Shown piece after piece: positions 1 to 64,000 of a stretch of 64,000 nt of DNA. The notes below the pieces were generated by a model that was not told where the DNA came from, made no database searches, and was given only the letters and a program-made list of their open reading frames with translations. The position numbers and the translations under genes are program-made. Positions within the stretch are counted from its first letter, which is position 1; every line of letters starts with the position of its first letter. The stretch is from the sequence record NC_047822.1; one strand, given 5' to 3'. This stretch comes from Escherichia phage phiLLS.

Positions 1-1
1 A

Positions 2-1588
2 GCGGGAATCGGGTATCATCTTGAAAGCAGATCAATTGCTGATCCGGTGCGAAATGGGGCATTCCCGCATTCCGGAAAACTGCCATATTATCGACACATT
101 GACCGCTCAGTAAAGGCCAATACTCAGCAAACTCGTGGTGGTTCTGCTACAGTGTCTTATCCATACTTCGACCCTGAAATCATTCAATTGATGCAGGTTA
201 AGCAACAACGTGCTACAGATGAGAATAAAATCGATAAGATGGATTATTCTCTGAGCTTCAACAATCTTTTACTAAAACGTTATCTTAAAAACGAAGATAT
301 TACGCTAATGTCATACTTCTATGCTCCAGAAGTTCATGAAGCGTTTTATAGTGATGACGAGGCTAAATTTGAAGAAATCTACGTGGCAGCGGAGAAACGT
401 GTGGCATCTCTTACAAAGATCGACCACGAAGGAAAAACAGTTCCTGCAGCTCCTAAAGTCTCTGCAAAAGAAATCCTAGATACTTGGCTACGTATCCGAA
501 TGGAAACAGGACGTATGTATGCTCATCACATCGGGGAATCTAATCGTCACGGTAACTTCCTTGATCCAATCCGTATGACAAACCTTTGTGTTGAAATTAC
601 TCAGCCTACGCGCCCGTTCCATCATATCACAGAACTGTATAAGACAAAAGAGCAGCTTGATCAAATGAAGCCGGAGGATATTGGTGAAGTATCTCTGTGT
701 AACTTAGGTGGTGTTGTACTGGGGCGCATGGAATCTCTGGCTGAGTGGGAAAAAACTTGCTACATCCTCCTGAAATTCGTTGATACAATTATTGAAATTC
801 AGGATTATCCGTTCCCAACTATGGAATATACGGCTAAGAAACGTCGTAATGTTGGTATTGGCCTAATGAACGCAGCAGGTGCAATGGCAGCAGAAGGTCT
901 GGCTTATGAAGGTATTGAAGCCCGTAACTGGATTCACCGTGAGGCTGAAAAACTGTCCTACTTCCTGCATAAAGCCTCTGTACGCCTAGCTAAAGAACAG
1001 GGTGCATGTGAGTGGTTTGATCGTACTAAACCATCTAAAGGAATTCTGGTAATCGACACGTACAAGAAAACTGTTGATGAACTGGTATCCGTAGGTCTAG
1101 AAATGGATTGGGAGTCTCTGCGTGCAGATATTCTGAAATACGGTATGCGTAACTCTGTTCTGACTGCTCAGATGCCAGGAGAAAGTTCTTCTGTTCTGTT
1201 AGGTGTTACTAATTCTATTGAACCGCCTCGTAAGATTGTATCTATCAAGGGTAGTGCAGTGAATAAAGTAATTGCAATTGCTCCGGGTGCAACCGATTGG
1301 GAAACGTTAATGAGCTATAAACTGGCTTATGATGTAGATCGTATCGAGTGGATCAAATGGGTAGCAACTATGCAGAAATTCTTCAGTCAGTCTATCAGTA
1401 CGAATATGTACTATGACTACACCAAGTTTGAGAATGAAATCATTCCTGGCCCAGTAGTAGTTCGTGATTTCATGACTGCTGTTAAGTATGGGTGGAAGAC
1501 TTTCTACTACGCAAACTTCAACACCGCAAATGGTGGGGGTGCTGGAGAAGAAGCAGCCGGTTGTGCATCCGGTGGTTGTACTATTTAA
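2..1588 (+). CDS. nrdA: Ribonucleotide reductase class Ia large subunit, C-terminal part (gene starts upstream of window)
   Basis: Frame open from window start; active-site NLCxE motif (TNLCVEI); C-terminal CASGGC redox tail. Confidence 0.8.
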   Translation, partial: AGIGYHLESRSIADPVRNGAFPHSGKLPYYRHIDRSVKANTQQTRGGSATVSYPYFDPEIIQLMQVKQQRATDENKIDKMDYSLSFNNLLLKRYLKNEDITLMSYFYAPEVHEAFYSDDEAKFEEIYVAAEKRVASLTKIDHEGKTVPAAPKVSAKEILDTWLRIRMETGRMYAHHIGESNRHGNFLDPIRMTNLCVEITQPTRPFHHITELYKTKEQLDQMKPEDIGEVSLCNLGGVVLGRMESLAEWEKTCYILLKFVDTIIEIQDYPFPTMEYTAKKRRNVGIGLMNAAGAMAAEGLAYEGIEARNWIHREAEKLSYFLHKASVRLAKEQGACEWFDRTKPSKGILVIDTYKKTVDELVSVGLEMDWESLRADILKYGMRNSVLTAQMPGESSSVLLGVTNSIEPPRKIVSIKGSAVNKVIAIAPGATDWETLMSYKLAYDVDRIEWIKWVATMQKFFSQSISTNMYYDYTKFENEIIPGPVVVRDFMTAVKYGWKTFYYANFNTANGGGAGEEAAGCASGGCTI

Positions 1589-1596
1589 TAAAAACA

Positions 1597-1621
1597 AGGA
1601 GATCTTCGGGTCTCCTTTTTC
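1597..1621 (+). terminator. Rho-independent terminator after nrdA
   Basis: GC hairpin ggagatcttcgggtctcc followed by TTTTT. Confidence 0.6.
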
Positions 1622-1634
1622 TTTGAAATTTTAC

Positions 1635-1663
1635 TTGCTAATCGCTATCAGATTTGCTATAAT
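1635..1663 (+). promoter_or_regulatory. T5-type early promoter
   Basis: -35 TTGCTA, 17-bp spacer, -10 TATAAT. Confidence 0.55.
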
Positions 1664-1689
1664 ATCTTCATTAATTAGGGAGATATAAT

Positions 1690-2190
1690 TTGATTACGCA
1701 AGAAGAATTAAAACTTTTATTGGATTATGGCCCAATAAAAGGAATCTTTATATGGAAAGAACGAAATCCAGATAAAGGTGGATTTAACAAACAATTCGCA
1801 GGAAAAGTAGCAGGAACATATGATGATCTTGGCTACCTACGAATTAAGATTAACGGTGTGCAATATTTAGCGCATAGATTGGCCTTCCTTTTCGTAAAAG
1901 GATATATGCCAGAATTAGTAGACCATAAAGACCGTAATCCTAGTAATCTAGCTTGGGACAACCTTAGAGAAGCTACCAATTCTCAAAATATAATGAACTC
2001 AGCTGCTAGATCAGATAATAAACTAGGACTAAAGAACATAAGAATCAAGGGAAACTCATATCAGGTACGAATAGGCAAGAATGGCAAATCGTACACCAAG
2101 ACTATGAAATCTCTTGAAGAAGCCATAGAATGGCGGGATACTAAACTAGCTGAACTACACCAAGAATTTGCTAACAATGGAGAAGATTAA
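1690..2190 (+). CDS. HNH homing endonuclease (TTG start)
   Basis: HNH motif VDHKDRNPSNLAWDNLREAT; sits between nrdA and nrdB; AT-rich codon usage. Confidence 0.7.
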   Translation: MITQEELKLLLDYGPIKGIFIWKERNPDKGGFNKQFAGKVAGTYDDLGYLRIKINGVQYLAHRLAFLFVKGYMPELVDHKDRNPSNLAWDNLREATNSQNIMNSAARSDNKLGLKNIRIKGNSYQVRIGKNGKSYTKTMKSLEEAIEWRDTKLAELHQEFANNGED

Positions 2191-3335
2191 TGACGACTTT
2201 ACTTAACCTAGCGTGGGATCATACTAATCCTGAACTTTTCTTAGGTGACTCCCTGGGTATTGCTGACTATGTACGAGTAGCCCACCCTGAGTTAGAACGT
2301 CTAGCACTGCTACAGCGTTCCCAATTCTGGACTGAGACAGAAATTAGTCTAGAGAGCGACAAAAAACAATGGCCTAATCTCCAACGAGAAATTCAGGAAA
2401 TTACACTCCTGAACTTAGCATGGCAGACTCAAACTGATTCCTTTATCAGTCGTGCCCCTGAAGCAGCTATTATGCCGCTTGTAAGTCGTCCAGAATTGGA
2501 AGGTATGCTCAAACAGTGGAGCTATTTTGAAGACCTGCATAGTCGTGCTTATAGCAATATTATTCGTAATGTTCTGACTGATCCAGCAGAATTTATTGAT
2601 TCTGTAACCAAAAACCAAGAAGCATTCGCACGAATCGCTGATTCTGTTGAACTATTCGATGAACTGTACCAGTTAGGTCAGTATTTCATCGCAGTACGCG
2701 ATCATCGTGGCGACAATACATATCCAGAAACTGAGTTCCCTGAAGTTAAACGTGAAACTCAGGCTAAACTATTAGACGCTTACTTTGCTATCTATGGTCT
2801 GGAAGCAATGCAGTTTTACGCATCCTTTGCATGTACCTTTGCACTAGCAGAGAACGATATTCTGCAAGGTATTGCTAAAAATCTGCAATTAATCGCTAAA
2901 GATGAGGCTCTGCATACTCAGATGTCCAAAGCAATCATCCAGATTATGTTCCAGCAGTTTGACAAAGACCTGGTGGATGAAGCCGTGGCTAAAGCACCAG
3001 CACAGCTCCTGAAAACTCTGAAAACTGAAATTGAATGGGGTCATTTCATTTTCAAAGGTCGTAGTCTGATTGGCTTGAATGCAGAACTTCTAGAAGAATA
3101 TTTGTACTTTGTGGGGCGTAATGCATTTATGCACATCGGTGTAGAATGGCCTAGTCATTTACCAGTAATCACCAAAAATCCTATTCCGTGGATCATGAAC
3201 TGGTTGGATACTACTTCTCTACAGCCTGCTCCACAAGAAATCCAGATTGGTGCAGCCTACCGTGTAGGTCAGGTAACTGAGACCTCTACTGATACTCTGA
3301 AAGATCTGGGCAATGAATTTGGAGATTTCTTATGA
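2190..3335 (+). CDS. nrdB: Ribonucleotide reductase small subunit
   Basis: 381 aa directly downstream of nrdA; translation consistent with the di-iron RNR beta family. Confidence 0.7.
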   Translation: MTTLLNLAWDHTNPELFLGDSLGIADYVRVAHPELERLALLQRSQFWTETEISLESDKKQWPNLQREIQEITLLNLAWQTQTDSFISRAPEAAIMPLVSRPELEGMLKQWSYFEDLHSRAYSNIIRNVLTDPAEFIDSVTKNQEAFARIADSVELFDELYQLGQYFIAVRDHRGDNTYPETEFPEVKRETQAKLLDAYFAIYGLEAMQFYASFACTFALAENDILQGIAKNLQLIAKDEALHTQMSKAIIQIMFQQFDKDLVDEAVAKAPAQLLKTLKTEIEWGHFIFKGRSLIGLNAELLEEYLYFVGRNAFMHIGVEWPSHLPVITKNPIPWIMNWLDTTSLQPAPQEIQIGAAYRVGQVTETSTDTLKDLGNEFGDFL

Positions 3336-3865
3336 TTACAGCAATGTATGCAGTTGGGCCGAATGGGGAGTTCGGCCTCCGCGGTAAACTTCCATGGGGT
3401 TCCTTCAAAGAAGAACTAGATGCTTTCTATTCTCAACTGGACGTGTTGAATCCAGATAACATCATCATTGGTGCGGGTACTTATTTAGCTCTTCCATACG
3501 CCGTTAGAGAACGTATGATTGGAGCTTCTGACCTATTTATTCGTGCTGATCGTCCACTGCCAGATGATATTACACATGATATTTACACCCCAATTTCTAA
3601 GATTGGGGATGCTTTACCTACTTTTCTGAAAGATCAGCAGACAGTAGTTCTAGGTGGGGCTAACCTTCTTCTAGAAATGTATATTCATGGACATATTGAA
3701 AGTGCTTTTGTATCCACAATCTTTAGTGATCAAAAACTAGAGGCAGATGTACATCTGGATAATACGATTCTAGATTACAACTATGAATCTACTCGTTTAG
3801 TTTACGCAACTGGCGCAAACAGTGATAACAGCCTGCGATTTGTACAGGAATTGGTTACTTATTAA
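3332..3865 (+). CDS. frd: Dihydrofolate reductase
   Basis: N-terminal DHFR signature (GxxxxLPW: GLRGKLPWG); 177 aa; overlaps nrdB stop. Confidence 0.7.
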   Translation: MITAMYAVGPNGEFGLRGKLPWGSFKEELDAFYSQLDVLNPDNIIIGAGTYLALPYAVRERMIGASDLFIRADRPLPDDITHDIYTPISKIGDALPTFLKDQQTVVLGGANLLLEMYIHGHIESAFVSTIFSDQKLEADVHLDNTILDYNYESTRLVYATGANSDNSLRFVQELVTY

Positions 3866-4704
3866 TGCAACAATACTTAAAAATTTTGACAGATGTAATT
3901 TTACTAGGTGAACCACGTAACGATCGTACAGGGACAGGCACAGTTTCAATTTTTGATTCCTATGCTAAGTTCGATCTACGTGAAGGGTTCCCGGCTGTAA
4001 CTACTAAACGCCTGGCCTGGAAATCAGTAGTAGGAGAACTCTTATGGTTCTTGTCTGGTTCCACAAATCTCCATGATCTACGTGTATTCACCTTTGGTCG
4101 TGACGAAGGACAGTGGACCATCTGGACTCCAAATTATGAAGACCAAGCTATAAGTATGGGGTATGATAAGGGTAATCTAGGACCAGTATATGGTAAACAA
4201 TGGCGCAACTTTGGTGGACGAGATCAGATCCTAGAACTCATTGAGGGTCTCAAGAATAATCCACATGGTCGTAGACACCTAGTATCTGCATGGAACGTAG
4301 CTGAACTTGATAAAATGGCATTACCACCCTGTCACTACGGCTTCCAGTGCTATGTAAGTAACGATGGATACCTAGATCTTAAATGGACACAACGTTCTGT
4401 AGATTGTTTCCTCGGTTTACCTTTCAATATTGCTAGTTATGCTTTATTAACGCATATATTAGCAAAACTGACAGGATTAAAACCTCGTTATCTTATCTTT
4501 AGTGGCGGTGATACTCATATCTATAATGACCACATGGAACAGGTAGAAGAACAGGTAAAACGTAAACCTCGTGCTTTACCTACTCTAGTAATGCCAGAGT
4601 TTGTAGATCTTTACGATTTATTAGAAAATAATACGGCAGCTTGGTCCTTCCAGCTTGAAGGATATGATCCGCATCCGGCTCTTAAAGCTAAAATGTCCTC
4701 TTAA
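3865..4704 (+). CDS. thyA: Thymidylate synthase
   Basis: Conserved ThyA motifs (RLAWKSVVGELLWFLSG, active-site PPCHYGFQCYV); 279 aa. Confidence 0.85.
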   Translation: MQQYLKILTDVILLGEPRNDRTGTGTVSIFDSYAKFDLREGFPAVTTKRLAWKSVVGELLWFLSGSTNLHDLRVFTFGRDEGQWTIWTPNYEDQAISMGYDKGNLGPVYGKQWRNFGGRDQILELIEGLKNNPHGRRHLVSAWNVAELDKMALPPCHYGFQCYVSNDGYLDLKWTQRSVDCFLGLPFNIASYALLTHILAKLTGLKPRYLIFSGGDTHIYNDHMEQVEEQVKRKPRALPTLVMPEFVDLYDLLENNTAAWSFQLEGYDPHPALKAKMSS

Positions 4705-4710
4705 CTTAAA

Positions 4711-4734
4711 TAGCCCTTCGGGGCTATTATATTT
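4711..4734 (+). terminator. Rho-independent terminator after thyA
   Basis: Hairpin tagcccttcggggcta followed by T-rich run. Confidence 0.6.
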
Positions 4735-4744
4735 GAAATTGTAT

Positions 4745-4774
4745 TTGCTTATTAAGTACAATTTCAAATATAAT
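4745..4774 (+). promoter_or_regulatory. T5-type early promoter
   Basis: -35 TTGCTT, 18-bp spacer, -10 TATAAT. Confidence 0.5.
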
Positions 4775-4804
4775 ATACTCAATAAGTACAAAAAGGATAA
4801 TAAA

Positions 4805-5188
4805 ATGAGTAAAGAAATTGAATTAGAACAAGCCCTTCTGAGTTACTCCAATTACTTGCAGAGTGATAAAGAAACTATTACTAAGGAACAGGTATTATTA
4901 ATACTAGACTCTATCACTTCTAAATTCAGGACTTTAGAAGACTACTACTCTGTAGGCAATGGAGATGAGAAGGTAGAGTTACGTCTAAATCTTCTAGAAG
5001 ATATGGGTTGGGACGAGGAAGATCAATTAGGATATTTAGGTATATCTACAGAAATTCTAGAAAATACAGAGCATGAAAATATACTTGAAGTAAAGAGCAA
5101 AAGTGCTATTCGATATAATACTTATGGTACAGGTATTACAGGAATAAAAGCATTACTTAGTATAGACATAGGATGGTTAGATGAGTAA
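4805..5188 (+). CDS. Hypothetical protein
   Basis: ATG with upstream AGGA-type RBS downstream of terminator and promoter; the ORF-track start at 4655 overlaps thyA. Confidence 0.5.
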   Translation: MSKEIELEQALLSYSNYLQSDKETITKEQVLLILDSITSKFRTLEDYYSVGNGDEKVELRLNLLEDMGWDEEDQLGYLGISTEILENTEHENILEVKSKSAIRYNTYGTGITGIKALLSIDIGWLDE

Positions 5189-5729
5189 AAAGTTACCTAG
5201 CCAAGAAAGATTAAAAGAAATACTAATCTATGACCCAGATACTGGTATATTTACTAATAAGGTAAGTCGTGGTAGGGGAGGAAAAGCAGGTTCGCTAGCT
5301 GGATACCTAAGAAAAGACGGCTATATAACTATTAAGATAGATAAAATAGATTATTTAGCGCATAGGTTAGCCTTTCTATACATGACAGGATCAATACCTG
5401 ATTTAATAGACCACAAAAATAGAATTAGGTCAGATAATAGGTGGATAAATCTAAGAGAAGCTACAAGCCAGTCTAATAACAGAAATTGTACCGCATCGAG
5501 TAAATCTGGATATCTAGGTGTACACTGGAACAAACAACTACAGAAATGGCAAGTACAGGTGATTGATAATAATGGTAAAAATATTTACGGGGGTGTTTTT
5601 GACTACTTAGACCTAGAAAGTGCGGTCATAAAGGCTAATGAACTAAGAAAAACACTTCATGGTAACGAAGCAGTTATAGAAGATTTCTATACCAACTATT
5701 ACCCACCAATAGAGGAACTTAATAAGTGA
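5181..5729 (+). CDS. HNH homing endonuclease
   Basis: HNH motif IDHKNRIRSDNRWINLREAT; paralogous to the 1690-2190 protein. Confidence 0.7.
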   Translation: MSKKLPSQERLKEILIYDPDTGIFTNKVSRGRGGKAGSLAGYLRKDGYITIKIDKIDYLAHRLAFLYMTGSIPDLIDHKNRIRSDNRWINLREATSQSNNRNCTASSKSGYLGVHWNKQLQKWQVQVIDNNGKNIYGGVFDYLDLESAVIKANELRKTLHGNEAVIEDFYTNYYPPIEELNK

Positions 5730-6202
5730 GCGTTTTCCACATTTACACAGATGGTGCTTGTAAGTCTAACCCAGGTCCAGGTGCTTGGGGTTTTATTGTC
5801 TATGATGATAACGACGATCGTTTAGGTTCTAAATCTGGATATAGTCCTAAAACTACAAATAATGAGATGGAACTCACGGCTATTGTAGAGGCTCTACGTT
5901 GGTCAGTTAAAAAAGATAATAGACCAATTGTTATCTATACTGACTCTGCTTATTGCAAAAATGGCATGGAAAGTTGGATGTTTTCTTGGCAAAGGAAAGG
6001 CTGGAAGAAAGCAGATGGTGAAGTTCCTCTTAATCTAGAACTTTGGCAGGAAGCATTTAAATTAACACAGCAGTATATCAACTTTCATAATACTAACCCT
6101 ACCTTTATTAAGGTTAAAGGACATTCTGGTATTAGTGGTAATGAAGCTGTAGACGCCTTATGTAACACAGTTATTACTGAAGCTGAAATGGCTGAGATGT
6201 AA
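5726..6202 (+). CDS. rnhA: Ribonuclease H
   Basis: RNase HI signature YTDGACKSNPGPGAWG; 158 aa. Confidence 0.8.
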   Translation: MSVFHIYTDGACKSNPGPGAWGFIVYDDNDDRLGSKSGYSPKTTNNEMELTAIVEALRWSVKKDNRPIVIYTDSAYCKNGMESWMFSWQRKGWKKADGEVPLNLELWQEAFKLTQQYINFHNTNPTFIKVKGHSGISGNEAVDALCNTVITEAEMAEM

Positions 6203-6222
6203 TAAATAAATTAAAAATTCTC

Positions 6223-6251
6223 TTGCTTAAATCTCTCTAATTTAGTATAAT
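6223..6251 (+). promoter_or_regulatory. T5-type early promoter
   Basis: -35 TTGCTT, 17-bp spacer, -10 TATAAT. Confidence 0.55.
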
Positions 6252-6278
6252 ATTTGTATTGAAAGTGAGGAGGGCTTT

Positions 6279-6557
6279 ATGCGGATTTATAACTCAAATT
6301 CATTAGGATTTAAACCATTGAGAAAACGTGCACAATCACCTCGTCAAATAAGAAAGGCTAATATTGGTGAGCCAGAAACACGTCTTCCACCTCCTCCAGA
6401 ACAACGTTTAGTTTATCTGGATGAAGAGTTAGCTGAACGCGAAAGAAAAGCTCAAGAAGAGATTGAGCGTAAGAAAATGTGTACTGCTCCAGCGTATAAT
6501 AAAGGAGCGTATCAATATGTTTCCGATGCAGAACAAGCCAAGATGGTTGGTAGATAA
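6279..6557 (+). CDS. Hypothetical protein
   Basis: ORF with GAGGAGG RBS immediately after promoter. Confidence 0.55.
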   Translation: MRIYNSNSLGFKPLRKRAQSPRQIRKANIGEPETRLPPPPEQRLVYLDEELAERERKAQEEIERKKMCTAPAYNKGAYQYVSDAEQAKMVGR

Positions 6558-6573
6558 TTTTTAAAAAATTCAT

Positions 6574-6602
6574 TTGCTAAACGCTTCAAATTCTCGTATA
6601 AT
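6574..6602 (+). promoter_or_regulatory. T5-type early promoter
   Basis: -35 TTGCTA, 17-bp spacer, -10 TATAAT. Confidence 0.55.
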
Positions 6603-6640
6603 ATACTTCATAAATTGATAAACAAAAAGGAAAATAAATA

Positions 6641-7156
6641 ATGGCTAAGCAGAAAAACGCAAAAACTCAAGCAGCTACTACAGTTAAAACTTTCCCTCAG
6701 ACTGAGGCTAACCGCAAAGCTCGTCTGGAACGCCACCTGCGCAAGCACCCTACTGATGCTCAAGCTGCACAGGCACTGAATCGTCCGGCTCCGATTCGTC
6801 AAAAGCCGAAGGCTAAGAACGCAACTCGTTCTGTAGCCCGCCTTGTGACCTATGTACAGGGTTACGGTCACAAATCTGTTCCAGTAGCACTGAGTTTCAA
6901 TGCTGGAGCAGAATTGTTCCCTCGTAATGGCATGGCCATGAAAGATTACGAGAAAGCAGTTAACCAGAAACGCAAACCAACGGCAGATGTATTGCGTGAT
7001 ACTCGTGGACAGTTTGGTTCTGTTAAGCCAAATATCTTTGGCGTAGAGTATAGTAAAGATAATGTTCGTGCTCTGTGTTACGGTGTAGGCATTAAGTTCA
7101 CGGGTGATTCTGCTCGTAAATCTGCTAAACCAGCTCGTAAACGTAAAGCGAAGTAA
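6641..7156 (+). CDS. Hypothetical basic protein
   Basis: 171-aa Lys/Arg-rich ORF with RBS after promoter; high-expression-like codon usage. Confidence 0.55.
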   Translation: MAKQKNAKTQAATTVKTFPQTEANRKARLERHLRKHPTDAQAAQALNRPAPIRQKPKAKNATRSVARLVTYVQGYGHKSVPVALSFNAGAELFPRNGMAMKDYEKAVNQKRKPTADVLRDTRGQFGSVKPNIFGVEYSKDNVRALCYGVGIKFTGDSARKSAKPARKRKAK

Positions 7157-7219
7157 TAGATAAATAGGGGCTTCTGCCCCTAGAATCTACTAATTCTCTA
7201 ACTAATCAAGGATATTTTT

Positions 7220-7435
7220 ATGTTCTCTAAGAAACCACGTTCTGTTACTGAAATCGTTGCTTCCTTTACCATCATCACTGATGAGCTTCAAGCTCGTATT
7301 GAGGCTGATCAAAAAATTGCTGCGGATATTCAGAAACAGCAGGAAGAACTCGCTTTAAAGTTGGCTGAAACCAACAAGAGTGAAAAATCTGCCCAAACTA
7401 TTATGGAAAATATCCTTAAACTGCTGGGCAAGTGA
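7220..7435 (+). CDS. Hypothetical protein
   Basis: 71-aa ORF with RBS; predicted helical. Confidence 0.4.
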   Translation: MFSKKPRSVTEIVASFTIITDELQARIEADQKIAADIQKQQEELALKLAETNKSEKSAQTIMENILKLLGK

Positions 7436-7741
7436 TTTAAATCAGGGGGCGAAAGCCACTCTTATTTGGAGAAACTATGCGTAATTTTGTAGCAAAGAAT
7501 GATTTTAACCGTGCTAGCACCCATAAGTCAGCTAGGGATTATACATGACTTTCTAGTCATGAGGTAATGGATGCCTGTTATGAAGAGCTGGAAGGTAGCT
7601 GGAATGAATGGCCCGACTTCTCTATGGAAGAGAACTGGGATGTCAGTGAGGATATGCTTCCTGGTTTTAAAGACCCCAAGAAGTGGGAGTCTATTAAAGA
7701 GACAGCTCTTTAATAGTTTTCTACACAATAAAGGATAAGTT

Positions 7742-8443
7742 ATGAAAGTAAAACCATTTGGTATGCTAGATATTGAATCTCTAGGAACTCCAGGAGATTG
7801 TGGTACTACTCATATCGCAATGCCTTCTTTCGCTTTTGTGGCTATGCATGGGATTGACAAAGACCCTGACTTAGTATTTGTTACTTTGGATGTGCAGGAT
7901 CAGCTTAATTCTGGTGCCAAAGTTACAGCATCTACTCTAGCATTCTGGATGGATCAAGCTAAAAATAGCCCCTCTGCTATTCACATAATGGAAGCTATGA
8001 AGGAACGTAATCCAAAACTGATTGCCTTCCAAAATGGTAAACATCACTGTACTAATAAGCTCGGCTCTAACTATGCTGCCTTCTCTATGGCTCAAAATAT
8101 TATGGAGTTGGCTCTAGGCGAAAATGCTTTGTATTATGGCAATGGCCCAGAGTTTGATATGACTATCTACTCTGCAAACACGTTCCATGCTGGAACCAAT
8201 GAAGAGGTAGTTCCGTGGAAATTCTGGAATTTGGGTAATGTTCGATCTCTTCGTAATCTCTGGATGCAAGCTGGATACAGTTATAAGGCTCTAGAGACCG
8301 AAGCTATTAGCTGGGCAATAGCTAAAATGGAGAAGATGGACACCATTCGTTATGGGATCTATCCGGTTAAGCACGACCCAGCATTCGATGCACTAGTTGA
8401 GGGCTATTGTGTTGCAGCTATGATCGAAAAAATGAAAATTTGA
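7742..8443 (+). CDS. DEDDh-type 3'-5' exonuclease (DnaQ-like)
   Basis: Exo I motif LDIESLG and Exo III-like H-x4-D (HDPAFDA). Confidence 0.6.
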   Translation: MKVKPFGMLDIESLGTPGDCGTTHIAMPSFAFVAMHGIDKDPDLVFVTLDVQDQLNSGAKVTASTLAFWMDQAKNSPSAIHIMEAMKERNPKLIAFQNGKHHCTNKLGSNYAAFSMAQNIMELALGENALYYGNGPEFDMTIYSANTFHAGTNEEVVPWKFWNLGNVRSLRNLWMQAGYSYKALETEAISWAIAKMEKMDTIRYGIYPVKHDPAFDALVEGYCVAAMIEKMKI

Positions 8444-8444
8444 T

Positions 8445-8473
8445 TTGCTTCCGGCTTCAAAATTCTGTATAAT
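8445..8473 (+). promoter_or_regulatory. T5-type early promoter
   Basis: -35 TTGCTT, 17-bp spacer, -10 TATAAT. Confidence 0.55.
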
Positions 8474-8513
8474 ATATTCATAAATTTGAGAAAACAATAA
8501 AAGGAAAACAAAT

Positions 8514-8696
8514 ATGCCAGTATCTAAAAATGTTCGTAAAAATGGTAAGAAAGCTACTCGTAATCTGGGTATCCGTCGTATGGCTGAACGTCAATCAGGT
8601 GTCCAGAAAATCTTTGATCTGCTAAATCGTGCTAATCCTAAAATTGATAACAGTAACGATACTGTTCTACGCACTCTGCTGGCAATTGGTCTGTAA
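8514..8696 (+). CDS. Hypothetical small basic protein
   Basis: 60-aa ORF with RBS after promoter. Confidence 0.45.
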   Translation: MPVSKNVRKNGKKATRNLGIRRMAERQSGVQKIFDLLNRANPKIDNSNDTVLRTLLAIGL

Positions 8697-8749
8697 TAGA
8701 CCAACTTTAAACAAATTCAAATCTCAAACTTCATATAAGGAAGCAAATA

Positions 8750-9388
8750 ATGACTACTCGTATTTCTAAAACTCGCGCTCTAGCAACTATCAAATCTCTG
8801 GAAGCTAAAATCCGTAAAGCTACTGAACAGCAGCTTCTGATCGCTGTTGGTGAAGGTAAGGATAAAAACCAGGTTGTAGTTGGCGCTGCAATCGAAGTAG
8901 CTGATCTGTCTACTCGTATTAAGACTGATTTCCAGTCTCTGCTGGATATGATGTCCCAGCGTGATTGTATCAAAGCTGCTCTGATTAAAAGCAATGCGGA
9001 AACAATCGTTGAGATTGGCTCTCGTAAGATGACTGTTGCGGAAGCAATTGAAGCTAAGCGTTCTATGGAACTTAAAGCCCAATTGCTGGCTAACATGCGT
9101 AAGCAGTTCCATGCCGCTACGGTTAAGTTTAATACGCAGAAAGCACAGTTTGATGCTAAATATGAGCGTTTGCAGGATAGCATGGCTACCCGCGATAAGA
9201 AAACTTCCGAAGATGAAGTTAAAATGCAGCTCAACCTGCTGGAACTCAAGAATACTCCATTCTTGATTGATCCGCTGGAACTGGAAAAGCTGATTAAGCA
9301 GCATGACGAGGAATACCAGGACTTTGCAACAAATGTTGACTTTGTTCTGTCCGAGTCTAACGCCTCTACCTTCATTGAAGTAGAGTAA
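8750..9388 (+). CDS. Hypothetical protein
   Basis: 212-aa ORF with RBS; helical; the overlapping minus-strand ORFs are judged spurious. Confidence 0.55.
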   Translation: MTTRISKTRALATIKSLEAKIRKATEQQLLIAVGEGKDKNQVVVGAAIEVADLSTRIKTDFQSLLDMMSQRDCIKAALIKSNAETIVEIGSRKMTVAEAIEAKRSMELKAQLLANMRKQFHAATVKFNTQKAQFDAKYERLQDSMATRDKKTSEDEVKMQLNLLELKNTPFLIDPLELEKLIKQHDEEYQDFATNVDFVLSESNASTFIEVE

Positions 9389-9771
9389 TAATTTAAAAGC
9401 TAGTAAATCGGTAGACGAAAGCCCAAGCATCTTACCTCGCAGCAGCGGTTGAAATACGAGGTTAAATAAGACCGCTGACCATACTATAAAATATAATCTA
9501 TTGGAGATTATGTTTATTACACCAGCCTTTTAAGCTGACACGTAAGAACAAAGCGTCGTTGATATTACCGACACAACTTCAAAGATCAACATTTAAGTAT
9601 GAAAGCTGAAAAGTTTAAAGAACTCAAACTTCTAAACTTCTAAAGCTAAAAGATGCAAAGTATTCGTTGATGATTCAAACCCTAGATCAAAGGTACATGG
9701 CTCATAAGATATGGCCTGTGGCGCCTCTAGGCTGTTTATCGGTTTACTAGTTTCACAATTTAAAAATGTAT

Positions 9772-9800
9772 TTGCTAATTTACTAAGTTATCTGTATAAT
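9772..9800 (+). promoter_or_regulatory. T5-type early promoter
   Basis: -35 TTGCTA, 17-bp spacer, -10 TATAAT. Confidence 0.55.
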
Positions 9801-9830
9801 ATATTTTTAAATTGATGAAACGAGGCTATT

Positions 9831-10148
9831 ATGACTTTTCATATTTTGATTGATGATGTGCGTAATCTTCACGGAATGGACATTATCATTCGAACCCCAG
9901 AAGCCGCTGTCGAGTTTCTGAATAAAACTGATACCACAGGCCACTTCGTTTATATGGATAATGACTTGGCTGTAGATGGTATGGAAGGTTATCAAATTCT
10001 TCGTTTACTCTTAGAATTTGGGCAGAGACCAAAGAAAGTGGTACTAGTAACCTCGAACCCAGTAGCTAAGCAACATATGCGTAATGATTTGCTTGACTTA
10101 GGGTACAAAGAAAGCCCCAATCGTGTTGAATATGATTGGCAGGAGTAA
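9831..10148 (+). CDS. Hypothetical protein
   Basis: 105-aa ORF with RBS after promoter. Confidence 0.5.
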   Translation: MTFHILIDDVRNLHGMDIIIRTPEAAVEFLNKTDTTGHFVYMDNDLAVDGMEGYQILRLLLEFGQRPKKVVLVTSNPVAKQHMRNDLLDLGYKESPNRVEYDWQE

Positions 10149-10153
10149 AAAGA

Positions 10154-10603
10154 ATGAAGGCAGCTTTGCTTTTAGTAGCTGCCCTTACCTTCAGCTTTAG
10201 TAGTCAGGCATCGCACGATGCAAAAGAAATAGATTGCATTGCTAAAAATATCTATTTCGAAAGTCGTGGTGAGGGCATAAAGGGAATGACGGCGATTGCA
10301 CACGTTACTAAAAACCGTGTAAACTCCGGTAAATTCCCAGATTCCTACTGTAAAGTAGTATATCAGTCTAACCAGTTCTCTTGGGTATCTAAGAGACCAA
10401 AAGTTGATAAAACTGATGAGGCTTGGCAAACCGCTAAGAATTTAGCTAGAGTGATATACTACGTTGATTTACCACAAGATCCTACACATGGAGCACTATA
10501 CTTCCATAGTGGTAAAGATAAACCTTACTGGACAAAGAAGTTTAAGAAAACAACTAAGATTAAGGGACATACGTTTTATAAACCTGTTGTCACTAAAACT
10601 TAA
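10154..10603 (+). CDS. Secreted SleB-like cell wall hydrolase (Hydrolase_2 family)
   Basis: Signal peptide then KNIYFESRGE...TAIAHVTKNR...QSNQFSW, typical of SleB-type hydrolases. Confidence 0.7.
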   Translation: MKAALLLVAALTFSFSSQASHDAKEIDCIAKNIYFESRGEGIKGMTAIAHVTKNRVNSGKFPDSYCKVVYQSNQFSWVSKRPKVDKTDEAWQTAKNLARVIYYVDLPQDPTHGALYFHSGKDKPYWTKKFKKTTKIKGHTFYKPVVTKT

Positions 10604-10611
10604 AAATTTAC

Positions 10612-10640
10612 TTGCTTAAATACTTAAATTTCCGTATAAT
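10612..10640 (+). promoter_or_regulatory. T5-type early promoter
   Basis: -35 TTGCTT, 17-bp spacer, -10 TATAAT. Confidence 0.55.
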
Positions 10641-10671
10641 ACTTCCATAAATTAATGAGAGGAAGCGAAAT

Positions 10672-10842
10672 ATGAAATCAGTTGTAATTATTGGTGTTAA
10701 CACTCGCGGTATTCGTACTACGAAAATTGTTAAAACTTCTAACGTTGCTGAGATCACTACGAACCCTAAAAAGTTTGATTTCGCCAAAGTCTCAGCAGTT
10801 ATGACAGAACAATCTTTTAACCAAGCGTTAGGAATGAAATAA
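10672..10842 (+). CDS. Hypothetical small protein (56 aa)
   Basis: ATG with GAGGAAG RBS after promoter; stop overlaps next start (TAATG); below ORF-track length cutoff. Confidence 0.45.
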   Translation: MKSVVIIGVNTRGIRTTKIVKTSNVAEITTNPKKFDFAKVSAVMTEQSFNQALGMK

Positions 10843-11285
10843 TGGAAGAGAATATTTTAGATGTTTTGCGTAGAGCTTTGCAGGATTCTAAGTTTAATGG
10901 TTCTGATAAAGAAGTCGCTAAAAGCTATCAGACCATAATCGGGGATCTTCAGCGTATTGATAAAGATTTCATCACTTCTGAACAATTTGTGTCTTATCTC
11001 AAAGCTCAACTAAAAAGCATTAACCAGATGAAAGCTAAACTTCATGGTCAAGATCTTGATAGTTATAGCTTGCAGTCCGCTCAGTATGAATACATTCTAA
11101 ATAAGTGGTTGCAGGAGTATCTGCCTCCTCAGTTATCTGATACTGAGATTCGTAAATACTTTGCAGAATTAGTTAAGCTAAACCCTGGAATTACAAAAGG
11201 TATGCTGATGAAAGCGATTAAGGAAGAATTTCCTGGGCGTTACGATGGTGGTACTGCTGCTCAGATTGCTGGCGAATTTAATTAA
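10842..11285 (+). CDS. Hypothetical protein (possible GatB/YqeY-like domain)
   Basis: 147-aa ORF; weak resemblance to YqeY-like proteins. Confidence 0.45.
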   Translation: MEENILDVLRRALQDSKFNGSDKEVAKSYQTIIGDLQRIDKDFITSEQFVSYLKAQLKSINQMKAKLHGQDLDSYSLQSAQYEYILNKWLQEYLPPQLSDTEIRKYFAELVKLNPGITKGMLMKAIKEEFPGRYDGGTAAQIAGEFN

Positions 11286-11293
11286 AAATTTAT

Positions 11294-11322
11294 TTGCTAA
11301 ATGCTTATAAATTCTGTATAAT
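11294..11322 (+). promoter_or_regulatory. T5-type early promoter driving an 0.9-kb non-coding transcript region
   Basis: -35 TTGCTA, 17-bp spacer, -10 TATAAT. Confidence 0.55.
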
Positions 11323-11560
11323 ATATTCATAAATTAGAGAACAGCGAGCCGATTACGCTGAACTTGTCTTAATGTAAGATGCGTCGAGCACTAAGATTCG
11401 TTGAATAGAGTCGGTGGGTTAGTTGTAAAACTAGTACACAGGGGGCGGCAATCCCGGTTAGTGGCTAGAACGTGTAAAATGAGGCGTCTGAAACCTCTCC
11501 CCTAAACTCTTCTCTAATTTATAAATAGTGGGGTGTGGAAATCACTTATGTAGTAACACT

Positions 11561-11632
11561 GCCGTCCTAGTATAATTGGTATTATCAAGCCGTAACCGGT
11601 GGAAGATGTAGGTTCGAATCCTACGGTCGGTA
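11561..11632 (+). tRNA. tRNA-like element (canonical T-arm and acceptor pairing; anticodon arm not resolvable by hand)
   Basis: T-arm gtagg-TTCGAAT-cctac; 6/7 acceptor pairing; no clean anticodon stem. Confidence 0.3.
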
Positions 11633-12135
11633 AGAACTGGATAACTGATGCTTTTAACGTAAAAGCTTCCGAGGTTAGTTGCGCACTGCCTAAACCACGC
11701 GGTAGTTGGTTCCAGACTAACCAACCAGTCTGCTGAATAGTTTTATTACGATTTAACTATGTCCAGGCTAAAGAAGAACTTTAGAAGGTATTCTAGGATA
11801 GTGAAGTTCTTTCTCCATATCGGAGTAGTTTTTCAAGCTATCCACAAAGTGGGAAATGCTGACATGAGAGATGTCACTAATGGTGCACAATAGCACAGGT
11901 AATTCGCGATAACTCCTGTTGAGTAGCAGCAAAAGGCGGGAAGTCATGACCCCAAGCCTAACCGAGTCCTCAATATACCGCAGGACATAACCACTAAGTC
12001 ACCCTGACTTAAACTGGAAAATAATAGACGTTACTGTATTTTGTCTTGAAATACTTAATGAGTGAGACTTATGACTCTCCCGGTATCGTCTGTATTTTTA
12101 AGAGTTTTTTACGAGAGTTCTTAAAAATACTTAAA

Positions 12136-12210
12136 CGGGGTGTAGTCTAAGGGAGAGGCAGGAGTCTTCTAAATTCCTTTATGCAGGTTCGAATCCTGTC
12201 ACCTCGGCCA
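12136..12210 (+). tRNA. tRNA-Arg (anticodon TCT), CCA encoded
   Basis: Acceptor cggggtg/cacctcg, anticodon stem ggagt/attcc with loop CTTCTAA, T-arm gcagg-TTCGAAT-cctgt. Confidence 0.6.
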
Positions 12211-12244
12211 ATTTTATTAACTGTAACTAAAACAAAGGAAATAT

Positions 12245-13192
12245 ATGTTTGCTACTAAAAATATGAAAGAACTGACTTCTGAGCAGAAAGTAATTCGTAC
12301 TATTAAACGTTGGGGTATTGGTGCTGTAGTTGGTTTAGCAGGTTTAGTCCTAGCTTTTAATTCATATACTATTGTTTCTGATGGTACGGTTAAAACCCAA
12401 ACATTCCTGGGTAAAGTAGACCCTAATCCTGTATTACCTGGTTTTCATCTTGTAAACCCATTTGCATCTTTCGATACTTTTAGTACAAAAGACATTGCTG
12501 TAAAATTAGATAAACTTCAGGTTCCTAGTCAGGATAAGTTTAAATCCACTGTTGACCTGACTGTTATGTTGCAGTTTGATGGTTCTAAGGCACCAATTAA
12601 CCGTATTAACGCAGGTACTCAGGACCAGGCGCTAGACAAGTATGTAACTGAAAAATTACTGTCTACTATTCGTGAGTTTGGTAAATCTGTACCTAAAGCA
12701 CAAGATTTATTTGATGCTAAAATTCAGGCTCAATTGCAAACTGCAATTCAACAGGAAGTTGAAGAGTATGCACGCCCATATGGTTACACAGTTAAGCAGG
12801 TGTTTCTTCAGGATATTACTTTGCCACCAGTAATTATGGAGCAAGTACAAAATACAAAAGTTCGTGAAGAACAAGTTAATGCGGCTAAAGCTGAATTGGC
12901 TCGTGTTGAACAAGAAGCACAGCAGAAAGTCAAACAAGCTGAAGCAGATCGTGAAGCACGTAACAACCAAGCTATCGCTAATGAACGTGACGCCGATGCT
13001 AAGCTGTATGCAGCTAAGAAAGAAGCTGAAGCTAACGCCGCATTGCAACGTACCATTACTCCTGAGATGATTCGTTGGAAGCAATTGGAAGTCGAAATGA
13101 TTCGTGCTCAGAAATATCAAGGTGGTGTACCTCAGACTGTGGTAGGTACTGGCTACGATGGTCAAATGATCATGGATATGCGTAATAAATAA
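12245..13192 (+). CDS. SPFH/band-7 (stomatin/prohibitin/HflC-like) membrane protein
   Basis: N-terminal TM segment, SPFH-like core, C-terminal coiled coil. Confidence 0.5.
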   Translation: MFATKNMKELTSEQKVIRTIKRWGIGAVVGLAGLVLAFNSYTIVSDGTVKTQTFLGKVDPNPVLPGFHLVNPFASFDTFSTKDIAVKLDKLQVPSQDKFKSTVDLTVMLQFDGSKAPINRINAGTQDQALDKYVTEKLLSTIREFGKSVPKAQDLFDAKIQAQLQTAIQQEVEEYARPYGYTVKQVFLQDITLPPVIMEQVQNTKVREEQVNAAKAELARVEQEAQQKVKQAEADREARNNQAIANERDADAKLYAAKKEAEANAALQRTITPEMIRWKQLEVEMIRAQKYQGGVPQTVVGTGYDGQMIMDMRNK

Positions 13193-13216
13193 TATCCGCA
13201 CGTAACATCTGAAGTA

Positions 13217-13250
13217 AGCCCTGCGTTCCCTGGAGAGCGCAGGGCTTTTC
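13217..13250 (+). terminator. Rho-independent terminator
   Basis: Hairpin agccctgcg...cgcagggct followed by TTTTCT. Confidence 0.65.
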
Positions 13251-13269
13251 TGTACTTAAGATAAAAGAA

Positions 13270-13298
13270 AAGCCCCTAAGTCTTTCTACTAGGGGCTT
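13270..13298. terminator. Bidirectional terminator hairpin
   Basis: Perfect stem aagcccct...aggggctt with T-rich flanks on both strands; lies between convergent genes. Confidence 0.5.
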
Positions 13299-13516
13299 TA
13301 TTGTTTGGTTTCTTAGAACCATATACTCTTGTTACAGCAACCACCCATACGGGAGGCCAATCTTGACTGAAAATCTACTCTAGGGGGCAGGATAAGAGTA
13401 GGCTTAAAGGCAAAGGGATTGAACGCCGGTATTTGTGTAAACATTGCTGGAGAGCAACAACGTGCTACAGGCATTGGGCAGCACGAAACAGATTTTCTGC
13501 AACACATAATTTCTCC

Positions 13517-13933
13517 TTAGGAGTTATTACCACCATTTTGAGCTTTTGCAACTTGGCTTTGGCAGAAGCTATTAAACTTACCCATAAGTGATACAAGCTG
13601 TTTCCCATCCTCTGTCTTTGCGAAGTCTTCGAAAAGGGCTAGTACTGCCTGTCCTTCCGCAGAAACCTGCGGTTGTTGGGTTTGTTGCTGAACTTGCTGC
13701 TGAGCCACCTGTTGCTGCATTTGTTGAGGCATTTGCGACTGCCCGCTCATTTGCTGCATCATTTGCATAGGACTCACACTTCCAGGGTTTTGCTGGAGTT
13801 GTTGCTGCATCTGTTGCGCTTCTGCTAAACGCTGTTGCAATTGTTGTAAGTAGGGGTTATCCAGACCCGGAATGGGCTGCTGGGAGCCCCTACTTTGATT
13901 AAGTCCGTTATTTACAAAACCATATTTACTCAT
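13517..13933 (-). CDS. Hypothetical Gln-rich low-complexity protein
   Basis: 138-aa minus-strand ORF, poly-Q/QM repeats; AGGAGG RBS. Confidence 0.5.
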   Translation of the reverse strand: MSKYGFVNNGLNQSRGSQQPIPGLDNPYLQQLQQRLAEAQQMQQQLQQNPGSVSPMQMMQQMSGQSQMPQQMQQQVAQQQVQQQTQQPQVSAEGQAVLALFEDFAKTEDGKQLVSLMGKFNSFCQSQVAKAQNGGNNS

Positions 13934-13954
13934 AATGGGCTCCTCCCCCTAATA

Positions 13955-14947
13955 TTAAGCCGGCAGTTTAGCCTGCAGACCAGCCAGAGTCTGAGTGATA
14001 GCACCAAGACTTACAGCGATTTGATTAATTACCTGACCGTTAGCACCGTTACCCGCAGCGATTGCTTCACGTAGGCGACATGCATCTAACTCATCCTGAA
14101 TACGAGCAGTAGTTACACCAGCGATAGCAGTCTGAAGTTCACAGCAACATTCAGCGATCTGACGTTCCAGAGAGTTCTGGTTAGCACACATCTGAGCCTG
14201 AACAGCGGCAAACTGGTTATTAGTTTGTAAAGTCTGCTGGAAAGCGATCTGTGCAGAATCAAACTTATCTTGTGCACGAGCTATCTGATTAGCTGCGAAA
14301 GATTGATCAATCTGGCGAGAAAGATCGAACTGACCCTGAATAACGTTGCGAGTTTCCTGACAGATCTGATTAGACAGATTAGCACCTGTACCATAGATCG
14401 TAGTTAGTACAGACTGAGTATCACGGCTCTGGTTTTGGGATGTCTGGCTAAACCCATTGTTAACTGCGCTTAAAACAGCTCCAGTACCCTGGTTAGCTTC
14501 TGTACGAGTAGTGTTAATAGCTGCTAGAATACTAGCGGTATCTTGGTTCTGAAGTACTGCATCAACTGCGGTACCATCACCAACTACACCACGTCCACCG
14601 AATCCACCGAAACCACCGAATCCGCCTGTTAATAGAGCACCGATTAGGATAGCTCCGAATAGTCCCATACCTTCACCACCGAAAGCACCTGCGTTTGCTG
14701 GGTAACCACCCAGTAGGCCAGGGAAGCCACTAGTAAATACGTTTACTGGTTCTTGCATTTTATGTTTTCCATATTTATGACAATGTTCATCGTCATCTTC
14801 TTCATCATCGTGTTCACGATGTTTTTCTTCGTAGGCTCTGACCTTCTCCCACTTTTTCTTATCTGATTCCTCGTGACGGTGCAGTTCTGCTGCAACGCTA
14901 GCGACGGTCTCAGGACTCTTAGCTACTTCTTCTGTCATTTTTGACAC
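13955..14947 (-). CDS. Hypothetical Gly-rich and Gln/Asn-rich protein
   Basis: 330 aa; acidic His-rich N-terminus, glycine-zipper hydrophobic segment (GGFGGFGGFGG), C-terminal Cys cluster; strong AGGAGGTG RBS. Confidence 0.55.
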   Translation of the reverse strand: MSKMTEEVAKSPETVASVAAELHRHEESDKKKWEKVRAYEEKHREHDDEEDDDEHCHKYGKHKMQEPVNVFTSGFPGLLGGYPANAGAFGGEGMGLFGAILIGALLTGGFGGFGGFGGRGVVGDGTAVDAVLQNQDTASILAAINTTRTEANQGTGAVLSAVNNGFSQTSQNQSRDTQSVLTTIYGTGANLSNQICQETRNVIQGQFDLSRQIDQSFAANQIARAQDKFDSAQIAFQQTLQTNNQFAAVQAQMCANQNSLERQIAECCCELQTAIAGVTTARIQDELDACRLREAIAAGNGANGQVINQIAVSLGAITQTLAGLQAKLPA

Positions 14948-15145
14948 CTCCTAGTATATAGAAAATGTGTGTCTCTTTGATCACTCATCCATAACATATA
15001 CTTTACACTACCCCAGCGAAAATGTCAAGGGGTCTTTAAAAATTGCCCCTGAATTTTTAGTGGGGTCACAAATTTTGGTCCTCACCACTTATCTGCTATC
15101 CTTAAGTGCCCTATGATTTTCCTCTAAAAAGTTAAAAAAATTTGA

Positions 15146-15174
15146 TTGCTTGAATGCTAAATTCTCTGTATAAT
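15146..15174 (+). promoter_or_regulatory. T5-type early promoter
   Basis: -35 TTGCTT, 17-bp spacer, -10 TATAAT. Confidence 0.55.
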
Positions 15175-15204
15175 ATATCTATAAATTTGAAAGAGGAACC
15201 AAAT

Positions 15205-15723
15205 ATGAATGTTGATGAGCTAACACAGCACCTCTTATCTAGAGGATTTGATACAGATAAATATCATTGCTGGTTAAGTCCGGAAGGATGGCTAACAGTC
15301 CCGTTGTATGACTTCTCTGGGATGTTGAGGGGCTATCAAACTTATAATCCTTCTGCTCCAAAAGGTCATGGTAAGTGCCCCTTTGAAGCTAAATACTTTA
15401 CTTATTCTACTACCCAGTGTGTATGGGGACTAGAAACTCTCAATGGAGATGAAAAAGTAGTATTGATTGCTGAATCTGTATTTAAGGCAGTTGCGTTACA
15501 TAATGCTGGTTATCCAGCCCTAGCAATGTTGGGTTCTTCTCCAGGAAAAGCGTTATTAAAGCAACTGAAATTACTACCTTTTAAATTGGTAGCTGTCGGA
15601 GATAATGATCCTGCGGGTGAAAAATTTGCTAGAAAATTAAACGGCTTTGTTTCTCCCGTAGATGTGGATGAGATGTCTACCGAAAACTTGAAAAATTTTC
15701 TTGCTATGAAGCTAAATTTCTAA
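15205..15723 (+). CDS. Hypothetical protein, possible Toprim-domain protein
   Basis: ATG with AGAGGAAC RBS; IAES...GDNDPAGE resembles Toprim acidic motifs. Confidence 0.4.
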   Translation: MNVDELTQHLLSRGFDTDKYHCWLSPEGWLTVPLYDFSGMLRGYQTYNPSAPKGHGKCPFEAKYFTYSTTQCVWGLETLNGDEKVVLIAESVFKAVALHNAGYPALAMLGSSPGKALLKQLKLLPFKLVAVGDNDPAGEKFARKLNGFVSPVDVDEMSTENLKNFLAMKLNF

Positions 15724-15729
15724 TATAAT
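15701..15729 (+). promoter_or_regulatory. T5-type promoter upstream of tRNA genes
   Basis: -35 TTGCTA, 17-bp spacer, -10 TATAAT overlapping the 3' end of the preceding CDS. Confidence 0.5.
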
Positions 15730-15744
15730 ATATCTTATAAATTC

Positions 15745-15833
15745 GGAAGAATAGCATAACGGTATTGCAGCAGATTGCTAATCTGTCGGTTTGAAATATA
15801 GCCTTGTGGGTTCGATTCCCGCTTCTTCCGCCA
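15745..15833 (+). tRNA. tRNA-Ser (anticodon GCT), class II, CCA encoded
   Basis: Acceptor ggaagaa/ttcttcc, anticodon loop TTGCTAA, long variable arm, T-arm gtggg-TTCGATT-cccgc. Confidence 0.65.
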
Positions 15834-15839
15834 AATTCT

Positions 15840-15917
15840 GGTTCTCAAGCTCATATGGTATGAGCACCCGGCTCATAACCGGAAGGTACGTAGGTTCGAA
15901 TCCTCGGGGAGCCACCA
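15840..15917 (+). tRNA. tRNA with anticodon CAT (Met or Ile2)
   Basis: D-stem gctc/gagc, anticodon loop CTCATAA, T-loop TTCGAAT, acceptor with two G-U pairs, CCA encoded. Confidence 0.55.
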
Positions 15918-15936
15918 AATTAAATAGAGGTCACAA

Positions 15937-16125
15937 ATGGATCTATATATAGTTTATGTTGTGTTTATCCAAGATAGAGAATACCCGGATGAATATAAAA
16001 AAGGGTATAGGTTGGCCAGAGCTACCTCTGAAGCCCAAGCTATGGATAAAGTGGCAGATTATATGATTACGGTAGAAAACATACACTATATCGACTACCT
16101 TGAAGCCTCAAAAGTAATTGACTAA
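15937..16125 (+). CDS. Hypothetical small protein
   Basis: 62-aa ORF with GAGG RBS between tRNA genes. Confidence 0.45.
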   Translation: MDLYIVYVVFIQDREYPDEYKKGYRLARATSEAQAMDKVADYMITVENIHYIDYLEASKVID

Positions 16126-16132
16126 ACTACAC

Positions 16133-16209
16133 GGGGGTGTAATCGAATTGGCATAGGTACTGGACTTAAAATTCAGGTTTTGTGGGTTCGAATCCCACCA
16201 CCCCTACCA
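16133..16209 (+). tRNA. tRNA with anticodon TAA (Leu-type anticodon) but short variable loop
   Basis: Acceptor gggggtg/cacccct, anticodon stem ctgga/ttcag with loop CTTAAAA, T-arm gtggg-TTCGAAT-cccac, CCA encoded. Confidence 0.5.
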
Positions 16210-16224
16210 AACTAAGGAAATAAG

Positions 16225-16392
16225 ATGTATAGACATCCACCTCCGCCAACACGTCGTTCTAGAGAAGTTATCCTCATGGAATTGACTAAAAACTTCAAGG
16301 CAACTCTTGAAGATAGAGATCTAGGTACAGATGAAGACGTTGATTTCATTTGTAAACTATTAAAAATGAAGCTGGAGAAACATCATGGCTAA
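16225..16392 (+). CDS. Hypothetical small protein (55 aa)
   Basis: ATG with AGGAAA RBS; below ORF-track length cutoff. Confidence 0.35.
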   Translation: MYRHPPPPTRRSREVILMELTKNFKATLEDRDLGTDEDVDFICKLLKMKLEKHHG

Positions 16393-16591
16393 CCGTGAAA
16401 TTACTATGCAACGAATCATGACTAAAGGCATGATAGCCGAGGCAGGTATTGAACAAGAAGTAAAAGGCTATTACGAACAGATTAAGACTATTATAGACTC
16501 TGCTAAAAACACCGGAGAAAAAGAGCATGGTGCGGCAATTATGGCTATAACTCTTATTAGTCTAGACTTGGCCGAAGAATCTGGAGTTTAG
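16385..16591 (+). CDS. Hypothetical small protein
   Basis: 68-aa ORF; start overlaps the preceding small ORF. Confidence 0.4.
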   Translation: MANREITMQRIMTKGMIAEAGIEQEVKGYYEQIKTIIDSAKNTGEKEHGAAIMAITLISLDLAEESGV

Positions 16592-16621
16592 CTCCTCCAA
16601 ACAGAATTTTTAAAAATGTAC

Positions 16622-16651
16622 TTGCCTTTTGCTTTAAATTTCTGATATAAT
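16622..16651 (+). promoter_or_regulatory. T5-type early promoter
   Basis: -35 TTGCCT, 18-bp spacer, -10 TATAAT. Confidence 0.5.
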
Positions 16652-16681
16652 AGTTATATAAATTGATGGAGGAGTTAACGA

Positions 16682-16957
16682 ATGCAAAATCGTGTTGTAG
16701 CAACTGGTATTGAAAGTGCAATCTGTAAATCCTGGGAAGGCTGGGAAGGTGAGATTGAATGGCTTTATTTCTATGATGTAGAACTTCTACCGGAAGTTAA
16801 AGCTAAATGTATTGAAGCTGGCATGGCTCCAGATGCAAAAGCTGATATTGATATTTTAATGTCTGAACTTAAAGGTCGTGTAGTTACCGTTAGTAATGAG
16901 GGCGAAGAAGTTTTCGAACTTCCGTTCTCCTTAACTGTCACTCCTAAGTTCGACTAA
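16682..16957 (+). CDS. Hypothetical protein
   Basis: 91-aa ORF with GGAGG RBS after promoter. Confidence 0.5.
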   Translation: MQNRVVATGIESAICKSWEGWEGEIEWLYFYDVELLPEVKAKCIEAGMAPDAKADIDILMSELKGRVVTVSNEGEEVFELPFSLTVTPKFD

Positions 16958-16993
16958 CTAATACAGCACTGAGCAAGTTCTTTAAAATTTGAC

Positions 16994-17022
16994 TTGCTCA
17001 GTGCTATAAAACTTGATATAAT
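16994..17022 (+). promoter_or_regulatory. Promoter embedded in a terminator hairpin, upstream of tRNA genes
   Basis: -35 TTGCTC, 17-bp spacer, -10 TATAAT; the -35 lies in the 3' arm of hairpin agcactgagcaagt...acttgctcagtgct. Confidence 0.5.
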
Positions 17023-17156
17023 AGTTATCTAATTTGGAAAGTTCTTTTTAAGGTAGTTCCTACTTTAGTAGAGTAAATTTTTGGCAGATGGCCCCCACCA
17101 TTTTACCGATAACTCCTAGTCAGTGCGGCAACACTGGCTACCTTAAAGAGAATTTT

Positions 17157-17244
17157 GGGCGTTTATTCCGTAAGTGGTAGCGGAGGGGATTGTAAATCCC
17201 TGGTCATTGCGACTCGAGTGGTTCGACTCCATTAACGCCCACCA
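17157..17244 (+). tRNA. tRNA-Tyr (anticodon GTA), class II, CCA encoded
   Basis: Perfect acceptor gggcgtt/aacgccc, anticodon loop TTGTAAA, long variable arm, T-arm agtgg-TTCGACT-ccatt. Confidence 0.6.
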
Positions 17245-17251
17245 ATTTAAT

Positions 17252-17326
17252 GCACCTATCGTCTAGCGGTTAGGACACCACTCTTTCACAGTGGGAACAC
17301 GAGTTCGACCCTCGTTGGGTGTGCCA
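17252..17326 (+). tRNA. tRNA-Glu (anticodon TTC), CCA encoded
   Basis: D-arm GTCTAGCGGTTAGGAC as in bacterial tRNA-Glu, anticodon stem ccact/agtgg with loop CTTTCAC, T-arm acgag-TTCGACC-ctcgt. Confidence 0.7.
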
Positions 17327-17335
17327 ATTAATAAT

Positions 17336-17406
17336 TGGGGTACGCATAGGTTGCAAATGGGCCTCCAAAACCCATGAAAAGGTTTCGAATACCTTTACCC
17401 CTGCCA
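17336..17406 (+). tRNA. tRNA-Trp (anticodon CCA), compact, CCA encoded
   Basis: Anticodon loop CTCCAAA, T-arm aaggt-TTCGAAT-acctt, acceptor tggggta/tacccct with 1:72 mismatch. Confidence 0.5.
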
Positions 17407-17412
17407 AAATTT

Positions 17413-17487
17413 GCACCTTTAGCTGAGATGGATTAGCGCTTGCCTGAAGAGCTTGAGAGGTTCGTTCGATTCGAACAGGGTGCACCA
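17413..17487 (+). tRNA. tRNA, probable Phe (anticodon GAA), CCA encoded
   Basis: Acceptor gcacctt/agggtgc, D-arm gctg-agatggat-tagc, loop CTGAAGA, T-arm gttcg-TTCGATT-cgaac; anticodon stem weak. Confidence 0.5.
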
Positions 17488-17504
17488 ATTTGAAGGAGCT
17501 GCTG

Positions 17505-17777
17505 ATGCATACTGAAAACTTCTTTATTTACTGCGCGGATAAGTCGCTGAAACGTAGAATTAACAAAGTCTATCATTATCGTGTTAGTCAACAGCCTTAT
17601 GTATATGCTTTTGACGGTGATCACATTCCACTAGAACAATTATCTTGTGATTACATGATATTGAAGAACTTTGACGAGACAAAGATCTCAAGCGTTCATA
17701 ATCGACAGAATCCATTAACGTGGAAATATAAGAAGAAAAAGAAAGGCATCAAATTCTTAAAAAATGTAGTTGCTTAG
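17505..17777 (+). CDS. Hypothetical protein
   Basis: ATG with GAAGGAG RBS right after the tRNA; the ORF-track TTG start at 17490 is less likely. Confidence 0.45.
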   Translation: MHTENFFIYCADKSLKRRINKVYHYRVSQQPYVYAFDGDHIPLEQLSCDYMILKNFDETKISSVHNRQNPLTWKYKKKKKGIKFLKNVVA

Positions 17778-17797
17778 TTTCCAAAAGTTCTGTATAA
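17769..17797 (+). promoter_or_regulatory. T5-type early promoter
   Basis: -35 TTGCTT, 17-bp spacer, -10 TATAAT. Confidence 0.55.
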
Positions 17798-17845
17798 TAA
17801 TTACATAAATTGAACTGGAGAAGCAACATGACAGAATAAGATAAA

Positions 17846-17921
17846 CCGACCGTTGGCTGAATGGCTTAGGCGAAGGATTGCAAATCCTTTTTATGTGAGT
17901 TCAAATCTCATGCGGTCGTCC
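17846..17921 (+). tRNA. tRNA-Cys (anticodon GCA), CCA encoded
   Basis: Acceptor cgaccgt/gcggtcg, anticodon stem aagga/tcctt with loop TTGCAAA, T-arm gtgag-TTCAAAT-ctcat. Confidence 0.7.
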
Positions 17922-17943
17922 AAATTACTAAAGGAAAGAAGTA

Positions 17944-18462
17944 GTGCATACAAAAGTTTTTGATAGTTTGGTAAAGAAAGGCATTGTTACTAATAAGCCT
18001 TTCTGTATAACCGCAGAACTAATCCAAAGATTTATGGAAGAATATATAAATCTTTCAGGAACTAATGGTAATACCAAAAAGAATACAAATACTATGTATT
18101 CGAGAAAACTTGCCGCACTTTCCTTTATAAAGTTTAAGCAGGAAAATAAACTTCCTATTTCTGAAGGTTTTGTATACTGTATTAGTAATCCTGCATGGAA
18201 AAATCAGTATAAAATAGGTATGAGTCAAAATCCAAAAGAGAGATTAGCTCAATATCAGACCTATTCCCCCTATAGGGATTATAAATTAGAGCATTGGTCG
18301 TTTTGGTTTGACAAACGAAAAGGTGAAAAACTAATTCACCAGTATTTCAAAGATTTAAAAGAACATGAGTGGTTTAGTATAAATTCTAGGGATCTTAGTA
18401 AATATCTAGAACGTATTAACTCTAGTTCTGACTTATATGGTTCCTTAGCTCTAATTGGTTAG
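17944..18462 (+). CDS. T5orf172 / GIY-YIG-like domain protein (GTG start)
   Basis: GFVYCISNPAWKNQYKIGMSQNPKERL resembles the GIY-YIG-like T5orf172 domain; AT-rich; 3' end overlaps the next tRNA. Confidence 0.55.
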   Translation: MHTKVFDSLVKKGIVTNKPFCITAELIQRFMEEYINLSGTNGNTKKNTNTMYSRKLAALSFIKFKQENKLPISEGFVYCISNPAWKNQYKIGMSQNPKERLAQYQTYSPYRDYKLEHWSFWFDKRKGEKLIHQYFKDLKEHEWFSINSRDLSKYLERINSSSDLYGSLALIG

Positions 18463-18516
18463 AGCGGCATCTTGTTAAGTTGAGGGTTGCTGGTTCGAAT
18501 CCAGCAGGAACCGCCA
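18439..18516 (+). tRNA. tRNA, probable Asn (anticodon GTT), CCA encoded
   Basis: Perfect acceptor ggttcct/aggaacc, D-stem gctc/gagc, loop TTGTTAA, T-arm gctgg-TTCGAAT-ccagc; anticodon stem weak. Confidence 0.5.
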
Positions 18517-18618
18517 AATTCTGTGTAGAGTTAAGTAAACCGGTAGCCAACCAGCTATCATTGCTGACATCGAATTCAGCCACAGATACCATTTTCATTA
18601 ATAACTGAGGAAATAAGC

Positions 18619-18804
18619 ATGTCCAAGAATGTAATTGCGCAGCTAGAAGTTCATCGTGATAGCACTATCAACAATATTGAAGTTGAAAAGAAATACATCG
18701 AAGAACTTAAACACGATATACTAATAAGTCTCAATCGTCTTAATGTACGAAAAGAGTTTCTTAAAGAACTTAATGCAGCTATTGAAAAACTCAAAGCTGA
18801 GTAA
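18619..18804 (+). CDS. Hypothetical small coiled-coil protein
   Basis: 61-aa ORF with GAGGAAA RBS. Confidence 0.45.
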   Translation: MSKNVIAQLEVHRDSTINNIEVEKKYIEELKHDILISLNRLNVRKEFLKELNAAIEKLKAE

Positions 18805-18813
18805 ATGAATTAT

Positions 18814-18890
18814 GCGACCGGGGCTGGCTTGGTAATGGTACTCCCCTGTCACGGGAGGGAATGTGGGTTCAAATCCCATCGGTCGCGCCA
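18814..18890 (+). tRNA. tRNA-Asp (anticodon GTC), CCA encoded
   Basis: Perfect acceptor gcgaccg/cggtcgc, anticodon stem ctccc/gggag with loop CTGTCAC, T-arm gtggg-TTCAAAT-cccat. Confidence 0.7.
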
Positions 18891-18915
18891 AATTAATTTA
18901 GTATGAGAATATACT

Positions 18916-19263
18916 ATGCGTAATGCCAAAGAAGAGCTGTTACTTGCCTTAAAAAATACTAATTCTGAAGTTAAATGTATTAAAATAGAATTCGGGTATT
19001 ATGGGGATAAAAAAGTTTGGGTATTGCCTTTAGGTTACACAGAAGAAGATATTGAGGATTTTCTTAATAACCTAGACTTTAAATATGACTCTGGGTACGG
19101 TGGACAATTACTTTATGGTAATGTATGGTTTGCCGATGGAACTTGGCTAGAACGTGGAGAATATGATGGTGCTGAGTGGTGGGAATACAAAGCCACACCA
19201 GCAATTCCAGAGGAATGCCGAACAATTAATGGTGAAGTAGATAATACTTTACGGTTAAACTAA
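18916..19263 (+). CDS. Hypothetical protein
   Basis: 115-aa ORF between tRNA genes. Confidence 0.45.
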   Translation: MRNAKEELLLALKNTNSEVKCIKIEFGYYGDKKVWVLPLGYTEEDIEDFLNNLDFKYDSGYGGQLLYGNVWFADGTWLERGEYDGAEWWEYKATPAIPEECRTINGEVDNTLRLN

Positions 19264-19385
19264 TAAAATTTCAGTGCAGAACACGGAGCTAGCAATTCGG
19301 AAGTGCTGACTCATGATAAGCTGCCTATGTACTTGCGAAGCGGTCGTGTCCAAGACTCGGACTCTTGCACTGAAAACAATCAAAC

Positions 19386-19506
19386 ATTCTAGCGTGGTTG
19401 ATGGGGAAACCAGCTTGGCTAGGGCAGAAGCTCGTTCGATTCGAGTGAAAGAATGGTTCTCGTAAGTCCGCACAAGTGATAACAGGTTCGAGTCCTGTCT
19501 AGAATG
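19386..19506 (+). ncRNA. Atypical tRNA-like element with two T-arm-like hairpins enclosed by a perfect 7-bp acceptor-like stem
   Basis: attctag...ctagaat closing stem; D-like arm tggtt-gatgggga-aacca; T-arms gctcg-TTCGATT-cgagt and acagg-TTCGAGT-cctgt; 121 nt. Confidence 0.3.
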
Positions 19507-19692
19507 ACATATTCTGGAGATTCTATGGATTATGAAGAGTTAGATAAATTAGCTGATACATTATCAGAACTATCTGATAATGTAGTAATAAAAGATTCTA
19601 GGATAGACAGTTTTATTGCTGATTATCGTAATGGTATTATCTCTAGGCAAGAACTAGTAGATAAAACTTATCAATATTTAAAGGGAAAGTAA
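19504..19692 (+). CDS. Hypothetical small acidic protein
   Basis: 62-aa ORF. Confidence 0.4.
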   Translation: MTYSGDSMDYEELDKLADTLSELSDNVVIKDSRIDSFIADYRNGIISRQELVDKTYQYLKGK

Positions 19693-19710
19693 ACGAAAGT
19701 TTACTTATTA
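19689..19710 (+). terminator. Terminator-like hairpin
   Basis: gtaaacgaaagtttac followed by TTATTA. Confidence 0.4.
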
Positions 19711-19837
19711 TGTAGGTTCCGATAGATCGGCGGGTCTATTCTGGCATTTAAGAGAAGTCTCGCAAACTTCTTTGTCAGCCGTGGGGTTGGTAGCCTCCAG
19801 GTGGCCTACACAATAAGTAAATTTATTAAAAATTCAT

Positions 19838-19866
19838 TTGCTATTCTGCTTTATTATCTGTATAAT
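19838..19866 (+). promoter_or_regulatory. T5-type early promoter
   Basis: -35 TTGCTA, 17-bp spacer, -10 TATAAT. Confidence 0.55.
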
Positions 19867-19898
19867 ATATTTTATAAAGTGAAGAGAAGGAAAGCAAA

Positions 19899-20057
19899 AT
19901 GAAACACAAGATAGCTCAAGTTTTTATGGCATTATGGTGTATGCCAATAGCTATAACAGCATTTAATCTAGATACTTTTACTATAGAAGAAAAATGTATC
20001 GGATTAGTTAGCGGTTTTAGTATGCTGGGCTTATCTTTGCTGTGGTTAAAGAAATAA
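19899..20057 (+). CDS. Hypothetical small membrane protein (52 aa)
   Basis: ATG with AGAAGGAAAG RBS after promoter; hydrophobic; below ORF-track cutoff. Confidence 0.4.
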   Translation: MKHKIAQVFMALWCMPIAITAFNLDTFTIEEKCIGLVSGFSMLGLSLLWLKK

Positions 20058-20061
20058 TATT

Positions 20062-20139
20062 CTCCGTGTAGCTCAGTTTGGCCAGAGCGTTTCGTTTGGG
20101 GCGATAGGGTCGGGGGTTCAAATCCTCCCACGGAGACCA
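20062..20139 (+). tRNA. tRNA-Pro (anticodon TGG), CCA encoded
   Basis: Perfect acceptor ctccgtg/cacggag, D-stem gctc/gagc, loop TTTGGGG, T-arm ggggg-TTCAAAT-cctcc. Confidence 0.65.
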
Positions 20140-20145
20140 AACAAT

Positions 20146-20223
20146 TGCGGGTTAGATCTCTGGTAGAGATCGCTAGTCTCATAAGCTAGAAAGAGGTAGG
20201 TTCGATTCCTGCACCCGCTTCCA
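20146..20223 (+). tRNA. tRNA with anticodon CAT (Met or Ile2), CCA encoded
   Basis: D-stem gatc/gatc, anticodon stem ctagt/gctag with loop CTCATAA, T-arm gtagg-TTCGATT-cctgc, 1:72 mismatch. Confidence 0.55.
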
Positions 20224-20243
20224 TTTTAATAGAGGATTTCGAA

Positions 20244-20411
20244 ATGAAAGTATTTCGATTAGTAGTAAGTGACAAACGTTTAGGTAATAATACCTCAAGA
20301 TCCTTACTTGCACATTATGGAAAAGATGAAAAAGAAGTAATGGCGGAGTTTGGGATTAATCATTCTTACTTAAAAGTCCATTCTATTAAAGAAGTATACA
20401 ATGGTTACTAA
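20244..20411 (+). CDS. Hypothetical small protein (55 aa)
   Basis: ATG with AGAGGA RBS; below ORF-track cutoff. Confidence 0.35.
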   Translation: MKVFRLVVSDKRLGNNTSRSLLAHYGKDEKEVMAEFGINHSYLKVHSIKEVYNGY

Positions 20412-20412
20412 T

Positions 20413-20491
20413 AGATCGCTAGCTCAATAGGTTTAGTAGCATCCGACTTTTAATCGGAAGGTTCTGGGTTCGAGTCCCAGGCGATCTACCA
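20413..20491 (+). tRNA. tRNA-Lys (anticodon TTT), CCA encoded
   Basis: Perfect acceptor agatcgc/gcgatct, anticodon stem tccga/tcgga with loop CTTTTAA, T-arm ctggg-TTCGAGT-cccag. Confidence 0.7.
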
Positions 20492-20509
20492 ATTTCAAGA
20501 AAAACGCAG

Positions 20510-20538
20510 TTGCTTGATGCTTAATTTCTTGTTATAAT
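20510..20538 (+). promoter_or_regulatory. T5-type promoter driving a 1.3-kb ORF-free RNA-gene region
   Basis: -35 TTGCTT, 17-bp spacer, -10 TATAAT. Confidence 0.55.
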
Positions 20539-20871
20539 ATTTATATAAATTGATGCGAAAATAGCTGCCTAGATACCAGGTGTATGACGTCTACACTAGC
20601 AGAGCTACCGAAAAAGAGATCCTCAGGATAAACGTCGTAGCAAAATTAGTCTGGTATCCATCAATTTAGTTCACTAAGGTATTAGCTCGACCTAGGACTG
20701 GCTGCCAAAAAGCACGATCCCTACGATTCGGGAGAAGTTCTAGATTAGTCCACTAGATTCAGCGGCAACTGAATAGTGTATTGGGTTTGCGAGATGACGC
20801 AGTTCCTTCCGCTCGAAGCGAAGGTGCTGTAGTTACGCCGAGCTAATAGCCTTAGTAAACTAAAGAATTTG

Positions 20872-20947
20872 GGGGAATGGGTCTGCATGGAGTGGACACC
20901 TCGCTTGCACCGAGGACATCAGAACGGTTCGATTCCGTTATTCTCCA
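20872..20947 (+). tRNA. tRNA-Ala (anticodon TGC)
   Basis: Acceptor ggggaat/attctcc, D-stem gtct/ggac, perfect anticodon stem cctcg/cgagg with loop CTTGCAC, T-arm aacgg-TTCGATT-ccgtt. Confidence 0.6.
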
Positions 20948-20955
20948 CAAAATAC

Positions 20956-21033
20956 GCGTGATTGATGGAATTGGCATACATACCGTCCTTAGAAGTCGGG
21001 TTTTGAGGGTTCGAATCCCTTGTCACGCACCAA
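20956..21033 (+). tRNA. tRNA with anticodon TAG (Leu-type anticodon) but short variable loop, CCA encoded
   Basis: Acceptor gcgtgat/gtcacgc, loop CTTAGAA, 5-nt variable loop, T-arm gaggg-TTCGAAT-ccctt. Confidence 0.5.
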
Positions 21034-21144
21034 ATTTGATGGTCAGAGTAAATTAAACCTACTATCTCGGTTGAGCTGTTTTAATGGGTTCGAATCCCAG
21101 CGGGGCGTAACTGCCTGGTGTGATAGAGGCATCATCTTATTATT

Positions 21145-21235
21145 GGAAGAGCAAATCGAATTGGCGACGAAAACCGCTTGGAAAGTGGCTGACTGGTAAA
21201 ACGGCTTGAGAGTTCAAATCTCTCCTCTTCCGCCA
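21145..21235 (+). tRNA. tRNA-Ser (anticodon GGA), class II, CCA encoded
   Basis: Perfect acceptor ggaagag/ctcttcc, loop TTGGAAA, long variable arm, T-arm gagag-TTCAAAT-ctctc. Confidence 0.55.
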
Positions 21236-21247
21236 AACAATTTATAT

Positions 21248-21342
21248 GGTAGGTCAATCCAACGGCTGGCGCTGGACTCCGACTTGAAATCGGTTGATCG
21301 TAGTGATACGGTGTAAGGGTTCGATCCCCTTACCTACCTCCA
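21248..21342 (+). tRNA. tRNA-Ser (anticodon TGA), class II, CCA encoded
   Basis: Perfect acceptor ggtaggt/acctacc, anticodon stem ccga/tcgg with loop CTTGAAA, long variable arm, T-arm aaggg-TTCGATC-ccctt. Confidence 0.55.
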
Positions 21343-21707
21343 AATCTTGGAATATGCCGGAATTGGTAGACGGGACTGCCGAATAGGTTTACTAGGAACA
21401 TCCACTCCTAGAAATATACCTTAAAAGCGGTTGAGTTAAATGGTCTAACTCATGAAGGTTCAAATCCTTCTATTCCTTGATACATCAATGGCTCAAAGTG
21501 TAACGGTGCTATTTGATGCACTTGGAAAGACTTTCCCGACATGCGTTCGGGGGTAAGCTTCTGAGGCTAGAATAGAAGAGTTTCTGGGAGCCGCCACAAT
21601 CGAAAATTCGTACTCGTCTTGAGCTGCGTGCAATAGGAGATAACTTGATTAGTATTCTAGAACATGCTAATTGAGGATGGTTTCGCTAACCCTGCGAGTT
21701 TTCAATT

Positions 21708-21784
21708 GTGGCTATATCATAATTGGTTAATGATCCTGATTGTGAATCAGGCCTATGTGGATTCGAATTCCACTAGCCACCCCA
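21708..21784 (+). tRNA. tRNA-His (anticodon GTG), CCA encoded
   Basis: Perfect acceptor gtggcta/tagccac with C73 discriminator, anticodon stem cctga/tcagg with loop TTGTGAA, T-arm gtgga-TTCGAAT-tccac. Confidence 0.7.
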
Positions 21785-21809
21785 AATTAATTTAAATAGG
21801 AAATAAAAT

Positions 21810-22004
21810 ATGGCTGATTTCTGCAAACAATGCTCCATTGATATGTGGGGCAGAGATACTGGTGACTTAGCTGGTCTGATTACAGAAGCCGAAGTCAAAG
21901 AAGGTTATGGTGCAGTTGTGGTTTGCGAAGGATGCGGAGTCATTCGAGTAGACCATAAAGGTAAGCGCCTTGAAGAACCTGAGCCAGTTACTCTATTTCC
22001 ATAG
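21810..22004 (+). CDS. Hypothetical small Cys-rich (zinc-ribbon-like) protein
   Basis: 64-aa ORF with CxxC...CxxC pairs. Confidence 0.45.
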   Translation: MADFCKQCSIDMWGRDTGDLAGLITEAEVKEGYGAVVVCEGCGVIRVDHKGKRLEEPEPVTLFP

Positions 22005-22017
22005 AGTAAAGAATTAT

Positions 22018-22093
22018 TGGGATGTAGATCAATTGGCAGATCGTCGGCCTCTGACTCCGAAGGTTCCACGTTCGATCCGTGGCATCCCAGCCA
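22018..22093 (+). tRNA. tRNA-Gln (anticodon CTG), CCA encoded
   Basis: Perfect acceptor tgggatg/catccca, D-stem gatc/gatc, loop CTCTGAC, T-arm ccacg-TTCGATC-cgtgg. Confidence 0.6.
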
Positions 22094-22099
22094 AATTAT

Positions 22100-22175
22100 T
22101 GGAGAGTAGTGTAACGGTTAGCACAACGGCCTTTGACTCCGTTAATGGTAGGTTCGATTCCTCCTTCTCCAGCCA
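22100..22175 (+). tRNA. tRNA-Gln (anticodon TTG), CCA encoded
   Basis: Acceptor tggagag/ttctcca, anticodon stem acgg/ccgt with loop CTTTGAC, T-arm gtagg-TTCGATT-cctcc. Confidence 0.6.
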
Positions 22176-22192
22176 ACTTAAAAGGTAAAAAT

Positions 22193-22753
22193 GTGAAGGT
22201 AATACCGGAATTTCCATTATATAGTATATCTGAGGATGGTAAAGTTTGGTCAACTTATTCTAATAAGTTTTTATCCTCTTATATTAACAATGATGGGTAT
22301 CCCTGTTATAAATTACATAAGAAGGGGGTTCAGTATACTCAACTAATACATAGATTATTAGCTAGAGTATACAAAGATCTGCCTTCTCTGGATTCTGACC
22401 TAGAGGTAGATCACAAAGATACTAATATTCTTAACTATGCACTAGAGAATATACAAGTTCTCAGTAAAGAGGATCACAGAAAGAAAACCTTACTAGATAA
22501 TGGGTATACTGCGTATAACAAGGTATGTCCAACTTGCTCAGGATACAAAGATCCCGGAGCTATTCAGTGTAAGGGATGTTCTTCGCTATCCCAAGTAAAG
22601 AATAAAGATGTTACTGCTGAGCAAATAGAATACTGGGTGTCCAAGTATTCATGGGTTAGAGCAGCCAAAGAATTTGGATACTCAGATAATGGACTTCGTA
22701 AAAGGTATAAATCCCTTACTGGTAAAGATCCAAAAACAATAAAACGCGGTTAG
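22193..22753 (+). CDS. HNH homing endonuclease (probable GTG start)
   Basis: HNH motif EVDHKDTNILNYALENIQVL plus Cys-rich C-terminus; ORF-track start overlaps tRNA-Gln; stop overlaps tRNA-Gly. Confidence 0.6.
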   Translation: MKVIPEFPLYSISEDGKVWSTYSNKFLSSYINNDGYPCYKLHKKGVQYTQLIHRLLARVYKDLPSLDSDLEVDHKDTNILNYALENIQVLSKEDHRKKTLLDNGYTAYNKVCPTCSGYKDPGAIQCKGCSSLSQVKNKDVTAEQIEYWVSKYSWVRAAKEFGYSDNGLRKRYKSLTGKDPKTIKRG

Positions 22754-22817
22754 CCTCATGGTGGGGACTCAGCCTTCCAAGCTGATGGAGAGGGTTCGAT
22801 TCCCTCTAGCCGCTCCA
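22746..22817 (+). tRNA. tRNA-Gly (anticodon TCC), compact, CCA encoded
   Basis: Acceptor gcggtta/tagccgc, perfect anticodon stem tcagc/gctga with loop CTTCCAA, T-arm gaggg-TTCGATT-ccctc. Confidence 0.55.
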
Positions 22818-22833
22818 ACTTTAAGGAAACACT

Positions 22834-23085
22834 ATGCACGTTTTTGAGTTTCGTAATAAAAGTACTGATAAGCGAGTTATCATTATTGGAGAAACATATC
22901 GAGCATATGAACAAACTGACGGCTCTGTTATCTTGAATGATGAGAAAGGAGGTTTTAGCTTTTATCCAGAAGAACCTTATGAAGAGTTTCGAAAACAATT
23001 TAACCTAGACTGGAGAAAGCATTTAAACACTGTTGCTCCATCTGTAGTATTGCCAACTACCAGTACTGTACCCTCTAATGGCTGA
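22834..23085 (+). CDS. Hypothetical protein
   Basis: 83-aa ORF with AGGAAAC RBS. Confidence 0.45.
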   Translation: MHVFEFRNKSTDKRVIIIGETYRAYEQTDGSVILNDEKGGFSFYPEEPYEEFRKQFNLDWRKHLNTVAPSVVLPTTSTVPSNG

Positions 23086-23242
23086 CAACCTAAAAGTAAA
23101 GATTGATAAACAAAAGAAACGTGTAGAAGTAGAGATTGGCGAAGAACGTGTTGCCTTTACTTTCGAGTTTCTTCAGCAGTTGGCAATGACAGTAATGTCA
23201 GATAAATCCCCTGTATTTGAAAAAGAAATCCCGTTGAAATAA
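23078..23242 (+). CDS. Hypothetical small protein (54 aa)
   Basis: ATG overlapping the stop of the preceding gene (ATGGCTGA); below ORF-track cutoff. Confidence 0.35.
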   Translation: MADNLKVKIDKQKKRVEVEIGEERVAFTFEFLQQLAMTVMSDKSPVFEKEIPLK

Positions 23243-23252
23243 CGGGATTATC

Positions 23253-23327
23253 GCTCCTAAAGCATTGCTGGCGATGCAGTTGCCTTGTAAGCATCTGAAC
23301 CGGGTTCGATTCCTGGTGGGAGCACCA
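23253..23327 (+). tRNA. tRNA-Thr (anticodon TGT), CCA encoded
   Basis: Acceptor gctccta/tgggagc, D-stem gcat/atgc, loop CTTGTAA, T-arm ccggg-TTCGATT-cctgg. Confidence 0.6.
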
Positions 23328-23342
23328 AATTTAAAAATTCAT

Positions 23343-23371
23343 TTGCTTTCTCCCTTATTTATTGCTATAAT
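23343..23371 (+). promoter_or_regulatory. T5-type early promoter
   Basis: -35 TTGCTT, 17-bp spacer, -10 TATAAT. Confidence 0.55.
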
Positions 23372-23401
23372 ATTTATATAAATTAATGAGAGGGAAACCA
23401 A

Positions 23402-23692
23402 ATGAAACGTTATCTTTCTGTAATATTCCAAACTGGTGGCCAAAGATACACCTATGAATTTCCATCCTCTTGGAAAATCAAAGAGGGTGATCAAGTAGTA
23501 GTGCTAACACCGCGTGAAGGATATAAAGTAGTAACGGTTAAACAAGTATTTCCAAAAGATCATGAACCAGCTAAAGGCATCCGCTATAAGATGATTCATG
23601 GTGTGGTTCGTCAAGTACCACGAACTGAGGTAGAAGTAGATAAGACTGGAGAAACTAAATTCCATTATACTTCTTACTTAGACAGTGTGTGA
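23402..23692 (+). CDS. Hypothetical protein
   Basis: 96-aa ORF with GAGAGGGAAAC RBS after promoter. Confidence 0.5.
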   Translation: MKRYLSVIFQTGGQRYTYEFPSSWKIKEGDQVVVLTPREGYKVVTVKQVFPKDHEPAKGIRYKMIHGVVRQVPRTEVEVDKTGETKFHYTSYLDSV

Positions 23693-23707
23693 TGTAAATA
23701 TTTTAAT

Positions 23708-23784
23708 GCTTCGGTAGCTTAGCGATCTAAAGCACTCGGCCGATAACCGAGAGATCGGGGGTTTAAATCCCTCCCGGAGTACCA
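23708..23784 (+). tRNA. tRNA-Ile (anticodon GAT), atypical loops, CCA encoded
   Basis: Acceptor gcttcgg/ccggagt, perfect anticodon stem ctcgg/ccgag with loop CCGATAA, T-arm ggggg-TTTAAAT-ccctc. Confidence 0.5.
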
Positions 23785-23880
23785 AATTTAGGAATTAAGA
23801 CTATGCGTCCAGGAAAGTTTAAAAAAGCTAATTGGTCTAAAGAGTATAAAGAATACTTACTTAGTCTAGTAAAACATAAC

Positions 23881-23956
23881 AGTTAGTTGGCAGAGTGGTT
23901 ATGCACCTCCTTCATACGGAGCGACTACAGTGGTTCAAATCCACTACTAACTACCA
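23881..23956 (+). tRNA. tRNA with anticodon CAT (Met or Ile2), CCA encoded
   Basis: Perfect acceptor agttagt/actaact, D-stem gca/tgc, loop TTCATAC, perfect T-arm agtgg-TTCAAAT-ccact. Confidence 0.6.
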
Positions 23957-23993
23957 TTAAAATAGCTAGAGATAGCTAAATTTAGGAGCAGCT

Positions 23994-24188
23994 ATGTTAA
24001 CAATTAAAATAATGTCAGCCAAGAATGGGGAGCAGATTCATACAGGCAAAAGTGTAAGCTTTAATCCTAGAAATAAAAGATTAGCTATAGTTGGAGTAGA
24101 CCAAGCCATCTTTTTAAAAGAAGATGAAGTAGCATATGTTATGAACCAAACTGGTAAGACAGTTTCCGTATACTATGGAAAAGTATAA
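23994..24188 (+). CDS. Hypothetical small protein
   Basis: 64-aa ORF with AGGAG RBS. Confidence 0.45.
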   Translation: MLTIKIMSAKNGEQIHTGKSVSFNPRNKRLAIVGVDQAIFLKEDEVAYVMNQTGKTVSVYYGKV

Positions 24189-24230
24189 AGAATAAAGAGC
24201 TGAGCCAAATTCTAACATCGGGGAGATCTA

Positions 24231-24599
24231 ATGAAAGCATATCAAAACCTTAAATCTGGCGTAATTAATATTGTTCATAATAATCAGATCATTCAGCTAT
24301 ACTCCGACAATGGTGAACTTAAACAGAAAGTTCTAGTTGAAGATCTAGAAGGTATTACACCACAATTCGATCCTGAATCCTTCCGTGAAGTTAAGGTGGA
24401 AGTCGCCCCTCAAATCGAAGGTGGTCAGCACCTAAATGTCAATGTATTAAGCCGTGATCAGCTTTTGGATGCACAGAAACATCCTGAAAAGTACCCTCAA
24501 TTAACTATCCGTGTTTCAGGGTACGCTGTACGTTTTAATGCACTGACTCGTGAACAGCAGAACGACGTTATTAGTCGTACATTTACTCAGGCGATGTAA
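24231..24599 (+). CDS. Hypothetical protein
   Basis: 122-aa ORF with GGGGAG RBS. Confidence 0.5.
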
Positions 24600-24680
24600 T
24601 GGGGTTTGGATACGATTTCTCCGAATTACGTGAGGTAGTCGAGCAAATTCCATTTATCTCCCAAGTTTTAGGAGAAATGT

Positions 24681-24995
24681 GTGGATCGAGCATTAAGACG
24701 CCATCACCGGCAACGTGTGAAGAACAACCGCAAGAAGTATTGGACAGTATTTCCACATGAAGAAAGCCCTAAGCGGTTAGGTATTATCACTACTACTCCT
24801 TGCATCTGTTCTTGTTGGATGTGCGGGAACCCTCGCAAATATTATAAGAATAGTAAAGCAGGCATGAAAATTTCGGAGATTAGGAAAATGGAAGCAATGA
24901 TTATGGGCATCTCAAATGATGAATTTGATGGCTTTGTAGGATTCGGAGAAGGAATTAGCTCAGGCTGTTTCGAAGATGAACGCCCCGATCTGTAA
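24681..24995 (+). CDS. Hypothetical Cys-rich protein
   Basis: 104-aa ORF (CICSCWMC motif); terminator follows. Confidence 0.45.
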   Translation: MDRALRRHHRQRVKNNRKKYWTVFPHEESPKRLGIITTTPCICSCWMCGNPRKYYKNSKAGMKISEIRKMEAMIMGISNDEFDGFVGFGEGISSGCFEDERPDL

Positions 24996-25006
24996 TTAAT
25001 AACAAA

Positions 25007-25040
25007 CCCCAGCTATTGAATAAGTAGTCTGGGGTTTTTC
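25007..25040 (+). terminator. Rho-independent terminator
   Basis: Hairpin ccccag...ctgggg followed by TTTTTCT. Confidence 0.65.
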
Positions 25041-25116
25041 TGTATAAAGGTACATAATATATGTATAACAAAATTCATCCACATTAGGTTAATTTAAAAG
25101 ACTTAATGGAGGTAAT

Positions 25117-25464
25117 ATGAGCCGTACTTATCGTAAACAATCTGGTGATCAGTGGTGGAAGTCTAAAGAACAATTCTCTCAAGAATATTCTTTCATCAAA
25201 GAAAATGGCTACTGGATTCGTGTTATTTATGCTAAATCCTGGGATGATGTAGAACAGGAAATGAAGGAAGCAACCATTCGTAATGAGAAAAAGGATGGTT
25301 ATAACTGGAATTCTATTAGTAAGAATGTTAAGTGGCATTCTAATAAAATGGTTCGTCAAGGGAATCGTCAAGAACTCCACCGCGTGATGAAAGATCCAGA
25401 AAATTATGATTATAATCGCGATCATGACATGCGTAAGCGTGGATTATGGTGGTGCTATGACTAA
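25117..25464 (+). CDS. Hypothetical protein
   Basis: 115-aa ORF with GGAGG RBS. Confidence 0.5.
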   Translation: MSRTYRKQSGDQWWKSKEQFSQEYSFIKENGYWIRVIYAKSWDDVEQEMKEATIRNEKKDGYNWNSISKNVKWHSNKMVRQGNRQELHRVMKDPENYDYNRDHDMRKRGLWWCYD

Positions 25465-25481
25465 ATTCTGAAATAATTCAT

Positions 25482-25510
25482 TTGCTAAACCTCTCTTTTC
25501 TTGCTATAAT
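25482..25510 (+). promoter_or_regulatory. T5-type early promoter
   Basis: -35 TTGCTA, 17-bp spacer, -10 TATAAT. Confidence 0.55.
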
Positions 25511-25540
25511 ATATTTATAAATTGATGAGAGAGGTTTGAA

Positions 25541-25822
25541 ATGAAAACTCGTCTAGACTGTGCTGTTCATGTTCTTGAACATGATGTTGTGGGAACCTGT
25601 ATGTCTTATCACGAAGCAGGTCGTTTAATTAAAGAACGTGTGGCAGATGTGTGCGGATTGAAGATTACTGCTGAGGAAGCTGATGATCTTTTAGGTCAAG
25701 CACTAGAGAAAACCGAAATGTTTCTCTGCGATTCTTGTTCTTGGTGGTGTGAAGCTCACGAACGTTCTTTCAACGATTATGATGTATGTCGTGATTGTAG
25801 TGGGGAGGATGAAGATGAATAA
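25541..25822 (+). CDS. Hypothetical Cys-rich protein with acidic C-terminal tail
   Basis: 93-aa ORF after promoter; ends CRDCSGEDEDE. Confidence 0.5.
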   Translation: MKTRLDCAVHVLEHDVVGTCMSYHEAGRLIKERVADVCGLKITAEEADDLLGQALEKTEMFLCDSCSWWCEAHERSFNDYDVCRDCSGEDEDE

Positions 25823-26114
25823 GTTTATTATTGCACTGATGATCTCCACAGTTAGTTTCGGTTCTCTGGCATCTACCAAAGTTTCTATGAAAAATGGTAA
25901 TGTTAAAGTCCAACAGAACGGCATTATTACCGAGTATGGTAAAGTTCGTGATGTTAAGGAACGTAATGGTAAAGTAGAAATATATACTAATAAAAACTTC
26001 TCTACTCCAGCCGTTACTATTAGCAAACGCGGTGAAATAACCACTCAACGTACTAATAGCTCCAGTTCTTTTACTTGTCGTTATGATTGCGGCTTTGAAG
26101 GTGAAGATGAATAA
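25809..26114 (+). CDS. Hypothetical secreted protein with acidic C-terminal tail
   Basis: Signal peptide MKMNKFIIALMISTVSFGSLAS; ends CRYDCGFEGEDE, paralogous tail to the preceding gene. Confidence 0.45.
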   Translation: MKMNKFIIALMISTVSFGSLASTKVSMKNGNVKVQQNGIITEYGKVRDVKERNGKVEIYTNKNFSTPAVTISKRGEITTQRTNSSSSFTCRYDCGFEGEDE

Positions 26115-26502
26115 TTTAGACCCTAGAATTAAATTTGCAATTACAGAAATCCAAGATCAAATTGATGAGGATTTCACTGTTTGGTCAAGATCTGGTAATG
26201 GAGAATATTGCCAGCTTTATAGCATGAAAATGGGTATCTCAATTGATCTTAATATCAACTCTGAAGGTAGAGTGGAAGCCCAACCCATGTTCAGTGTTCC
26301 AGGCTTCTCTGGATTTGTTGCAGGTATAAAATTGTGTCTACCAAATAACCATCTTCATCGAGTTATTTGTCAGCTAGAGACTATTAAGCATTTCTTGCCA
26401 GAAGGTAACATTAATGACTACTATCATGAAGTTGTAGCAGCTCATATGATGAAAGAATGCAAACGTCGGAGAGAAGAGCGTGAAAAAGCTAAACATCAAT
26501 AG
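26107..26502 (+). CDS. Hypothetical protein
   Basis: ORF translationally coupled to the preceding gene. Confidence 0.45.
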   Translation: MNNLDPRIKFAITEIQDQIDEDFTVWSRSGNGEYCQLYSMKMGISIDLNINSEGRVEAQPMFSVPGFSGFVAGIKLCLPNNHLHRVICQLETIKHFLPEGNINDYYHEVVAAHMMKECKRRREEREKAKHQ

Positions 26503-26776
26503 CACAGTGCAGATTCCAGCAACTAAGGATATTTTAACATTCCTACGTAGTGAGAATACCCAGTTTTGGCATGACTATATTCAGGAAAATAAAAATAATC
26601 CAGACATAGTTGCTTTTGCCAAAAAACGTATTGGGGAATATAAAGATCCAGAGATTAAAGATGGCATGATTACTATGCAATTGTGGGTAGCCATGAATAC
26701 GTTTGGACCTACTATGAGTCTAGGAGTTACTCCACTGTTTACTAATATTCTAATTAATGAAAAGGATCTAAAATGA
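26480..26776 (+). CDS. Hypothetical protein
   Basis: 98-aa ORF. Confidence 0.45.
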   Translation: MKKLNINSTVQIPATKDILTFLRSENTQFWHDYIQENKNNPDIVAFAKKRIGEYKDPEIKDGMITMQLWVAMNTFGPTMSLGVTPLFTNILINEKDLK

Positions 26777-27057
26777 TTATCTCTCCCTTTGCTCTTTGGT
26801 TCGTCATTGGATCTATAGTAGCTATTTACAGCTTGGTTGATGATCTGTATATTTCTAAGAATAAAGATGTAATATTATACGTTATACATAAAACTCGACC
26901 GTTAGATATACCTCCTCTTGATGATAAAACATTACTGAGATGTGCTAGATCTATGATATTTATTGTGGATATTCTTCTAGGCCCAACATCTGTGTTTTTC
27001 TTTTATAGAAAGACTCGTAATATGAAAAAATTTAAAGCTGAAATGCAGAATACCTAA
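26773..27057 (+). CDS. Hypothetical membrane protein
   Basis: 94-aa ORF with N-terminal TM helix. Confidence 0.45.
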   Translation: MIISPFALWFVIGSIVAIYSLVDDLYISKNKDVILYVIHKTRPLDIPPLDDKTLLRCARSMIFIVDILLGPTSVFFFYRKTRNMKKFKAEMQNT

Positions 27058-27131
27058 AGAACTCGCGTAGGACCGAGTTGCGTCACCTGCAACTGTTACG
27101 GATAAGGGAGTCGTGCCCCTTAGTGCGGTAA

Positions 27132-27512
27132 GTGGTGAGGTGGCTGCTAGCCCTAACTGGAGATAATATGACTATATTACTAATTCTTGTTACAACTTGG
27201 TTTTTAATCGGTGCTGGATACGCGATAGCTATTATTAGACATTTGGATGAACATTCTGCTGAATGGTTTGTTAAGTATCTACGTATTGATGGTCAAGAAC
27301 AGAAGTTTAAAGACGAAAAGCAGAAAAAAGCAGTAAATAATATGACAGCCAAAGAATGCTTGTTCTACATGCGTATTGTAGGGTTCTTTGGACTATTAGT
27401 TGCTGGCCCAATTGGTTCTACCATTGCTCCGTATAAGGAAACAGTTGCTGACATCAAATTGTGGAGAAATGCAGGGGTACTGCACAAAGCTAGAAAAACT
27501 AATATTACATAA
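27132..27512 (+). CDS. Hypothetical membrane protein
   Basis: 126-aa ORF with two hydrophobic segments. Confidence 0.45.
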   Translation: MVRWLLALTGDNMTILLILVTTWFLIGAGYAIAIIRHLDEHSAEWFVKYLRIDGQEQKFKDEKQKKAVNNMTAKECLFYMRIVGFFGLLVAGPIGSTIAPYKETVADIKLWRNAGVLHKARKTNIT

Positions 27513-27556
27513 GATTGACACTAAGTCAGCTTACTAGCAAAAGCAAATAATGACAA

Positions 27557-27591
27557 AGCCCAGCCTGCACTTTTGCGACTGGGCTATTTTT
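27557..27591 (+). terminator. Rho-independent terminator
   Basis: Hairpin agcccag...ctgggct followed by ATTTTT. Confidence 0.6.
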
Positions 27592-27606
27592 ATAATAAAA
27601 TTTTAG

Positions 27607-27635
27607 TTGCTTAGATGCCCAAACTTTTGTATAAT
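27607..27635 (+). promoter_or_regulatory. T5-type early promoter
   Basis: -35 TTGCTT, 17-bp spacer, -10 TATAAT. Confidence 0.55.
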
Positions 27636-27666
27636 ATGTTTATAGATTGAGGCAAGAGGATTAAAT

Positions 27667-28365
27667 ATGAGGATTATTTCTAAGTTCGCCGATGTGTATG
27701 ATTTGCAGAACAGTTTGTTTGACCCAGATCGTGTGTGGGAACGTAAAACTGAGGAGTTACTGGTTAAAGTAACCGATGATGCAGAAAAGAACATTGTGCA
27801 TACTCGCCAGGTATTTCGTGATGGTTCGCTATCTTTCCATGGTGATTTCGAATATTTTGTAAACCCACTATTTGTTGCAGGTGAAGTTTACTGGTTACAC
27901 GAGCTGTACTGCTGGCATCCAGCATTTAGCTTCAAAACGTTCAACCTCGACACTATGTTCGATAAAATGGAAGAGATGGGATTGCATGCTCGCTCTTACT
28001 TAATGGATAAAAGTCGTGGGGATGTTCGTGAAACAATGCGTGATCTGCTAGTTGAAGCAAAACCTAAAGCAGAACGTATCTTATCCGAACTGCGTGTACC
28101 GATTGCATATGTGAAAGGTATTAAAAAGAATGATAACGATGATGTTCGTAACTTCGTAATTCAGACTAACATTCGTTTCCATCAGTCAGGTATTCCGTGG
28201 CAGGAAATTGAAAGTAACTTATACCGTTTACACCAAGTTCTCGAACAGTATATCTTTGGTGTACTAGGAACTGGTGAGCCTGATATGATTAAAGTATCAG
28301 ATAAAGACAGGTTAGCAGCGCATGGATTTGATACAAAAACTTCTTTCAGGAATATGGCAAGGTAA
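27667..28365 (+). CDS. Hypothetical protein
   Basis: 232-aa ORF with AGAGGA RBS after promoter. Confidence 0.55.
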   Translation: MRIISKFADVYDLQNSLFDPDRVWERKTEELLVKVTDDAEKNIVHTRQVFRDGSLSFHGDFEYFVNPLFVAGEVYWLHELYCWHPAFSFKTFNLDTMFDKMEEMGLHARSYLMDKSRGDVRETMRDLLVEAKPKAERILSELRVPIAYVKGIKKNDNDDVRNFVIQTNIRFHQSGIPWQEIESNLYRLHQVLEQYIFGVLGTGEPDMIKVSDKDRLAAHGFDTKTSFRNMAR

Positions 28366-28771
28366 GTGGTATATCCTGGGAGCAGGTCTAGCGATAGGCA
28401 TCGGGTTCGGTGCTTATCACTTAGTAAATAAAGTGGAGACTTTGGCGGGAGATCTTGCGGTAGCTACTAAAAAGATTTCTTCTCTAGAGACTTCCCTTAA
28501 CAAGGTGAAAGCTGAAAGCGAACTTCGTGAGACTAGAATGAATCAGTATTTCACAATGAATAATATTTCGCAAGCAGATCTAGACAAAAAGATTAAGCAG
28601 CTAGATAAAGCTCTTAGTCGTCAAGATGTTATCGCTGCAAAGCCTGGATTGGTAACATTAATTGCTAAAAAGCAGAATAAAGAATTCGAGGAAAGATTAG
28701 CGTGTTTAACTGGAAACTTGGAGTACTGCTCGCAGCCACAATCACAATCGCAGGCTGTGCAGAAGAAATAA
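28322..28771 (+). CDS. Putative i-spanin (Rz-like)
   Basis: N-terminal TM helix then coiled coil; 3' end overlaps, in another frame, a lipoprotein gene. Confidence 0.45.
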   Translation: MDLIQKLLSGIWQGKWYILGAGLAIGIGFGAYHLVNKVETLAGDLAVATKKISSLETSLNKVKAESELRETRMNQYFTMNNISQADLDKKIKQLDKALSRQDVIAAKPGLVTLIAKKQNKEFEERLACLTGNLEYCSQPQSQSQAVQKK

Positions 28772-29055
28772 AACCAGAGCCATCTCATGAGTTAAAGCAA
28801 GCTCATGTAGACTGGCCTAAAGGACTTCAACCTTGTAGCTTTGACTTTAAGTTTGAAAAGAAATTAGCTACAAATGGAGAAGATGGCGTAGTAGTTGTTG
28901 TACCGTATAAAGATTGGAATGCAAAAGCAAAATGTGAGGAAGCAGTTTACTCTTACATTTCACGACTGACTGGTATGGTTTGCTTCTATCGCCAAGATTT
29001 ACAAGAAAAACGTTGCTTAGTTTACTATCCACCAATTAACAATAGGAAAGATTAA
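28702..29055 (+). CDS. Putative o-spanin (Rz1-like) lipoprotein
   Basis: Signal peptide with lipobox (TIAGC); several Cys; start embedded in the preceding gene. Confidence 0.45.
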   Translation: MFNWKLGVLLAATITIAGCAEEIKPEPSHELKQAHVDWPKGLQPCSFDFKFEKKLATNGEDGVVVVVPYKDWNAKAKCEEAVYSYISRLTGMVCFYRQDLQEKRCLVYYPPINNRKD

Positions 29056-29807
29056 TGTCAGTATTAGTCGGTTTACATGGTGAAGCTGGTTCGGGAAAAG
29101 ATACCGTTGCAAAATTAATTATCGATTGGTGTAATGACACGTATCCAACGTGTTTATCCCGTCGTTATAGTTTTGCTAAGCCCGTTTATGAACTTGCATC
29201 CGTAATCCTCGGTGTAACTCCAGAGTTTTTAGGAGAGCGCAGGGGAAAAGAGATTGACCAATGGTTTACGGTCACACAATCTCAACTGGAGCGAGCCAGA
29301 GATGTGTGGTTTAAGTACGGTATCGATAAGTTTGAAGACTTCTCGTACGTTTGGCCTATTTTTGAGGAAAAATATCTTAATCCTCAACAACTTATCTCAG
29401 AGAATAAAGAAGACGGACTTTATAGTTTATTTATTTCTCCGAGAAAAATGTTACAGCTCGTAGGGACAGAGCTAGGAAGGCAGCTGGTGCATGAACGCAT
29501 TTGGCTCATAATTCTGGAGCAATCCATCGCTAAAGACGACCCAGATGTCGCCGTAATAACAGATGTTAGATTCCCCAATGAAGGAGAGTTACTCAGAGAA
29601 ACAAACCATTTAGATATGGATTCTTTGATAGTAAATGTAGTACCCGCTGAGCAGAAGTTCACTATTAAATCAGATCATCCATCTGAAAGTGGTATTCCTG
29701 CAAAATATATTACTCACGAATTAGTTAATAAATTCGATGGTATCAATAACCTTAAACTAGAAGTTTATAACTTCTGTGACTTAGAGCTAGAACCACTAGT
29801 TGGATAA
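29055..29807 (+). CDS. Deoxynucleoside monophosphate kinase (P-loop)
   Basis: Walker A GEAGSGKDT; 250 aa, matching T5-type dNMP kinase size. Confidence 0.55.
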   Translation: MSVLVGLHGEAGSGKDTVAKLIIDWCNDTYPTCLSRRYSFAKPVYELASVILGVTPEFLGERRGKEIDQWFTVTQSQLERARDVWFKYGIDKFEDFSYVWPIFEEKYLNPQQLISENKEDGLYSLFISPRKMLQLVGTELGRQLVHERIWLIILEQSIAKDDPDVAVITDVRFPNEGELLRETNHLDMDSLIVNVVPAEQKFTIKSDHPSESGIPAKYITHELVNKFDGINNLKLEVYNFCDLELEPLVG

Positions 29808-29819
29808 TCAAGGATCGCT

Positions 29820-30416
29820 ATGGCTAATAAAAAAGAAAAGACTAATCTGTTTCACTCCATTCGCCAATCTAACGAGTATACCTTCTTCTTTGATGAAGAA
29901 TTAGGCCCGCCGGATGAATACCGTGATTTATCAATGGTACTTATGCAGGCAAATGAGGACGACGAAATTAATCTGATGATTAATGGTCCGGGTGGTTATG
30001 TTGATACTGCTGCACAGTTATCTAACTTAATTGCTAATTGCCGTGGAACAGTTATAGGACACCTGATTGGTCCTAGTGCTTCTGCTTACTGCACAATTTT
30101 CCTATCCTGTCATGGATGGGTAGTACATCCACATGCTACGCTAATGGGACACACGTTCTCTGGCGGATTCTGTGAGAAGGGTCAAGAAATTAAGAAAGCC
30201 TATGAATCTTACAACAAGTTCGTAGAAGATATGATGCTAGATGTCTACTATCCGTTCTTCTCAATAGACGAAATCGACGAGATGGTAAAAGACAACAAAA
30301 ATATCTATCTAGATAGCAAAGAAATCCATAAGCGTATTGAAATCTTGGCAAAATATCGATCTGAGCAATATAATAAAGCCCAGTTACCTCAATTTGAGGA
30401 GCACAGTGGAGAGTAA
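29820..30416 (+). CDS. ClpP-like serine peptidase family protein
   Basis: NGPGGYV and GPSASA resemble ClpP/S14 motifs. Confidence 0.45.
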   Translation: MANKKEKTNLFHSIRQSNEYTFFFDEELGPPDEYRDLSMVLMQANEDDEINLMINGPGGYVDTAAQLSNLIANCRGTVIGHLIGPSASAYCTIFLSCHGWVVHPHATLMGHTFSGGFCEKGQEIKKAYESYNKFVEDMMLDVYYPFFSIDEIDEMVKDNKNIYLDSKEIHKRIEILAKYRSEQYNKAQLPQFEEHSGE

Positions 30417-30425
30417 GTAGTTTTA

Positions 30426-30457
30426 AGCCAGGGTTTAACGACCCTGGCTTTTCTTTT
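30426..30457 (+). terminator. Rho-independent terminator
   Basis: Hairpin agccagggt...accctggct followed by TTTTCTTTT. Confidence 0.65.
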
Positions 30458-30519
30458 ATCTAAAATTCTTCTTGACAACGACAAAATTTTATGCTCCAGA
30501 AGTGATCTTTAAAAACACA

Positions 30520-30549
30520 TTGTAATTTTCCTCCAAAATTAGTATAATG
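30520..30549 (+). promoter_or_regulatory. Sigma70-like promoter upstream of the lysis genes
   Basis: -35 TTGTAA, 18-bp spacer, -10 TATAAT; not the stereotyped early-promoter context. Confidence 0.4.
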
Positions 30550-30572
30550 GTACTGGTTAGAGGAGGTTACAA

Positions 30573-31229
30573 TTGGAAAAGTTCTTACAATTATTAACGG
30601 TACTGCTCCAAGAAGCGAAAGATCCAGCATCGCTTCTTAAACGTCTGCTAACTATCTTAGTTGCTGTCATTATTTTCTTATTTGTTAGTAATACTAGCGA
30701 GGTGATGTCATTCTTAAAGACTTTCTCCACGTCTGCGGTCCTACAGGATGTTCAAACTCAAAGGATAGATAACTTTCCTAATGTAGCTAGAGAAAAGAGC
30801 ATGGTACTCTTTTCTCAAACGGGTGCGGATGCTGTTTTTGTCGTCAAGTATAAACCCGATGCCATTAATGATTATTCTAACATTATTGCATGGGAAAGCA
30901 ATGCGCAATTAGATAGGGCTGACTTGGCCGATAAAGCGGTAAATAAAACGTCTGAGCTATATAGACGTCACTTGGAAGGCTTTAACTACGCATCGGATTT
31001 AAGTGTAAAAGTAAATAAATACATGGGGTTAAATATACCTGCGTTTAAGAACGTTACTTTTAATTACATATACACTTGTCCATATTTCAATCTAAACAAT
31101 ATCTATGCTGGATATATTGGTATTGCTTGGAAAGATAATCCTGTAGATGCAGCCGATTCTGAGAAATTTAACGAGTATTTAACAAAGCTCTGTTCCCCAC
31201 AACAGAGATCTTTAGGTAGATCAATATGA
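30573..31229 (+). CDS. Holin (T4 gpT-like class, TTG start)
   Basis: 218 aa, single N-terminal TM helix plus large periplasmic domain; immediately upstream of and overlapping the endolysin. Confidence 0.55.
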   Translation: MEKFLQLLTVLLQEAKDPASLLKRLLTILVAVIIFLFVSNTSEVMSFLKTFSTSAVLQDVQTQRIDNFPNVAREKSMVLFSQTGADAVFVVKYKPDAINDYSNIIAWESNAQLDRADLADKAVNKTSELYRRHLEGFNYASDLSVKVNKYMGLNIPAFKNVTFNYIYTCPYFNLNNIYAGYIGIAWKDNPVDAADSEKFNEYLTKLCSPQQRSLGRSI

Positions 31230-31639
31230 GTTTTAAATTTGGTAAAAATAGCGAAAAACAATTAGCTACCGTTAAGCCAGAGCTACAAAAAGTAGCTCGT
31301 AGAGCTTTAGAATTATCTCCATATGATTTCACGATCGTACAGGGTATTCGTACAGTAGCACAAAGTGCCCAGAATATTGCTAATGGTACTTCATTTTTAA
31401 AAGATCCTAGTAAAAGCAAGCATATTACTGGTGATGCTCTTGATTTTGCTCCATACATTAATGGCAAAATTGATTGGAATGACTTAGAAGCATTTTGGGC
31501 AGTTAAAAAGGCTTTTGAACAAGCGGGTAAAGAACTAGGCATTAAACTTCGTTTTGGTGCTGATTGGAATGCTTCGGGAGACTATCACGATGAAATAAAA
31601 CGTGGTACCTATGATGGCGGTCATGTCGAACTAGTTTAA
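31226..31639 (+). CDS. Endolysin, L-alanyl-D-glutamate peptidase (M15 family)
   Basis: 137 aa; zinc-ligand motifs HITGDALDF and DGGHVE. Confidence 0.75.
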   Translation: MSFKFGKNSEKQLATVKPELQKVARRALELSPYDFTIVQGIRTVAQSAQNIANGTSFLKDPSKSKHITGDALDFAPYINGKIDWNDLEAFWAVKKAFEQAGKELGIKLRFGADWNASGDYHDEIKRGTYDGGHVELV

Positions 31640-31650
31640 TTAATAACTGA

Positions 31651-31674
31651 GGCGGGAATATTCCCGCCTTTTTA
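31651..31674 (+). terminator. Rho-independent terminator after the lysis genes
   Basis: Perfect hairpin ggcgggaatattcccgcc followed by TTTTT. Confidence 0.7.
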
Positions 31675-31716
31675 GGCAAAGGGGGCTTTAATAATTTTTA
31701 AAGATAGGAGAAAGCC

Positions 31717-32133
31717 ATGTTTGCAGAACTATTCACTATGATGCTGCTAGGTATCTGGAAAATAAGTCTAGTAGTATTCGTTTTAATGATAGTCTTTACT
31801 ATCATTGCATTAACTACCCGAAATAGCTTATTAATAAAGGTTATTCACGGACTAGAGTATATAATTATGGGTTCATTCGGCGTTTGTAAATGCAATTGCC
31901 ATAGAGATACGAAATATTGTTGGTTATGGATGGAACTAGAGAATCCTATATCCATAGCTTTGGCTGTTTCATTCGGCATGATTCTTATGGCCCTTACTCT
32001 AGCATTAATACCTTTGATGTTAGCTGGGGGAGTTACAGCGTATTTCACCCTTTTCTCCCCGATACTTATGTACTCAATTTACCCAATAACTATGTATCTA
32101 GTTAGGAAAAGATTTATACATGCAGTAGATTAA
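31717..32133 (+). CDS. Hypothetical multi-pass membrane protein
   Basis: 138-aa ORF, four hydrophobic segments. Confidence 0.5.
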   Translation: MFAELFTMMLLGIWKISLVVFVLMIVFTIIALTTRNSLLIKVIHGLEYIIMGSFGVCKCNCHRDTKYCWLWMELENPISIALAVSFGMILMALTLALIPLMLAGGVTAYFTLFSPILMYSIYPITMYLVRKRFIHAVD

Positions 32134-32146
32134 GATAAAAAAGTAG

Positions 32147-32175
32147 TTGACTTTTAGCCCTAGTTATTATATAAT
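32147..32175 (+). promoter_or_regulatory. Early promoter
   Basis: -35 TTGACT, 17-bp spacer, -10 TATAAT. Confidence 0.55.
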
Positions 32176-32208
32176 ATATACATAAATTAGTTAAGAGAGG
32201 TATATAAT

Positions 32209-32640
32209 ATGTCTGATCGTTTCTACACTCAAATGGCGGAACATTTTCGTATACCACATTACGAGCTAAACATTGCACTCCGCGATCATGACTCTCCTGA
32301 GTACAAAAAGCTCGAAAAGAAAGCGGAAAAATCTATTGATACAAAGGTAGGTGCATCTATGTCTAAGGGCAAAAAGTTAACTCGTCTTGATCTTAATAAA
32401 ATTTTAACTGAACTTTTGGGTACTGATATTGAGGGTGCTAAATTACCGCTTCTTGTACTAGAGACTATGATTAAAAAGGTCAAAAATAAAGAATATAAGA
32501 AGGTAGAAGTCCCAGAAGGCAGATTAAAGGCTCCTTATCAGGAAGCATTAACCGAGTGTTTGGGTGTAAATCTTGATCTGAGCACCGCAACCGTAAAAAC
32601 TATGAAAAACTTCTTAGAGGCCATTAATAACTATGAGTAA
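32209..32640 (+). CDS. Hypothetical protein
   Basis: 143-aa ORF with AGAGAGG RBS after promoter. Confidence 0.5.
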   Translation: MSDRFYTQMAEHFRIPHYELNIALRDHDSPEYKKLEKKAEKSIDTKVGASMSKGKKLTRLDLNKILTELLGTDIEGAKLPLLVLETMIKKVKNKEYKKVEVPEGRLKAPYQEALTECLGVNLDLSTATVKTMKNFLEAINNYE

Positions 32641-32923
32641 ATTAGTATATCTATTGAAAGGTTCTACTTGCAATCCTTGCAAAATGTTTGAGCCAGTATT
32701 TGATAAAGTAGTCAATGACTATAATTTGGAAGTCCATAAAGAGACTGATAATACAGAATTAATGCAGAAATTTGGTGTACGCCAAGTTCCTGTAGTAGTT
32801 CTAGCGGATCGCTTACCTAATGGTCGAGTAGAAGCTAATCATATTTTGATTGGACGCCAGCTTCGTAAAGAAACTATGCACGAAGCTATTAAAAATTTCC
32901 TGGATGATAATCCAGAGGATTAA
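32633..32923 (+). CDS. Thioredoxin/glutaredoxin-like protein
   Basis: 96 aa with CxxC (CNPC) near the N-terminus. Confidence 0.4.
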   Translation: MSKLVYLLKGSTCNPCKMFEPVFDKVVNDYNLEVHKETDNTELMQKFGVRQVPVVVLADRLPNGRVEANHILIGRQLRKETMHEAIKNFLDDNPED

Positions 32924-32930
32924 TAAACCA

Positions 32931-32962
32931 AGCCTGATCTTAGCGGATCAGGCTTTTATTTT
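32931..32962 (+). terminator. Rho-independent terminator
   Basis: Hairpin agcctgatc...gatcaggct followed by TTTTATTTT. Confidence 0.65.
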
Positions 32963-32964
32963 AC

Positions 32965-32993
32965 TTGCTTTTTGCTAAAAATTTTGGTATAAT
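32965..32993 (+). promoter_or_regulatory. T5-type early promoter
   Basis: -35 TTGCTT, 17-bp spacer, -10 TATAAT. Confidence 0.55.
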
Positions 32994-33050
32994 AATTATA
33001 TAAATTGATAAGAAGGCTATCTACACACTACAAGAAATAGGGGTATTCCA

Positions 33051-33428
33051 ATGAACTATGCATATCTAATTATTAATAATAACGTAGTTTGTGGTACTCG
33101 CGCTGTTGAGATGGGTATTACAGAAGAAAAGTATAAGTCACTTCCAGAAAAGGAACAACAATATTATGTTGAAGAAGCTGCTTGGGAGTATGCTGAGGTT
33201 TATCCCGAAGAACGTGAAGATTGTCTTACTCTTGTTGTGTCTCTGGGTTTGGTTGGCTGTGATACCGAAGTTGATACAGACCTAGAGACTTTAGAGGAGT
33301 GGGAAGAGTTAGATATTTCAGCTAAAAACTCCTTAATCCGTGAAGCCTTTTGGGAAGCTGTAGATTGCCATGTAGTATTTGAGCCTAATGATGAAGAGGC
33401 TGAAAAACATACTAACCATTGGAGATAA
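33051..33428 (+). CDS. Hypothetical acidic protein
   Basis: 125-aa Glu-rich ORF. Confidence 0.5.
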   Translation: MNYAYLIINNNVVCGTRAVEMGITEEKYKSLPEKEQQYYVEEAAWEYAEVYPEEREDCLTLVVSLGLVGCDTEVDTDLETLEEWEELDISAKNSLIREAFWEAVDCHVVFEPNDEEAEKHTNHWR

Positions 33429-33432
33429 TCAA

Positions 33433-33678
33433 ATGTTAGCAGAACAAGCAAAACGTTTAGCTAGAATAAATAGAGCTGCACTCCTTAAGAGCCGAAAGAA
33501 AACGTATAGATGGGTTAAGCGGAGGATAGTATCTTCTGTAGAGATTGGAGGTTCCTTTGTACAGCTTAATCGTGACGAAATTAGTTATGAAGCTATAAAA
33601 GCCCTCAATAAAGAGGGTTATACTCTCCAATTATCTAATGAGTATGGCACAACTATTTTAACTGTTATTTGGGAATAA
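33433..33678 (+). CDS. Hypothetical protein
   Basis: ATG at 33433 with GGAGATAA RBS; the ORF-track start overlaps the preceding gene. Confidence 0.45.
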   Translation: MLAEQAKRLARINRAALLKSRKKTYRWVKRRIVSSVEIGGSFVQLNRDEISYEAIKALNKEGYTLQLSNEYGTTILTVIWE

Positions 33679-34544
33679 TTATGAAAAAAGAATTTAATGT
33701 GCATAAAACACTAGTAGTACCTGATGATGTTAACTTATTCTTTGTTGGTGATATTCATGGATGCAACGATTTACTAGAAGATGCACTACAATTAGCTGGC
33801 TATAACGGCAAGAAAGACTGCGTTGTATGCGTGGGGGATTTAATTGATCGAGGCACGCAGAACCTACAAGTTTTAGCCAAATTCCTGTATAATCCACGCT
33901 TTATCAGTGTCCGTGGTAATCATGACCAATTTATGATTGTGGGAGATTGGGCTAACTGGATGTATAACGGTGGTATGTGGGCCATGAATGAACTAGATGC
34001 AGATACCATTAAAAATATTGCTGAAGACATGGCTGAAAAAATGCCAGTATTTCTGACTGTATTGCATCGTGGTAAAAAGTATGGTGTTGTTCATGGTGGT
34101 GTACCTTTTACGTACAAAGAATGCGGTAACGAAGTAGAAACCCCAGTATGGGATAGTCTTATTGCACAAGTAGAAGCAGCTAAGGAAGACCCCCATGACC
34201 ATCCTGGATACCATGTTGAGCCATACTTATGGGATCGAGATGTAATCCAAGAAATAGGTTTTCACTTAGCTAAAAATGGTGAAGAACACTCATATTTCCA
34301 GCGTTATGCAGGGTTTAAAGAGAAATACATGGTAGAAGTACCTCCGGTTAATGGAGTAGACTTTGTATTTCATGGGCATACCGGAGTACCTTACCCGATT
34401 TTATACCAGAACCGTGTTTACCTAGATACTGGCGGTGTTTTCAACGGGCAGTTGACGGTTGCGCAAGTTAACGATGAAACTGGCAAAATCACCACATTTA
34501 CCACAGACAAAAATGATAGCTGCGGTGTACAGAGGATCCTTTAA
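33669..34544 (+). CDS. Serine/threonine protein phosphatase (metallophosphatase)
   Basis: GDIHG, GDLIDRG, GNHD motifs. Confidence 0.7.
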   Translation: MGIIMKKEFNVHKTLVVPDDVNLFFVGDIHGCNDLLEDALQLAGYNGKKDCVVCVGDLIDRGTQNLQVLAKFLYNPRFISVRGNHDQFMIVGDWANWMYNGGMWAMNELDADTIKNIAEDMAEKMPVFLTVLHRGKKYGVVHGGVPFTYKECGNEVETPVWDSLIAQVEAAKEDPHDHPGYHVEPYLWDRDVIQEIGFHLAKNGEEHSYFQRYAGFKEKYMVEVPPVNGVDFVFHGHTGVPYPILYQNRVYLDTGGVFNGQLTVAQVNDETGKITTFTTDKNDSCGVQRIL

Positions 34545-34843
34545 TGAATGATAGAATGAAAGAAGTACAAGAAGAATTACGAGCAATGCGTATTGATGCC
34601 CTTCGTTGGAGGGCATTAGTTAATGCTTTCGTCAAAGGAGACACCGGAGTAATATATTCTGGAATAGCAGTCAATTTTTGTTTTAATTCTCCTGCTGAAA
34701 TAGAGATAGAAACAAGGCTTACTACCTACCTTAATGAGGTAGATCTTAAGGAAGGAGAGACTCCTGAGGAGTTTAAAACCAAAGTGTTAACCTCTTGGGT
34801 TGATAGTTTAATACAGAATAAGGAAAAGAGTAATGAAAGTTAA
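34544..34843 (+). CDS. Hypothetical protein
   Basis: 99-aa ORF translationally coupled to the phosphatase. Confidence 0.45.
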   Translation: MNDRMKEVQEELRAMRIDALRWRALVNAFVKGDTGVIYSGIAVNFCFNSPAEIEIETRLTTYLNEVDLKEGETPEEFKTKVLTSWVDSLIQNKEKSNES

Positions 34844-35423
34844 ATTCTGGTCAGACTTGCATCTAGACCACCCTGGAGCGTTACGTTTCCGTCCGTGGTT
34901 TAAGAACATGAAAGAGCACGATGAGTATATTCTAGATACTTTGTCTAAGCATATTGGTAAACGAACAAAACTTATTTTGCTAGGAGATATTGCAGTAGGT
35001 CGTGAAGGTCTAACCAAATTAAAGTCGGTTATCCACAATGTCCCTAATCAACTTATTATGGGTAATCATGATGCGGAACGTCAAGGACTGAGCATCAGGG
35101 ATTTAGCGGAAGTTTATGACGATATCCAGGCTCTAGGTAAACAGACTGGAGGCGGCAAAAAGTTTTGGCTATCTCACTGCCCTTTGCACCCTAATGAACT
35201 TCGTGGCAAACTAAATATTCACGGACATGTACATACTACTTCTCTACGTGATCCACGTTATATTAATGTCTCATTTGAAATGAGTAAAACTCCAATCCCA
35301 CTGGAGGATATTGTATCTGGTAAGTTTACTAGCTATGATAGAGTAGTTAATTGTACTACCGGCGAAGTATTACAAATAGGGGAAGATGTAGCTGCCGTAT
35401 TGCGTGGAGATATAAATGTCTAA
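34833..35423 (+). CDS. Calcineurin-like metallophosphoesterase
   Basis: SDLHLD, GD and GNHD motifs. Confidence 0.6.
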   Translation: MKVKFWSDLHLDHPGALRFRPWFKNMKEHDEYILDTLSKHIGKRTKLILLGDIAVGREGLTKLKSVIHNVPNQLIMGNHDAERQGLSIRDLAEVYDDIQALGKQTGGGKKFWLSHCPLHPNELRGKLNIHGHVHTTSLRDPRYINVSFEMSKTPIPLEDIVSGKFTSYDRVVNCTTGEVLQIGEDVAAVLRGDINV

Positions 35424-35531
35424 GTATATAGCTGAGGCTATTATTAAACGAATCATACAAACAGTAGCAATACTTATAATCATTTGTATTGCTATTGGCA
35501 CAGGATTAGGCATTTTAACTAAAAGTTTTAT

Positions 35532-35560
35532 TTGCTAAAATGCTTAAGTTTCTGTATAAT
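35532..35560 (+). promoter_or_regulatory. T5-type early promoter
   Basis: -35 TTGCTA, 17-bp spacer, -10 TATAAT. Confidence 0.55.
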
Positions 35561-35590
35561 TACTTTATAAATTGATGAGAAGGAATCAAA

Positions 35591-36022
35591 ATGAACAAAG
35601 TTGATAAAGCTCTAGTTTTCGCAGCAGCAGATAAGTTTGAACAAGTTAAGGCAACTTTCCGAACCTTGTTCCAGTCTTACGTTCAGGATAAGTCCAATCC
35701 TATCTCTGAACGTTTGATGGTCTGGGAATGTTATGCTTGCAATGCCCTGCTAATTGCTGATTACCGTAGTGACATAGATAAAGATCTTTGTGAAATCCTT
35801 ATCCCTGAGGAAGCAGAACGTTATCAGCTAATCTCTTTCCAAGATTTGGCAGAGCACATCATCCCTGATGATCTTTGGGACAAGTATTATGGTGATCCTG
35901 AAGATGAAGGAATGACTCCAGAAGCCTGTATTGAGCTGATCTGCAAAGATCATCCTGAAATTGCAGAGAAATTTGAAAAAGTTTTTGCTTCTGAGTTCTC
36001 CGGCGTTGTTAACGATTGGTAA
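35591..36022 (+). CDS. Hypothetical protein
   Basis: 143-aa ORF with AGAAGGAA RBS after promoter. Confidence 0.5.
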   Translation: MNKVDKALVFAAADKFEQVKATFRTLFQSYVQDKSNPISERLMVWECYACNALLIADYRSDIDKDLCEILIPEEAERYQLISFQDLAEHIIPDDLWDKYYGDPEDEGMTPEACIELICKDHPEIAEKFEKVFASEFSGVVNDW

Positions 36023-36039
36023 GTAATTAAAAAATTCAG

Positions 36040-36068
36040 TTGCTTTAGGCCTTAAAATTCTGTATAAT
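36040..36068 (+). promoter_or_regulatory. T5-type early promoter
   Basis: -35 TTGCTT, 17-bp spacer, -10 TATAAT. Confidence 0.55.
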
Positions 36069-36100
36069 AAGTTCATAAATTAATGAGAGAGGAAATTCTA

Positions 36101-36352
36101 ATGGAAAACATGACTAAAAACGAAATGGCTAACGTTCTGGCAATTCTCCTCGACATGCAGGGTTTTGAGGGTCAGCTAATGAAGATGTCTATTCCGGCGA
36201 TGAAAAAGATGTATGATTCTCTGAATAAGAATGCTATGGCGTTCAACCTTGCAAAACAGGAAGCTCGTTTTGCTAAAGAGCATCAAGCGACTGCCGAACG
36301 TCGTGCAGCATCTTTTGAGCGTGAAGTTAAGCAACTGAAAGGTAAGAAATAA
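36101..36352 (+). CDS. Hypothetical protein
   Basis: ATG at 36101 with GAGAGAGG RBS; 36083 is an alternative start. Confidence 0.5.
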   Translation: MENMTKNEMANVLAILLDMQGFEGQLMKMSIPAMKKMYDSLNKNAMAFNLAKQEARFAKEHQATAERRAASFEREVKQLKGKK

Positions 36353-36513
36353 TGGAGAGTAAACTAGCATTAGTAGCAATAATGGTAGTTTTCCAAGCGA
36401 TATTTTTGGGACTTATTCACAATAAAGTTTCTAAACTAGAAAACTCAGCAAAAGAACTGAAAGTAGAAATGTGTAAACTAGTTCCAAACAATGAAAAATG
36501 TAAGGACATTTAA
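36352..36513 (+). CDS. Hypothetical small membrane protein (53 aa)
   Basis: ATG overlaps the upstream stop (TAATG); hydrophobic N-terminus; below ORF-track cutoff. Confidence 0.35.
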   Translation: MESKLALVAIMVVFQAIFLGLIHNKVSKLENSAKELKVEMCKLVPNNEKCKDI

Positions 36514-36794
36514 TGTTGATTGAAATTCTCATTGGATTGCTAGTGCTTATGACACTAGTAGCTATAGGTGGGATTATTGGTATTGTAAGCATGCGAAAAA
36601 ATATAGAGAGTATGCTTACTACTAATAGTGGACTTCACTGCCGCTTAATAGAACAAGAACAAGATATTGAACTAGCGCAAAGACGCTCAGATATTCTAAA
36701 AGAAAAACTAAATAATATTGAAGCAATAGCTGGGAATACAAAATTACCTAATAAAGTAATGCGTGCACAGATAATTACGGAGATTAAAAAATGA
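36513..36794 (+). CDS. Hypothetical membrane protein
   Basis: 93-aa ORF with N-terminal TM helix and coiled coil. Confidence 0.45.
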   Translation: MLIEILIGLLVLMTLVAIGGIIGIVSMRKNIESMLTTNSGLHCRLIEQEQDIELAQRRSDILKEKLNNIEAIAGNTKLPNKVMRAQIITEIKK

Positions 36795-37036
36795 TGATGT
36801 TTATTCTAGCGTTTTATTTGATTGTGGTTGGTGTACTGGTTACCAAGTACCACACATGGACGCCAAAGAATGTTGTTAAGGTAGCTTTATTTGTTATTCC
36901 AGTTCCACTTATTATCTTTTCTATGTTACTGGTGATGTTAGTTGGTAAAGTAACAAAAACCGATATTAAACGTATTGCTGATGAATTACAACAGTCTTGT
37001 GATATGGTAGAGGACATTCTTAAAGATGAAGCTTAA
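36791..37036 (+). CDS. Hypothetical membrane protein
   Basis: 81-aa ORF, two TM helices. Confidence 0.45.
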   Translation: MMMFILAFYLIVVGVLVTKYHTWTPKNVVKVALFVIPVPLIIFSMLLVMLVGKVTKTDIKRIADELQQSCDMVEDILKDEA

Positions 37037-37352
37037 TTTTAACGAATTAAATACCTTACATGAGATATTACAGTTTGTGAATAATAATATTAGTATTCCA
37101 GATGATACACTAGAAGTTCTCATGTTAATCGAGAAAAAGGTAGGAATTGAGATTGAGGACTCCTGGAAACCACTTTCTGTATTAACACCTCTTAATATGA
37201 AAGTGATAGTTAAAAATATCGATACTGGTGAAGAATGTAAGATGATTCGTAAAGAGCTAGCTGATAGCTATTCACCAAAGTCTGTAGTAATGTATCGTGA
37301 TGACACACCTAAGGTTCTACAGACAGCTAATTACGTATGGCGTCTCCCATGA
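37026..37352 (+). CDS. Hypothetical protein
   Basis: 108-aa ORF. Confidence 0.45.
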   Translation: MKLNFNELNTLHEILQFVNNNISIPDDTLEVLMLIEKKVGIEIEDSWKPLSVLTPLNMKVIVKNIDTGEECKMIRKELADSYSPKSVVMYRDDTPKVLQTANYVWRLP

Positions 37353-37451
37353 TTGATTTAGTACCAATTACTGCGGGGCTAATAGCACTATTAGTGCTCG
37401 CAGTTTTCATTATTGTGGAGCAGGCCAAAGTAATAAGGAGACTTAAAAACA

Positions 37452-37652
37452 ATGATAAAACGTCTTGTTTATCGGGCACCAAAGATTGTAACTGAGTATT
37501 TTGTATTACTGCCCCAGATTGTATTTCTAACAGCATTATTTAATATACTTTTTCGACATCTAGGAATAACGGAAAATATCTTCTACACTTCTGAACTACT
37601 TCCTTTTATGTATGAAGGCATCATCGTGGCAATTAACGGAGTTCGTAAATGA
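37452..37652 (+). CDS. Hypothetical small membrane protein
   Basis: 66-aa ORF with AAGGAGA RBS. Confidence 0.45.
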   Translation: MIKRLVYRAPKIVTEYFVLLPQIVFLTALFNILFRHLGITENIFYTSELLPFMYEGIIVAINGVRK

Positions 37653-38110
37653 CAGCACTACAACAACTACAGAATTACTGGTTTGATAACCAATTTAACG
37701 ATCTCTTCATCCAGTTATTTGTCGAAACGAACGGACGCTTCAACTACCGATTCTTTAATAAGTTTCACGAAACAAAATTCTCGCATACAGAAATTAATGC
37801 AGCGATCCAAGACCTAACTGGTTCTAAAGTAGTTCAATATCGTGAAGTAGACTTTACACCAGATTGTTTTGGATTTAAATTGTTTAAGAAAGCATATAAA
37901 TTTGGTAAGTTTGAAGATGCTCGTCAATGGGTTCACGATTTTTGGTATAACACCGATATTGTTCCTAGTCGTGTACTGATTTTTAACTGGATTGCTAAAC
38001 AACATCCGCCTAAAGCTCAATCATCCTTCTTACCAACTGACACAGGAAACCTCTACCATGACAGAAAAGAAAAATCCATTATTGGAGCAGATGAAGGAGT
38101 GGGAGAGTAA
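37649..38110 (+). CDS. Hypothetical protein
   Basis: 153-aa ORF. Confidence 0.5.
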   Translation: MTALQQLQNYWFDNQFNDLFIQLFVETNGRFNYRFFNKFHETKFSHTEINAAIQDLTGSKVVQYREVDFTPDCFGFKLFKKAYKFGKFEDARQWVHDFWYNTDIVPSRVLIFNWIAKQHPPKAQSSFLPTDTGNLYHDRKEKSIIGADEGVGE

Positions 38111-38429
38111 TATTGAATCTGGTCTAGTAGACGGAGAAGATATTGTTAACTCCATGCTAGAAGTAACAGTAGATAATATTAATCCTATTTTGGCCAAAGA
38201 AACCTCCGATCTTATAGGACTCTCTAGCACATTTGATTCTTTGGCTAAATTAGCTTTAGACGATGAAGAGATAACCAAAGAAGATCTCGCTACAGCTATG
38301 AATATGGCTATTAACGCTTACATTGGTAAACGTACCGATGAACTTGGTAAACAGATCAATAAGCGTGATACTACGCTAGGTCTTATGGAAACGGCCACTA
38401 TGTTACGAAGTGGTAAACAACTTCACTAA
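38058..38429 (+). CDS. Hypothetical acidic protein (start uncertain)
   Basis: Internal ATG of the 37992 ORF-track entry; overlaps the upstream gene. Confidence 0.35.
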   Translation: MTEKKNPLLEQMKEWESNIESGLVDGEDIVNSMLEVTVDNINPILAKETSDLIGLSSTFDSLAKLALDDEEITKEDLATAMNMAINAYIGKRTDELGKQINKRDTTLGLMETATMLRSGKQLH

Positions 38430-38436
38430 TTCTAGA

Positions 38437-38468
38437 GGCCAGGACTTAATTGTTCTGGCCTTTTATGT
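38437..38468 (+). terminator. Rho-independent terminator
   Basis: Hairpin ggccaggac...gttctggcc followed by TTTTATGTTTT. Confidence 0.55.
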
Positions 38469-38484
38469 TTTCAAGGAACTTCAA

Positions 38485-38688
38485 ATGCAAGTATATGTCC
38501 TTACCAGAGATATAAATGAGTATAATCAGGATGGTGAGTATTTTGTAAAAGTATTCGCTGAAAAGCCAAGTAAACAACAATTATTAGATGCTGGAGTACC
38601 GGAAGACCAAGCTAAGTGTTTACTACAAGATAAAGAGTTTACTGGAGATGCTTACGAATGTTTCTACCTTAACTGTGAGACTATTTAA
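38485..38688 (+). CDS. Hypothetical small protein
   Basis: ATG at 38485 with AAGGAA RBS downstream of terminator. Confidence 0.4.
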   Translation: MQVYVLTRDINEYNQDGEYFVKVFAEKPSKQQLLDAGVPEDQAKCLLQDKEFTGDAYECFYLNCETI

Positions 38689-38689
38689 T

Positions 38690-39136
38690 ATGAGAGAGAA
38701 AGTAAATGAATTATTAATCGAGGAAGCTAACAACTTTCCAATAAATAGGTTCATTAAATCGGATGGTTCTATTAATAGAACTAGGATTAAGCAGCTACAT
38801 CCCGACTTCCAGCAAGAAGCACTAAACCTTATATTTATCAAGAAAGCCGTTGCAGCTCACGGGGCTTTCTTCGGATATGAGCGTGTAAATTATAAAACAA
38901 TGCAGCAGCAAGTCGAGATTTATTGTCCAGATCATGATGGTTATTACTGGCAGACTGCTAGATCTCATTTAGAAGGGCATGGTTGTCGACTGTGTGCACA
39001 CAAAGTTGTGCAGCGTGTCACGGATTATGGAACTTATACCGTACCAGCATGTTACCATAAATTTGTAATTGACGATAATCATATAGTTTGGTATAATAAG
39101 TTTTCAAAGCTAAGAATGGAGATAAGTAGTGAGTAG
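38690..39136 (+). CDS. Hypothetical Cys/His-rich protein
   Basis: ATG at 38690 after the upstream stop; CPDHDG...HGCRLCAHK suggests metal binding. Confidence 0.45.
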   Translation: MREKVNELLIEEANNFPINRFIKSDGSINRTRIKQLHPDFQQEALNLIFIKKAVAAHGAFFGYERVNYKTMQQQVEIYCPDHDGYYWQTARSHLEGHGCRLCAHKVVQRVTDYGTYTVPACYHKFVIDDNHIVWYNKFSKLRMEISSE

Positions 39137-39419
39137 CTATATTGTATGGTCAAATCCACTAGCAGCACTTAGTAACAAACTATTTAAAACAACATGGGGG
39201 TATAATGAGATAGACTTAGGTAGTCGTCCAATACCAAACAAACACCCTTTAGTTCCAGAGCTGTATAGGGTAGTGATAAATGGCACAGAATATTTGGTTG
39301 ATAAATTTGACAGAAAACGTTTACTAGAGGGTATCTACGATAATTCTACATCGATAAATGAATTAGTAGAACATGCCCAAATATATGATAAAAGCTGGAT
39401 GTTAATATGGAGATCATAG
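39129..39419 (+). CDS. Hypothetical protein (GTG start)
   Basis: 96-aa ORF. Confidence 0.4.
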   Translation: MSSYIVWSNPLAALSNKLFKTTWGYNEIDLGSRPIPNKHPLVPELYRVVINGTEYLVDKFDRKRLLEGIYDNSTSINELVEHAQIYDKSWMLIWRS

Positions 39420-39640
39420 TAATTATTTTAGCAGTTATGTTATTTATTGTAACATTTGTATCATTTGCTATTATGCGTAGAGCTAGAGAACTAGCAGAAG
39501 ATCTAATAAAATTACGTGGTGAGTTAGCTGCTCTTAAATTACAACGTGAGGCTTTAAAGTTGTTTGTGGTTCAGGGTAGCGTAGAACATACAACAGAAGA
39601 CTTCATCACGTACCTCAAACGTTACATGGGAATTAAATAA
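39407..39640 (+). CDS. Hypothetical membrane protein
   Basis: 77-aa ORF, N-terminal TM helix plus coiled coil. Confidence 0.45.
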   Translation: MEIIVIILAVMLFIVTFVSFAIMRRARELAEDLIKLRGELAALKLQREALKLFVVQGSVEHTTEDFITYLKRYMGIK

Positions 39641-39825
39641 TGGAAACTCTTTTTCTTTTAATGCTCGTAGGTTCCCTGCTAGTTATACTAGCACTTCTAC
39701 TAATCTGTAATATTCTTAATAATAAGAATTTAGAGTTAAAGTGTGAGAACCAAATCCTTAATCGTGAACTTAAACAATATAACATAGCAGCGCACAAGCT
39801 ACTAGACAAACTGGAGAATAAGTAA
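39640..39825 (+). CDS. Hypothetical small membrane protein
   Basis: 61-aa ORF, N-terminal TM helix. Confidence 0.4.
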   Translation: METLFLLMLVGSLLVILALLLICNILNNKNLELKCENQILNRELKQYNIAAHKLLDKLENK

Positions 39826-40385
39826 TGACCTTATATGCACAACAATCTATTCAAGTAGTACCGGATCATGAACTGAACACATGGGATTATAGCTTTAAAG
39901 ATTTAACTGCTACTGTACAATTCAAATCTATGAAGCTAACATTTGCACACACTGACCTTAGAGCCTGTAAAGATCTTGAAGGTAAGCTCGAAGATGCTCG
40001 TAAGATTTTTGGCACGGCTCGCATCCCAGCTGATAACCTGATTAATGCACTGATCGATGCTGGGTACAAACTCGTGAAGACCGAGGTGAACCGCCCTAGT
40101 ACTCCAGTGACTATTAGAGATCCGTGGCAGTCAGGGACAATCTCAATGCTGAATAACTCCGATAAAAGATTAATGTCGGATATGCACAATGTTCCATGTG
40201 GTGGTGTGGTAAGTAGTACGCAGTCATATAAGTTTGGGGAAGATTATGGGCCTTCTATACAGTTGAAACATACTCAAGAAGCTCTTGAGTCTGACATGAA
40301 AAGCGTAGCACCTGCGGATGCTGGAGTTTTTAATAAGTCTGTTTATACTATTCCTATGAACAATCCTGTAAGAGTGGAAGTCTAG
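39825..40385 (+). CDS. Hypothetical protein
   Basis: 186-aa ORF. Confidence 0.5.
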   Translation: MTLYAQQSIQVVPDHELNTWDYSFKDLTATVQFKSMKLTFAHTDLRACKDLEGKLEDARKIFGTARIPADNLINALIDAGYKLVKTEVNRPSTPVTIRDPWQSGTISMLNNSDKRLMSDMHNVPCGGVVSSTQSYKFGEDYGPSIQLKHTQEALESDMKSVAPADAGVFNKSVYTIPMNNPVRVEV

Positions 40386-40521
40386 AAGATGCAATTATGG
40401 AAGCACTAGGAGCTGTTATTAATGAGAATAAAAAGGATTAATAATTCCTAATACATGAGCCTCTACGGAGGCTCTAAAATAAAAAGAAGGTCATCCAGAC
40501 CTTAAAAATGAGAGATAAATA

Positions 40522-41406
40522 ATGTATAACTTTAAAGATAAACTAAGACAAAATGCTGGTAAAACAAAACCTAAAGAGAACAATAATGTTCCTAATGCCA
40601 AAGTATTATCATTTCCAGAACTGTCTCAAGAAGAAAAAGATAAGTTAGCATTTATGTTTGATGCCCTTCTAGAGCTAAATGGACGTTTATATTCCTCACT
40701 CAATATTAATGAGAAACGTTTAGTAGAGATGTTTTGTAAGCGTTATCAAGTTACTTCAAAGGGCAATTCTTATAAAGAAGGTGAGAAAGCATTCACAGTC
40801 TTAAAGATTAGCGCATATGCACATCGTTTCTTAGTTTATGGGTTACAGATGGAATACTTCACCATCCCATCATTTAGCTCTTTCCATATCTTTGAAGATG
40901 AACGAATGAATATTGATGATCTCTATGGGGATACATACAAATACTCAGGAAGTCCATTCCATGATGCATTAAGGAGTTACCCAACTAACTATTTACCAGT
41001 TAGGGCATCACAAGGTAAAGCTAGCATCTTCGCTGTTTACTCAGGATCTAAAGCATCGGATCTAGAAACTTATATATTTAAAGAGCGTAAATCTGTGCTT
41101 CCAGATGAAGCATTGTATAACAATCCATTGCTTCCAGAAAAAGAACCAGAAAAAGTTGATGTAACCCCACCAATCCCATCTGATTCTCAGTATTTAATTT
41201 ATGAGAAACAAGTTAAGTTATCCCTAGAAATTGGGTTAGTTACACCGCTTGCTGCAGCGTTCATAAATAGATACCTAGAAATCCCAGAAGAGTTCCACCA
41301 ACGTTATAGTACGAATGTTCAGATAACGGATGAACTAATTGCGTTAGCAAAAGATACACCTACAGATACTGAGGCGTATCAAAAAGCATACCAAGAGTTA
41401 CTGTAA
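40522..41406 (+). CDS. Hypothetical protein
   Basis: 294-aa ORF with RBS; last + strand CDS before the repeat region. Confidence 0.55.
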   Translation: MYNFKDKLRQNAGKTKPKENNNVPNAKVLSFPELSQEEKDKLAFMFDALLELNGRLYSSLNINEKRLVEMFCKRYQVTSKGNSYKEGEKAFTVLKISAYAHRFLVYGLQMEYFTIPSFSSFHIFEDERMNIDDLYGDTYKYSGSPFHDALRSYPTNYLPVRASQGKASIFAVYSGSKASDLETYIFKERKSVLPDEALYNNPLLPEKEPEKVDVTPPIPSDSQYLIYEKQVKLSLEIGLVTPLAAAFINRYLEIPEEFHQRYSTNVQITDELIALAKDTPTDTEAYQKAYQELL

Positions 41407-41918
41407 GATCCTGCATGTCTCGGTGCACAATACCTGTACCGAGACAGAAATACAAACTCTCGTTGACAGATAGCTAAATGTATGTTATCATAACTCTATG
41501 AGTTAATAGAATTAACCATTTAGAGTTGCCACACAGAAGGTGTGGTGGTTCAGTAATTTAAAATTACTAACTTGTAGCGGAGGATACGGAGCGACAGGAC
41601 AAGTTAATAAGTAATTTAATATAAATTGCTAGAAACATCACGAGACCTTCTGGCGGGGGCAAAGCTCTATATGAGAACCCTGGGGGATCTTATATTTAAA
41701 ATAAAAGTAAAACTTTTGACCACATAATTTACATTCAAGATGATACACCTGTTGCCGCTCTTCTGTTAGGATGGCACAACACTTTCCTAGAAACTCCAGA
41801 GTTCTCACGAGATACCACTCTTTCTAGGAACATATACTAGGCGGTTAATACAGGGCGGTTATAGGGAGGGCGGTTATTTCTAGAAGACATTTTTTGAAAA
41901 CACATTTCCAGAAATTAC

Positions 41919-42519
41919 TGTCGGATTTGCACACTGATATTCTAGAAATTTATGGTAGGATTTGCACAAATGCCTAAGTTTTTAGGAACTCTTACTCTCC
42001 TGAAAATAGCAGCATTATTTCGGGCCGAAGGCCCATGATTGCCTGAGTTTTTAGAGCCACAGAAATTTTCACTTGTCAAGCTATTTTGCCCCATTTTGCT
42101 AATAAAATTTCGCTTTTTCTGCACCTATCTCAAATTAACCCAAGTTATCTCACATCTCCTCCAAAATCCCCGCGGATCAGGTGCTCCGCACCAAACATGC
42201 GCTACATCCTTCTAGCCCCCAAATTTCTCTCACTCTCTCATCTTCTCCTCAAACCCACACAATCACACACCCTCCAATCGAAGTCACAAAAATCTTGTCG
42301 GATTCGCACATCTTAATCCTAGAAAAACCGTGTCGGATTTGCACATACTCCACAGGATTGATGCGCAGCATCGGATTGCTGGAGTTTTTGGAAAAATTCA
42401 TTGTCGGATTTGCACACTATAAAAATTTTTCGGGTCGGATTTGCACACTACCAAAAATTGTCGGATTTGCACATACGTGCCCGCACGTAACACCCGTGGA
42501 GCAATGTCGGATTTGCACA
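41919..42519. repeat. Array of at least 6 direct repeats TGTCGGATTTGCACA with degenerate copies
   Basis: Copies at 41919, 42332, 42402, 42435, 42459, 42505; variants at 41957 and 42296; irregular spacing. Confidence 0.8.
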
Positions 42520-42520
42520 A

Positions 42521-42546
42521 AAGCGCAGGGCAATTGCCCTGCGCTA
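42521..42546. repeat. Perfect palindrome agcgcagggcaattgccctgcgct
   Basis: 11-bp arms around a central AATT. Confidence 0.8.
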
Positions 42547-42770
42547 AATACGAATGATAATAAGAATCATTCTCATTTAAAAAGCGGAATGAGAATGATA
42601 ATAATTCGCATTTAGAAAGTGAAATGAGAATCAATCTCATTTAAGAAAGGGAATGAGAACTATTCAAAAAGTGAAATGATTCTCATTTAGGAAAGGAAAT
42701 GATTATCGGTTAGATAGTGGAATGCGAATGATAATGATTTGCATTTAAGAATGGAAGTGAGAAACACTGT
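42547..42770. repeat. Array of about 8 imperfect AT-rich palindromic units (Fur-box-like)
   Basis: Units contain AATGATAAT / GATAATGAT / ATTCTCATT; spacing 21-40 bp, each ending CATTTAAGAAAG-like. Confidence 0.7.
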
Positions 42771-42845
42771 TATTTAAGTTATCCACAGACTTATCAACAG
42801 CACGATTTGACTTGACAGAATCCTAGCCATTTTGAAGCGTTATTA

Positions 42846-42886
42846 ACAGACTTATCCACAGCTTATCCTACTGTATAAATATACAG
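42846..42886. repeat. Inverted repeat, left arm (41 bp, contains a DnaA-box-like TTATCCACA)
   Basis: 40/41 match to the reverse complement of 45894-45934. Confidence 0.85.
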
Positions 42887-43001
42887 TATTCCTACGTAGT
42901 GAATAATTCTAATATACCGCTAAAACGTCCTGAATCGCATTCTAACGCGTTTAATTTTGGTGGGGATACTAAAACAAGGGGGTATTTAACTGGAGGCATG
43001 G

Positions 43002-43023
43002 AAAAACGGGGAGCTAATCCCCG
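43002..43023 (-). terminator. Rho-independent terminator for the minus-strand cassette
   Basis: Minus-strand hairpin cggggattagctccccg followed by TTTTT. Confidence 0.55.
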
Positions 43024-43139
43024 TCGTTCTCAGAGTAGCGGGCAACCGTTACGCTTTGCCCACTCCCGCCACTCATCTTGATGTCTAGATTTGCGACGGC
43101 GTACTAAAAACCGCTTATACCAGTGATTAAACCATCGTT

Positions 43140-43343
43140 TCATAAACCATCCTCCGGTAATTGATGCGTGATCTTTTCCTCTTCCCCATAGGAATCGACC
43201 AAATGCTGATAATAACCATCGTGATCATAAATCACTTTATCATACTCGCCACGCTCGACCGCTTGCCGGTTTTCTGGCGTATCGGGCACGTAAAAAACGT
43301 CAACCATTGTACTGATTTTGGTTACAACAATTTTATTGCTCAT
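43140..43343 (-). CDS. Hypothetical acidic protein
   Basis: 67-aa minus-strand ORF inside the inverted-repeat-bounded segment. Confidence 0.45.
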   Translation of the reverse strand: MSNKIVVTKISTMVDVFYVPDTPENRQAVERGEYDKVIYDHDGYYQHLVDSYGEEEKITHQLPEDGL

Positions 43344-43361
43344 AATAACCCCCGTTATTAA

Positions 43362-43520
43362 TTATTTGCGTAAATATACGCTTGCCAATAGTCCAGCTAG
43401 AAAGCCCGCCGATACACCAAATGAAGCCACACCGGGAACACTAGCACCATGAGCATATAAAGCCCAGCAAATTACATAAGGCAACAACGGAAACATGCCA
43501 GCTATTAAAAACTTTTTCAT
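43362..43520 (-). CDS. Hypothetical small membrane protein (52 aa)
   Basis: Hydrophobic ORF whose ATG overlaps the upstream stop; below ORF-track cutoff. Confidence 0.35.
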   Translation of the reverse strand: MKKFLIAGMFPLLPYVICWALYAHGASVPGVASFGVSAGFLAGLLASVYLRK

Positions 43521-43861
43521 TGCGCCACCTTTCGAAACGCTGTTTCAATACTATCCGCAGTGGATTGAATATACGCGCCTTTCATTACTAGGCGCTCGGT
43601 GCATATCTTGCGGAAAATATTAATAAAATCATCTTCATTTTCTGCAATTAACGCTTCACCCATAACCTGAACGTCACAAGATGCAAAGGTCAAAAATTGA
43701 AACGCTAGTTCACGGGCAACGACCGCATTAATCTTATAATGCGCTTTGCCCTCATAAATATTAATAACGCCCTTATAAGCTGGTGAAAGCTGGTTTAAAT
43801 AGTTTGCTAACAATGCCGGGCGGCAATTAGCAACAAAGCGGTTGCCTTCATAAATAACCAT
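43517..43861 (-). CDS. Hypothetical protein
   Basis: ORF-track 43517-43900; internal ATG at 43861 avoids overlap with the upstream gene. Confidence 0.45.
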   Translation of the reverse strand: MVIYEGNRFVANCRPALLANYLNQLSPAYKGVINIYEGKAHYKINAVVARELAFQFLTFASCDVQVMGEALIAENEDDFINIFRKICTERLVMKGAYIQSTADSIETAFRKVAQ

Positions 43862-43862
43862 T

Positions 43863-44075
43863 TTATAACACCCCACGAAACGCAGCGTAAAAGGTGGCAA
43901 AGTGTTTAACCGTTTCAGCGATCACGTTGCCGCGCTTGTCAAATTTCTTTTCTGTAACACGAAAGGCATTCTTATTACGTGCTACATATTCGATTTTACA
44001 ATCTTCACGCTCGAACGTGTTAACATCCACCAGCTTAAAGCCTTTCGAACGAGCAAGAGAAACGTTGCGGATCAT
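43863..44075 (-). CDS. Hypothetical small basic protein
   Basis: 70-aa minus-strand ORF. Confidence 0.45.
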   Translation of the reverse strand: MIRNVSLARSKGFKLVDVNTFEREDCKIEYVARNKNAFRVTEKKFDKRGNVIAETVKHFATFYAAFRGVL

Positions 44076-44273
44076 TTTTATTCTCCTTTACTAGTCATGC
44101 AGCCCAGCAGATAAGAAAAAACGGCGATACCCGCGCCGACAATAACGGCGTGAACGTCGAAAGCTATAGCAAAAAGTGATAAAATAGCACCCAAGATACC
44201 TGCTAGAATTGACCGAAAAATAACCATTTTCATTCCCCTAGTTAATGGGGCGAAAGTAACGCCCCGTTATTAA

Positions 44274-44504
44274 TTACATTAAAACAATTTTTGCAGCTTG
44301 TTTTTTAGTACAGTGTTCCGCTTTCAGGGTATCCAGCAAAAAGCCCGCTGTTTGCTGATCAATCTTATCAGCGTTGTATAGTTCTTGGATGGTGTTATAG
44401 GTTTTAGCAATGCCGAACTCCTGCACCATTTCATGAATAACAACACGATTAGATACCCAACCTTGCGCGGTGAACAGATGACTAGCAGAAGAATAAGCAA
44501 CCAT
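44274..44504 (-). CDS. Hypothetical protein
   Basis: Internal ATG of ORF-track 44274-44561 preceded by a strong GGAGG RBS. Confidence 0.5.
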   Translation of the reverse strand: MVAYSSASHLFTAQGWVSNRVVIHEMVQEFGIAKTYNTIQELYNADKIDQQTAGFLLDTLKAEHCTKKQAAKIVLM

Positions 44505-44621
44505 TTTAAACCTCCAAATTTTTGGGAAAATTTTCAATCCACCGTTTTGGTGTAAAAGCATTATAACAAAAAAGGCCGCCTATTATGGCGACCTTTACAA
44601 AACTTTACACTAAATTAATTA

Positions 44622-45626
44622 TTACTCGCTTTCGGTGCTAGTGGTAAAAGTAGAAATATCAATACCTTTCACCATTTCATCGATCATTTCAGCGATGTTA
44701 AAACTTTGCACCATTTCTAACATTGCCGCTTCCATAGCGGCCCCTGCTACCGCTTTCGCTTTCTGGTTGCTTGGGGCATACTGGTCAACCGCTACGCTCA
44801 GCAGGTTGGCAATTACTACTCGACCGATAGGCGTATCAATATAACCTTTAATCATGAACGGTGCTTTTTTAGCCGCTACTTTCGTAATTTGAGTAAGTGC
44901 AATTTTACCCGCTTCCAGTTTTGCAGCGTTTACAACAGCGGATTTATTAGCGGCAACAATGTTAGCAATCTTGGTCATAGTATTTTTTCCTTTGTTTTCA
45001 GTGATTTGAGTATTAACGCTTTGAGTGTTAGAATTTACAACATGGTTTTCTGTATTGTCAACTGGTTTTAGCGTAAATCCAGCATTTGCAACATTTGATT
45101 CATTCCCATATTCTAAATAATCGCTAGGGATCAACATGTTGCCACTAGCGCGTTCAAAACATAACACGCCAGTTGTAGAAATTACATCACTATCAGCACT
45201 TTTGTAATTAGCTGATAGTTCACGCCAAATGCTAGTTAATAACGATCCGACACTATCAGTCCTGATATTACTTACTTTTGTTGCTGTTACTTGCTCTTTT
45301 TCTTGCACGTTATATAATCGCGCAATGTAGCCACTATTAGATTCACTATAACCAACAATGATAAAATCAATATCACTCCCACGTTGATTGCGGAAAATGT
45401 GATAATCACGGTTGAAAATTACTAGCGCCCTTTTCTGGTCTAGTAATTGTGTGAAATCTTCAACTGAATAATGAGTATCATTACTGTCTAAAATTTCATC
45501 ATGAATCTTTTCAACCATGCTAGCGGTATGTTGTACACTTGCCGCGCTACTACCATCTAGCAGGTTGCGCAAACTACCCTTTACAATAGTTGCGTTTGCT
45601 GGTACTGCAATTCTAGTAAAAGACAT
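44622..45626 (-). CDS. Hypothetical protein (334 aa)
   Basis: Long minus-strand ORF with GAGGGAG RBS; first gene of the cassette; no motif recognised. Confidence 0.6.
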   Translation of the reverse strand: MSFTRIAVPANATIVKGSLRNLLDGSSAASVQHTASMVEKIHDEILDSNDTHYSVEDFTQLLDQKRALVIFNRDYHIFRNQRGSDIDFIIVGYSESNSGYIARLYNVQEKEQVTATKVSNIRTDSVGSLLTSIWRELSANYKSADSDVISTTGVLCFERASGNMLIPSDYLEYGNESNVANAGFTLKPVDNTENHVVNSNTQSVNTQITENKGKNTMTKIANIVAANKSAVVNAAKLEAGKIALTQITKVAAKKAPFMIKGYIDTPIGRVVIANLLSVAVDQYAPSNQKAKAVAGAAMEAAMLEMVQSFNIAEMIDEMVKGIDISTFTTSTESE

Positions 45627-45893
45627 TTTCTTGTCTCCCTCGTTAATCGGTGAGTAAATGATAAAGGTATTTTCTTTCTAGGGGCAAATATTATTTTACC
45701 TTTTTATTTTCCTTGCCTAGCGCCTAGTTTTATGCTAACCGCGCAGCGGTACAGTAAAGAGCAAAACACGGTGAAGCCGCTAGGGCGGCGCATTGAGGCT
45801 TTACTTTAATATTACCCCCACTGCATTTAGCTCGTTAGAAAGCGATTTAGGCCGCTTAAAATTGATTGCAGTTGTTAACACTACCTTTCTACC

Positions 45894-45934
45894 CTGTATA
45901 TTTATACAGTAGGATAATCTGTGGATAAGTCTGT
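45894..45934. repeat. Inverted repeat, right arm (41 bp)
   Basis: Reverse complement of 42846-42886 with one mismatch; contains CTGTGGATAAG. Confidence 0.85.
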
Positions 45935-46440
45935 GTAAAAGTCCTTATATCGCCGCCTATCGTGTCAAATCATTTTGTGCTGTGGATAACGTTGGGGATA
46001 ACTTAAATGATAGTGGTTCTCACTCAGGCCGATAGTTTCTTATAGTTATTATTTCTATCGGTTACGATTTCTTATAGTTATTATTTCTCATTAATTTATA
46101 AGTATATTATATATTATGGAATAGTTAGTTGGCTAATGAGATTTTCCGTGATTAATAGTCTGCTAATAGTTTAAGCCGTTACAATCCACCAGCATGATTA
46201 TCGTTCTAGCAATTATTAGTCTGCTATCTTTCCGATGCATACTAACAAATAAAAGTCAATTAATTTATTTCATAAAATAAGTAGTTATCCACTGGAAAAT
46301 AAAAGTCAAGTGGATAACTAGGAAAATTTCATTTTTGCTTCTGGGGATAAGTTATCAACAAGGCTAGAATGCGCCTAAAACGCCCTACAACGCAGTAAAG
46401 TTTTTAGCCATCCCATCATAAGGGGATAAGCCGTTTATCG
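45920..46440. promoter_or_regulatory. Cluster of DnaA-box-like 9-mers (TTATCCACA family)
   Basis: GTGGATAAG 45922, TGTGGATAA 45981, GGGGATAAC 45995, TTATCCACT 46285, GTGGATAAC 46310, GGGGATAAG 46343 and 46432, TTATCAACA 46352. Confidence 0.5.
46036..46088. repeat. Tandem direct repeat, 2 x 21 bp (TTTCTTATAGTTATTATTTCT)
   Basis: Identical copies at 46036-46056 and 46068-46088. Confidence 0.8.
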
Positions 46441-46764
46441 CTGCCACGAGCTTTTTAGATTTTGTCAAGTAGGGCAAGGCAAATATAAATGAAAAAATTA
46501 CTTGCTTATCTGCTGGGTTTTATGGTATTCGCGCGCCCGTTTCTTTTAATTTTAGGCCGTCGCCGGACGCGGTGCGAGTATTTGCCTTCTTTACATTTCT
46601 TTACAAAAATAAGGTTGCGCCTTTTTCGTTGTTTGTTATTATTTATCTCGTAGGGCGGCAATGACGAACTACACGGCGGGAAGTTTACCGCCGCGCTCTT
46701 TAAAAATTGGGTATATCTTAAAGTCTATCGGCGGTAAACTTATCAATTATAAGGAATCGACGAT

Positions 46765-46968
46765 ATGAAACAAACTTTACTAATCACTGGTAAACCTAGC
46801 AAGGCACTGGACAGCAAAACAAAAAATTTGTTGACAGTAGCGCAAAGATCGGTAAAATATCGATTTAAGCAGTACAAGAAAGGCCGCCAGCAAGGTCTGG
46901 AAATGATCTGGCGAAATATTATGATTGACCTGAAAGAAAATCATAAAAAACTGCAAAAAATAGTTTGA
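46765..46968 (+). CDS. Hypothetical small basic protein
   Basis: 67-aa ORF with AAGGAA RBS; first + strand gene after the repeat region. Confidence 0.45.
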   Translation: MKQTLLITGKPSKALDSKTKNLLTVAQRSVKYRFKQYKKGRQQGLEMIWRNIMIDLKENHKKLQKIV

Positions 46969-47196
46969 CTTCCTAGCCGATAGGCTTTAAGATGTACCCA
47001 GTTCGATGAGAGTGATAACTTGATACAATTTGACGGCCGGTACTTGCCATAATGTGCCCCGCCCCCTAACTGGGATATAGCGGCCTGAGTGGAGTTCTTT
47101 AATTTGATTATAATGGCGAGTGGATTTTTTCTTATTATCTGCTACTTTCTAGCAGATAATGCGGAACAATCCACTGAATAAACTGGAGTTTATACC

Positions 47197-47448
47197 ATGA
47201 AAAACGTTATTACCGCGCCGAAAGTTGGTCAATCCGTTTTTATTCCTTTCGTTACTAAAACGGACGAATTAACCGGAAAAGCCGAACGTATTAAAGGTGC
47301 GGCGCTTATGCCGTTCGATACAATCGACGCGGTATACGCTGAAAATGAACGCAGCAACAACGGAAAGCCCGTTTTTAGCGTTCGCGTTAAATCCGGCGAC
47401 GTTGTAAAGGTTGTTCAACGCAACGAAAAATGGGAAGCTGTGTTGTAA
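47197..47448 (+). CDS. Hypothetical protein
   Basis: 83-aa ORF; 10-bp perfect hairpin downstream. Confidence 0.5.
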   Translation: MKNVITAPKVGQSVFIPFVTKTDELTGKAERIKGAALMPFDTIDAVYAENERSNNGKPVFSVRVKSGDVVKVVQRNEKWEAVL

Positions 47449-47546
47449 TTTAGTGTTAACTTTATATTCCCCTGAAATATGGGGAATATAACGATTAACA
47501 TTATGTTAATCTTATCCCTTAAATTAAATCAACAGGAGTTACAATC

Positions 47547-47954
47547 ATGACTAACGTTAAAACCGCAAAATTCGCATGGAATGAAGAAAACACTCAGAAA
47601 GCTGTTTCCATGTACCAGCAGTTAATCAATGAAAACGGTTTAGATTTCGCAAATAGCGACGGCCTGAAAGAGATTGCAAAAGCAGTAGGCGCGGCTTCTC
47701 CCGTATCCGTTCGCTCAAAATTGACCAGCGCGAAAGCGTATCAGAAAAGCGATAAGCCGCGCAAAGTTGGCGGCGGCAGTTCAATCCGCAAAGCTCACTA
47801 TGTACGCGTTATTGCAAAACATGCCATTGATTCCGGCATTATCAAAGACGCTGACGATCTGGCATCACTGGAAAGCGCAAAACTGGAAACGCTGGACGCA
47901 GTAGCACAACTGTTAGGCGTTGCCGATGAAGTAAAACAAGCCGCAGGCGAATAA
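47547..47954 (+). CDS. Pre-early A2-like protein (putative)
   Basis: 135 aa with AGGAG RBS, immediately upstream of the A1-like gene; assignment from synteny and size only. Confidence 0.4.
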   Translation: MTNVKTAKFAWNEENTQKAVSMYQQLINENGLDFANSDGLKEIAKAVGAASPVSVRSKLTSAKAYQKSDKPRKVGGGSSIRKAHYVRVIAKHAIDSGIIKDADDLASLESAKLETLDAVAQLLGVADEVKQAAGE

Positions 47955-48012
47955 ATTTAATTAGTGGGGAATACTCCCCACTATAATTTCCCTTAAATCA
48001 GGAGTTATTAAA

Positions 48013-48210
48013 ATGATCTTTTACCCTACTGAATCGTTAATTCTAGGCTTGTTTATTATGGCGGCCTCATTACTATTCGCTTATTTTCAAAATGATCTGG
48101 ATTCGTATTATTTTAAGCGCAAAGCTAATCTAGCAAAGCGTTTGGGCTTATTTTGCTTTATTGCCGCCGTTGTTTGTGGTGTTAGTTCTAGCCTGATGCC
48201 GATTAGTTAA
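48013..48210 (+). CDS. Hypothetical small membrane protein
   Basis: 65-aa ORF, two hydrophobic segments, AGGAG RBS. Confidence 0.45.
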   Translation: MIFYPTESLILGLFIMAASLLFAYFQNDLDSYYFKRKANLAKRLGLFCFIAAVVCGVSSSLMPIS

Positions 48211-48306
48211 ATGTTGCAAATTATAACGCCTATTATTCAAGGCGTTATATCTGGCAATATTGCCAATAACAAACGTTTTTAATCCCTTTAATGGAGTTTT
48301 ATTATC

Positions 48307-49977
48307 ATGGTTATTTCCGCAGAAAAACAAACCCAGATCCTCAATCTTGCCGCTGATTTCAATTTCTATGGTAAACGTCTGCGCGCTACTAAACTGGAAG
48401 TTTGTGACGATATATCAAAAGCGGTTTACGATACTGCAAAACATTCCACCGCGATTTGTGACTGGTTGGAAGCAAATAAACCAGCGAAACCAAAAGCGGC
48501 GAAAGTAGCAAAAGCCATTAAAAACGATGACCGCCCTGAAGCCGCCGGAGTTATTTCTAGCACGGTGGAGCAATGGGAAGTAAAGCAGGGCAACCGCTTC
48601 ATTATCACATCAATCCAGAACAACACGTTCCCGCATAAAAACTTTTTAGCCTCGCTCGAGCAATATGCCCAGTTTATTGGCGCTGATTTGCTTGTTAGCA
48701 AGTTTATTTATAACAAAAACGGTTTTCAAAATGGGGAAGGCGCGGACGGAATAAAATACGATTCCGCGTTTGACAAATATATCTGCAATAAGAACGTATT
48801 TTTAAACAATCGCCGTTTTGCTTTCATGGCTGAGATTAATGTTTTGCCCACCGCAGATTATCCGCTATCTGGATTCGCTGAAACTGCAACGGCTTTAAAT
48901 ATTGAGGGTCTGGCAATTGGGGCGGCTAAAATCACCGCCGAAAGCGTGCCAGCTTTAAAAGGTGAAGTAGTGCGCCGCATGTATTCAACGGGAACGGCAA
49001 CGCTAAAAAACTATATTCAGCAAAAAGCAGGGCAAAAAGCGGAGGCGCTACATAACTTTGGGGCGCTGATTGTTGAGTTCGACGAAGACGGTGAATTTTT
49101 TGTTCGCCAGCTTGAAACGATGGATGAAAGCGGCGTTTTTTACGATTTGAATATTTGCGCTACTCCCGCCGGATGCTATGAAACATCGGGGCATGTTTTA
49201 GGCTTGCAATATGGTGACGTCCACGCTGAAAAACTAGATGAAGAGTGCGCCGCAGCGTCATGGGGACACGGTGACACCTACGGGCTTGTGGATATTCTCA
49301 AGCCAAAATATCAATTCGTCCATGACGTGCATGATTTTACATCACGCAACCATCACAACCGCGCCTCTGGTGTATTCCTAGCAAAACAATACGCCGCCGG
49401 ACGTGATAAGGTTCTGGATGATCTTATCGATACGGGGCGCGTACTGGAAGCAATGGAGCGCGATTTCTCGCAAACAATCATTGTTGAATCTAACCATGAT
49501 CTGGCGTTATCTCGTTGGCTTGATGATCGTAATGCTAACATTAAAGACGACCCAGCAAACGCGGAACTATATCACCGCCTTAATGCTGCAATTTACGGAG
49601 CTATTGCAGAAAAAGACGACACTTTCAACGTGCTAGATTATGCGCTGCGCAAGGTTGCAGGCTGCGAGTTTAACGCTATTTTCCTAACGACTGACCAATC
49701 ATTTAAAATTGCAGGCATCGAGTGCGGCGTACACGGTCACAATGGCATAAACGGCAGTCGTGGCAATCCGAAACAGTTCAAGAAATTGGGCAAATTAAAC
49801 ACGGGGCACACTCATACCGCCAGCATTTACGGCGGCGTATATACCGCTGGCGTGTCTGGTAGTCTGGACATGGGCTATAATGTTGGCGCGTCAAGCTGGA
49901 CGCAAACGCATGTTATTACCTATGCAAACGGTCAGCGCACTTTGATTGACTTTAAAAACGGTAAATTTTTCGCGTAA
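48307..49977 (+). CDS. Pre-early A1-like protein, metallophosphatase-fold nuclease
   Basis: 556 aa; metallophosphatase motifs GDVH, HDVHD, ESNHD. Confidence 0.6.
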   Translation: MVISAEKQTQILNLAADFNFYGKRLRATKLEVCDDISKAVYDTAKHSTAICDWLEANKPAKPKAAKVAKAIKNDDRPEAAGVISSTVEQWEVKQGNRFIITSIQNNTFPHKNFLASLEQYAQFIGADLLVSKFIYNKNGFQNGEGADGIKYDSAFDKYICNKNVFLNNRRFAFMAEINVLPTADYPLSGFAETATALNIEGLAIGAAKITAESVPALKGEVVRRMYSTGTATLKNYIQQKAGQKAEALHNFGALIVEFDEDGEFFVRQLETMDESGVFYDLNICATPAGCYETSGHVLGLQYGDVHAEKLDEECAAASWGHGDTYGLVDILKPKYQFVHDVHDFTSRNHHNRASGVFLAKQYAAGRDKVLDDLIDTGRVLEAMERDFSQTIIVESNHDLALSRWLDDRNANIKDDPANAELYHRLNAAIYGAIAEKDDTFNVLDYALRKVAGCEFNAIFLTTDQSFKIAGIECGVHGHNGINGSRGNPKQFKKLGKLNTGHTHTASIYGGVYTAGVSGSLDMGYNVGASSWTQTHVITYANGQRTLIDFKNGKFFA

Positions 49978-50050
49978 ATAAATCAGGTTGGCGGCTTGAA
50001 ATATGGCCGCCATTATAAAAGTTTATTAAATTAATTGGAGTTTTATAAAT

Positions 50051-50443
50051 ATGAAAAAGCAAAATATCCCATTCGATCGCGCTCAGTCTTCTATTGTTCT
50101 AGTTTATTCTAGTGGTGAGCGCTATCACGTCGAGGCGGGGCACGTTGTTGATGATTTAATCGAGTTTAACGAGGCGCTACAGATCACTACTTTCGCCTAT
50201 ACCACGGGCAAACTATCAAGCCGCATCAAGGCGAAAGGCGTTTATATTGACACGATGAAGCAGGAAACGATTATCATTGACGCGGTGAAGTCCGGTCTAG
50301 CCTTTGCAGTTGTCGCGCCTTGTCCCGCTTGTCTTGATGATCAGTTAATGAGCGCGAAGGTATTCACATGCGCGGGCATTCGTTCCAGCGTATCAGGTGA
50401 GGATATTAGTTTTATCGCTGATGCGCTTGCGTTTGGCCTTTAA
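50051..50443 (+). CDS. Hypothetical protein
   Basis: 130-aa ORF with GGAG RBS. Confidence 0.5.
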   Translation: MKKQNIPFDRAQSSIVLVYSSGERYHVEAGHVVDDLIEFNEALQITTFAYTTGKLSSRIKAKGVYIDTMKQETIIIDAVKSGLAFAVVAPCPACLDDQLMSAKVFTCAGIRSSVSGEDISFIADALAFGL

Positions 50444-50517
50444 TAGCTGGACTAGTCCAGCCCATCCAGCGGGCTGGATTAATTTAATTTAATCCCTTAA
50501 ACGGAGAACGTAACAAA

Positions 50518-51237
50518 ATGAAGATTACCCGTAATTTCCCGCATGTTTCCCGCGTCATGATTTGGGATCTGGATGGCACTATCGTTAACTCATTCCATCG
50601 CGTAGCGCCTTGCTTTGATAGTGAGGGCAATCTAGATCTAAATAAGTATAAAAATGAAGCGTGTAAACATGCTTTGATAATGCAAGATACACTGTTACCG
50701 CTTGTTACCTATATGCGCCAGTGCATGAATGACGCCAACACGTTAAACATTATTTGTACCGCTCGACTAATGAGCAAATCAGATTACTATTACCTACGGA
50801 AGCAAGGGCTGCGAGGGCGTGGGGGTAGCAATATCCGCGTATTTTCCCGCGATACACTGCACAAATATTTTGAAGCTGATAAGGTTAGCGAAATATACCA
50901 CAGCAAAGACGCTATATATAAAAGCCACTATTTTGAGTTATTTAAGCAATTATATCCGAACGCTGATTTCACGATGATTGATGATCATAAAGGCGTGCTA
51001 TCAGCGGCGGCATCATACGGATTTAAAACGCTGGACGCGCAAGCCGTTAACGATATTCTATCGATTGGGGTTACATTGATAGGTGAAACCTTTATCGATG
51101 AATCTCTTGAGGATGATAATGATTATCAGTTCCTGGCCGACCGCCTGCAATTATGTTGGGAAGGTATGACCGAAGAAGAACGCGCAGAATATAGTTGCAG
51201 CCCGCAACAATATATTGAGAAATTAAAAGTTGCGTAA
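50518..51237 (+). CDS. HAD-superfamily 5'-deoxyribonucleotidase-like protein (dmp-like)
   Basis: HAD motif I (IWDLDGTIV) near the N-terminus; 239 aa. Confidence 0.5.
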   Translation: MKITRNFPHVSRVMIWDLDGTIVNSFHRVAPCFDSEGNLDLNKYKNEACKHALIMQDTLLPLVTYMRQCMNDANTLNIICTARLMSKSDYYYLRKQGLRGRGGSNIRVFSRDTLHKYFEADKVSEIYHSKDAIYKSHYFELFKQLYPNADFTMIDDHKGVLSAAASYGFKTLDAQAVNDILSIGVTLIGETFIDESLEDDNDYQFLADRLQLCWEGMTEEERAEYSCSPQQYIEKLKVA

Positions 51238-51401
51238 TAATTAAAGTTGAAATTGTTTCACCTTGCAATTAAAATGGTTGCAGGGTGAAACAGTTAGCAT
51301 GGTAATAGTAACGGGGGTGGCGGTTAGCAGACTAAGTATTTTCGCCGGAGGCAGTGAGCACATCCTCATGTGTAATCTTATGAAATTTCGAGATTTCCAA
51401 A

Positions 51402-51647
51402 TTAGCGCATAGAAGGGTCACCAAACCGATGTTCAGGTCTGAACTCACGGAATCTCTTCCGCGACGCCCGAGAACCATCCGACCATTCTCGTTCAAACTC
51501 CGCACGTTTCTCGTCAAACTTCCGCTCCCTTTCCGCAATCTCCCGCGTCACTCCCGCAATATATTTACGATGCTTGTTGATTGCCGCAGTTGTCCCGAAA
51601 ACCCCCGCGAGTATCCCGATAATAAAAGCAATTACAATACTAAACAT
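51402..51647 (-). CDS. Hypothetical membrane protein
   Basis: 81-aa minus-strand ORF with N-terminal TM helix. Confidence 0.4.
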   Translation of the reverse strand: MFSIVIAFIIGILAGVFGTTAAINKHRKYIAGVTREIAERERKFDEKRAEFEREWSDGSRASRKRFREFRPEHRFGDPSMR

Positions 51648-51831
51648 CTAATTCCCTCTCAATTTGCAGAATACGGGTACTATCACAACGTTGCAGTAGT
51701 GCTAGCTTTTCTAGAGTAACTTGTTGTTTTACCTGAGCTTCTAGAGTTTTTAGGCGGAGATACACGATACGAGAGACAATGAGGATTACCCAGACTAATA
51801 TTACCATTAGTGTAATTGCCACTTCCATCAT
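51640..51831 (-). CDS. Hypothetical membrane protein
   Basis: 63-aa minus-strand ORF with N-terminal TM helix. Confidence 0.4.
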   Translation of the reverse strand: MMEVAITLMVILVWVILIVSRIVYLRLKTLEAQVKQQVTLEKLALLQRCDSTRILQIERELDV

Positions 51832-52239
51832 TTACGTTTCTCCGATAGTAAGGTTTCGATTCTAGCTAAGTGATTATCTAAGATACATTGCCCAATAATC
51901 ACAACCCCCAGTAGTGCAATAATTACCCATTCCATTAAATCCACCCCGCCATAGCTGCTAACCAAAAACCTACGAAGATTAGGAATAATACAAAACCAAA
52001 TCCGTAAATATTAATCCACGCTTCGTACACTTCTCCGCGTCTGTTCTTTCTTTTATTTGACATATCTTTCGTACTCCCGTAAATGTGATTTTTGAAATAT
52101 TCTATAATTTGTGCACAACCAACCGTGCCTGTGGACCCCTAGAAGGGCTTCTACTTTTCTTATATAGTGTTTTCTGCCAGTATACCGTCCAAGAAATAAA
52201 AAATTTAGTTTACTTGGATGTCTTTTTGCTTTATACTAA

Positions 52240-52506
52240 TTACAAGTAATTAGATTGCTCTAGTTTAAATTTACAATCACCGTATTTAAGGTCAAACTGA
52301 CTGAGATCCCACCACCCAAACTTAGTACGGAGCTGTACTACTGGAAAGCGATCTCCCTTAATACGAACTTTTTGAACCTTGAGGCCGTAATGTTCCTCTC
52401 CCGCACCACCAAAAGATTTTACAAATCCCGTACAAAATGGTTTGGGGGCAGGTGCACAACCAGATAACATAACTGCGGCAACTAGTGCAATCACAAACTT
52501 TTTCAT
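52240..52506 (-). CDS. Lipoprotein, putative receptor-blocking lytic-conversion protein (Llp-like)
   Basis: Signal peptide with lipobox (LSGC); divergent from the adjacent receptor-binding protein gene. Confidence 0.55.
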   Translation of the reverse strand: MKKFVIALVAAVMLSGCAPAPKPFCTGFVKSFGGAGEEHYGLKVQKVRIKGDRFPVVQLRTKFGWWDLSQFDLKYGDCKFKLEQSNYL

Positions 52507-52591
52507 ATTTATCTCTCCATTTCTAATTTATGAATCTATTATAGCAAAATAGAGAGATGAAAGCAAATACATTTTTATAATAGGAGATTAT

Positions 52592-54349
52592 ATGGGTTTT
52601 TTCGCTGGAAAATATAGCGATGGTAAGACCGTACTATCTTTAAATACTGAATCTGGTGGTGACATTAATCGTCACTATAGTCCAAATAATAATAGTATTT
52701 TTCATAGTGATATGCCATTTGTCCTAGTTGATGGTACTTATGAGGCAGGATTAGGAGATGCCGGGAATGGGTTTTTTGTCTGTCAGATGCCCTCTGACAT
52801 AATAAATATTAAATCCAACGACCCGGGTAGAGTTATACTAACTGCTATTGAGATTAATGGTACTCATAGGGCTTTTCTTAATGGTACTCAAAGTAAGGTT
52901 GGCCAAACTATAGTTGCTACTCAAGCAGATCCCTTTAGATCTTTTGCTAGTGTTTCTCAAACCAGTGGATTTGCATTTGGTAATAGTCTAGCATCTGGCA
53001 CTTATAATTATAATCCCTCTCTAGGGCATGAAGAATCTATCTCTAGAAATGGTACTGGAGGTACTACGTTACATAGTACCTATCACGGTATAGTTAGGCC
53101 CGGTGCGGGAGCTCCTGTAGGTATTACTGTTGCACAAGCTTTTGAGCAATTGGGTTTCCCTACTAATAGTAGCACAGTACCTGTAGATGGGAATAACCCG
53201 TACTATTGGGATCCCGGATGGATGTCGCCTCTAGGAGCAGCGCATAGAGGGCATGATTGGTTTTATGTCTGCAATTCTAATATACGTGGATATGGTGGAG
53301 TTAGACAAGGGCTCCCAGGTAATGTAAATACTATGTACCACGACGGTGGGAACAGGTTTGTTTGTAGGGGATCTACTACTAATCTAGCTAACCAGTCGGG
53401 TGACTCTACAATACTACAGGATTGGTATAATATAACTCCTACTAAGGTTATTTGGTATGTTCTTAATTTAAGGTACTCGAATGGTGGAATGAGTATTTCA
53501 GGTAATCCCTTTACTGGTTCTGATATTCTTATATCTCCTTCTAATTTCATAATTAAAGGGGTAAGTCTCCCTAATACCGGGTATAAATTTATTAATCAGA
53601 ATGCTTTTGGTAACTTAGGTTATCGTCCTGATATGGAGTATATAGGGAATAACGCAGCGTATACTGGAGCCTTCGGAGATACCACTGCAAGGTGTGAACT
53701 TGTAGGATCTAGTAATGGAGGGTTGTGGTCTCCTGTAGATTATGGAGGGGCTAAATCCCAAATTAGCATTTACAAATTTGGAGCAGGTAAACAGTGGTAT
53801 GTAAACTCTAACGATAATACTATTGGTAATGAGCATGGGGTTGTTTGGGGACCCTCAGCAGTTCCACTGCGACTTTTTGGTGGAAATGTAGGTAGTTCCT
53901 ATATGGGAGATGATATTACTCCCCACTATCCAGGAACGGGTGATAGATACGTTGGTTTATCAACTATTGGGCTAGGTATACCAGGCGGAAATGCTACAGT
54001 AATTCTTACTACTGAAGTTATATCAGGTAATCTTAATTGTGCGGGTGTTCCAGCTAATACATGGAATAATGGTGTGTTTCAAGTGCAAGGAAGAAGAGCG
54101 TATAGCTATAGCGGCGGGGATGCAATATTCCACCAGATTTTAACGCTACCTGTGGGCTATCTAGTACCTTTTCATACTACATCTGCTTTTAGATACACGC
54201 CTAACAATGCTCTTAGTAGAAACAGTTTTATATATACCGTTAAAAATCTAGGAAATGGAAATGTAGAGTTAGGAGTAGTTATGCATGTGAGTTTGGGTAG
54301 CGCAGTTTTCCTACCTAGATTAAGAGTAACAGTTCAACGCCTTACCTAA
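52592..54349 (+). CDS. Putative receptor-binding tail protein (pb5/Oad-like position)
   Basis: 585 aa, Gly/Asn/Ser/Thr-rich; strong AGGAGA RBS; divergent from the lipoprotein gene. Confidence 0.5.
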
Positions 54350-54359
54350 AGGAGGAAAT

Positions 54360-54842
54360 ATGGCAAATGATGTATTAGTACCAGATCTTATGTCCCCTGA
54401 AGGGATGGATGTAATTGAAGCTTATTTACAGTGCGGCAGCGATGTGCCTTCTGCCGCACGTAGTCTTGGAATGTCCGAAATTGCTTTCCGAGATATTATG
54501 AATCGTAGTGAAGTTAAGAACTACTTAAATGATATTTTTATGGAGAGTGGTTTCCGTAATAGGGATCGTTTATTTGGTGTTCTGGATGAAGTTATTAAGC
54601 GTAAGCTGGAGGAACTAGAAGAAACGGGCATGGGTTCTGACCAGGATATTATGGATATTCTCTGGAAAGCACACAAAATGAAGATGGAAGAAATGAAAAT
54701 GATGGTGGAGTTAGAAAAAGCTAAAGCTGCCGTTCGAGCTCCTGCTAATCAGACTAATATCCAGAATAACATTATTGCTGGAGCTGGGGATCAAAACTAC
54801 ATGGATTTAATTACTTCCCTAGCTACTGGAGGTAAGAAGTAA
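54360..54842 (+). CDS. Terminase small subunit (putative)
   Basis: 160 aa immediately upstream of and coupled to the large terminase; HTH-like N-terminus. Confidence 0.5.
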
Positions 54843-56158
54843 TGGAAGTATCAAGACCCTATGTTAATACAGTAGATGTTATTGATTTCGGAATAGATAA
54901 GCGTTTCTTTCGTCTACCTGTTTCAGGAATACTAGCGCAAGAAGGTATTACACCTAATGGTCCTCAAATAGCAATTATCAATGCCCTAGAAGACCCTAGA
55001 CATCGTTTTGTAACGGCGTGTGTATCACGCCGTGTAGGTAAATCTTTTATAGCATATACACTTGGGTTCCTAAAATTGCTGGAACCTAATGTGAAGGTGC
55101 TAGTAGTTGCCCCTAACTACTCACTGGCCAATATCGGATGGTCTCAGATTCGTGGTCTTATTAAGAAGTACGGTCTACAAACCGAACGTGAAAACGCTAA
55201 AGATAAAGAGATTGAGTTAGCTAATGGTTCTCTATTTAAACTAGCTTCCGCGGCTCAGGCTGACTCCGCAGTTGGACGTTCATATGATTTTATCATCTTT
55301 GACGAGGCGGCAATTTCCGATGTGGGTGGTGATGCCTTTAGGGTTCAGCTGCGCCCTACTCTAGATAAACCTAATTCTAAGGCTCTATTTATTTCCACCC
55401 CTCGTGGAGGTAACTGGTTTAAAGAGTTTTATGCCTACGGATTTGATGATACGTTGCCTAACTGGGTATCTATTCATGGTACATACCGTGATAACCCTCG
55501 TGCTGACCTGAATGACATTGAGGAAGCACGTCGTACGGTTAGTAAAAACTACTTCCGCCAAGAATACGAGGCTGACTTCTCTGTATTCGAAGGACAGATA
55601 TTTGATACTTTCAATGCTATCGATCATGTTAAAGACCTCAAAGGTATGCGCCACTTCTTTAAAGATGATGAAGCATTCGAAACGTTGCTGGGTATTGACG
55701 TTGGTTATCGTGATCCTACAGCAGTTCTCACTATTAAATATCATTACGATACGGATACTTACTATGTATTAGAAGAGTACCAGCAGGCGGAGAAAACTAC
55801 AGCTCAGCATGCTGCTTATATTCAGCATTGTATAGATCGTTATAATGTTGATCGTATTTTTGTTGACTCTGCAGCAGCTCAGTTCCGCCAGGACTTAGCT
55901 TATGAGCATGAAATTGCCTCAGCTCCAGCCAAAAAATCTGTCCTAGATGGCCTAGCATGTCTGCAAGCACTGTTCCAACAGGGCAAGATTATTGTAGATG
56001 CCTCATGTTCCTCCTTAATTCATGCATTGCAGAATTATAAGTGGGACTTCCAAGAAGGTGAAGAGAAATTATCACGTGAAAAACCACGTCATGATGCTAA
56101 CTCTCACCTTTGTGATGCGCTGCGCTATGGAATTTACTCTATTTCCCGTGGTAAATAA
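54842..56158 (+). CDS. Terminase large subunit
   Basis: Walker A SRRVGKSF and Walker B DFIIFDEAA, then nuclease-like C-terminus. Confidence 0.8.
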   Translation: MEVSRPYVNTVDVIDFGIDKRFFRLPVSGILAQEGITPNGPQIAIINALEDPRHRFVTACVSRRVGKSFIAYTLGFLKLLEPNVKVLVVAPNYSLANIGWSQIRGLIKKYGLQTERENAKDKEIELANGSLFKLASAAQADSAVGRSYDFIIFDEAAISDVGGDAFRVQLRPTLDKPNSKALFISTPRGGNWFKEFYAYGFDDTLPNWVSIHGTYRDNPRADLNDIEEARRTVSKNYFRQEYEADFSVFEGQIFDTFNAIDHVKDLKGMRHFFKDDEAFETLLGIDVGYRDPTAVLTIKYHYDTDTYYVLEEYQQAEKTTAQHAAYIQHCIDRYNVDRIFVDSAAAQFRQDLAYEHEIASAPAKKSVLDGLACLQALFQQGKIIVDASCSSLIHALQNYKWDFQEGEEKLSREKPRHDANSHLCDALRYGIYSISRGK

Positions 56159-56272
56159 ATAAATATAGGATGGGATACTACTCAGTTGGTATCCCATTCC
56201 TGTATTTTAAAATCCCCTTTACAAATTCGATACGATTATGTATACTATATTCATACAGTTGAGGAGAACACT

Positions 56273-56710
56273 ATGGCAAGCAATATAAAATATAAACGCG
56301 ATGCTATATCCCTTATGAGAGACGGAATAAAAAGTCAATATAAAAAAGACTCTCAATGTGCTATCTGCGGTTGTGCTGAAGAATTAGAGCTTCATCATTA
56401 CCATACGGTGTCTCTACTAGTTAAAAAATTTGCTAAAGAACTCCAATTGGATTTCACTGACGAAGAAACAGTCCTTTCAAATAGGACGGCATTCTATGAT
56501 CGATATAGGCATGAGCTAGTAGAAGACACTGTTACCCTCTGTGTACACCATCACCAATTATTACATAAGGTTTACACAAAAGAACCTCCTTTATTTTCTG
56601 CTAATAAGCAAAAAGTGTGGGTTCAAAAGCAGAAAGACAAATTACAGAATCCTCAAGAAAAGACACAAGTCAAGACTGAAACAAAATCAGGATTCGCAAG
56701 GTTCTTATAA
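56273..56710 (+). CDS. HNH endonuclease (packaging-associated)
   Basis: Cys/His zinc motifs CAICGC...HHYH...CVHHHQLLH; ATG at 56273 with GAGGAG RBS. Confidence 0.55.
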   Translation: MASNIKYKRDAISLMRDGIKSQYKKDSQCAICGCAEELELHHYHTVSLLVKKFAKELQLDFTDEETVLSNRTAFYDRYRHELVEDTVTLCVHHHQLLHKVYTKEPPLFSANKQKVWVQKQKDKLQNPQEKTQVKTETKSGFARFL

Positions 56711-57927
56711 TGGGTTTTAAAAGCTGGATTACTGAAAAGCTAAATCCGGGTCAACGTATTATAAGAGACATGGAACCAGTTAGTCATCGCACTAACCGTA
56801 AGCCTTTTACCACTGGACAAGCCTACAGTAAAATTGAGATTCTCAATAGAACTGCTAATATGGTTATAGATAGTGCGGCGGAGTGTTCTTATACTGTCGG
56901 AGATAAATATAATATTGTTACGTACGCTAATGGCGTCAAAACAAAGACTCTAGACACTCTCTTAAATGTACGACCTAATCCATTCATGGATATAAGCACA
57001 TTCCGTAGACTTGTAGTCACTGACCTACTTTTTGAAGGTTGTGCATACATCTATTGGGATGGCACATCGCTTTACCACGTCCCGGCTGCTCTTATGCAGG
57101 TCGAGGCAGATGCCAATAAGTTTATCAAAAAATTTATATTTAATAATCAGATAGACTATCGCGTAGATGAGATTATCTTTATAAAGGATAACAGTTACGT
57201 GTGTGGCACAAATTCTCAAATTTCTGGACAATCTCGTGTTGCTACTGTTATTGATTCTCTTGAGAAGCGTTCTAAGATGCTTAACTTTAAAGAGAAATTC
57301 CTCGATAACGGAACCGTGATTGGTCTTATTCTTGAAACGGATGAAATCCTGAACAAGAAATTGCGTGAGCGTAAACAAGAAGAATTACAACTCGATTATA
57401 ATCCTAGTACTGGTCAGTCTTCTGTCCTGATTCTAGATGGTGGTATGAAAGCTAAACCGTACTCCCAAATATCCTCTTTTAAAGATCTAGACTTTAAGGA
57501 AGACATCGAAGGATTTAATAAATCTATTTGTCTAGCCTTTGGAGTTCCGCAAGTACTGCTTGATGGTGGTAATAATGCGAATATTCGACCAAACATCGAA
57601 TTGTTTTATTATATGACTATCATTCCTATGCTGAACAAACTGACTAGTTCTCTTACTTTCTTTTTTGGTTATAAGATTACTCCTAATACTAAGGAGGTAG
57701 CTGCATTAACACCAGATAAAGAAGCTGAGGCTAAACATTTAACCTCATTGGTTAATAATGGTATTATGACTGGTAACGAAGCTCGTTTAGAGCTGAACCT
57801 TGAACCTTTAGATGATGAGCAGATGGATAGGATTCGTATTCCTGCTAACGTTGCTGGTTCTGCAACAGGTGTATCTGGTCAAGAAGGTGGTAGACCTCAA
57901 GGTTCCACCGAGGGAGATAAAGAATGA
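56710..57927 (+). CDS. Portal protein
   Basis: 405 aa between terminase and prohead protease. Confidence 0.6.
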   Translation: MGFKSWITEKLNPGQRIIRDMEPVSHRTNRKPFTTGQAYSKIEILNRTANMVIDSAAECSYTVGDKYNIVTYANGVKTKTLDTLLNVRPNPFMDISTFRRLVVTDLLFEGCAYIYWDGTSLYHVPAALMQVEADANKFIKKFIFNNQIDYRVDEIIFIKDNSYVCGTNSQISGQSRVATVIDSLEKRSKMLNFKEKFLDNGTVIGLILETDEILNKKLRERKQEELQLDYNPSTGQSSVLILDGGMKAKPYSQISSFKDLDFKEDIEGFNKSICLAFGVPQVLLDGGNNANIRPNIELFYYMTIIPMLNKLTSSLTFFFGYKITPNTKEVAALTPDKEAEAKHLTSLVNNGIMTGNEARLELNLEPLDDEQMDRIRIPANVAGSATGVSGQEGGRPQGSTEGDKE

Positions 57928-58418
57928 TTGATTATAATGGTCTAAAGACCATTTTTGGTGAAAAACTGCCAGAATCTCATATCTTCTTTGCTACGGTTGC
58001 TGCGCATAAATATGTTCCTAGCTATGCTTTTCTGCGTAGAGAACTAGGGCTTTCATCTGCGCATACTAACCGTAAAGTATGGAAGAAATTTGTAGAGGCT
58101 TATGGTAAAGCAGTTCCTCCTGCTCCACCGGCTCCACCATTAACTCTTTCTAAAGATTTAACTGCTAGCATGTCAGTTGAAGAGGGAGCAGCATTAACAC
58201 TTTCTGTTACTGCAACTGGTGGTACTGGTCCATATACCTATGCATGGACTAAAGATGGTTCTCCTATTCCTGGTGCTTCAGGAGCTACCTATACTAAGCC
58301 TGCAGCAGCTACGGAGGATTCTGGAGCCTATAAAGTAACTGTGACAGATAGTAAGCAAGTAAGCAAGGACTCTACTACATGTGCTGTGACAGTTAATCCT
58401 ACTGTTCCTGGAGGCTAA
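57924..58418 (+). CDS. Capsid decoration protein with Ig-like domain (pb10-like)
   Basis: 164 aa; C-terminal Ig-like segment LTLSVTATGGTGPYTYAWTKDG. Confidence 0.5.
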   Translation: MIDYNGLKTIFGEKLPESHIFFATVAAHKYVPSYAFLRRELGLSSAHTNRKVWKKFVEAYGKAVPPAPPAPPLTLSKDLTASMSVEEGAALTLSVTATGGTGPYTYAWTKDGSPIPGASGATYTKPAAATEDSGAYKVTVTDSKQVSKDSTTCAVTVNPTVPGG

Positions 58419-58421
58419 TAA

Positions 58422-59054
58422 ATGACACAAGCTGCTATTGACTATAACAAGTTAAAATCAGCACCCGTTCATTTAGATGCTTATATTAAATCTATTGATA
58501 GCGAATCCAAAGAAGGTGTTGTAAAAATCCGCGGATTCGCTAATACAATTAGTAAAGATCGCGCTGGCGATGTAATCCCTGCTTCCGCATGGAAAACATC
58601 TAATGCACTTACTAACTATATGAAAAACCCGATTATTCTTTTTGGACACGATCATCGTCGTCCAATCGGTAAGTGTATTGATCTTAACCCTACTGAAATG
58701 GGTCTCGAAATCGAATGCGAGATCTATGAAAGTTCTGACCCGGCTATCTTTTCACTAATTAAAAACGGTGTACTGAAAACTTTTAGTATCGGATTCCGCT
58801 GCCTAGATGCAGAGTGGGATGAAGCTACTGATATATTTATTATTAAAGATTTAGAACTATACGAAGTTTCGGTAGTTTCTGTACCTTGTAATCAGGACTC
58901 AACGTTCAATCTCGCTAAGAGCATGAATGGTCATGATTATACTGAATGGCGTAAATCTTTTACTGCAATAAGTTCTAAAGCTGTCCCAGCTCAAGAACGT
59001 AATCTTTCTGAACTAGAAAAACTTGCGATAGCTTTAGGCTACGTTAAAGAATAA
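58422..59054 (+). CDS. Prohead protease (HK97-family)
   Basis: 210 aa immediately upstream of the major capsid gene. Confidence 0.6.
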   Translation: MTQAAIDYNKLKSAPVHLDAYIKSIDSESKEGVVKIRGFANTISKDRAGDVIPASAWKTSNALTNYMKNPIILFGHDHRRPIGKCIDLNPTEMGLEIECEIYESSDPAIFSLIKNGVLKTFSIGFRCLDAEWDEATDIFIIKDLELYEVSVVSVPCNQDSTFNLAKSMNGHDYTEWRKSFTAISSKAVPAQERNLSELEKLAIALGYVKE

Positions 59055-59071
59055 CGGAGAATTATTTAAAA

Positions 59072-60448
59072 ATGACTATTGATATTAATAAGCTGAAAGA
59101 AGAACTTGGTCTGGGTGATCTGGCTAAATCTCTGGAAGGTCTGACCGCTGCTCAGAAAGCTCAGGAAGCTGAACGTATGCGTAAAGAGCAGGAAGAAAAA
59201 GAACTGGCTCGTATGAATGACCTGGTTTCTAAAGCAGTTGGCGAAGATCGTAAGCGTCTGGAAGAGGCTCTGGATCTGGTTAAGTCTCTGGATGAGAAAT
59301 CTAAGAAGAGCGCAGAACTGTTTGCACAAACTGTAGAAAAACAACAGGAAACTATTGTTGGTCTTCAGGATGAAATTAAATCTCTGCTGACAGCTCGTGA
59401 AGGTCGTTCCTTCGTTGGTGATAGTGTTGCTAAAGCACTGTACGGTACTCAGGAAAACTTTGAAGATGAAGTTGAAAAACTGGTTCTGTTATCTTATGTA
59501 ATGGAAAAGGGCGTATTCGAGACCGAACACGGTCAAAAACACCTGAAAGCAGTGAATCAGTCTTCTTCTGTAGAAGTTTCTAGTGAAAGCTATGAAACTA
59601 TTTTCTCTCAGCGTATTATCCGTGACCTGCAGAAAGAGCTTGTAGTTGGCGCACTGTTCGAAGAACTGCCGATGTCCAGTAAGATTCTTACTATGCTGGT
59701 TGAACCGGATGCTGGTAAAGCTACTTGGGTTGCTGCTTCTACTTATGGTACTGATGCAACTACTGGTGATGAAGTTAAAGGTGCTCTTAAAGAAATCCAC
59801 TTCAGTACTTACAAACTGGCTGCTAAGTCCTTCATTACTGATGAAACTGAAGAAGATGCAATCTTCTCCCTGCTGCCACTGCTTCGTAAGCGTCTGATCG
59901 AAGCACACGCTGTTTCTATTGAAGAAGCCTTCATGACTGGTGATGGTTCCGGTAAACCGAAAGGTCTGCTGACTCTTGCTAGTGAAGATAGTGCTAAAGT
60001 TATTACTGAAGCTAAAGCTGATGGTTCCGTACTGGTAACTGCTAAAACTATCTCTAAATTGCGTCGTAAACTGGGCCGTCATGGTCTGAAACTGAGCAAA
60101 CTGGTACTGATTGTATCTATGGATGCTTACTATGATCTGCTGGAAGATGAAGAATGGCAGGATGTTGCCCAAGTTGGTAATGATGCTGTTAAACTGCAGG
60201 GTCAGGTTGGTCGTATTTATGGTCTGCCGGTTGTAGTTTCTGAGTATTTCCCAGCTAAAGCTACTTCCGCAGAGTTCGCAGTTATTGTTTATAAAGATAA
60301 CTTCGTAATGCCACGCCAGCGTGCTGTTACTGTTGAACGTGAGCGCCAAGCTGGTAAACAGCGTGACGCATACTACGTTACTCAGCGTGTTAACCTGCAA
60401 CGTTACTTTGCAAATGGCGTTGTATCTGGTGCTTACGCTGCATCTTAA
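59072..60448 (+). CDS. Major capsid protein precursor with N-terminal scaffolding domain
   Basis: 458 aa; N-terminal coiled coil then HK97-like fold; high-expression codon usage; strong terminator follows. Confidence 0.75.
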   Translation: MTIDINKLKEELGLGDLAKSLEGLTAAQKAQEAERMRKEQEEKELARMNDLVSKAVGEDRKRLEEALDLVKSLDEKSKKSAELFAQTVEKQQETIVGLQDEIKSLLTAREGRSFVGDSVAKALYGTQENFEDEVEKLVLLSYVMEKGVFETEHGQKHLKAVNQSSSVEVSSESYETIFSQRIIRDLQKELVVGALFEELPMSSKILTMLVEPDAGKATWVAASTYGTDATTGDEVKGALKEIHFSTYKLAAKSFITDETEEDAIFSLLPLLRKRLIEAHAVSIEEAFMTGDGSGKPKGLLTLASEDSAKVITEAKADGSVLVTAKTISKLRRKLGRHGLKLSKLVLIVSMDAYYDLLEDEEWQDVAQVGNDAVKLQGQVGRIYGLPVVVSEYFPAKATSAEFAVIVYKDNFVMPRQRAVTVERERQAGKQRDAYYVTQRVNLQRYFANGVVSGAYAAS

Positions 60449-60467
60449 TACAGGCTTTTCAGCCGAT

Positions 60468-60494
60468 AAGGAGAGCTTCGGCTCTCCTTTTTTA
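60468..60494 (+). terminator. Rho-independent terminator after the major capsid gene
   Basis: Hairpin aaggagagcttcggctctcctt followed by TTTTTT. Confidence 0.75.
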
Positions 60495-60507
60495 TTGGGA
60501 AAAATAA

Positions 60508-61020
60508 ATGCAAATAATCACAGCTGAAGACTATAGATTATATGGTGGGTTAAAACGACCTGAACTAGAATCTGGAGTAGAGATGATGATTACTGCTGCC
60601 AATGCGCTGATTACTAGCCTTTTAGGTATGGATGATGCTGATGCGGTAGACCAGTTAATCAATACAAAACCTACTCGTAAAAAATACTTCTTAAGTTCTC
60701 CCTCGGCTACTTCAGTAACCAAAATGACTATTAACGACAAGGAGATAGATCCAGAACAATATAAGTTGTATTCTGATGGGGTTATACTTCTTAAATTTAA
60801 TCCCCCAGAAGGTTATATGGATGTAGAATACACACAAGGTGGATTTAATCCAATACCTGAGGATCTCAAACTTGCAGCATGTATGCTAGTAGATCATTGG
60901 CATAAACAGGATTACCGTCAAGCTAAAACAATTGGCGGAGAAACAGTTACTTTTAATAATACTAAGTCTGGTATTCCAGAGCATATTCGTACTATTATTG
61001 AAGTTTACAGGAGAGTATAA
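60508..61020 (+). CDS. Putative head completion / head-tail adaptor protein
   Basis: 170-aa ORF directly after the capsid gene; position-based. Confidence 0.4.
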   Translation: MQIITAEDYRLYGGLKRPELESGVEMMITAANALITSLLGMDDADAVDQLINTKPTRKKYFLSSPSATSVTKMTINDKEIDPEQYKLYSDGVILLKFNPPEGYMDVEYTQGGFNPIPEDLKLAACMLVDHWHKQDYRQAKTIGGETVTFNNTKSGIPEHIRTIIEVYRRV

Positions 61021-61787
61021 TGTCTCTTTCTGATTTAGCTACACAAATTATTAAGGAGCAGCTAGATAATGTTGGGCGTTCCGAGAACAATAAGAATACT
61101 GTTGTATATTCTGTTGAAACAGGACTGAAAGATCCTACTAGAGATGGTACTGTTGCTCAGGTATCTTTTAAATTCTCAAAACCTGTATCCCAAGATCTCC
61201 TTAATGTTAGGACCGCTTCTATTCTAAAAGCAGTTTCTTCTAGCTTAGATCTAACAGGAGATTTAGGTGCTCTAGAGAATTTAATACAAGCAACCGCTGG
61301 TAAAAAATCTGCTGTAGGTAAAAAACGTTCTACTGGTAGAGTTCAAGTAAACTTTGGGGATCCTAGAGACGTAGAAGATGGATATTCTGGTGCAGTAACA
61401 GGTGCTTCTGGTCGTTTTGTATCAAATAGTAATATGAAGGTTATTCTGGAGTTGGTTGCTAAAGAATACTTAATAAAGGATATGAAAAAAGCAGGAGCTC
61501 CACTTAAATTTAGAACAGGTCGTTTTGCAAACTCTCTAAAAGTTAAAGATGTTATGCTTAGAGATGCTGGAACTAGCAAAGGTGCTCCGGAATTAAACGT
61601 TACATATAATTATATGGTACGTCCATATTCAGTATTTAATCCTGCAGTATCTACATATCGAAGATTGTCACTACGACCCTACCCAGGTGCTAGAAACCCT
61701 CAAAGACTAATTGGAGAGGCGATAGCTAAAGCTGCAAGAGACTTAATTCACTCCAGATACAAAATTAAGGTTAATCAAGGAACCTAA
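61020..61787 (+). CDS. Hypothetical structural protein
   Basis: 255-aa ORF in the structural module. Confidence 0.45.
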   Translation: MSLSDLATQIIKEQLDNVGRSENNKNTVVYSVETGLKDPTRDGTVAQVSFKFSKPVSQDLLNVRTASILKAVSSSLDLTGDLGALENLIQATAGKKSAVGKKRSTGRVQVNFGDPRDVEDGYSGAVTGASGRFVSNSNMKVILELVAKEYLIKDMKKAGAPLKFRTGRFANSLKVKDVMLRDAGTSKGAPELNVTYNYMVRPYSVFNPAVSTYRRLSLRPYPGARNPQRLIGEAIAKAARDLIHSRYKIKVNQGT

Positions 61788-61790
61788 TAA

Positions 61791-62276
61791 ATGGATCACA
61801 GAACAAGTATAGCACAAGCTCTGGTTGATCGAATAGCCAAACAAATGGATGGCTCTCAACCAGATGAATATTTTAATAACTTGTATGGAAACGTCTCACG
61901 TCAAACTTATAAGTTTGAGGAGATACGAGAGTTTCCTTATGTTGCAGTTCATATCGGAACTGAAACTGGGCAGTATCTTCCCTCAGGTCAACAGTGGATG
62001 TTTTTAGAACTTCCTATCCTGGTGTATGATAAAGAGAAAACAGACATTCAAGAGCAACTTGAAAAACTCGTAGCGGATATAAAAACCGTTATTGACACAG
62101 GTGGAAATTTAGAATATACTGTTAGTAAACCTAATGGATCGACCTTCCCATGTGAGGCGACTGATATGAGCATTACATCAGTTAGTACAGATGAGGGTCT
62201 ACTGGCCCCATATGGTTTAGCAGAAATAAATGTAACAGTGAGGTATCAGCCTCCACGTAGGTCACTTCGCAGATAA
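61791..62276 (+). CDS. Hypothetical structural protein
   Basis: 161-aa ORF in the structural module. Confidence 0.45.
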   Translation: MDHRTSIAQALVDRIAKQMDGSQPDEYFNNLYGNVSRQTYKFEEIREFPYVAVHIGTETGQYLPSGQQWMFLELPILVYDKEKTDIQEQLEKLVADIKTVIDTGGNLEYTVSKPNGSTFPCEATDMSITSVSTDEGLLAPYGLAEINVTVRYQPPRRSLRR

Positions 62277-62302
62277 GTTACAGATTAGGAGAAAATAATT
62301 AA

Positions 62303-63709
62303 ATGTCTTTACAACTATTACGTAATACTCGAATCTTCGTGTCTACGGTTAAGACTGGTCACGATAAGACCAACACGCAAGAGATTCTAGTTCAGGATGA
62401 TATTTCTTGGGGTCAGGACAGTAACTCAACAGATATTACTGTTAACGAAGCTGGTCCGCGTCCTACTCGTGGTTCTAAACGTTTTAACGATTCCTTGAAT
62501 GCAGCTGAGTGGAGCTTCTCCACCTATATCCTGCCATACATGGATAAAACTACTAGCAAACAAATTGTTCCTGACTATATGTTATGGCATGCACTTTCTA
62601 GTGGTAAAGCTATTAACCTTGATGGAGATACTGGAGCACATAATAATGCTACTAACTTCATGGTTAACTTCAAAGATAACGCATATCACGAACTGGCTAT
62701 GCTGCATATTTACATTCTAACTGACAATGCGTGGAGTTACATTGACTCTTGCCAGATCAACCAGGCAGAAGTTAACGTTGATATTGAAGATATTGGTCGT
62801 GTAACTTGGTCTGGTAACGGTAATCAGCTCATTCCGTTAGATAGCCAACCATTTGACCCTGATGCATTAGGTATTGATGATGAAACTTATATGACTATTC
62901 AGAGTTCTTACATTAAGAACAAGTTAACTATCCTAAAAATTAAGGATATGGATTCTGATAAGGCATATGATATTCCTATTACTGGTGGTACTTTTACCAT
63001 TAATAACAACATCACGTACCTAACCCCGAATATTATGTCACGTGTAAATATTCCAATCGGCTCATTTACGGGTGCGTTTGAGTTAACGGGTTCTTTGACA
63101 GCTTACCTTAATGATAAGTCTCTTGGTTCTATGGAACTGTACAAAGATCTGATTAAAACCCTTAAGGTAGTTAACCGTTTTGAAATCGCACTTATTTTGG
63201 GTGGAGAATATGACGAGGAACGTCCGGCAGCTGTGTTAGTTGCTAAACAGGCGCACGTTAATATCCCTACTATTGAGACTGATGATGTACTTGGTACTTC
63301 AGTAGAGTTTAAAGCTATTCCTACTGATTTGGATACTGGTGACGAAGGTTATCTTGGATTTTCTAACAAGTATACAAAAACTACTGTGGCTAATCTGATT
63401 GCTACGGGGGATGGTGCTAAAACTCCTCCAGTTCCCGTTAAATCCATTACAGTTAAGTCGGCAGGTGAGGCTGTTTCTGTAACAAATAGTAATACTTTAC
63501 AGATGTCTGTTGAGGTAACACCTTCAGAAGCTACTAATAAGGCTGTAACTTGGTCTATTTCTAGTGGTAACGCAGCTACAATTGATGCAGAATCTGGGTT
63601 ATTAACAGCTGATGCCTCTAAAACTGGTGCAGTTACTGTGAAGGCTGTAGCTAAAGATGGTTCTGGTGTAGAAGGTACTAAAACTATCACAGTTAGTGCT
63701 GGTGGTTAA
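62303..63709 (+). CDS. Major tail tube protein with C-terminal Ig-like (Big_2) domain
   Basis: 468 aa; C-terminal VKSITVKSAGEAVSV...VTWSISSGNAATIDAESGLLTA is Big_2-like. Confidence 0.6.
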   Translation: MSLQLLRNTRIFVSTVKTGHDKTNTQEILVQDDISWGQDSNSTDITVNEAGPRPTRGSKRFNDSLNAAEWSFSTYILPYMDKTTSKQIVPDYMLWHALSSGKAINLDGDTGAHNNATNFMVNFKDNAYHELAMLHIYILTDNAWSYIDSCQINQAEVNVDIEDIGRVTWSGNGNQLIPLDSQPFDPDALGIDDETYMTIQSSYIKNKLTILKIKDMDSDKAYDIPITGGTFTINNNITYLTPNIMSRVNIPIGSFTGAFELTGSLTAYLNDKSLGSMELYKDLIKTLKVVNRFEIALILGGEYDEERPAAVLVAKQAHVNIPTIETDDVLGTSVEFKAIPTDLDTGDEGYLGFSNKYTKTTVANLIATGDGAKTPPVPVKSITVKSAGEAVSVTNSNTLQMSVEVTPSEATNKAVTWSISSGNAATIDAESGLLTADASKTGAVTVKAVAKDGSGVEGTKTITVSAGG

Positions 63710-63713
63710 ATAA

Positions 63714-64000
63714 ATGTACTACTCTCTAATGCGAGAGTCAAAAGTTATAGTTGAGTATGATGGTAGGGCATTTCATTTTGATGCCCTATCAAACTATGAT
63801 ATACAGACTTCCTACGAGGAATTCAAGACTCTTCGTAGGACTGTTCATCGTAGAACTAACTATGCAGACTCTATTATAAATGCTCAAACCCCCTCTTCTA
63901 TCTCTCTAGCAATAAATTTCAGTAATACTCTTACAGAGGCTAACTTCTTTGAATGGTTAGGTTTTGATAGAAAAGGTAATACTTTCTTACTCCCACTATA
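63714..64000 (+). CDS. Structural protein, N-terminal part (runs off window end)
   Basis: ATG at 63714 after the tail tube stop; frame open to window end. Confidence 0.45.
   Translation, partial: MYYSLMRESKVIVEYDGRAFHFDALSNYDIQTSYEEFKTLRRTVHRRTNYADSIINAQTPSSISLAINFSNTLTEANFFEWLGFDRKGNTFLLPL

What the first reader, a model, noticed from the sequence alone, without database searches (positions are those of the whole stretch)
16133..21033. Two tRNAs carry Leu-type anticodons but fold as class I (short variable loop)
The tRNAs at 16133-16209 (loop CTTAAAA, anticodon TAA) and 20956-21033 (loop CTTAGAA, anticodon TAG) have good acceptor and T-arms but only a 5-nt variable loop. Bacterial tRNA-Leu is normally class II with a long variable arm. 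Either these are unusual Leu tRNAs or my anticodon-arm assignment is wrong.
Basis: inference. Interest (0 to 1): 0.45.

Follow-up and report, generated by a model that had tools for sequence, protein, structure and literature searches.

The report
Phage leucine tRNAs lacking the long arm
This T5-like phage carries two real leucine tRNAs that lack the long extra arm found in almost all cellular leucine tRNAs, and the same arm-less form turns out to be common in phages and mobile tRNA gene arrays although the literature I could search does not describe it.

Summary
ARAGORN and the Rfam tRNA model both call tRNA-Leu(UAA) at 16133-16209 and tRNA-Leu(UAG) at 20956-21032, each 77 nt with a 5-nt variable loop (GUUUU). 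Covariation across 13 homologues from at least six phage lineages supports the cloverleaf. All five anticodon-stem pairs covary, so the anticodon assignment is right.

Both tRNAs keep the E. coli leucine identity set: A73, U8-A14, A15-U48, a 3-bp D stem with an 11-nt D loop like host tRNA-Leu, and U54/A58. Their nearest D-arm relatives are long-arm (class II) Leu tRNAs. UUA and CUA make up 46% of the phage's Leu codons and align to leucine in distant homologues, so nothing suggests recoding.

The trait is not a local oddity. The UAA gene is 95-100% identical in 324 phage records. Arm-less Leu tRNAs are also present in FelixO1-like, rV5-like, Vibrio, Aeromonas and Streptomyces phages. In a pattern-selected IMG/VR sample they were 30 of 169 Leu tRNAs, and they sit in dense tRNA arrays in bacterial assemblies. 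Ser and Tyr tRNAs keep their arms.

The best reading is functional arm-less tRNA-Leu charged by host LeuRS. Charging is untested, and one paper reports that E. coli LeuRS charges only long-arm tRNA-Leu.

The parts
16133..16209 (+). tRNA-Leu(UAA), 77 nt, class I, CCA encoded. Acceptor stem 16133-16139/16199-16205. 3-bp D stem with 11-nt D loop GAAUUGGCAUA (16145-16155). Anticodon loop 16165-16171 (UAA at 16167-16169). Variable loop GUUUU 16177-16181. T loop UUCGAAU. Discriminator A at 16206.
   Evidence: ARAGORN; Rfam 57.4 bits with alignment; sequence; covariation; 95-100% identical in 324 phage records, mostly annotated tRNA-Leu.
20956..21032 (+). tRNA-Leu(UAG), 77 nt, class I, CCA encoded. 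Same D loop GAAUUGGCAUA (20968-20978). Anticodon loop 20988-20994 (UAG at 20990-20992; A37, not the G37 of host leuW). One U-U mismatch in the anticodon stem. Variable loop GUUUU 21000-21004. Discriminator A at 21029.
   Evidence: ARAGORN; Rfam 47.5 bits; sequence; 95-100% identical in 160 phage records.
20872..20948 (+). tRNA-Ala(UGC) with G3:U70, the upstream partner of Leu(UAG) in a two-gene Ala-Leu cassette.
   Evidence: ARAGORN; Rfam 36.3 bits. The cassette, spacer included, aligns closely with a Seunavirus (Vequintavirinae) locus, while T5 has a different Ala plus an 85-nt Leu at the same slot.
15701..15729 (+). Promoter-like site TTGCTA-17-TATAAT upstream of Ser(GCU)-tRNA(CAU)-Leu(UAA). 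It is a possible start of the transcript that carries Leu(UAA).
   Evidence: Consensus scan; the total number of sites found is no higher than in shuffles, so this is weak. T5 annotates promoter P15b at the equivalent place upstream of tRNA-Ser3.
15745..15914 (+). tRNA-Ser(GCU), 89 nt, class II (15745-15833), and tRNA(CAU) (15840-15914), the neighbours upstream of Leu(UAA). The Ser tRNA keeps its long arm.
   Evidence: ARAGORN; Rfam 57.9 and 40.3 bits; sequence.

Best explanation
Both genes encode functional leucine tRNAs that descend from ordinary long-arm (class II) tRNA-Leu and have lost the variable arm, leaving exactly 5 nt. The phage has no LeuRS of its own (my recollection for T5-like phages, not checked here), so they would be charged by the host enzyme. 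In E. coli that enzyme reads the discriminator A73 and the D-loop/T-loop core (U8-A14, A15-U48, G18G19 placement, A20a, U54-A58), not the anticodon or the arm. The tRNAs then decode UUA/UUG and CUA/CUG (CUN), codons the AT-rich phage uses far more than its host does. Shown here: the structure, its conservation, retention of the identity elements, descent from class II Leu, and the Leu meaning of the codons. Inferred: charging by host LeuRS, expression, and any selective benefit of losing the arm. The benefit could be none, protection from mis-recognition by SerRS or TyrRS in any host, or escape from a tRNA-targeting nuclease.
For: Structure and anticodons.
Identity elements named in review PMC9976931 are all present: A73; U8/A14; A15 with U48; a 3-bp D stem plus the 11-nt loop GAAUUGGCAUA against host GAAUCGGUAGA and AAAUUGGUAGA; T loop UUCGAAU.
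The nearest D-arm neighbours among 57 window, T5, E. coli and 201phi2-1 tRNAs are class II Leu tRNAs: 201phi2-1, T5's 85-nt gene and E. coli leuZ.
Aligned with T5's Leu(UAG) at the same slot, the gap is 8 nt and lies exactly in the variable region.
Across 140 unique natural class I Leu tRNAs: A73 in 138, U48 in 137, A15-U48 in 136, and a variable loop of exactly 5 nt in 142 of 143 before deduplication. That is the minimum length Fan et al. found compatible with good charging.
Loss of the arm is specific to Leu: Ser and Tyr keep theirs in the window and in 60 of 63 cases in viral loci. This fits synthetases that do or do not read the arm.
Codon use: UUA 25.5% and CUA 20.6% of Leu codons.
Codon meaning: homologue residues are 58% Leu at UUA columns (16) and 57% at CUA columns (28), the same as CUG at 54%.
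Purifying selection: the gene is 100% identical across about 290 genomes.
Against: No aminoacylation or expression data exist for these tRNAs.
Fan et al. 2019 (PMC6614811) report that E. coli LeuRS 'only charges type II tRNALeu' and could not charge the natural type I tRNA-Leu(CAA) of S. coelicolor. They also note a contact between the LeuRS C-terminal domain and arm nucleotides 47f-47i in the E. coli complex. That Streptomyces tRNA has C48 rather than U48, so the failure may not carry over to the phage tRNAs, but this is my inference.
Leu(UAG) has a U-U mismatch in its anticodon stem and A37 instead of the host's G37.
Some GenBank records label homologues 'tRNA-OTHER' or 'tRNA-Pseudo-TAG'.
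The most highly expressed late gene, the major capsid, avoids UUA and CUA, so a simple supply-for-late-genes account is incomplete.
The codon-meaning test cannot separate the phage tRNAs from host tRNAs that read the same codons.
Confidence: 0.78

Rival explanations
1. Arm loss is a counter-defence adaptation. The tRNAs are functional tRNA-Leu, and the arm was shed so that they escape a host or competitor tRNA nuclease that recognises class II tRNAs through the arm. They would then replace host tRNA-Leu that gets cleaved during infection. This extends the best explanation and does not exclude it.
For: T5-family tRNAs are known to rescue infection from tRNA-cleaving defence systems (PARIS, retron Eco7, OLD), and phage tRNAs carry escape mutations in the anticodon loop (papers listed; text). 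Human SLFN11, an antiviral nuclease, prefers type II tRNAs, especially tRNA-Leu(UAA), contacts the variable arm, and cleaves an arm-deleted tRNA-Leu less well. Class I Leu tRNAs are concentrated in phages and mobile tRNA arrays, which have been proposed as anti-defence elements. Class I CUN readers also mostly have A37 instead of G37: 58 of 78, against 18 of 69 in class II.
Against: I found no bacterial nuclease reported to target tRNA-Leu or to read the variable arm; the defence papers I checked mention other isoacceptors. Ser and Tyr tRNAs in the same phages keep their arms. T5 itself does well with an armed 85-nt Leu.
Confidence: 0.15
2. They are decaying or non-functional tRNA relics (pseudogenes), as some annotation pipelines imply.
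For: A Felixounavirus record labels the homologue 'tRNA-Pseudo-TAG', and other records use 'tRNA-OTHER'. There is a U-U mismatch in the Leu(UAG) anticodon stem. T5-like tRNA regions do hold tRNA-like remnants.
Against: The sequence is 100% identical in about 290 genomes. Compensatory changes maintain every helix across distant phage families. Invariant tertiary and identity positions are kept in 140 unique sequences. The variable loop is strictly 5 nt. Rfam scores are well above threshold.
Confidence: 0.04
3. They carry Leu anticodons but are charged with another amino acid, recoding UUA/CUA or causing deliberate mistranslation.
For: Lack of the arm is what makes tRNAscan-type isotype models disagree with the anticodon (general point). 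Natural tRNAs with Leu anticodons and Ser identity exist (allo-tRNAs). UAA shares A35, A36 and A73 with tRNA-Phe (my knowledge).
Against: There is no G3:U70, so not Ala, and no long arm, so not Ser. All other E. coli synthetases need their own anticodon bases (and established identity rules). UUA and CUA columns are as Leu-rich as CUG columns in NrdA, NrdB and TerL, with no second amino acid enriched. The D arm is Leu-type.
Confidence: 0.03
4. They are tRNA-shaped RNAs with a non-translational role, such as decoys for host enzymes, processing signals in the polycistronic tRNA transcript, or recombination or homing targets.
For: T5 encodes several stable tRNA-like RNAs of unknown function in this region. 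Homing endonuclease genes are interspersed and overlap some homologues in annotation.
Against: Conservation of the anticodon (always a Leu anticodon in 140 of 140), A73, encoded CCA and the full LeuRS identity set is not needed for those roles. Several contigs carry a full set of class I isoacceptors (UAA, UAG, CAA, CAG), as expected for decoding.
Confidence: 0.03

Closest known systems
E. coli class II tRNA-Leu (leuZ UAA, leuW UAG)
   Same: Same anticodons. A73, U8-A14 and A15-U48. A 3-bp D stem with an 11-nt D loop GAAUYGGYAxA. G18G19 placement and the T-loop U54/A58.
   Different: The host tRNAs are 85-87 nt with a 13-15 nt stem-loop variable arm; the phage tRNAs have 5 nt. One D-loop base is G in the host and U in the phage. 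Host leuW has G37 and phage Leu(UAG) has A37.
Phage T5 tRNA-Leu(UAG), T5t10, 85 nt
   Same: Same genomic slot directly after tRNA-Ala(UGC). Same anticodon loop start CUUAGA. Leu-type D arm. A73. The GenBank note says a CUA-anticodon derivative acts as an amber suppressor, so the T5 form works in E. coli translation.
   Different: It has a 13-nt variable region and a different sequence throughout. The whole Ala-Leu cassette differs, so this is not a simple deletion. T5 has no Leu(UAA) gene.
Streptomyces coelicolor type I tRNA-Leu(CAA) (Fan et al. 2019, PMC6614811)
   Same: A natural bacterial-world tRNA-Leu with a 5-nt variable loop that coexists with class II Leu tRNAs and one LeuRS. 5 nt is the minimal functional loop length.
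   Different: It has C48 (loop ACAGC), and A73 is not a determinant for its LeuRS. It needs features of the Streptomyces LeuRS leucine-specific domain, and E. coli LeuRS did not charge it. The phage tRNAs keep U48 and A73 and must work with enterobacterial LeuRS. The paper does not mention phages.
Animal mitochondrial tRNA-Leu(UUR)
   Same: Leu tRNA without the long arm. A73 and A14 are important.
   Different: It has a floppy, mismatch-rich structure and a dedicated mitochondrial LeuRS, and contacts extend to the anticodon stem. The phage tRNAs have a canonical, G+C-balanced cloverleaf with standard D/T loops.
[quoted passage not shown]
   Same: Shows that arm-less tRNA-Leu can be leucylated by E. 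coli LeuRS if A73 and the D/T tertiary pairs are intact. The phage tRNAs have exactly this architecture.
   Different: These are laboratory constructs. The primary papers were not available to me, so I cannot compare efficiencies.

Membership tests
tRNA (Rfam RF00005) | Cloverleaf matching the covariance model above the gathering score | tested here: met
   57.4 and 47.5 bits against 29.
Class I (type I) tRNA | Variable region of 4-5 nt with no stem | tested here: met
   GUUUU in both. 5 nt in all 13 aligned homologues.
Bacterial tRNA-Leu (E. coli LeuRS identity set) | Discriminator A73 | tested here: met
   A at 16206 and 21029. Invariant in alignment A1. 138 of 140 in the wider set.
Bacterial tRNA-Leu (E. 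coli LeuRS identity set) | U8-A14 and the A15-U48 tertiary pairs | tested here: met
   U8, A14, A15 and U48 are present in both and invariant in the alignment with host Leu tRNAs. A15/U48 in 136 of 140. This is the nucleotides only; the tertiary pairing itself is inferred.
Bacterial tRNA-Leu (E. coli LeuRS identity set) | G18G19 placed in an 11-nt D loop on a 3-bp D stem, with A20a; G18:U55, G19:C56, U54:A58 | tested here: met
   D loop GAAUUGGCAUA against host GAAUCGGUAGA; T loop UUCGAAU. The 3-bp D stem covaries.
Bacterial tRNA-Leu (E. coli LeuRS identity set) | Long variable arm (class II architecture) | tested here: not met
   5 nt only. According to the review the arm is characteristic of E. 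coli tRNA-Leu but is not an identity determinant. Fan et al. nevertheless state that EcLeuRS charges only type II.
Bacterial tRNA-Leu (E. coli LeuRS identity set) | Leu anticodon, with the cognate codons read as Leu | tested here: met
   UAA and UAG. UUA and CUA columns are 58% and 57% Leu in homologues.
Bacterial tRNA-Leu (E. coli LeuRS identity set) | Leucylation by LeuRS | not testable with these tools
   Needs an in vitro charging assay or charging-sensitive tRNA sequencing.
Type I tRNA-Leu of the S. coelicolor kind | 5-nt variable loop that includes nucleotide 48 | tested here: met
Type I tRNA-Leu of the S. coelicolor kind | A cognate LeuRS adapted to type I substrates (leucine-specific domain), with A73 dispensable | not testable with these tools
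   The host enzyme would be enterobacterial LeuRS. A73 is conserved in 138 of 140 phage-type sequences, which points to the E. coli mode of recognition rather than the Streptomyces mode.
tRNA-Ser / allo-tRNA with Leu anticodon | Long variable arm and G73 | tested here: not met
   No arm, and A73.
tRNA-Ala identity | G3:U70 | tested here: not met
   G3-C70 in both.

The most novel reading that the evidence does not exclude
Arm-less tRNA-Leu is a hallmark of phage and mobile-element tRNA sets. It is selected because dropping the arm makes the tRNA invisible to an as yet unidentified bacterial immune nuclease that picks out class II tRNAs by their variable arm, as human SLFN11 does, while bacterial LeuRS still charges it. 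The correlated changes (D-loop G to U, G37 to A37) would be part of the same escape and compensation package.
Probability: 0.15. Interest if true: 0.8.

Novelty: new member of a known kind. Interest (0 to 1): 0.5.

Why it matters
Reviews state that tRNA-Leu carries a long variable arm everywhere except animal mitochondria. The one bacterial exception studied, in S. coelicolor, was presented as rare, and E. coli LeuRS was said to charge only the long-arm type. Here arm-less Leu tRNAs are routine in well-used coliphages (T5-like, FelixO1-like, rV5-like, including BASEL collection phages) and in tRNA arrays of many phyla.

If E. coli LeuRS charges them, that claim about its specificity needs revising, and these are ready-made natural substrates for dissecting LeuRS recognition. 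If it does not, hundreds of phages conserve a tRNA whose function is unknown.

Practically, annotation pipelines label these genes inconsistently as tRNA-Leu, tRNA-OTHER or pseudogene. The Leu-specific loss of the arm, the strict 5-nt loop and the correlated D-loop and position-37 changes give concrete hypotheses for work on phage counter-defence and for tRNA engineering.

Tried and rejected
- **MFE folding:** single-sequence folding gave non-cloverleaf structures with z about -1.3. Uninformative, so I used the covariance model and covariation instead.
- **BLAST against E. coli genomes:** BLASTN of the 77-nt tRNA against 5,426 genomes gave only T-arm matches to plasmid 'tRNA-OTHER' genes, too insensitive to find the host relative. 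I fetched leuZ and leuW by coordinates instead.
- **Literature:** nine searches found no paper describing class I tRNA-Leu in phages. The non-canonical tRNA review, the tRNAscan-SE 2.0 paper, the phage-tRNA escape paper and the retron-Eco7 paper do not mention it.
- **Defence papers:** neither the DARNA nor the OLD paper mentions tRNA-Leu.
- **Papers not held:** two primary papers were unavailable: the 1970 detection of T5 tRNAs, and the minimal tRNA-Leu study.
- **Chance hits in the bacterial-genome scan:** 38 of 120 rows were non-tRNA matches and were excluded.
- **Frequency estimates:** The genome scan used a class-I-only spacer, so it gives no ratio.
- **Simple codon compensation:** I considered it as the whole story and set it aside. 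The major capsid gene avoids UUA and CUA, and codon supply does not explain why the arm is missing.


Full report
**What the window is.** The window comes from a T5-like phage (Tequintavirus, Demerecviridae). Positions 15500-21500 match Salmonella phage vB_Si_CECAV_FGS017, Escherichia phage Baret and many others at 96-97%. It holds the large tRNA cluster typical of this group: 21 ARAGORN calls and 21 Rfam tRNA hits. The two lists mostly overlap.

**Checking the observation.** ARAGORN calls tRNA-Leu(taa) at 16133-16209 and tRNA-Leu(tag) at 20956-21032. Rfam RF00005 scores them at 57.4 and 47.5 bits against a gathering score of 29. Single-sequence thermodynamic folding did not give the cloverleaf, which is normal for tRNAs.

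The stronger test is covariation. I aligned the two genes with 11 homologues found by BLAST in other phages. These were another T5-like phage (SpoonbillGilly) and members of Epseptimavirus, Mooglevirus, Felixounavirus, Seunavirus, Avunavirus, two Vibrio Demerecviridae genera, Aeromonas Lahexavirus and a Streptomyces phage. The proposed class I cloverleaf pairs 97.5% of cells, against 40-51% when the 3' partners are slid. 15 of 20 pairs have changes on both sides, including all five anticodon-stem pairs and all three D-stem pairs.

**What the tRNAs are.** By hand, both tRNAs parse into:
- a 7-bp acceptor stem;
- U8 and a purine at position 9;
- a 3-bp D stem;
- an 11-nt D loop, GAAUUGGCAUA;
- a 5-bp anticodon stem;
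- a 7-nt anticodon loop;
- a 5-nt variable loop ending in U48;
- a 5-bp T stem with loop UUCGAAU;
- discriminator A73 and an encoded CCA.

A 3-bp D stem with an 11-nt loop is the architecture of bacterial class II tRNA-Leu. Aligned with E. coli leuZ and leuW, T5's Leu and a class II Leu(UAA) from phage 201phi2-1, the invariant positions include U8, A14, A15, G18, G19, the A after G19-N, U48 and A73. The only large difference is a gap in the variable region. Among 57 tRNAs from the window, T5, E. coli and 201phi2-1, the D arms closest to the two window genes, apart from each other, are class II Leu tRNAs: 201phi2-1 for both, and also T5's 85-nt gene and leuZ for the UAG tRNA.

The review PMC9976931 lists the E. 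coli Leu identity set as A73, A15-U48, G18G19, A20a, and G18:U55, G19:C56 and U54:A58. It states that neither the anticodon nor the long arm is required, and that truncated tRNA-Leu lacking the arm stays active if A73 and the D/T interactions are kept. The phage tRNAs have every one of these nucleotides. They look like class II Leu tRNAs with the arm removed, not like another class I tRNA whose anticodon has mutated.

**Relation to phage T5.** T5 (NC_005859) has a single Leu tRNA, tRNAL1(UAG), 85 nt with a 13-nt variable region. It lies directly after tRNA-Ala(UGC), the same slot as the window's Leu(UAG). Its GenBank note says a CUA-anticodon derivative is an amber suppressor. The window's Ala and Leu both differ in sequence from T5's. 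They closely match an Ala-Leu pair, spacer included, in the unrelated myovirus Cronobacter phage EspYZU14 (Seunavirus). So whole tRNA cassettes are exchanged between phage families, and armed and arm-less Leu(UAG) alternate at one locus among T5 relatives. In the phage collection:
- the class I UAA gene is at least 95% identical in 324 records;
- the class I UAG gene in 160 records;
- the T5-type 85-nt gene in 52 records.

Annotations vary among tRNA-Leu, no annotation, 'tRNA-OTHER' and 'tRNA-Pseudo-TAG'.

**How widespread it is.** I scanned IMG/VR with one pattern: a Leu-type D loop, 9 nt, a YAR anticodon loop, a spacer allowing any variable-region length, then the T loop. ARAGORN on these found 169 Leu tRNAs with a bimodal length distribution. 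30 (18%) are 75-79 nt, in 19 loci, with anticodons UAG, CAA, UAA, CAG and AAG. In the same loci 43 of 44 Ser and 17 of 19 Tyr tRNAs are at least 83 nt.

38 rows were chance non-tRNA matches. The rest gave 117 short Leu tRNAs in 75 loci, mostly inside dense arrays of 10-37 tRNAs per 8 kb on MAG contigs from many phyla, again with long-armed Ser and Tyr.

Pooling both scans gave 140 unique class I and 155 unique class II Leu tRNAs:
- Before deduplication, the variable region is 5 nt in 142 genes, 6-8 nt in 3, and 9-28 nt in 157.
- Class I keeps A73 (138 of 140), U8 (133), U48 (137), A15/U48 (136) and the 17-18 nt D arm.
- The D-loop base in ...GGYA[N]A is U in class I (100 U, 29 G) and G in class II (28 U, 115 G). 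The Fisher odds ratio is 14, p = 1.5e-22; within IMG/VR alone it is 10.9, p = 8e-7. Neither is corrected for phylogeny.
- CUN-reading class I tRNAs mostly have A37 (58 of 78), against 18 of 69 in class II.
- With the arm removed, the nearest neighbour of a class I sequence from another locus is class I in 114 of 140 cases and class II in 26. That suggests a few spreading lineages plus some independent losses.

**What they do.** In 40 ORFs of at least 150 aa (10,689 codons), UUA is 25.5% and CUA 20.6% of Leu codons, in a window of 39% G+C. From established codon tables, not measured here, these are minor Leu codons in E. coli, with CUA the rarest. That fits supplementation of host decoding.

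To test for recoding, I aligned NrdA, NrdB and the large terminase with 52, 53 and 85 homologues of about 60% identity or less. I then asked what those homologues have where this phage uses each codon. UUA columns (16) average 58% Leu and CUA columns (28) average 57% Leu. CUG gives 54% and CUU 54%. Control codons give their own amino acids. So these codons mean Leu. The limit of this test is that host tRNAs read the same codons. What it excludes is a phage tRNA that efficiently inserts something else.

**The main uncertainty.** The only paper in the searchable library on a type I tRNA-Leu outside mitochondria is Fan et al. 2019. They show that S. coelicolor LeuRS charges both its type I tRNA-Leu(CAA) and its type II tRNAs. 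They state that E. coli LeuRS only charges type II and could not charge the Streptomyces type I tRNA, and they note a contact between the E. coli LeuRS C-terminal domain and arm nucleotides.

That conflicts with coliphages conserving type I Leu tRNAs. A plausible resolution, which is my inference, is that the Streptomyces tRNA has C48 (loop ACAGC) and so lacks the A15-U48 determinant of the E. coli system, which the phage tRNAs keep. Consistent with host-specific tuning, the one Streptomyces-phage class I Leu I fetched has G15 and C48. Fan et al. also found 5 nt, including nucleotide 48, to be the shortest loop compatible with good charging. That matches the strict 5-nt loop in nature.

**Why the arm is lost.** This remains open. 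Three options are consistent with the data.
- *Neutral loss.* LeuRS, unlike SerRS, does not read the arm.
- *Portability.* An arm-less Leu tRNA cannot be mistaken for tRNA-Ser or tRNA-Tyr in any host, which would suit cassettes that move between phages.
- *Escape from a nuclease that recognises class II tRNAs by the arm.* The precedent is human SLFN11, an antiviral nuclease that prefers type II tRNAs, especially tRNA-Leu(UAA), contacts the arm, and cleaves an arm-deleted tRNA-Leu less well. T5-family tRNAs are already known to rescue infection from tRNA-cleaving defences. I found no bacterial nuclease reported to target tRNA-Leu, so this stays a minority hypothesis.

**Verdict.** The genes themselves are already annotated in hundreds of phage genomes, and type I tRNA-Leu is a known kind (mitochondria, S. 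coelicolor). What appears unreported in the literature I could search is that the arm-less form is common and conserved in phages and mobile tRNA arrays, including phages of E. coli, whose LeuRS has been said not to accept such substrates. I rate it a new member of a known kind, with moderate interest and a direct biochemical test.

Noticed in passing
window 15840-15914: Rfam calls a tRNA here (40.3 bits) with anticodon loop CUCAUAA (CAU). It occupies the slot of T5's tRNA-Ile2(CAU). ARAGORN missed it.
   Followed up: partly
window 21248-21338: A roughly 91-nt class II tRNA with anticodon loop CUUGAAA, i.e. Ser(UGA). Its best Rfam match is the tRNA-Sec model at 38.3 bits, below threshold, and ARAGORN did not call it. 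T5 has Ser(UGA) and Ser(GGA) downstream of its Leu.
   Followed up: partly
window 21085-21099, 21410-21478 and 11561-11632: tRNA-like remnants or weak tRNAs: a T-arm-like GGGUUCGAAUCCC stretch right after Leu(UAG); a 25.2-bit tRNA-like hit at 21410-21478; and a 35.5-bit Rfam tRNA at 11561-11632 that ARAGORN did not call. T5 annotates several 'tRNA-like stable RNAs' in this region.
   Followed up: no
window 59072-60448 (major capsid, Pfam Phage_capsid): Extreme Leu codon bias towards the host-preferred codon: CUG in 40 of 49 Leu codons, CUA 0, UUA 1. Neighbouring genes use UUA and CUA heavily; for example 52592-54349 has CUA 13, UUA 9 and CUG 1. The most highly expressed late gene does not rely on the codons that the phage Leu tRNAs read.
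   Followed up: partly
pooled loci L016-L255 (IMG/VR and GTDB scans): The D-loop base in ...GGYA[N]A tracks the class: U in arm-less Leu tRNAs (100 U, 29 G) and G in armed ones (28 U, 115 G). Arm-less CUN readers also mostly have A37 rather than G37 (58 of 78, against 18 of 69). These may be compensatory or co-selected changes. Neither association is corrected for phylogeny.
   Followed up: partly
window 20865-21040 compared with L003 56-231 (Cronobacter phage EspYZU14, Seunavirus): The Ala(UGC)-Leu(UAG) cassette, including its spacer, is shared between this siphovirus and an unrelated Vequintavirinae myovirus, while T5 has a different cassette at the same slot. This indicates horizontal exchange of tRNA cassettes between phage families.
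   Followed up: partly
L006 147-221 (Felixounavirus AYO145A); NC_048856.1 (Phage NBSal003): Public records annotate the arm-less Leu gene inconsistently, as 'tRNA-OTHER', 'tRNA-Pseudo-TAG' with a pseudogene flag, as tRNA-Leu, or not at all.
   Followed up: yes
L012 129-203 (Streptomyces phage Teutsch): Its 75-nt class I tRNA-Leu(UAG) has G15 and C48 (variable loop GUGUC). The S. coelicolor type I tRNA-Leu(CAA) studied by Fan et al. also has C48. That raises the question of whether the chromosomal gene is phage- or mobile-element-derived.
   Followed up: no
L138, L165, L195, L204, L211, L212, L221 and others (tRNA arrays in MAG contigs): The opposite oddity. ARAGORN makes 12 calls of tRNAs with anticodon UAU (Ile) that are 91-95 nt long; in the seven I printed, the extra length lies in the variable region (for example ...GGCGCCAGAUAAGCGGCAGGUC...) and the discriminator is A73. 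The other 9 Ile(UAU) calls in the same data are 72-77 nt.
   Followed up: no
window 47-1588 and 2190-3335: Class Ia ribonucleotide reductase large subunit (the reading frame runs off the window start) and small subunit, both highly conserved. I used them only for the codon-meaning test.
   Followed up: partly

What the first reader, a model, noticed from the sequence alone, without database searches (positions are those of the whole stretch)
19386..19506. 121-nt tRNA-like element with two T-arm-like hairpins inside one acceptor-like stem
A perfect 7-bp helix (attctag...ctagaat) closes a structure containing a D-like arm and two consecutive hairpins with T-loop sequences (TTCGATT and TTCGAGT), but no canonical 7-nt anticodon loop. 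It is too long for a class I tRNA and does not fit class II. It could be a tRNA with an insertion, a fused pseudogene pair, or another stable RNA.
Basis: seen in the sequence. Interest (0 to 1): 0.5.

Follow-up and report, generated by a model that had tools for sequence, protein, structure and literature searches.

The report
Phage T5 "RNA2" tRNA-like stable RNA
The element is real and is the counterpart of phage T5's long-annotated "RNA2": a transfer-RNA-shaped molecule whose anticodon loop is replaced by a strongly conserved ~55-base module, which turns out to be shared by many unrelated large phages and whose job is still unknown.

Summary
The window is a T5-like phage and the finding lies in its tRNA gene cluster. 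Bases 19386-19509 align with T5 misc_RNA rna2 ("RNA2, tRNA-like stable RNA with unknown functions") with 6 substitutions, in the same gene order. The object is therefore already annotated in GenBank.

ARAGORN and Rfam do not call it a tRNA, two tRNAs or a tmRNA.

Comparison of 32 distinct homologues shows an ordinary tRNA cloverleaf that covaries freely (93% of cells paired; covariation score 0.76 against 0.17 in shuffles). In it the 7-nt anticodon loop is replaced by a near-invariant module:
- GGGY/RUCC helix
- GUAA bulge
- short second helix
- an inner hairpin carrying a full T-loop signature
- an A/U-rich linker ending in GG
- GCA

The family occurs in T5-like, T4-like and jumbo phages, usually inside large tRNA arrays. 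It was not found in E. coli genomes, and only once (a phage-like bin) among 80 listed bacterial-genome pattern hits. Most copies lack an encoded CCA and no aminoacylation identity is conserved.

My reading is a non-decoding RNA carried on a tRNA scaffold whose module binds a conserved partner. That function is inferred, not shown.

The parts
19386..19392 (+). Acceptor stem, 5' strand (ATTCTAG). T5's annotated rna2 starts one base earlier, at 19385.
   Evidence: Pairs with 19499-19505. All 7 pairs covary across the family.
19395..19412 (+). D arm: stem TGGT/ACCA around the loop TGATGGGGAA, which contains the GG.
   Evidence: All 4 pairs show changes on both sides; 94-95% of cells are paired.
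19413..19417 (+). Anticodon-stem equivalent, 5' strand (GCTTG).
   Evidence: Pairs with 19473-19477. All 5 pairs covary; 99-100% of cells are paired.
19418..19421 (+). 5' junction (GCTA; family consensus N-C-G/U-A/U), facing the invariant GCA.
   Evidence: Hand alignment.
19422..19425 (+). Helix A, 5' strand (GGGC; family GGGY).
   Evidence: GGG is invariant. The fourth pair is U-A in 18, C-G in 6 and unpaired in 8 of 32 sequences.
19427..19430 (+). Helix B, 5' strand (GAAG), after the single unpaired A at 19426.
   Evidence: The first G pairs with C19461 (G-C in 29 of 32). The second pair covaries (AU 11, GC 8, UA 8). The third pair is weak.
19431..19445 (+). Inner hairpin carrying a complete T-loop signature (CTCG-TTCGATT-CGAG).
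   Evidence: Stem is 100% paired and 3 of 4 pairs covary. G, TTC, A, T and C of the loop region are invariant.
19446..19458 (+). A-rich linker TGAAAGAATGGTT, with the conserved GG at 19455-19456.
   Evidence: Length and sequence vary between phages, but a GG upstream of helix B's 3' strand is present in every aligned copy. L052/L068 carry a ~50-nt insertion here.
19459..19461 (+). Helix B, 3' strand (CTC).
   Evidence: See helix B 5' strand.
19462..19465 (+). Invariant GUAA bulge between helices B and A.
   Evidence: Invariant in the 22 aligned sequences. Note that GTAA was part of the search patterns used to collect most homologues.
19466..19472 (+). Helix A 3' strand (GTCC; family RUCC), then the invariant GCA.
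   Evidence: TCCGCA was also part of the search patterns.
19473..19477 (+). Anticodon-stem equivalent, 3' strand (CAAGT).
19478..19481 (+). Variable loop (GATA), 4 nt as in class I tRNAs.
19482..19498 (+). T arm proper (ACAGG-TTCGAGT-CCTGT).
   Evidence: 95-97% of cells are paired and 3-4 of 5 pairs covary.
19499..19509 (+). Acceptor stem 3' strand (CTAGAAT), discriminator G (19506), then ACA where the neighbouring tRNAs have CCA. T5's annotated rna2 ends at the position equivalent to 19509.

Best explanation
This is the orthologue of bacteriophage T5 RNA2, a small stable RNA made from the phage's early tRNA gene cluster.

It has a complete tRNA body: a 7-bp acceptor stem, a D arm, a 5-bp anticodon stem, a 4-nt variable loop and a T arm. 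The 7-nt anticodon loop is replaced by a ~55-nt module with near-invariant sequence. The module extends the anticodon stem through an internal loop (N-C-N-A / GCA) and helix A (GGGY/RUCC). A GUAA bulge and a short helix B follow. It ends in a second T-loop hairpin, followed by an A/U-rich linker that ends in GG.

My reading of how it works has three steps.
1. The tRNA body is a scaffold. It lets the host tRNA-maturation enzymes cut the RNA out of the polycistronic transcript (RNase P at the 5' end, 3' trimming) and keeps it stable.
2. It does not decode. It has no anticodon and no conserved identity elements, and usually no encoded CCA.
3. The conserved module is the working part. The inner T-loop plus GG probably folds into a second tRNA-elbow-like knob. 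The module binds, and so sequesters or recruits, a partner common to very different bacterial hosts, most plausibly a tRNA-binding component of the translation or tRNA-processing machinery.

What is shown: the identity with T5 RNA2, the architecture, the covariation and the phage-wide distribution. What is inferred: the route of biogenesis. What is hypothesis: the second elbow and the binding or decoy function.
For: Identity.
- The window is T5-like.
- 19386-19509 aligns with T5 rna2 (NC_005859 32959-33083) with 6 substitutions.
- It lies between the T5.067 homologue and the rnaIV and T5.066 homologues.
- T5's record calls rna2 a 'tRNA-like stable RNA with unknown functions'.
- 475 phage records hold a match.

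Architecture.
- In a hand-made alignment of 22 distinct sequences, 93.8% of cells pair, against 59% in shuffles. The covariation score is 0.885 against 0.19 (0 of 500 shuffles reach it), and slid controls give 0.08-0.16.
- The same holds for 32 sequences aligned by Infernal: 93.1% paired, score 0.759 against 0.17.
- Rfam's tRNA model aligns homologue L051 end to end with 55 nt in place of the anticodon loop (44.8 bits). L072 also passes the tRNA gathering score (40.9 bits).

The module is the constrained part.
- Invariant bases cluster in the module: GGG, the inner T-loop, C-GUAA and UCCGCA.
- Every scaffold helix changes sequence freely.
- The Acinetobacter phage 133 and L146 copies have lost the acceptor stem and D arm but keep the module and T arm.

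Not a decoder.
- All 21 tRNAs of the window encode CCA, while RNA2 has GACA.
- Only 3 of 22 family members encode CCA, and discriminators and acceptor pairs vary.

Distribution.
- The family occurs in T5-like, T4-like and 200-360 kb phage contigs, mostly inside tRNA arrays on the same strand.
- There is no match in 5,426 E. coli genomes.
- Of the 80 bacterial-genome pattern hits listed, one is family-like (L146, a phage-like bin). Two are ordinary class II tRNAs and the others look like unrelated, mostly coding sequence.
- There is no shared neighbouring protein across diverse loci, which fits a host partner or a self-contained RNA function.
- In Epseptimavirus the RNA is packed tightly between tRNA-Lys and tRNA-Gly, which fits co-processing with tRNAs.
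Against: - No experiment or paper on its function was found in six literature searches.
- The inner T-loop and GG are invariant, so covariation cannot test whether they dock.
- Helix B is only partly supported (third pair paired in 13 of 32 sequences), and T5-like copies need an A.C mismatch or a register shift.
- The search patterns contained GTAANTCCGCA, so the invariance of those bases is partly built in.
- L078 lacks the inner hairpin and the GG altogether, so the 'second elbow' is not indispensable.
- No candidate partner has been identified.
- As I recall, T5 deletion mutants lacking parts of the tRNA region are viable. If that is right, any function is accessory.
Confidence: 0.6

Rival explanations
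1. The module is a self-contained ligand-binding aptamer or a small ribozyme displayed on a tRNA scaffold. It might, for example, soak up a small molecule common to all hosts, rather than bind a protein or RNA.
For: Near-invariant unpaired bases (GUAA, GCA, GG, T-loop) sit within a compact fold that is conserved across phages of very different hosts and G+C content (0.39-0.63), with no conserved protein neighbour. That pattern is typical of aptamers and ribozymes.
Against: No Rfam riboswitch or ribozyme family matches, even at E<=10. Nothing points to a ligand or a cleavage site. L078 lacks a third of the module.
Confidence: 0.12
2. It acts in cis, as a processing or stability element of the polycistronic tRNA transcript (an entry or punctuation site for RNase P or RNase E). 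It has no role as a free RNA.
For: It usually lies inside tRNA arrays on the same strand, sometimes abutting tRNAs on both sides.
Against: An ordinary tRNA-like fold would be enough for punctuation, so this does not explain a 55-nt module with invariant sequence. In L006 and L072 no tRNA is called anywhere in the fetched locus (10 kb and 5 kb), and L067 has only one, about 1.4 kb away. T5's record calls it a stable RNA.
Confidence: 0.1
3. It is a precursor of a real tRNA. The insert would be a new kind of small intron, removed to give a decoding tRNA.
For: The insert sits exactly where tRNA introns sit. Two homologues pass Rfam's tRNA gathering score with the insert treated as an insertion.
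Against: - Joining the junctions gives N-C-G/U-A + GCA, without U33 or a purine at position 37, and its length varies from 6 to 8 nt.
- Discriminator and acceptor pairs are not conserved, so there is no single amino-acid identity.
- CCA is mostly absent although the neighbouring tRNAs encode it.
- The insert is far shorter than the ~200 nt or more I recall for group I introns, and no intron family matches.
- T5's own tRNA set spans all 20 amino acids, so a further tRNA is not obviously needed.
- The insert is more conserved than the supposed exons.
Confidence: 0.05
4. It is a decayed tRNA gene, or two fused tRNA pseudogenes, with no function.
For: It lies in a tRNA cluster and carries two T-arm-like hairpins. 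In T5-like copies AGAAU after hairpin 1 could pair with the 5' end.
Against: It is conserved in 475 phage records and in unrelated phage groups. Compensatory changes maintain every helix. The insert is near-invariant. The alternative pairing is not conserved (absent in the KEY copy).
Confidence: 0.03
5. It is a miniature tmRNA-like or peptide-coding RNA. The frame NUG-AAA-GAA-UGG-UUC-NCG-UAA is open in T5-like and T4-like copies.
For: GUG, AUG or UUG followed by five codons and the conserved UAA can be read in the window, L006 and phage 133 copies.
Against: The first base of the 'start codon' is simply the covarying last base of the hairpin stem. The frame is lost or changed in the Klebsiella and My1 copies. 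ARAGORN finds no tmRNA. There is no G3.U70 pair for alanylation and no pseudoknots.
Confidence: 0.02

Closest known systems
Bacteriophage T5 RNA2 (gene rna2, locus T5s06, NC_005859 32959-33083)
   Same: Same sequence apart from 6 substitutions, same neighbours and same strand relative to the tRNA cluster. This is the same gene in a sister phage.
   Different: The window copy has a perfect A-U at acceptor pair 3-70 where T5 has U.G. A 62-aa ORF is inserted between RNA2 and RNAIV.
Bacteriophage T4 species 1 and species 2 RNAs (rnaC, rnaD)
   Same: Small stable RNAs, their function not stated in the record, encoded at the end of a phage tRNA cluster. rnaC has a T arm and an acceptor-like end.
   Different: Not homologous. 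The RNA2 model gives rnaC 23 bits (a generic tRNA-like score) and rnaD no match at E<=1. Neither carries the GGGY...GUAA-RUCC-GCA module.
Canonical tRNA (Rfam RF00005)
   Same: Acceptor, D, anticodon and T helices of standard lengths, T-loop and D-loop GG, 4-5-nt variable loop. True tRNAs score 20-37 bits on the RNA2 model, and two homologues pass the tRNA gathering score.
   Different: No anticodon loop, no conserved identity elements and mostly no CCA. The window copy has C8 and U14 where tRNAs generally have U8 and A14 (from memory), and it fails both tRNA finders.
Bacterial Y-RNA-like YrlA RNAs (tRNA mimics bound by Ro/Rsr); features as I recall them from Chen et al. 2014, listed but not read
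   Same: Non-coding RNAs with a tRNA-like domain joined to a second functional domain. Some are phage-encoded.
   Different: In YrlA the RNA ends form the Ro-binding stem and the acceptor-like stem is closed by a loop. Here the ends form the acceptor stem and the extra domain replaces the anticodon loop. No Rfam family other than tRNA-clan models gave a convincing match. As I recall, E. coli K-12 has no Ro orthologue.
tmRNA tRNA-like domain
   Same: A tRNA-like acceptor and T-arm part whose anticodon arm is replaced by a long helix leading to another domain.
   Different: RNA2 has a full D arm, no G3.U70, no tag reading frame, no pseudoknots and is 121-125 nt long. ARAGORN finds no tmRNA.
Engineered 'tRNA scaffold' for expressing recombinant RNAs in E. 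coli (from memory: Ponchon and Dardel 2007)
   Same: A foreign structured RNA inserted in place of the anticodon loop of a tRNA, so that the chimera is processed and stabilised like a tRNA.
   Different: That is an artificial design. RNA2 would be a natural, evolutionarily conserved case.

Membership tests
T5 RNA2 orthologous group | Full-length sequence identity to T5 rna2 | tested here: met
   6 substitutions over the ~124 aligned bases. R1 scores: 91.9 bits for the window copy, 89.8 bits for T5.
T5 RNA2 orthologous group | Same genomic position (after the T5.067 homologue, before rnaIV and T5.066, between tRNA-Asp and tRNA-Pro) | tested here: met
T5 RNA2 orthologous group | Accumulates as a stable ~125-nt RNA in infected cells | not testable with these tools
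Phage RNA2-like family as defined here (tRNA body plus conserved module) | Covarying cloverleaf with the anticodon loop replaced by GGGY - G.. - T-loop hairpin - linker..GG - ..C GUAA RUCC GCA | tested here: met
Canonical tRNA | 7-nt anticodon loop with U33, an anticodon and a purine at 37 | tested here: not met
   The loop is replaced by 55 nt. The joined junctions read GCUA+GCA.
Canonical tRNA | Recognised by tRNA finders (ARAGORN; Rfam RF00005 at gathering score) | tested here: not met
   for the window copy. Homologues L051 and L072 do pass.
Canonical tRNA | 3' CCA, as encoded by the other tRNAs of this phage | tested here: not met
   GACA here, against CCA in all 21 tRNAs of the window. 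Addition after transcription cannot be excluded.
Intron-containing tRNA (bacterial group I intron type) | An intron with a group I core; removing it restores a standard anticodon loop | tested here: not met
   55 nt, no intron family match. The junctions do not rebuild a standard loop.
tmRNA | tRNA-like domain with G3.U70, a tag reading frame and pseudoknots | tested here: not met
   ARAGORN finds no tmRNA. Pair 3-70 is UA, GC, AU or CG across the family.
YrlA / bacterial Y RNA | Match to a Y-RNA-like Rfam model; ends forming a Ro-binding stem | tested here: not met
   No such match at E<=10. The ends form the acceptor stem.
T4 rnaC / rnaD | Sequence and structure homology | tested here: not met
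   23 bits for rnaC and no match for rnaD with model R1. The sequences were also read directly.

The most novel reading that the evidence does not exclude
The ~55-nt module would be an autonomous functional RNA domain that large virulent phages display on a tRNA scaffold. It could be a second tRNA-elbow mimic, an aptamer or a ribozyme. The RNA would then work as an abundant RNA decoy or sponge against a universal host factor or signal, for instance a tRNA-targeting defence or a tRNA-processing enzyme. That would make the old 'stable RNAs' of T-phage tRNA clusters a widespread, unrecognised class of RNA-based host-takeover or counter-defence tools.
Probability: 0.2. Interest if true: 0.85.

Novelty: already known. 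Interest (0 to 1): 0.5.

Why it matters
The RNA itself is not new: T5's record has listed RNA2 for two decades, with function unknown. Three things seem not to have been written up in any paper I could find, and there is no Rfam family for them.
- It belongs to a phage-specific family that reaches T4-like and jumbo phages.
- The tRNA part is only a freely evolving scaffold.
- A near-invariant module replaces the anticodon loop.

That turns an old puzzle, what the non-tRNA stable RNAs in phage tRNA clusters are for, into something directly testable. It names the bases to mutate and the domain to use as bait. It would also be a natural precedent for the engineered 'tRNA scaffold' trick. On the practical side, tRNA finders miss it, and in the annotated records I inspected the homologous region carries no RNA feature or lies under 'hypothetical protein' calls.

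Tried and rejected
- **Two tRNAs, a tmRNA or a known RNA family.** ARAGORN and Rfam (gathering and E<=10) give nothing convincing.
- **Thermodynamic support.** The z-score is -0.47 and the MFE fold is wrong for the inner hairpin, so I did not use it.
- **Homology with T4 rnaC/rnaD.** A few short shared strings seen by eye are not supported by the covariance model.
- **A host counterpart.** There is no match in E. coli genomes. The listed bacterial-genome pattern hits look like chance matches, mostly coding, apart from two ordinary class II tRNAs and one phage-like bin. The list may be capped at 80.
- **A conserved protein partner by neighbourhood.** None was found across diverse loci.
- **An ancestral tRNA type for the scaffold.** Scaffolds with the module removed resemble no particular isotype consistently.
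- **A mini-ORF or tmRNA-like reading.** The frame is not conserved.
- **Resemblances recalled from memory.** These were 16S rRNA 560-580, the 23S GTPase-associated centre, 5S loop E and the Ro-binding helix of Y RNAs. They involve short strings that fall in covarying or differently paired positions, so I dropped them as coincidences without a formal test.
- **Literature.** Six searches found nothing on RNA2's function.
- **MAFFT alignments of raw sequences** mis-registered the 5' end and the inner hairpin. I replaced them with a hand-segmented, N-padded alignment and an Infernal alignment.

Full report
**What the window is.** ARAGORN finds 21 tRNA genes on the + strand between 12.1 and 24.0 kb, and Rfam adds two more tRNA-like hits. 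The 1.2 kb around the finding matches 435 phage records, almost all T5-like phages of Escherichia and Salmonella, at 90-98% identity. The window is therefore a Tequintavirus-type phage, and the finding lies in its early tRNA cluster.

**Checking the observation.**
- a perfect 7-bp helix, ATTCTAG (19386-19392) with CTAGAAT (19499-19505);
- a D-like arm, TGGT/ACCA, around TGATGGGGAA;
- hairpins with the loops TTCGATT (19435-19441) and TTCGAGT (19487-19493);
- no 7-nt anticodon loop.

ARAGORN calls neither a tRNA nor a tmRNA here. Rfam gives nothing at gathering score or at E<=10 on 19200-20100. When the element is scanned alone there is only an 18-bit partial tRNA match to the 3' third. The predicted folding energy is unremarkable (z = -0.47). 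The case for a real structure therefore rests on comparison with other sequences, not on thermodynamics.

**What it is.** T5's reference record annotates eight non-tRNA 'stable RNAs' in its tRNA region. One of them is rna2 (T5s06, 32959-33083), described as 'RNA2, tRNA-like stable RNA with unknown functions'. Window 19385-19509 aligns with it with 6 substitutions. The flanks match too: the 115-aa ORF is T5.067, the downstream structured RNA is rnaIV, and the 52-aa two-helix membrane ORF is T5.066. The only rearrangement is a 62-aa ORF inserted between RNA2 and RNAIV in the window. So the finding is the orthologue of a gene that is already annotated.

**A much wider family.**
- BLAST of the element finds 475 phage records. 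These include T5 relatives of Klebsiella, Pectobacterium and Erwinia, and unexpectedly the T4-like Acinetobacter phage 133.
- In Epseptimavirus genomes the element is unannotated and sits tightly between tRNA-Lys(CUU) and tRNA-Gly(GCC).
- In phage 133 it fills the 105-nt gap between tRNA-Gly and tRNA-Cys.
- Two pattern scans of IMG/VR built on the conserved core brought in further, very different carriers. Among them are a 164-kb T4-like contig, contigs of 204, 311, 359 and 363 kb, a G+C-rich 125-kb contig, and several of 30-120 kb.
- In most of these loci the element lies inside a large tRNA array on the same strand. In L006 and L072 no tRNA is called in the fetched locus.
- E. coli genomes hold nothing similar.
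- The same pattern against 185,579 bacterial and archaeal genomes listed 80 hits. They look like chance matches, mostly in coding sequence, apart from two ordinary class II tRNAs and one phage-like bin (L146). That list may be capped at 80.
- I conclude that the family is phage-specific.

**Architecture.** MAFFT mis-registered the raw sequences. I therefore segmented 22 distinct homologues by fixed anchors and padded them to one length. On this alignment the proposed structure pairs 93.8% of cells, against 59% after shuffling. The covariation score is 0.885 against 0.19 (0 of 500 shuffles), and 0.08-0.16 when partners are slid by 1-3 columns.

A covariance model built from the alignment (R1) separates the family from ordinary tRNAs. 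Family members score 50-93 bits, one per locus, and the window copy scores 91.9. Ordinary tRNAs score at most 36.6 bits. An Infernal alignment of 32 distinct members gives the same picture: 93.1% paired, 0.759 against 0.17. Both alignments were fitted to the structure, which inflates the counts somewhat. However, the acceptor stem, T arm and inner hairpin were placed by fixed distances, not by optimising pairing.

The structure has two parts.
- **The tRNA body.** It comprises a 7-bp acceptor stem, a 4-bp D stem with a GG-containing loop, a 5-bp anticodon stem, a 4-5-nt variable loop and a 5-bp T stem with a standard T-loop. Every pair of the acceptor, D and anticodon stems changes on both sides somewhere in the family.
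- **The module that replaces the anticodon loop.** Reading 5' to 3':
  - a short junction (N-C-G/U-A/U);
  - GGGY;
  - one unpaired A or U;
  - G plus 2-3 nt;
  - a 4-5-bp hairpin whose loop and closing pair carry the whole tRNA T-loop signature (G-UUCRAYU-C);
  - a linker of variable length and sequence, A/U-rich and ending in GG;
  - 2-3 nt plus C;
  - GUAA;
  - RUCC;
  - GCA.

Within the module, GGGY pairs with RUCC (helix A); its last pair switches between C-G and U-A. The G...C pair and its neighbour form a short helix B next to the GUAA bulge. The second pair of helix B covaries (AU, GC, UA) and the third is weak.

Rfam's own tRNA model sees the same thing in homologue L051: an end-to-end tRNA alignment of 44.8 bits with 55 nt in place of the 7-nt loop.

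**Which part matters.** The invariant bases are concentrated in the module, while the scaffold keeps its shape but not its sequence. Three natural variants help.
- The phage 133 and L146 copies have lost the acceptor stem and D arm. They keep the anticodon-type stem (which covaries: GCGCUG/CAGUGC against GUUCUG/CGGAAC), the module and the T arm.
- L052 and L068 carry a ~50-nt hairpin inserted in the linker, so the linker is peripheral.
- L078 replaces the inner hairpin, linker and GG by a plain stem-loop but keeps GGGU...GUAA-UUCC-GCA. The GUAA/helix A/GCA core is thus the most persistent piece, and the T-loop and GG come and go together.

One caution applies: GTAANTCCGCA was in my search patterns, so the invariance of those bases is partly built in.

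**It is not a working tRNA.**
- There is no anticodon loop.
- Joining the two junctions gives N-C-G/U-A + GCA, without U33 or a purine at position 37, and its length varies from 6 to 8 nt.
- Discriminator bases (G, A, U, C) and acceptor pairs vary, and there is no G3.U70.
- All 21 tRNAs in the window encode CCA, followed by an A/U-rich spacer. RNA2 has GACA instead, and only 3 of 22 family members encode CCA.
- With the module removed, the scaffolds resemble no particular tRNA isotype.

These points also argue against a small intron in a real tRNA. In addition, the insert is more conserved than the 'exons', and T5's tRNA set already spans all 20 amino acids.

**How it probably works.**
- Shown: it is the T5 RNA2 orthologue, it has the architecture above, and it belongs to a phage-wide family.
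- Inferred from what is known of tRNA maturation: the cloverleaf lets RNase P and the 3' trimming enzymes release it from the tRNA transcript and keeps it stable. This fits its tight packing between tRNAs and T5's 'stable RNA' label.
- Hypothesis: the module is the active part.
  - Its sequence is held constant across phages whose hosts range from enterobacteria to Acinetobacter to unknown G+C-rich bacteria.
  - No protein gene travels with it.
  - That points to a partner common to all these hosts, or to a self-contained RNA activity.
- The inner hairpin has every T-loop base that, in tRNA, receives G18 and G19 of the D loop, and a GG always follows it. I therefore propose that it folds into a second elbow-like knob at the end of a 12-13-bp arm. 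This cannot be tested by covariation because the bases never vary.
- My best guess is that the RNA binds and titrates, or recruits, a tRNA-binding component. I put about one chance in three on that specific function.

**Rivals.** A ligand-binding or catalytic domain on a tRNA scaffold is possible, although no Rfam family matches. A purely cis-acting processing signal does not explain the invariant module, nor the copies with no tRNA called nearby. A pseudogene or fused pair is contradicted by conservation and compensatory change. A tmRNA-like or peptide-coding reading fails because the small frame is not conserved.

**Comparison with known things.**
- T4's species 1 and 2 RNAs are the classical analogues: stable RNAs at the end of a phage tRNA cluster. 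They are not homologues.
- YrlA/Y-RNA-like RNAs and tmRNA also join a tRNA-like part to another domain, but with different topology, and no such model matches.
- The closest functional analogy is the engineered tRNA scaffold used to express structured RNAs in E. coli.
- I found no paper on RNA2's function or on the wider family, and Rfam 15 has no model for it.

**Verdict.**
- The object is already known and annotated in T5, so novelty is 'already known'.
- The interest lies in the unsolved function and in the family-wide anatomy defined here, which makes that function testable.

Noticed in passing
window 19268-19384: The ~117-nt stretch between the T5.067 homologue and RNA2 is 100% identical to T5, more conserved than RNA2 itself, and is unannotated there. 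It is closed by a 10-bp stem (UUUCAGUGCA / UGCACUGAAA); z = -1.5. It is also present upstream of RNA2 in some Epseptimavirus genomes.
   Followed up: partly
window 19697-19825: Homologue of T5 rnaIV ('stable RNA with unknown functions'). It folds into a very stable four-way junction, -49 kcal/mol, z = -4.84, with 0 of 200 shuffles as stable.
   Followed up: partly
window 19504-19692 (likely start 19525): A 62-aa ORF is inserted between RNA2 and RNAIV relative to T5. GGAG lies upstream of the second ATG. The longer reading overlaps the last bases of RNA2.
   Followed up: no
window 15840-15914 and 11561-11632: Two Rfam tRNA hits that ARAGORN misses. The first has anticodon CAT and, from its position next to tRNA-Ser(GCU), probably corresponds to T5 tRNA-Ile2(CAU). 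The second is an odd tRNA-like sequence in the region T5 annotates as 'RNAX'.
   Followed up: partly
L004 2502-2645 (- strand; T5 rna1): T5 RNA1 (144 nt) also looks like a tRNA, with a class-II-type body and an enlarged anticodon arm. T5 may therefore use tRNA bodies to carry more than one kind of insert. It is conserved in 400 phage records.
   Followed up: partly
L005 1464-1568; L146 6935-7054; L078 1051-1153; L052 7915-8084 and L068 11919-12088: Natural variants of the RNA2 family. Two lack the acceptor stem and D arm and lie directly between or next to tRNAs. One lacks the inner T-loop hairpin and the GG. Two carry a ~50-nt hairpin inserted in the linker.
   Followed up: partly
L006 8968-9097; L045 8798-8913; L052 13445-13572; L050 6358-6466: Other over-long (110-130 nt) tRNA-like matches to the RNA2 model at 16-27 bits. 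They may be further tRNA-bodied RNAs carrying different inserts.
   Followed up: no
L045 12400-12474; L146 7053-7127; L052 9370-9444; L060 2569-2640; L068 10559-10633: Phage tRNA arrays that carry RNA2 also hold tRNAs with anticodon CTA (amber-reading, labelled 'Pyl' by ARAGORN) and tRNAs for which ARAGORN reports a two-base anticodon 'ta'.
   Followed up: no
window 12136-23956: All 21 tRNA genes of the window encode the 3' CCA, usually followed by AAUU or AUUU. RNA2 is the exception, with GACA.
   Followed up: yes
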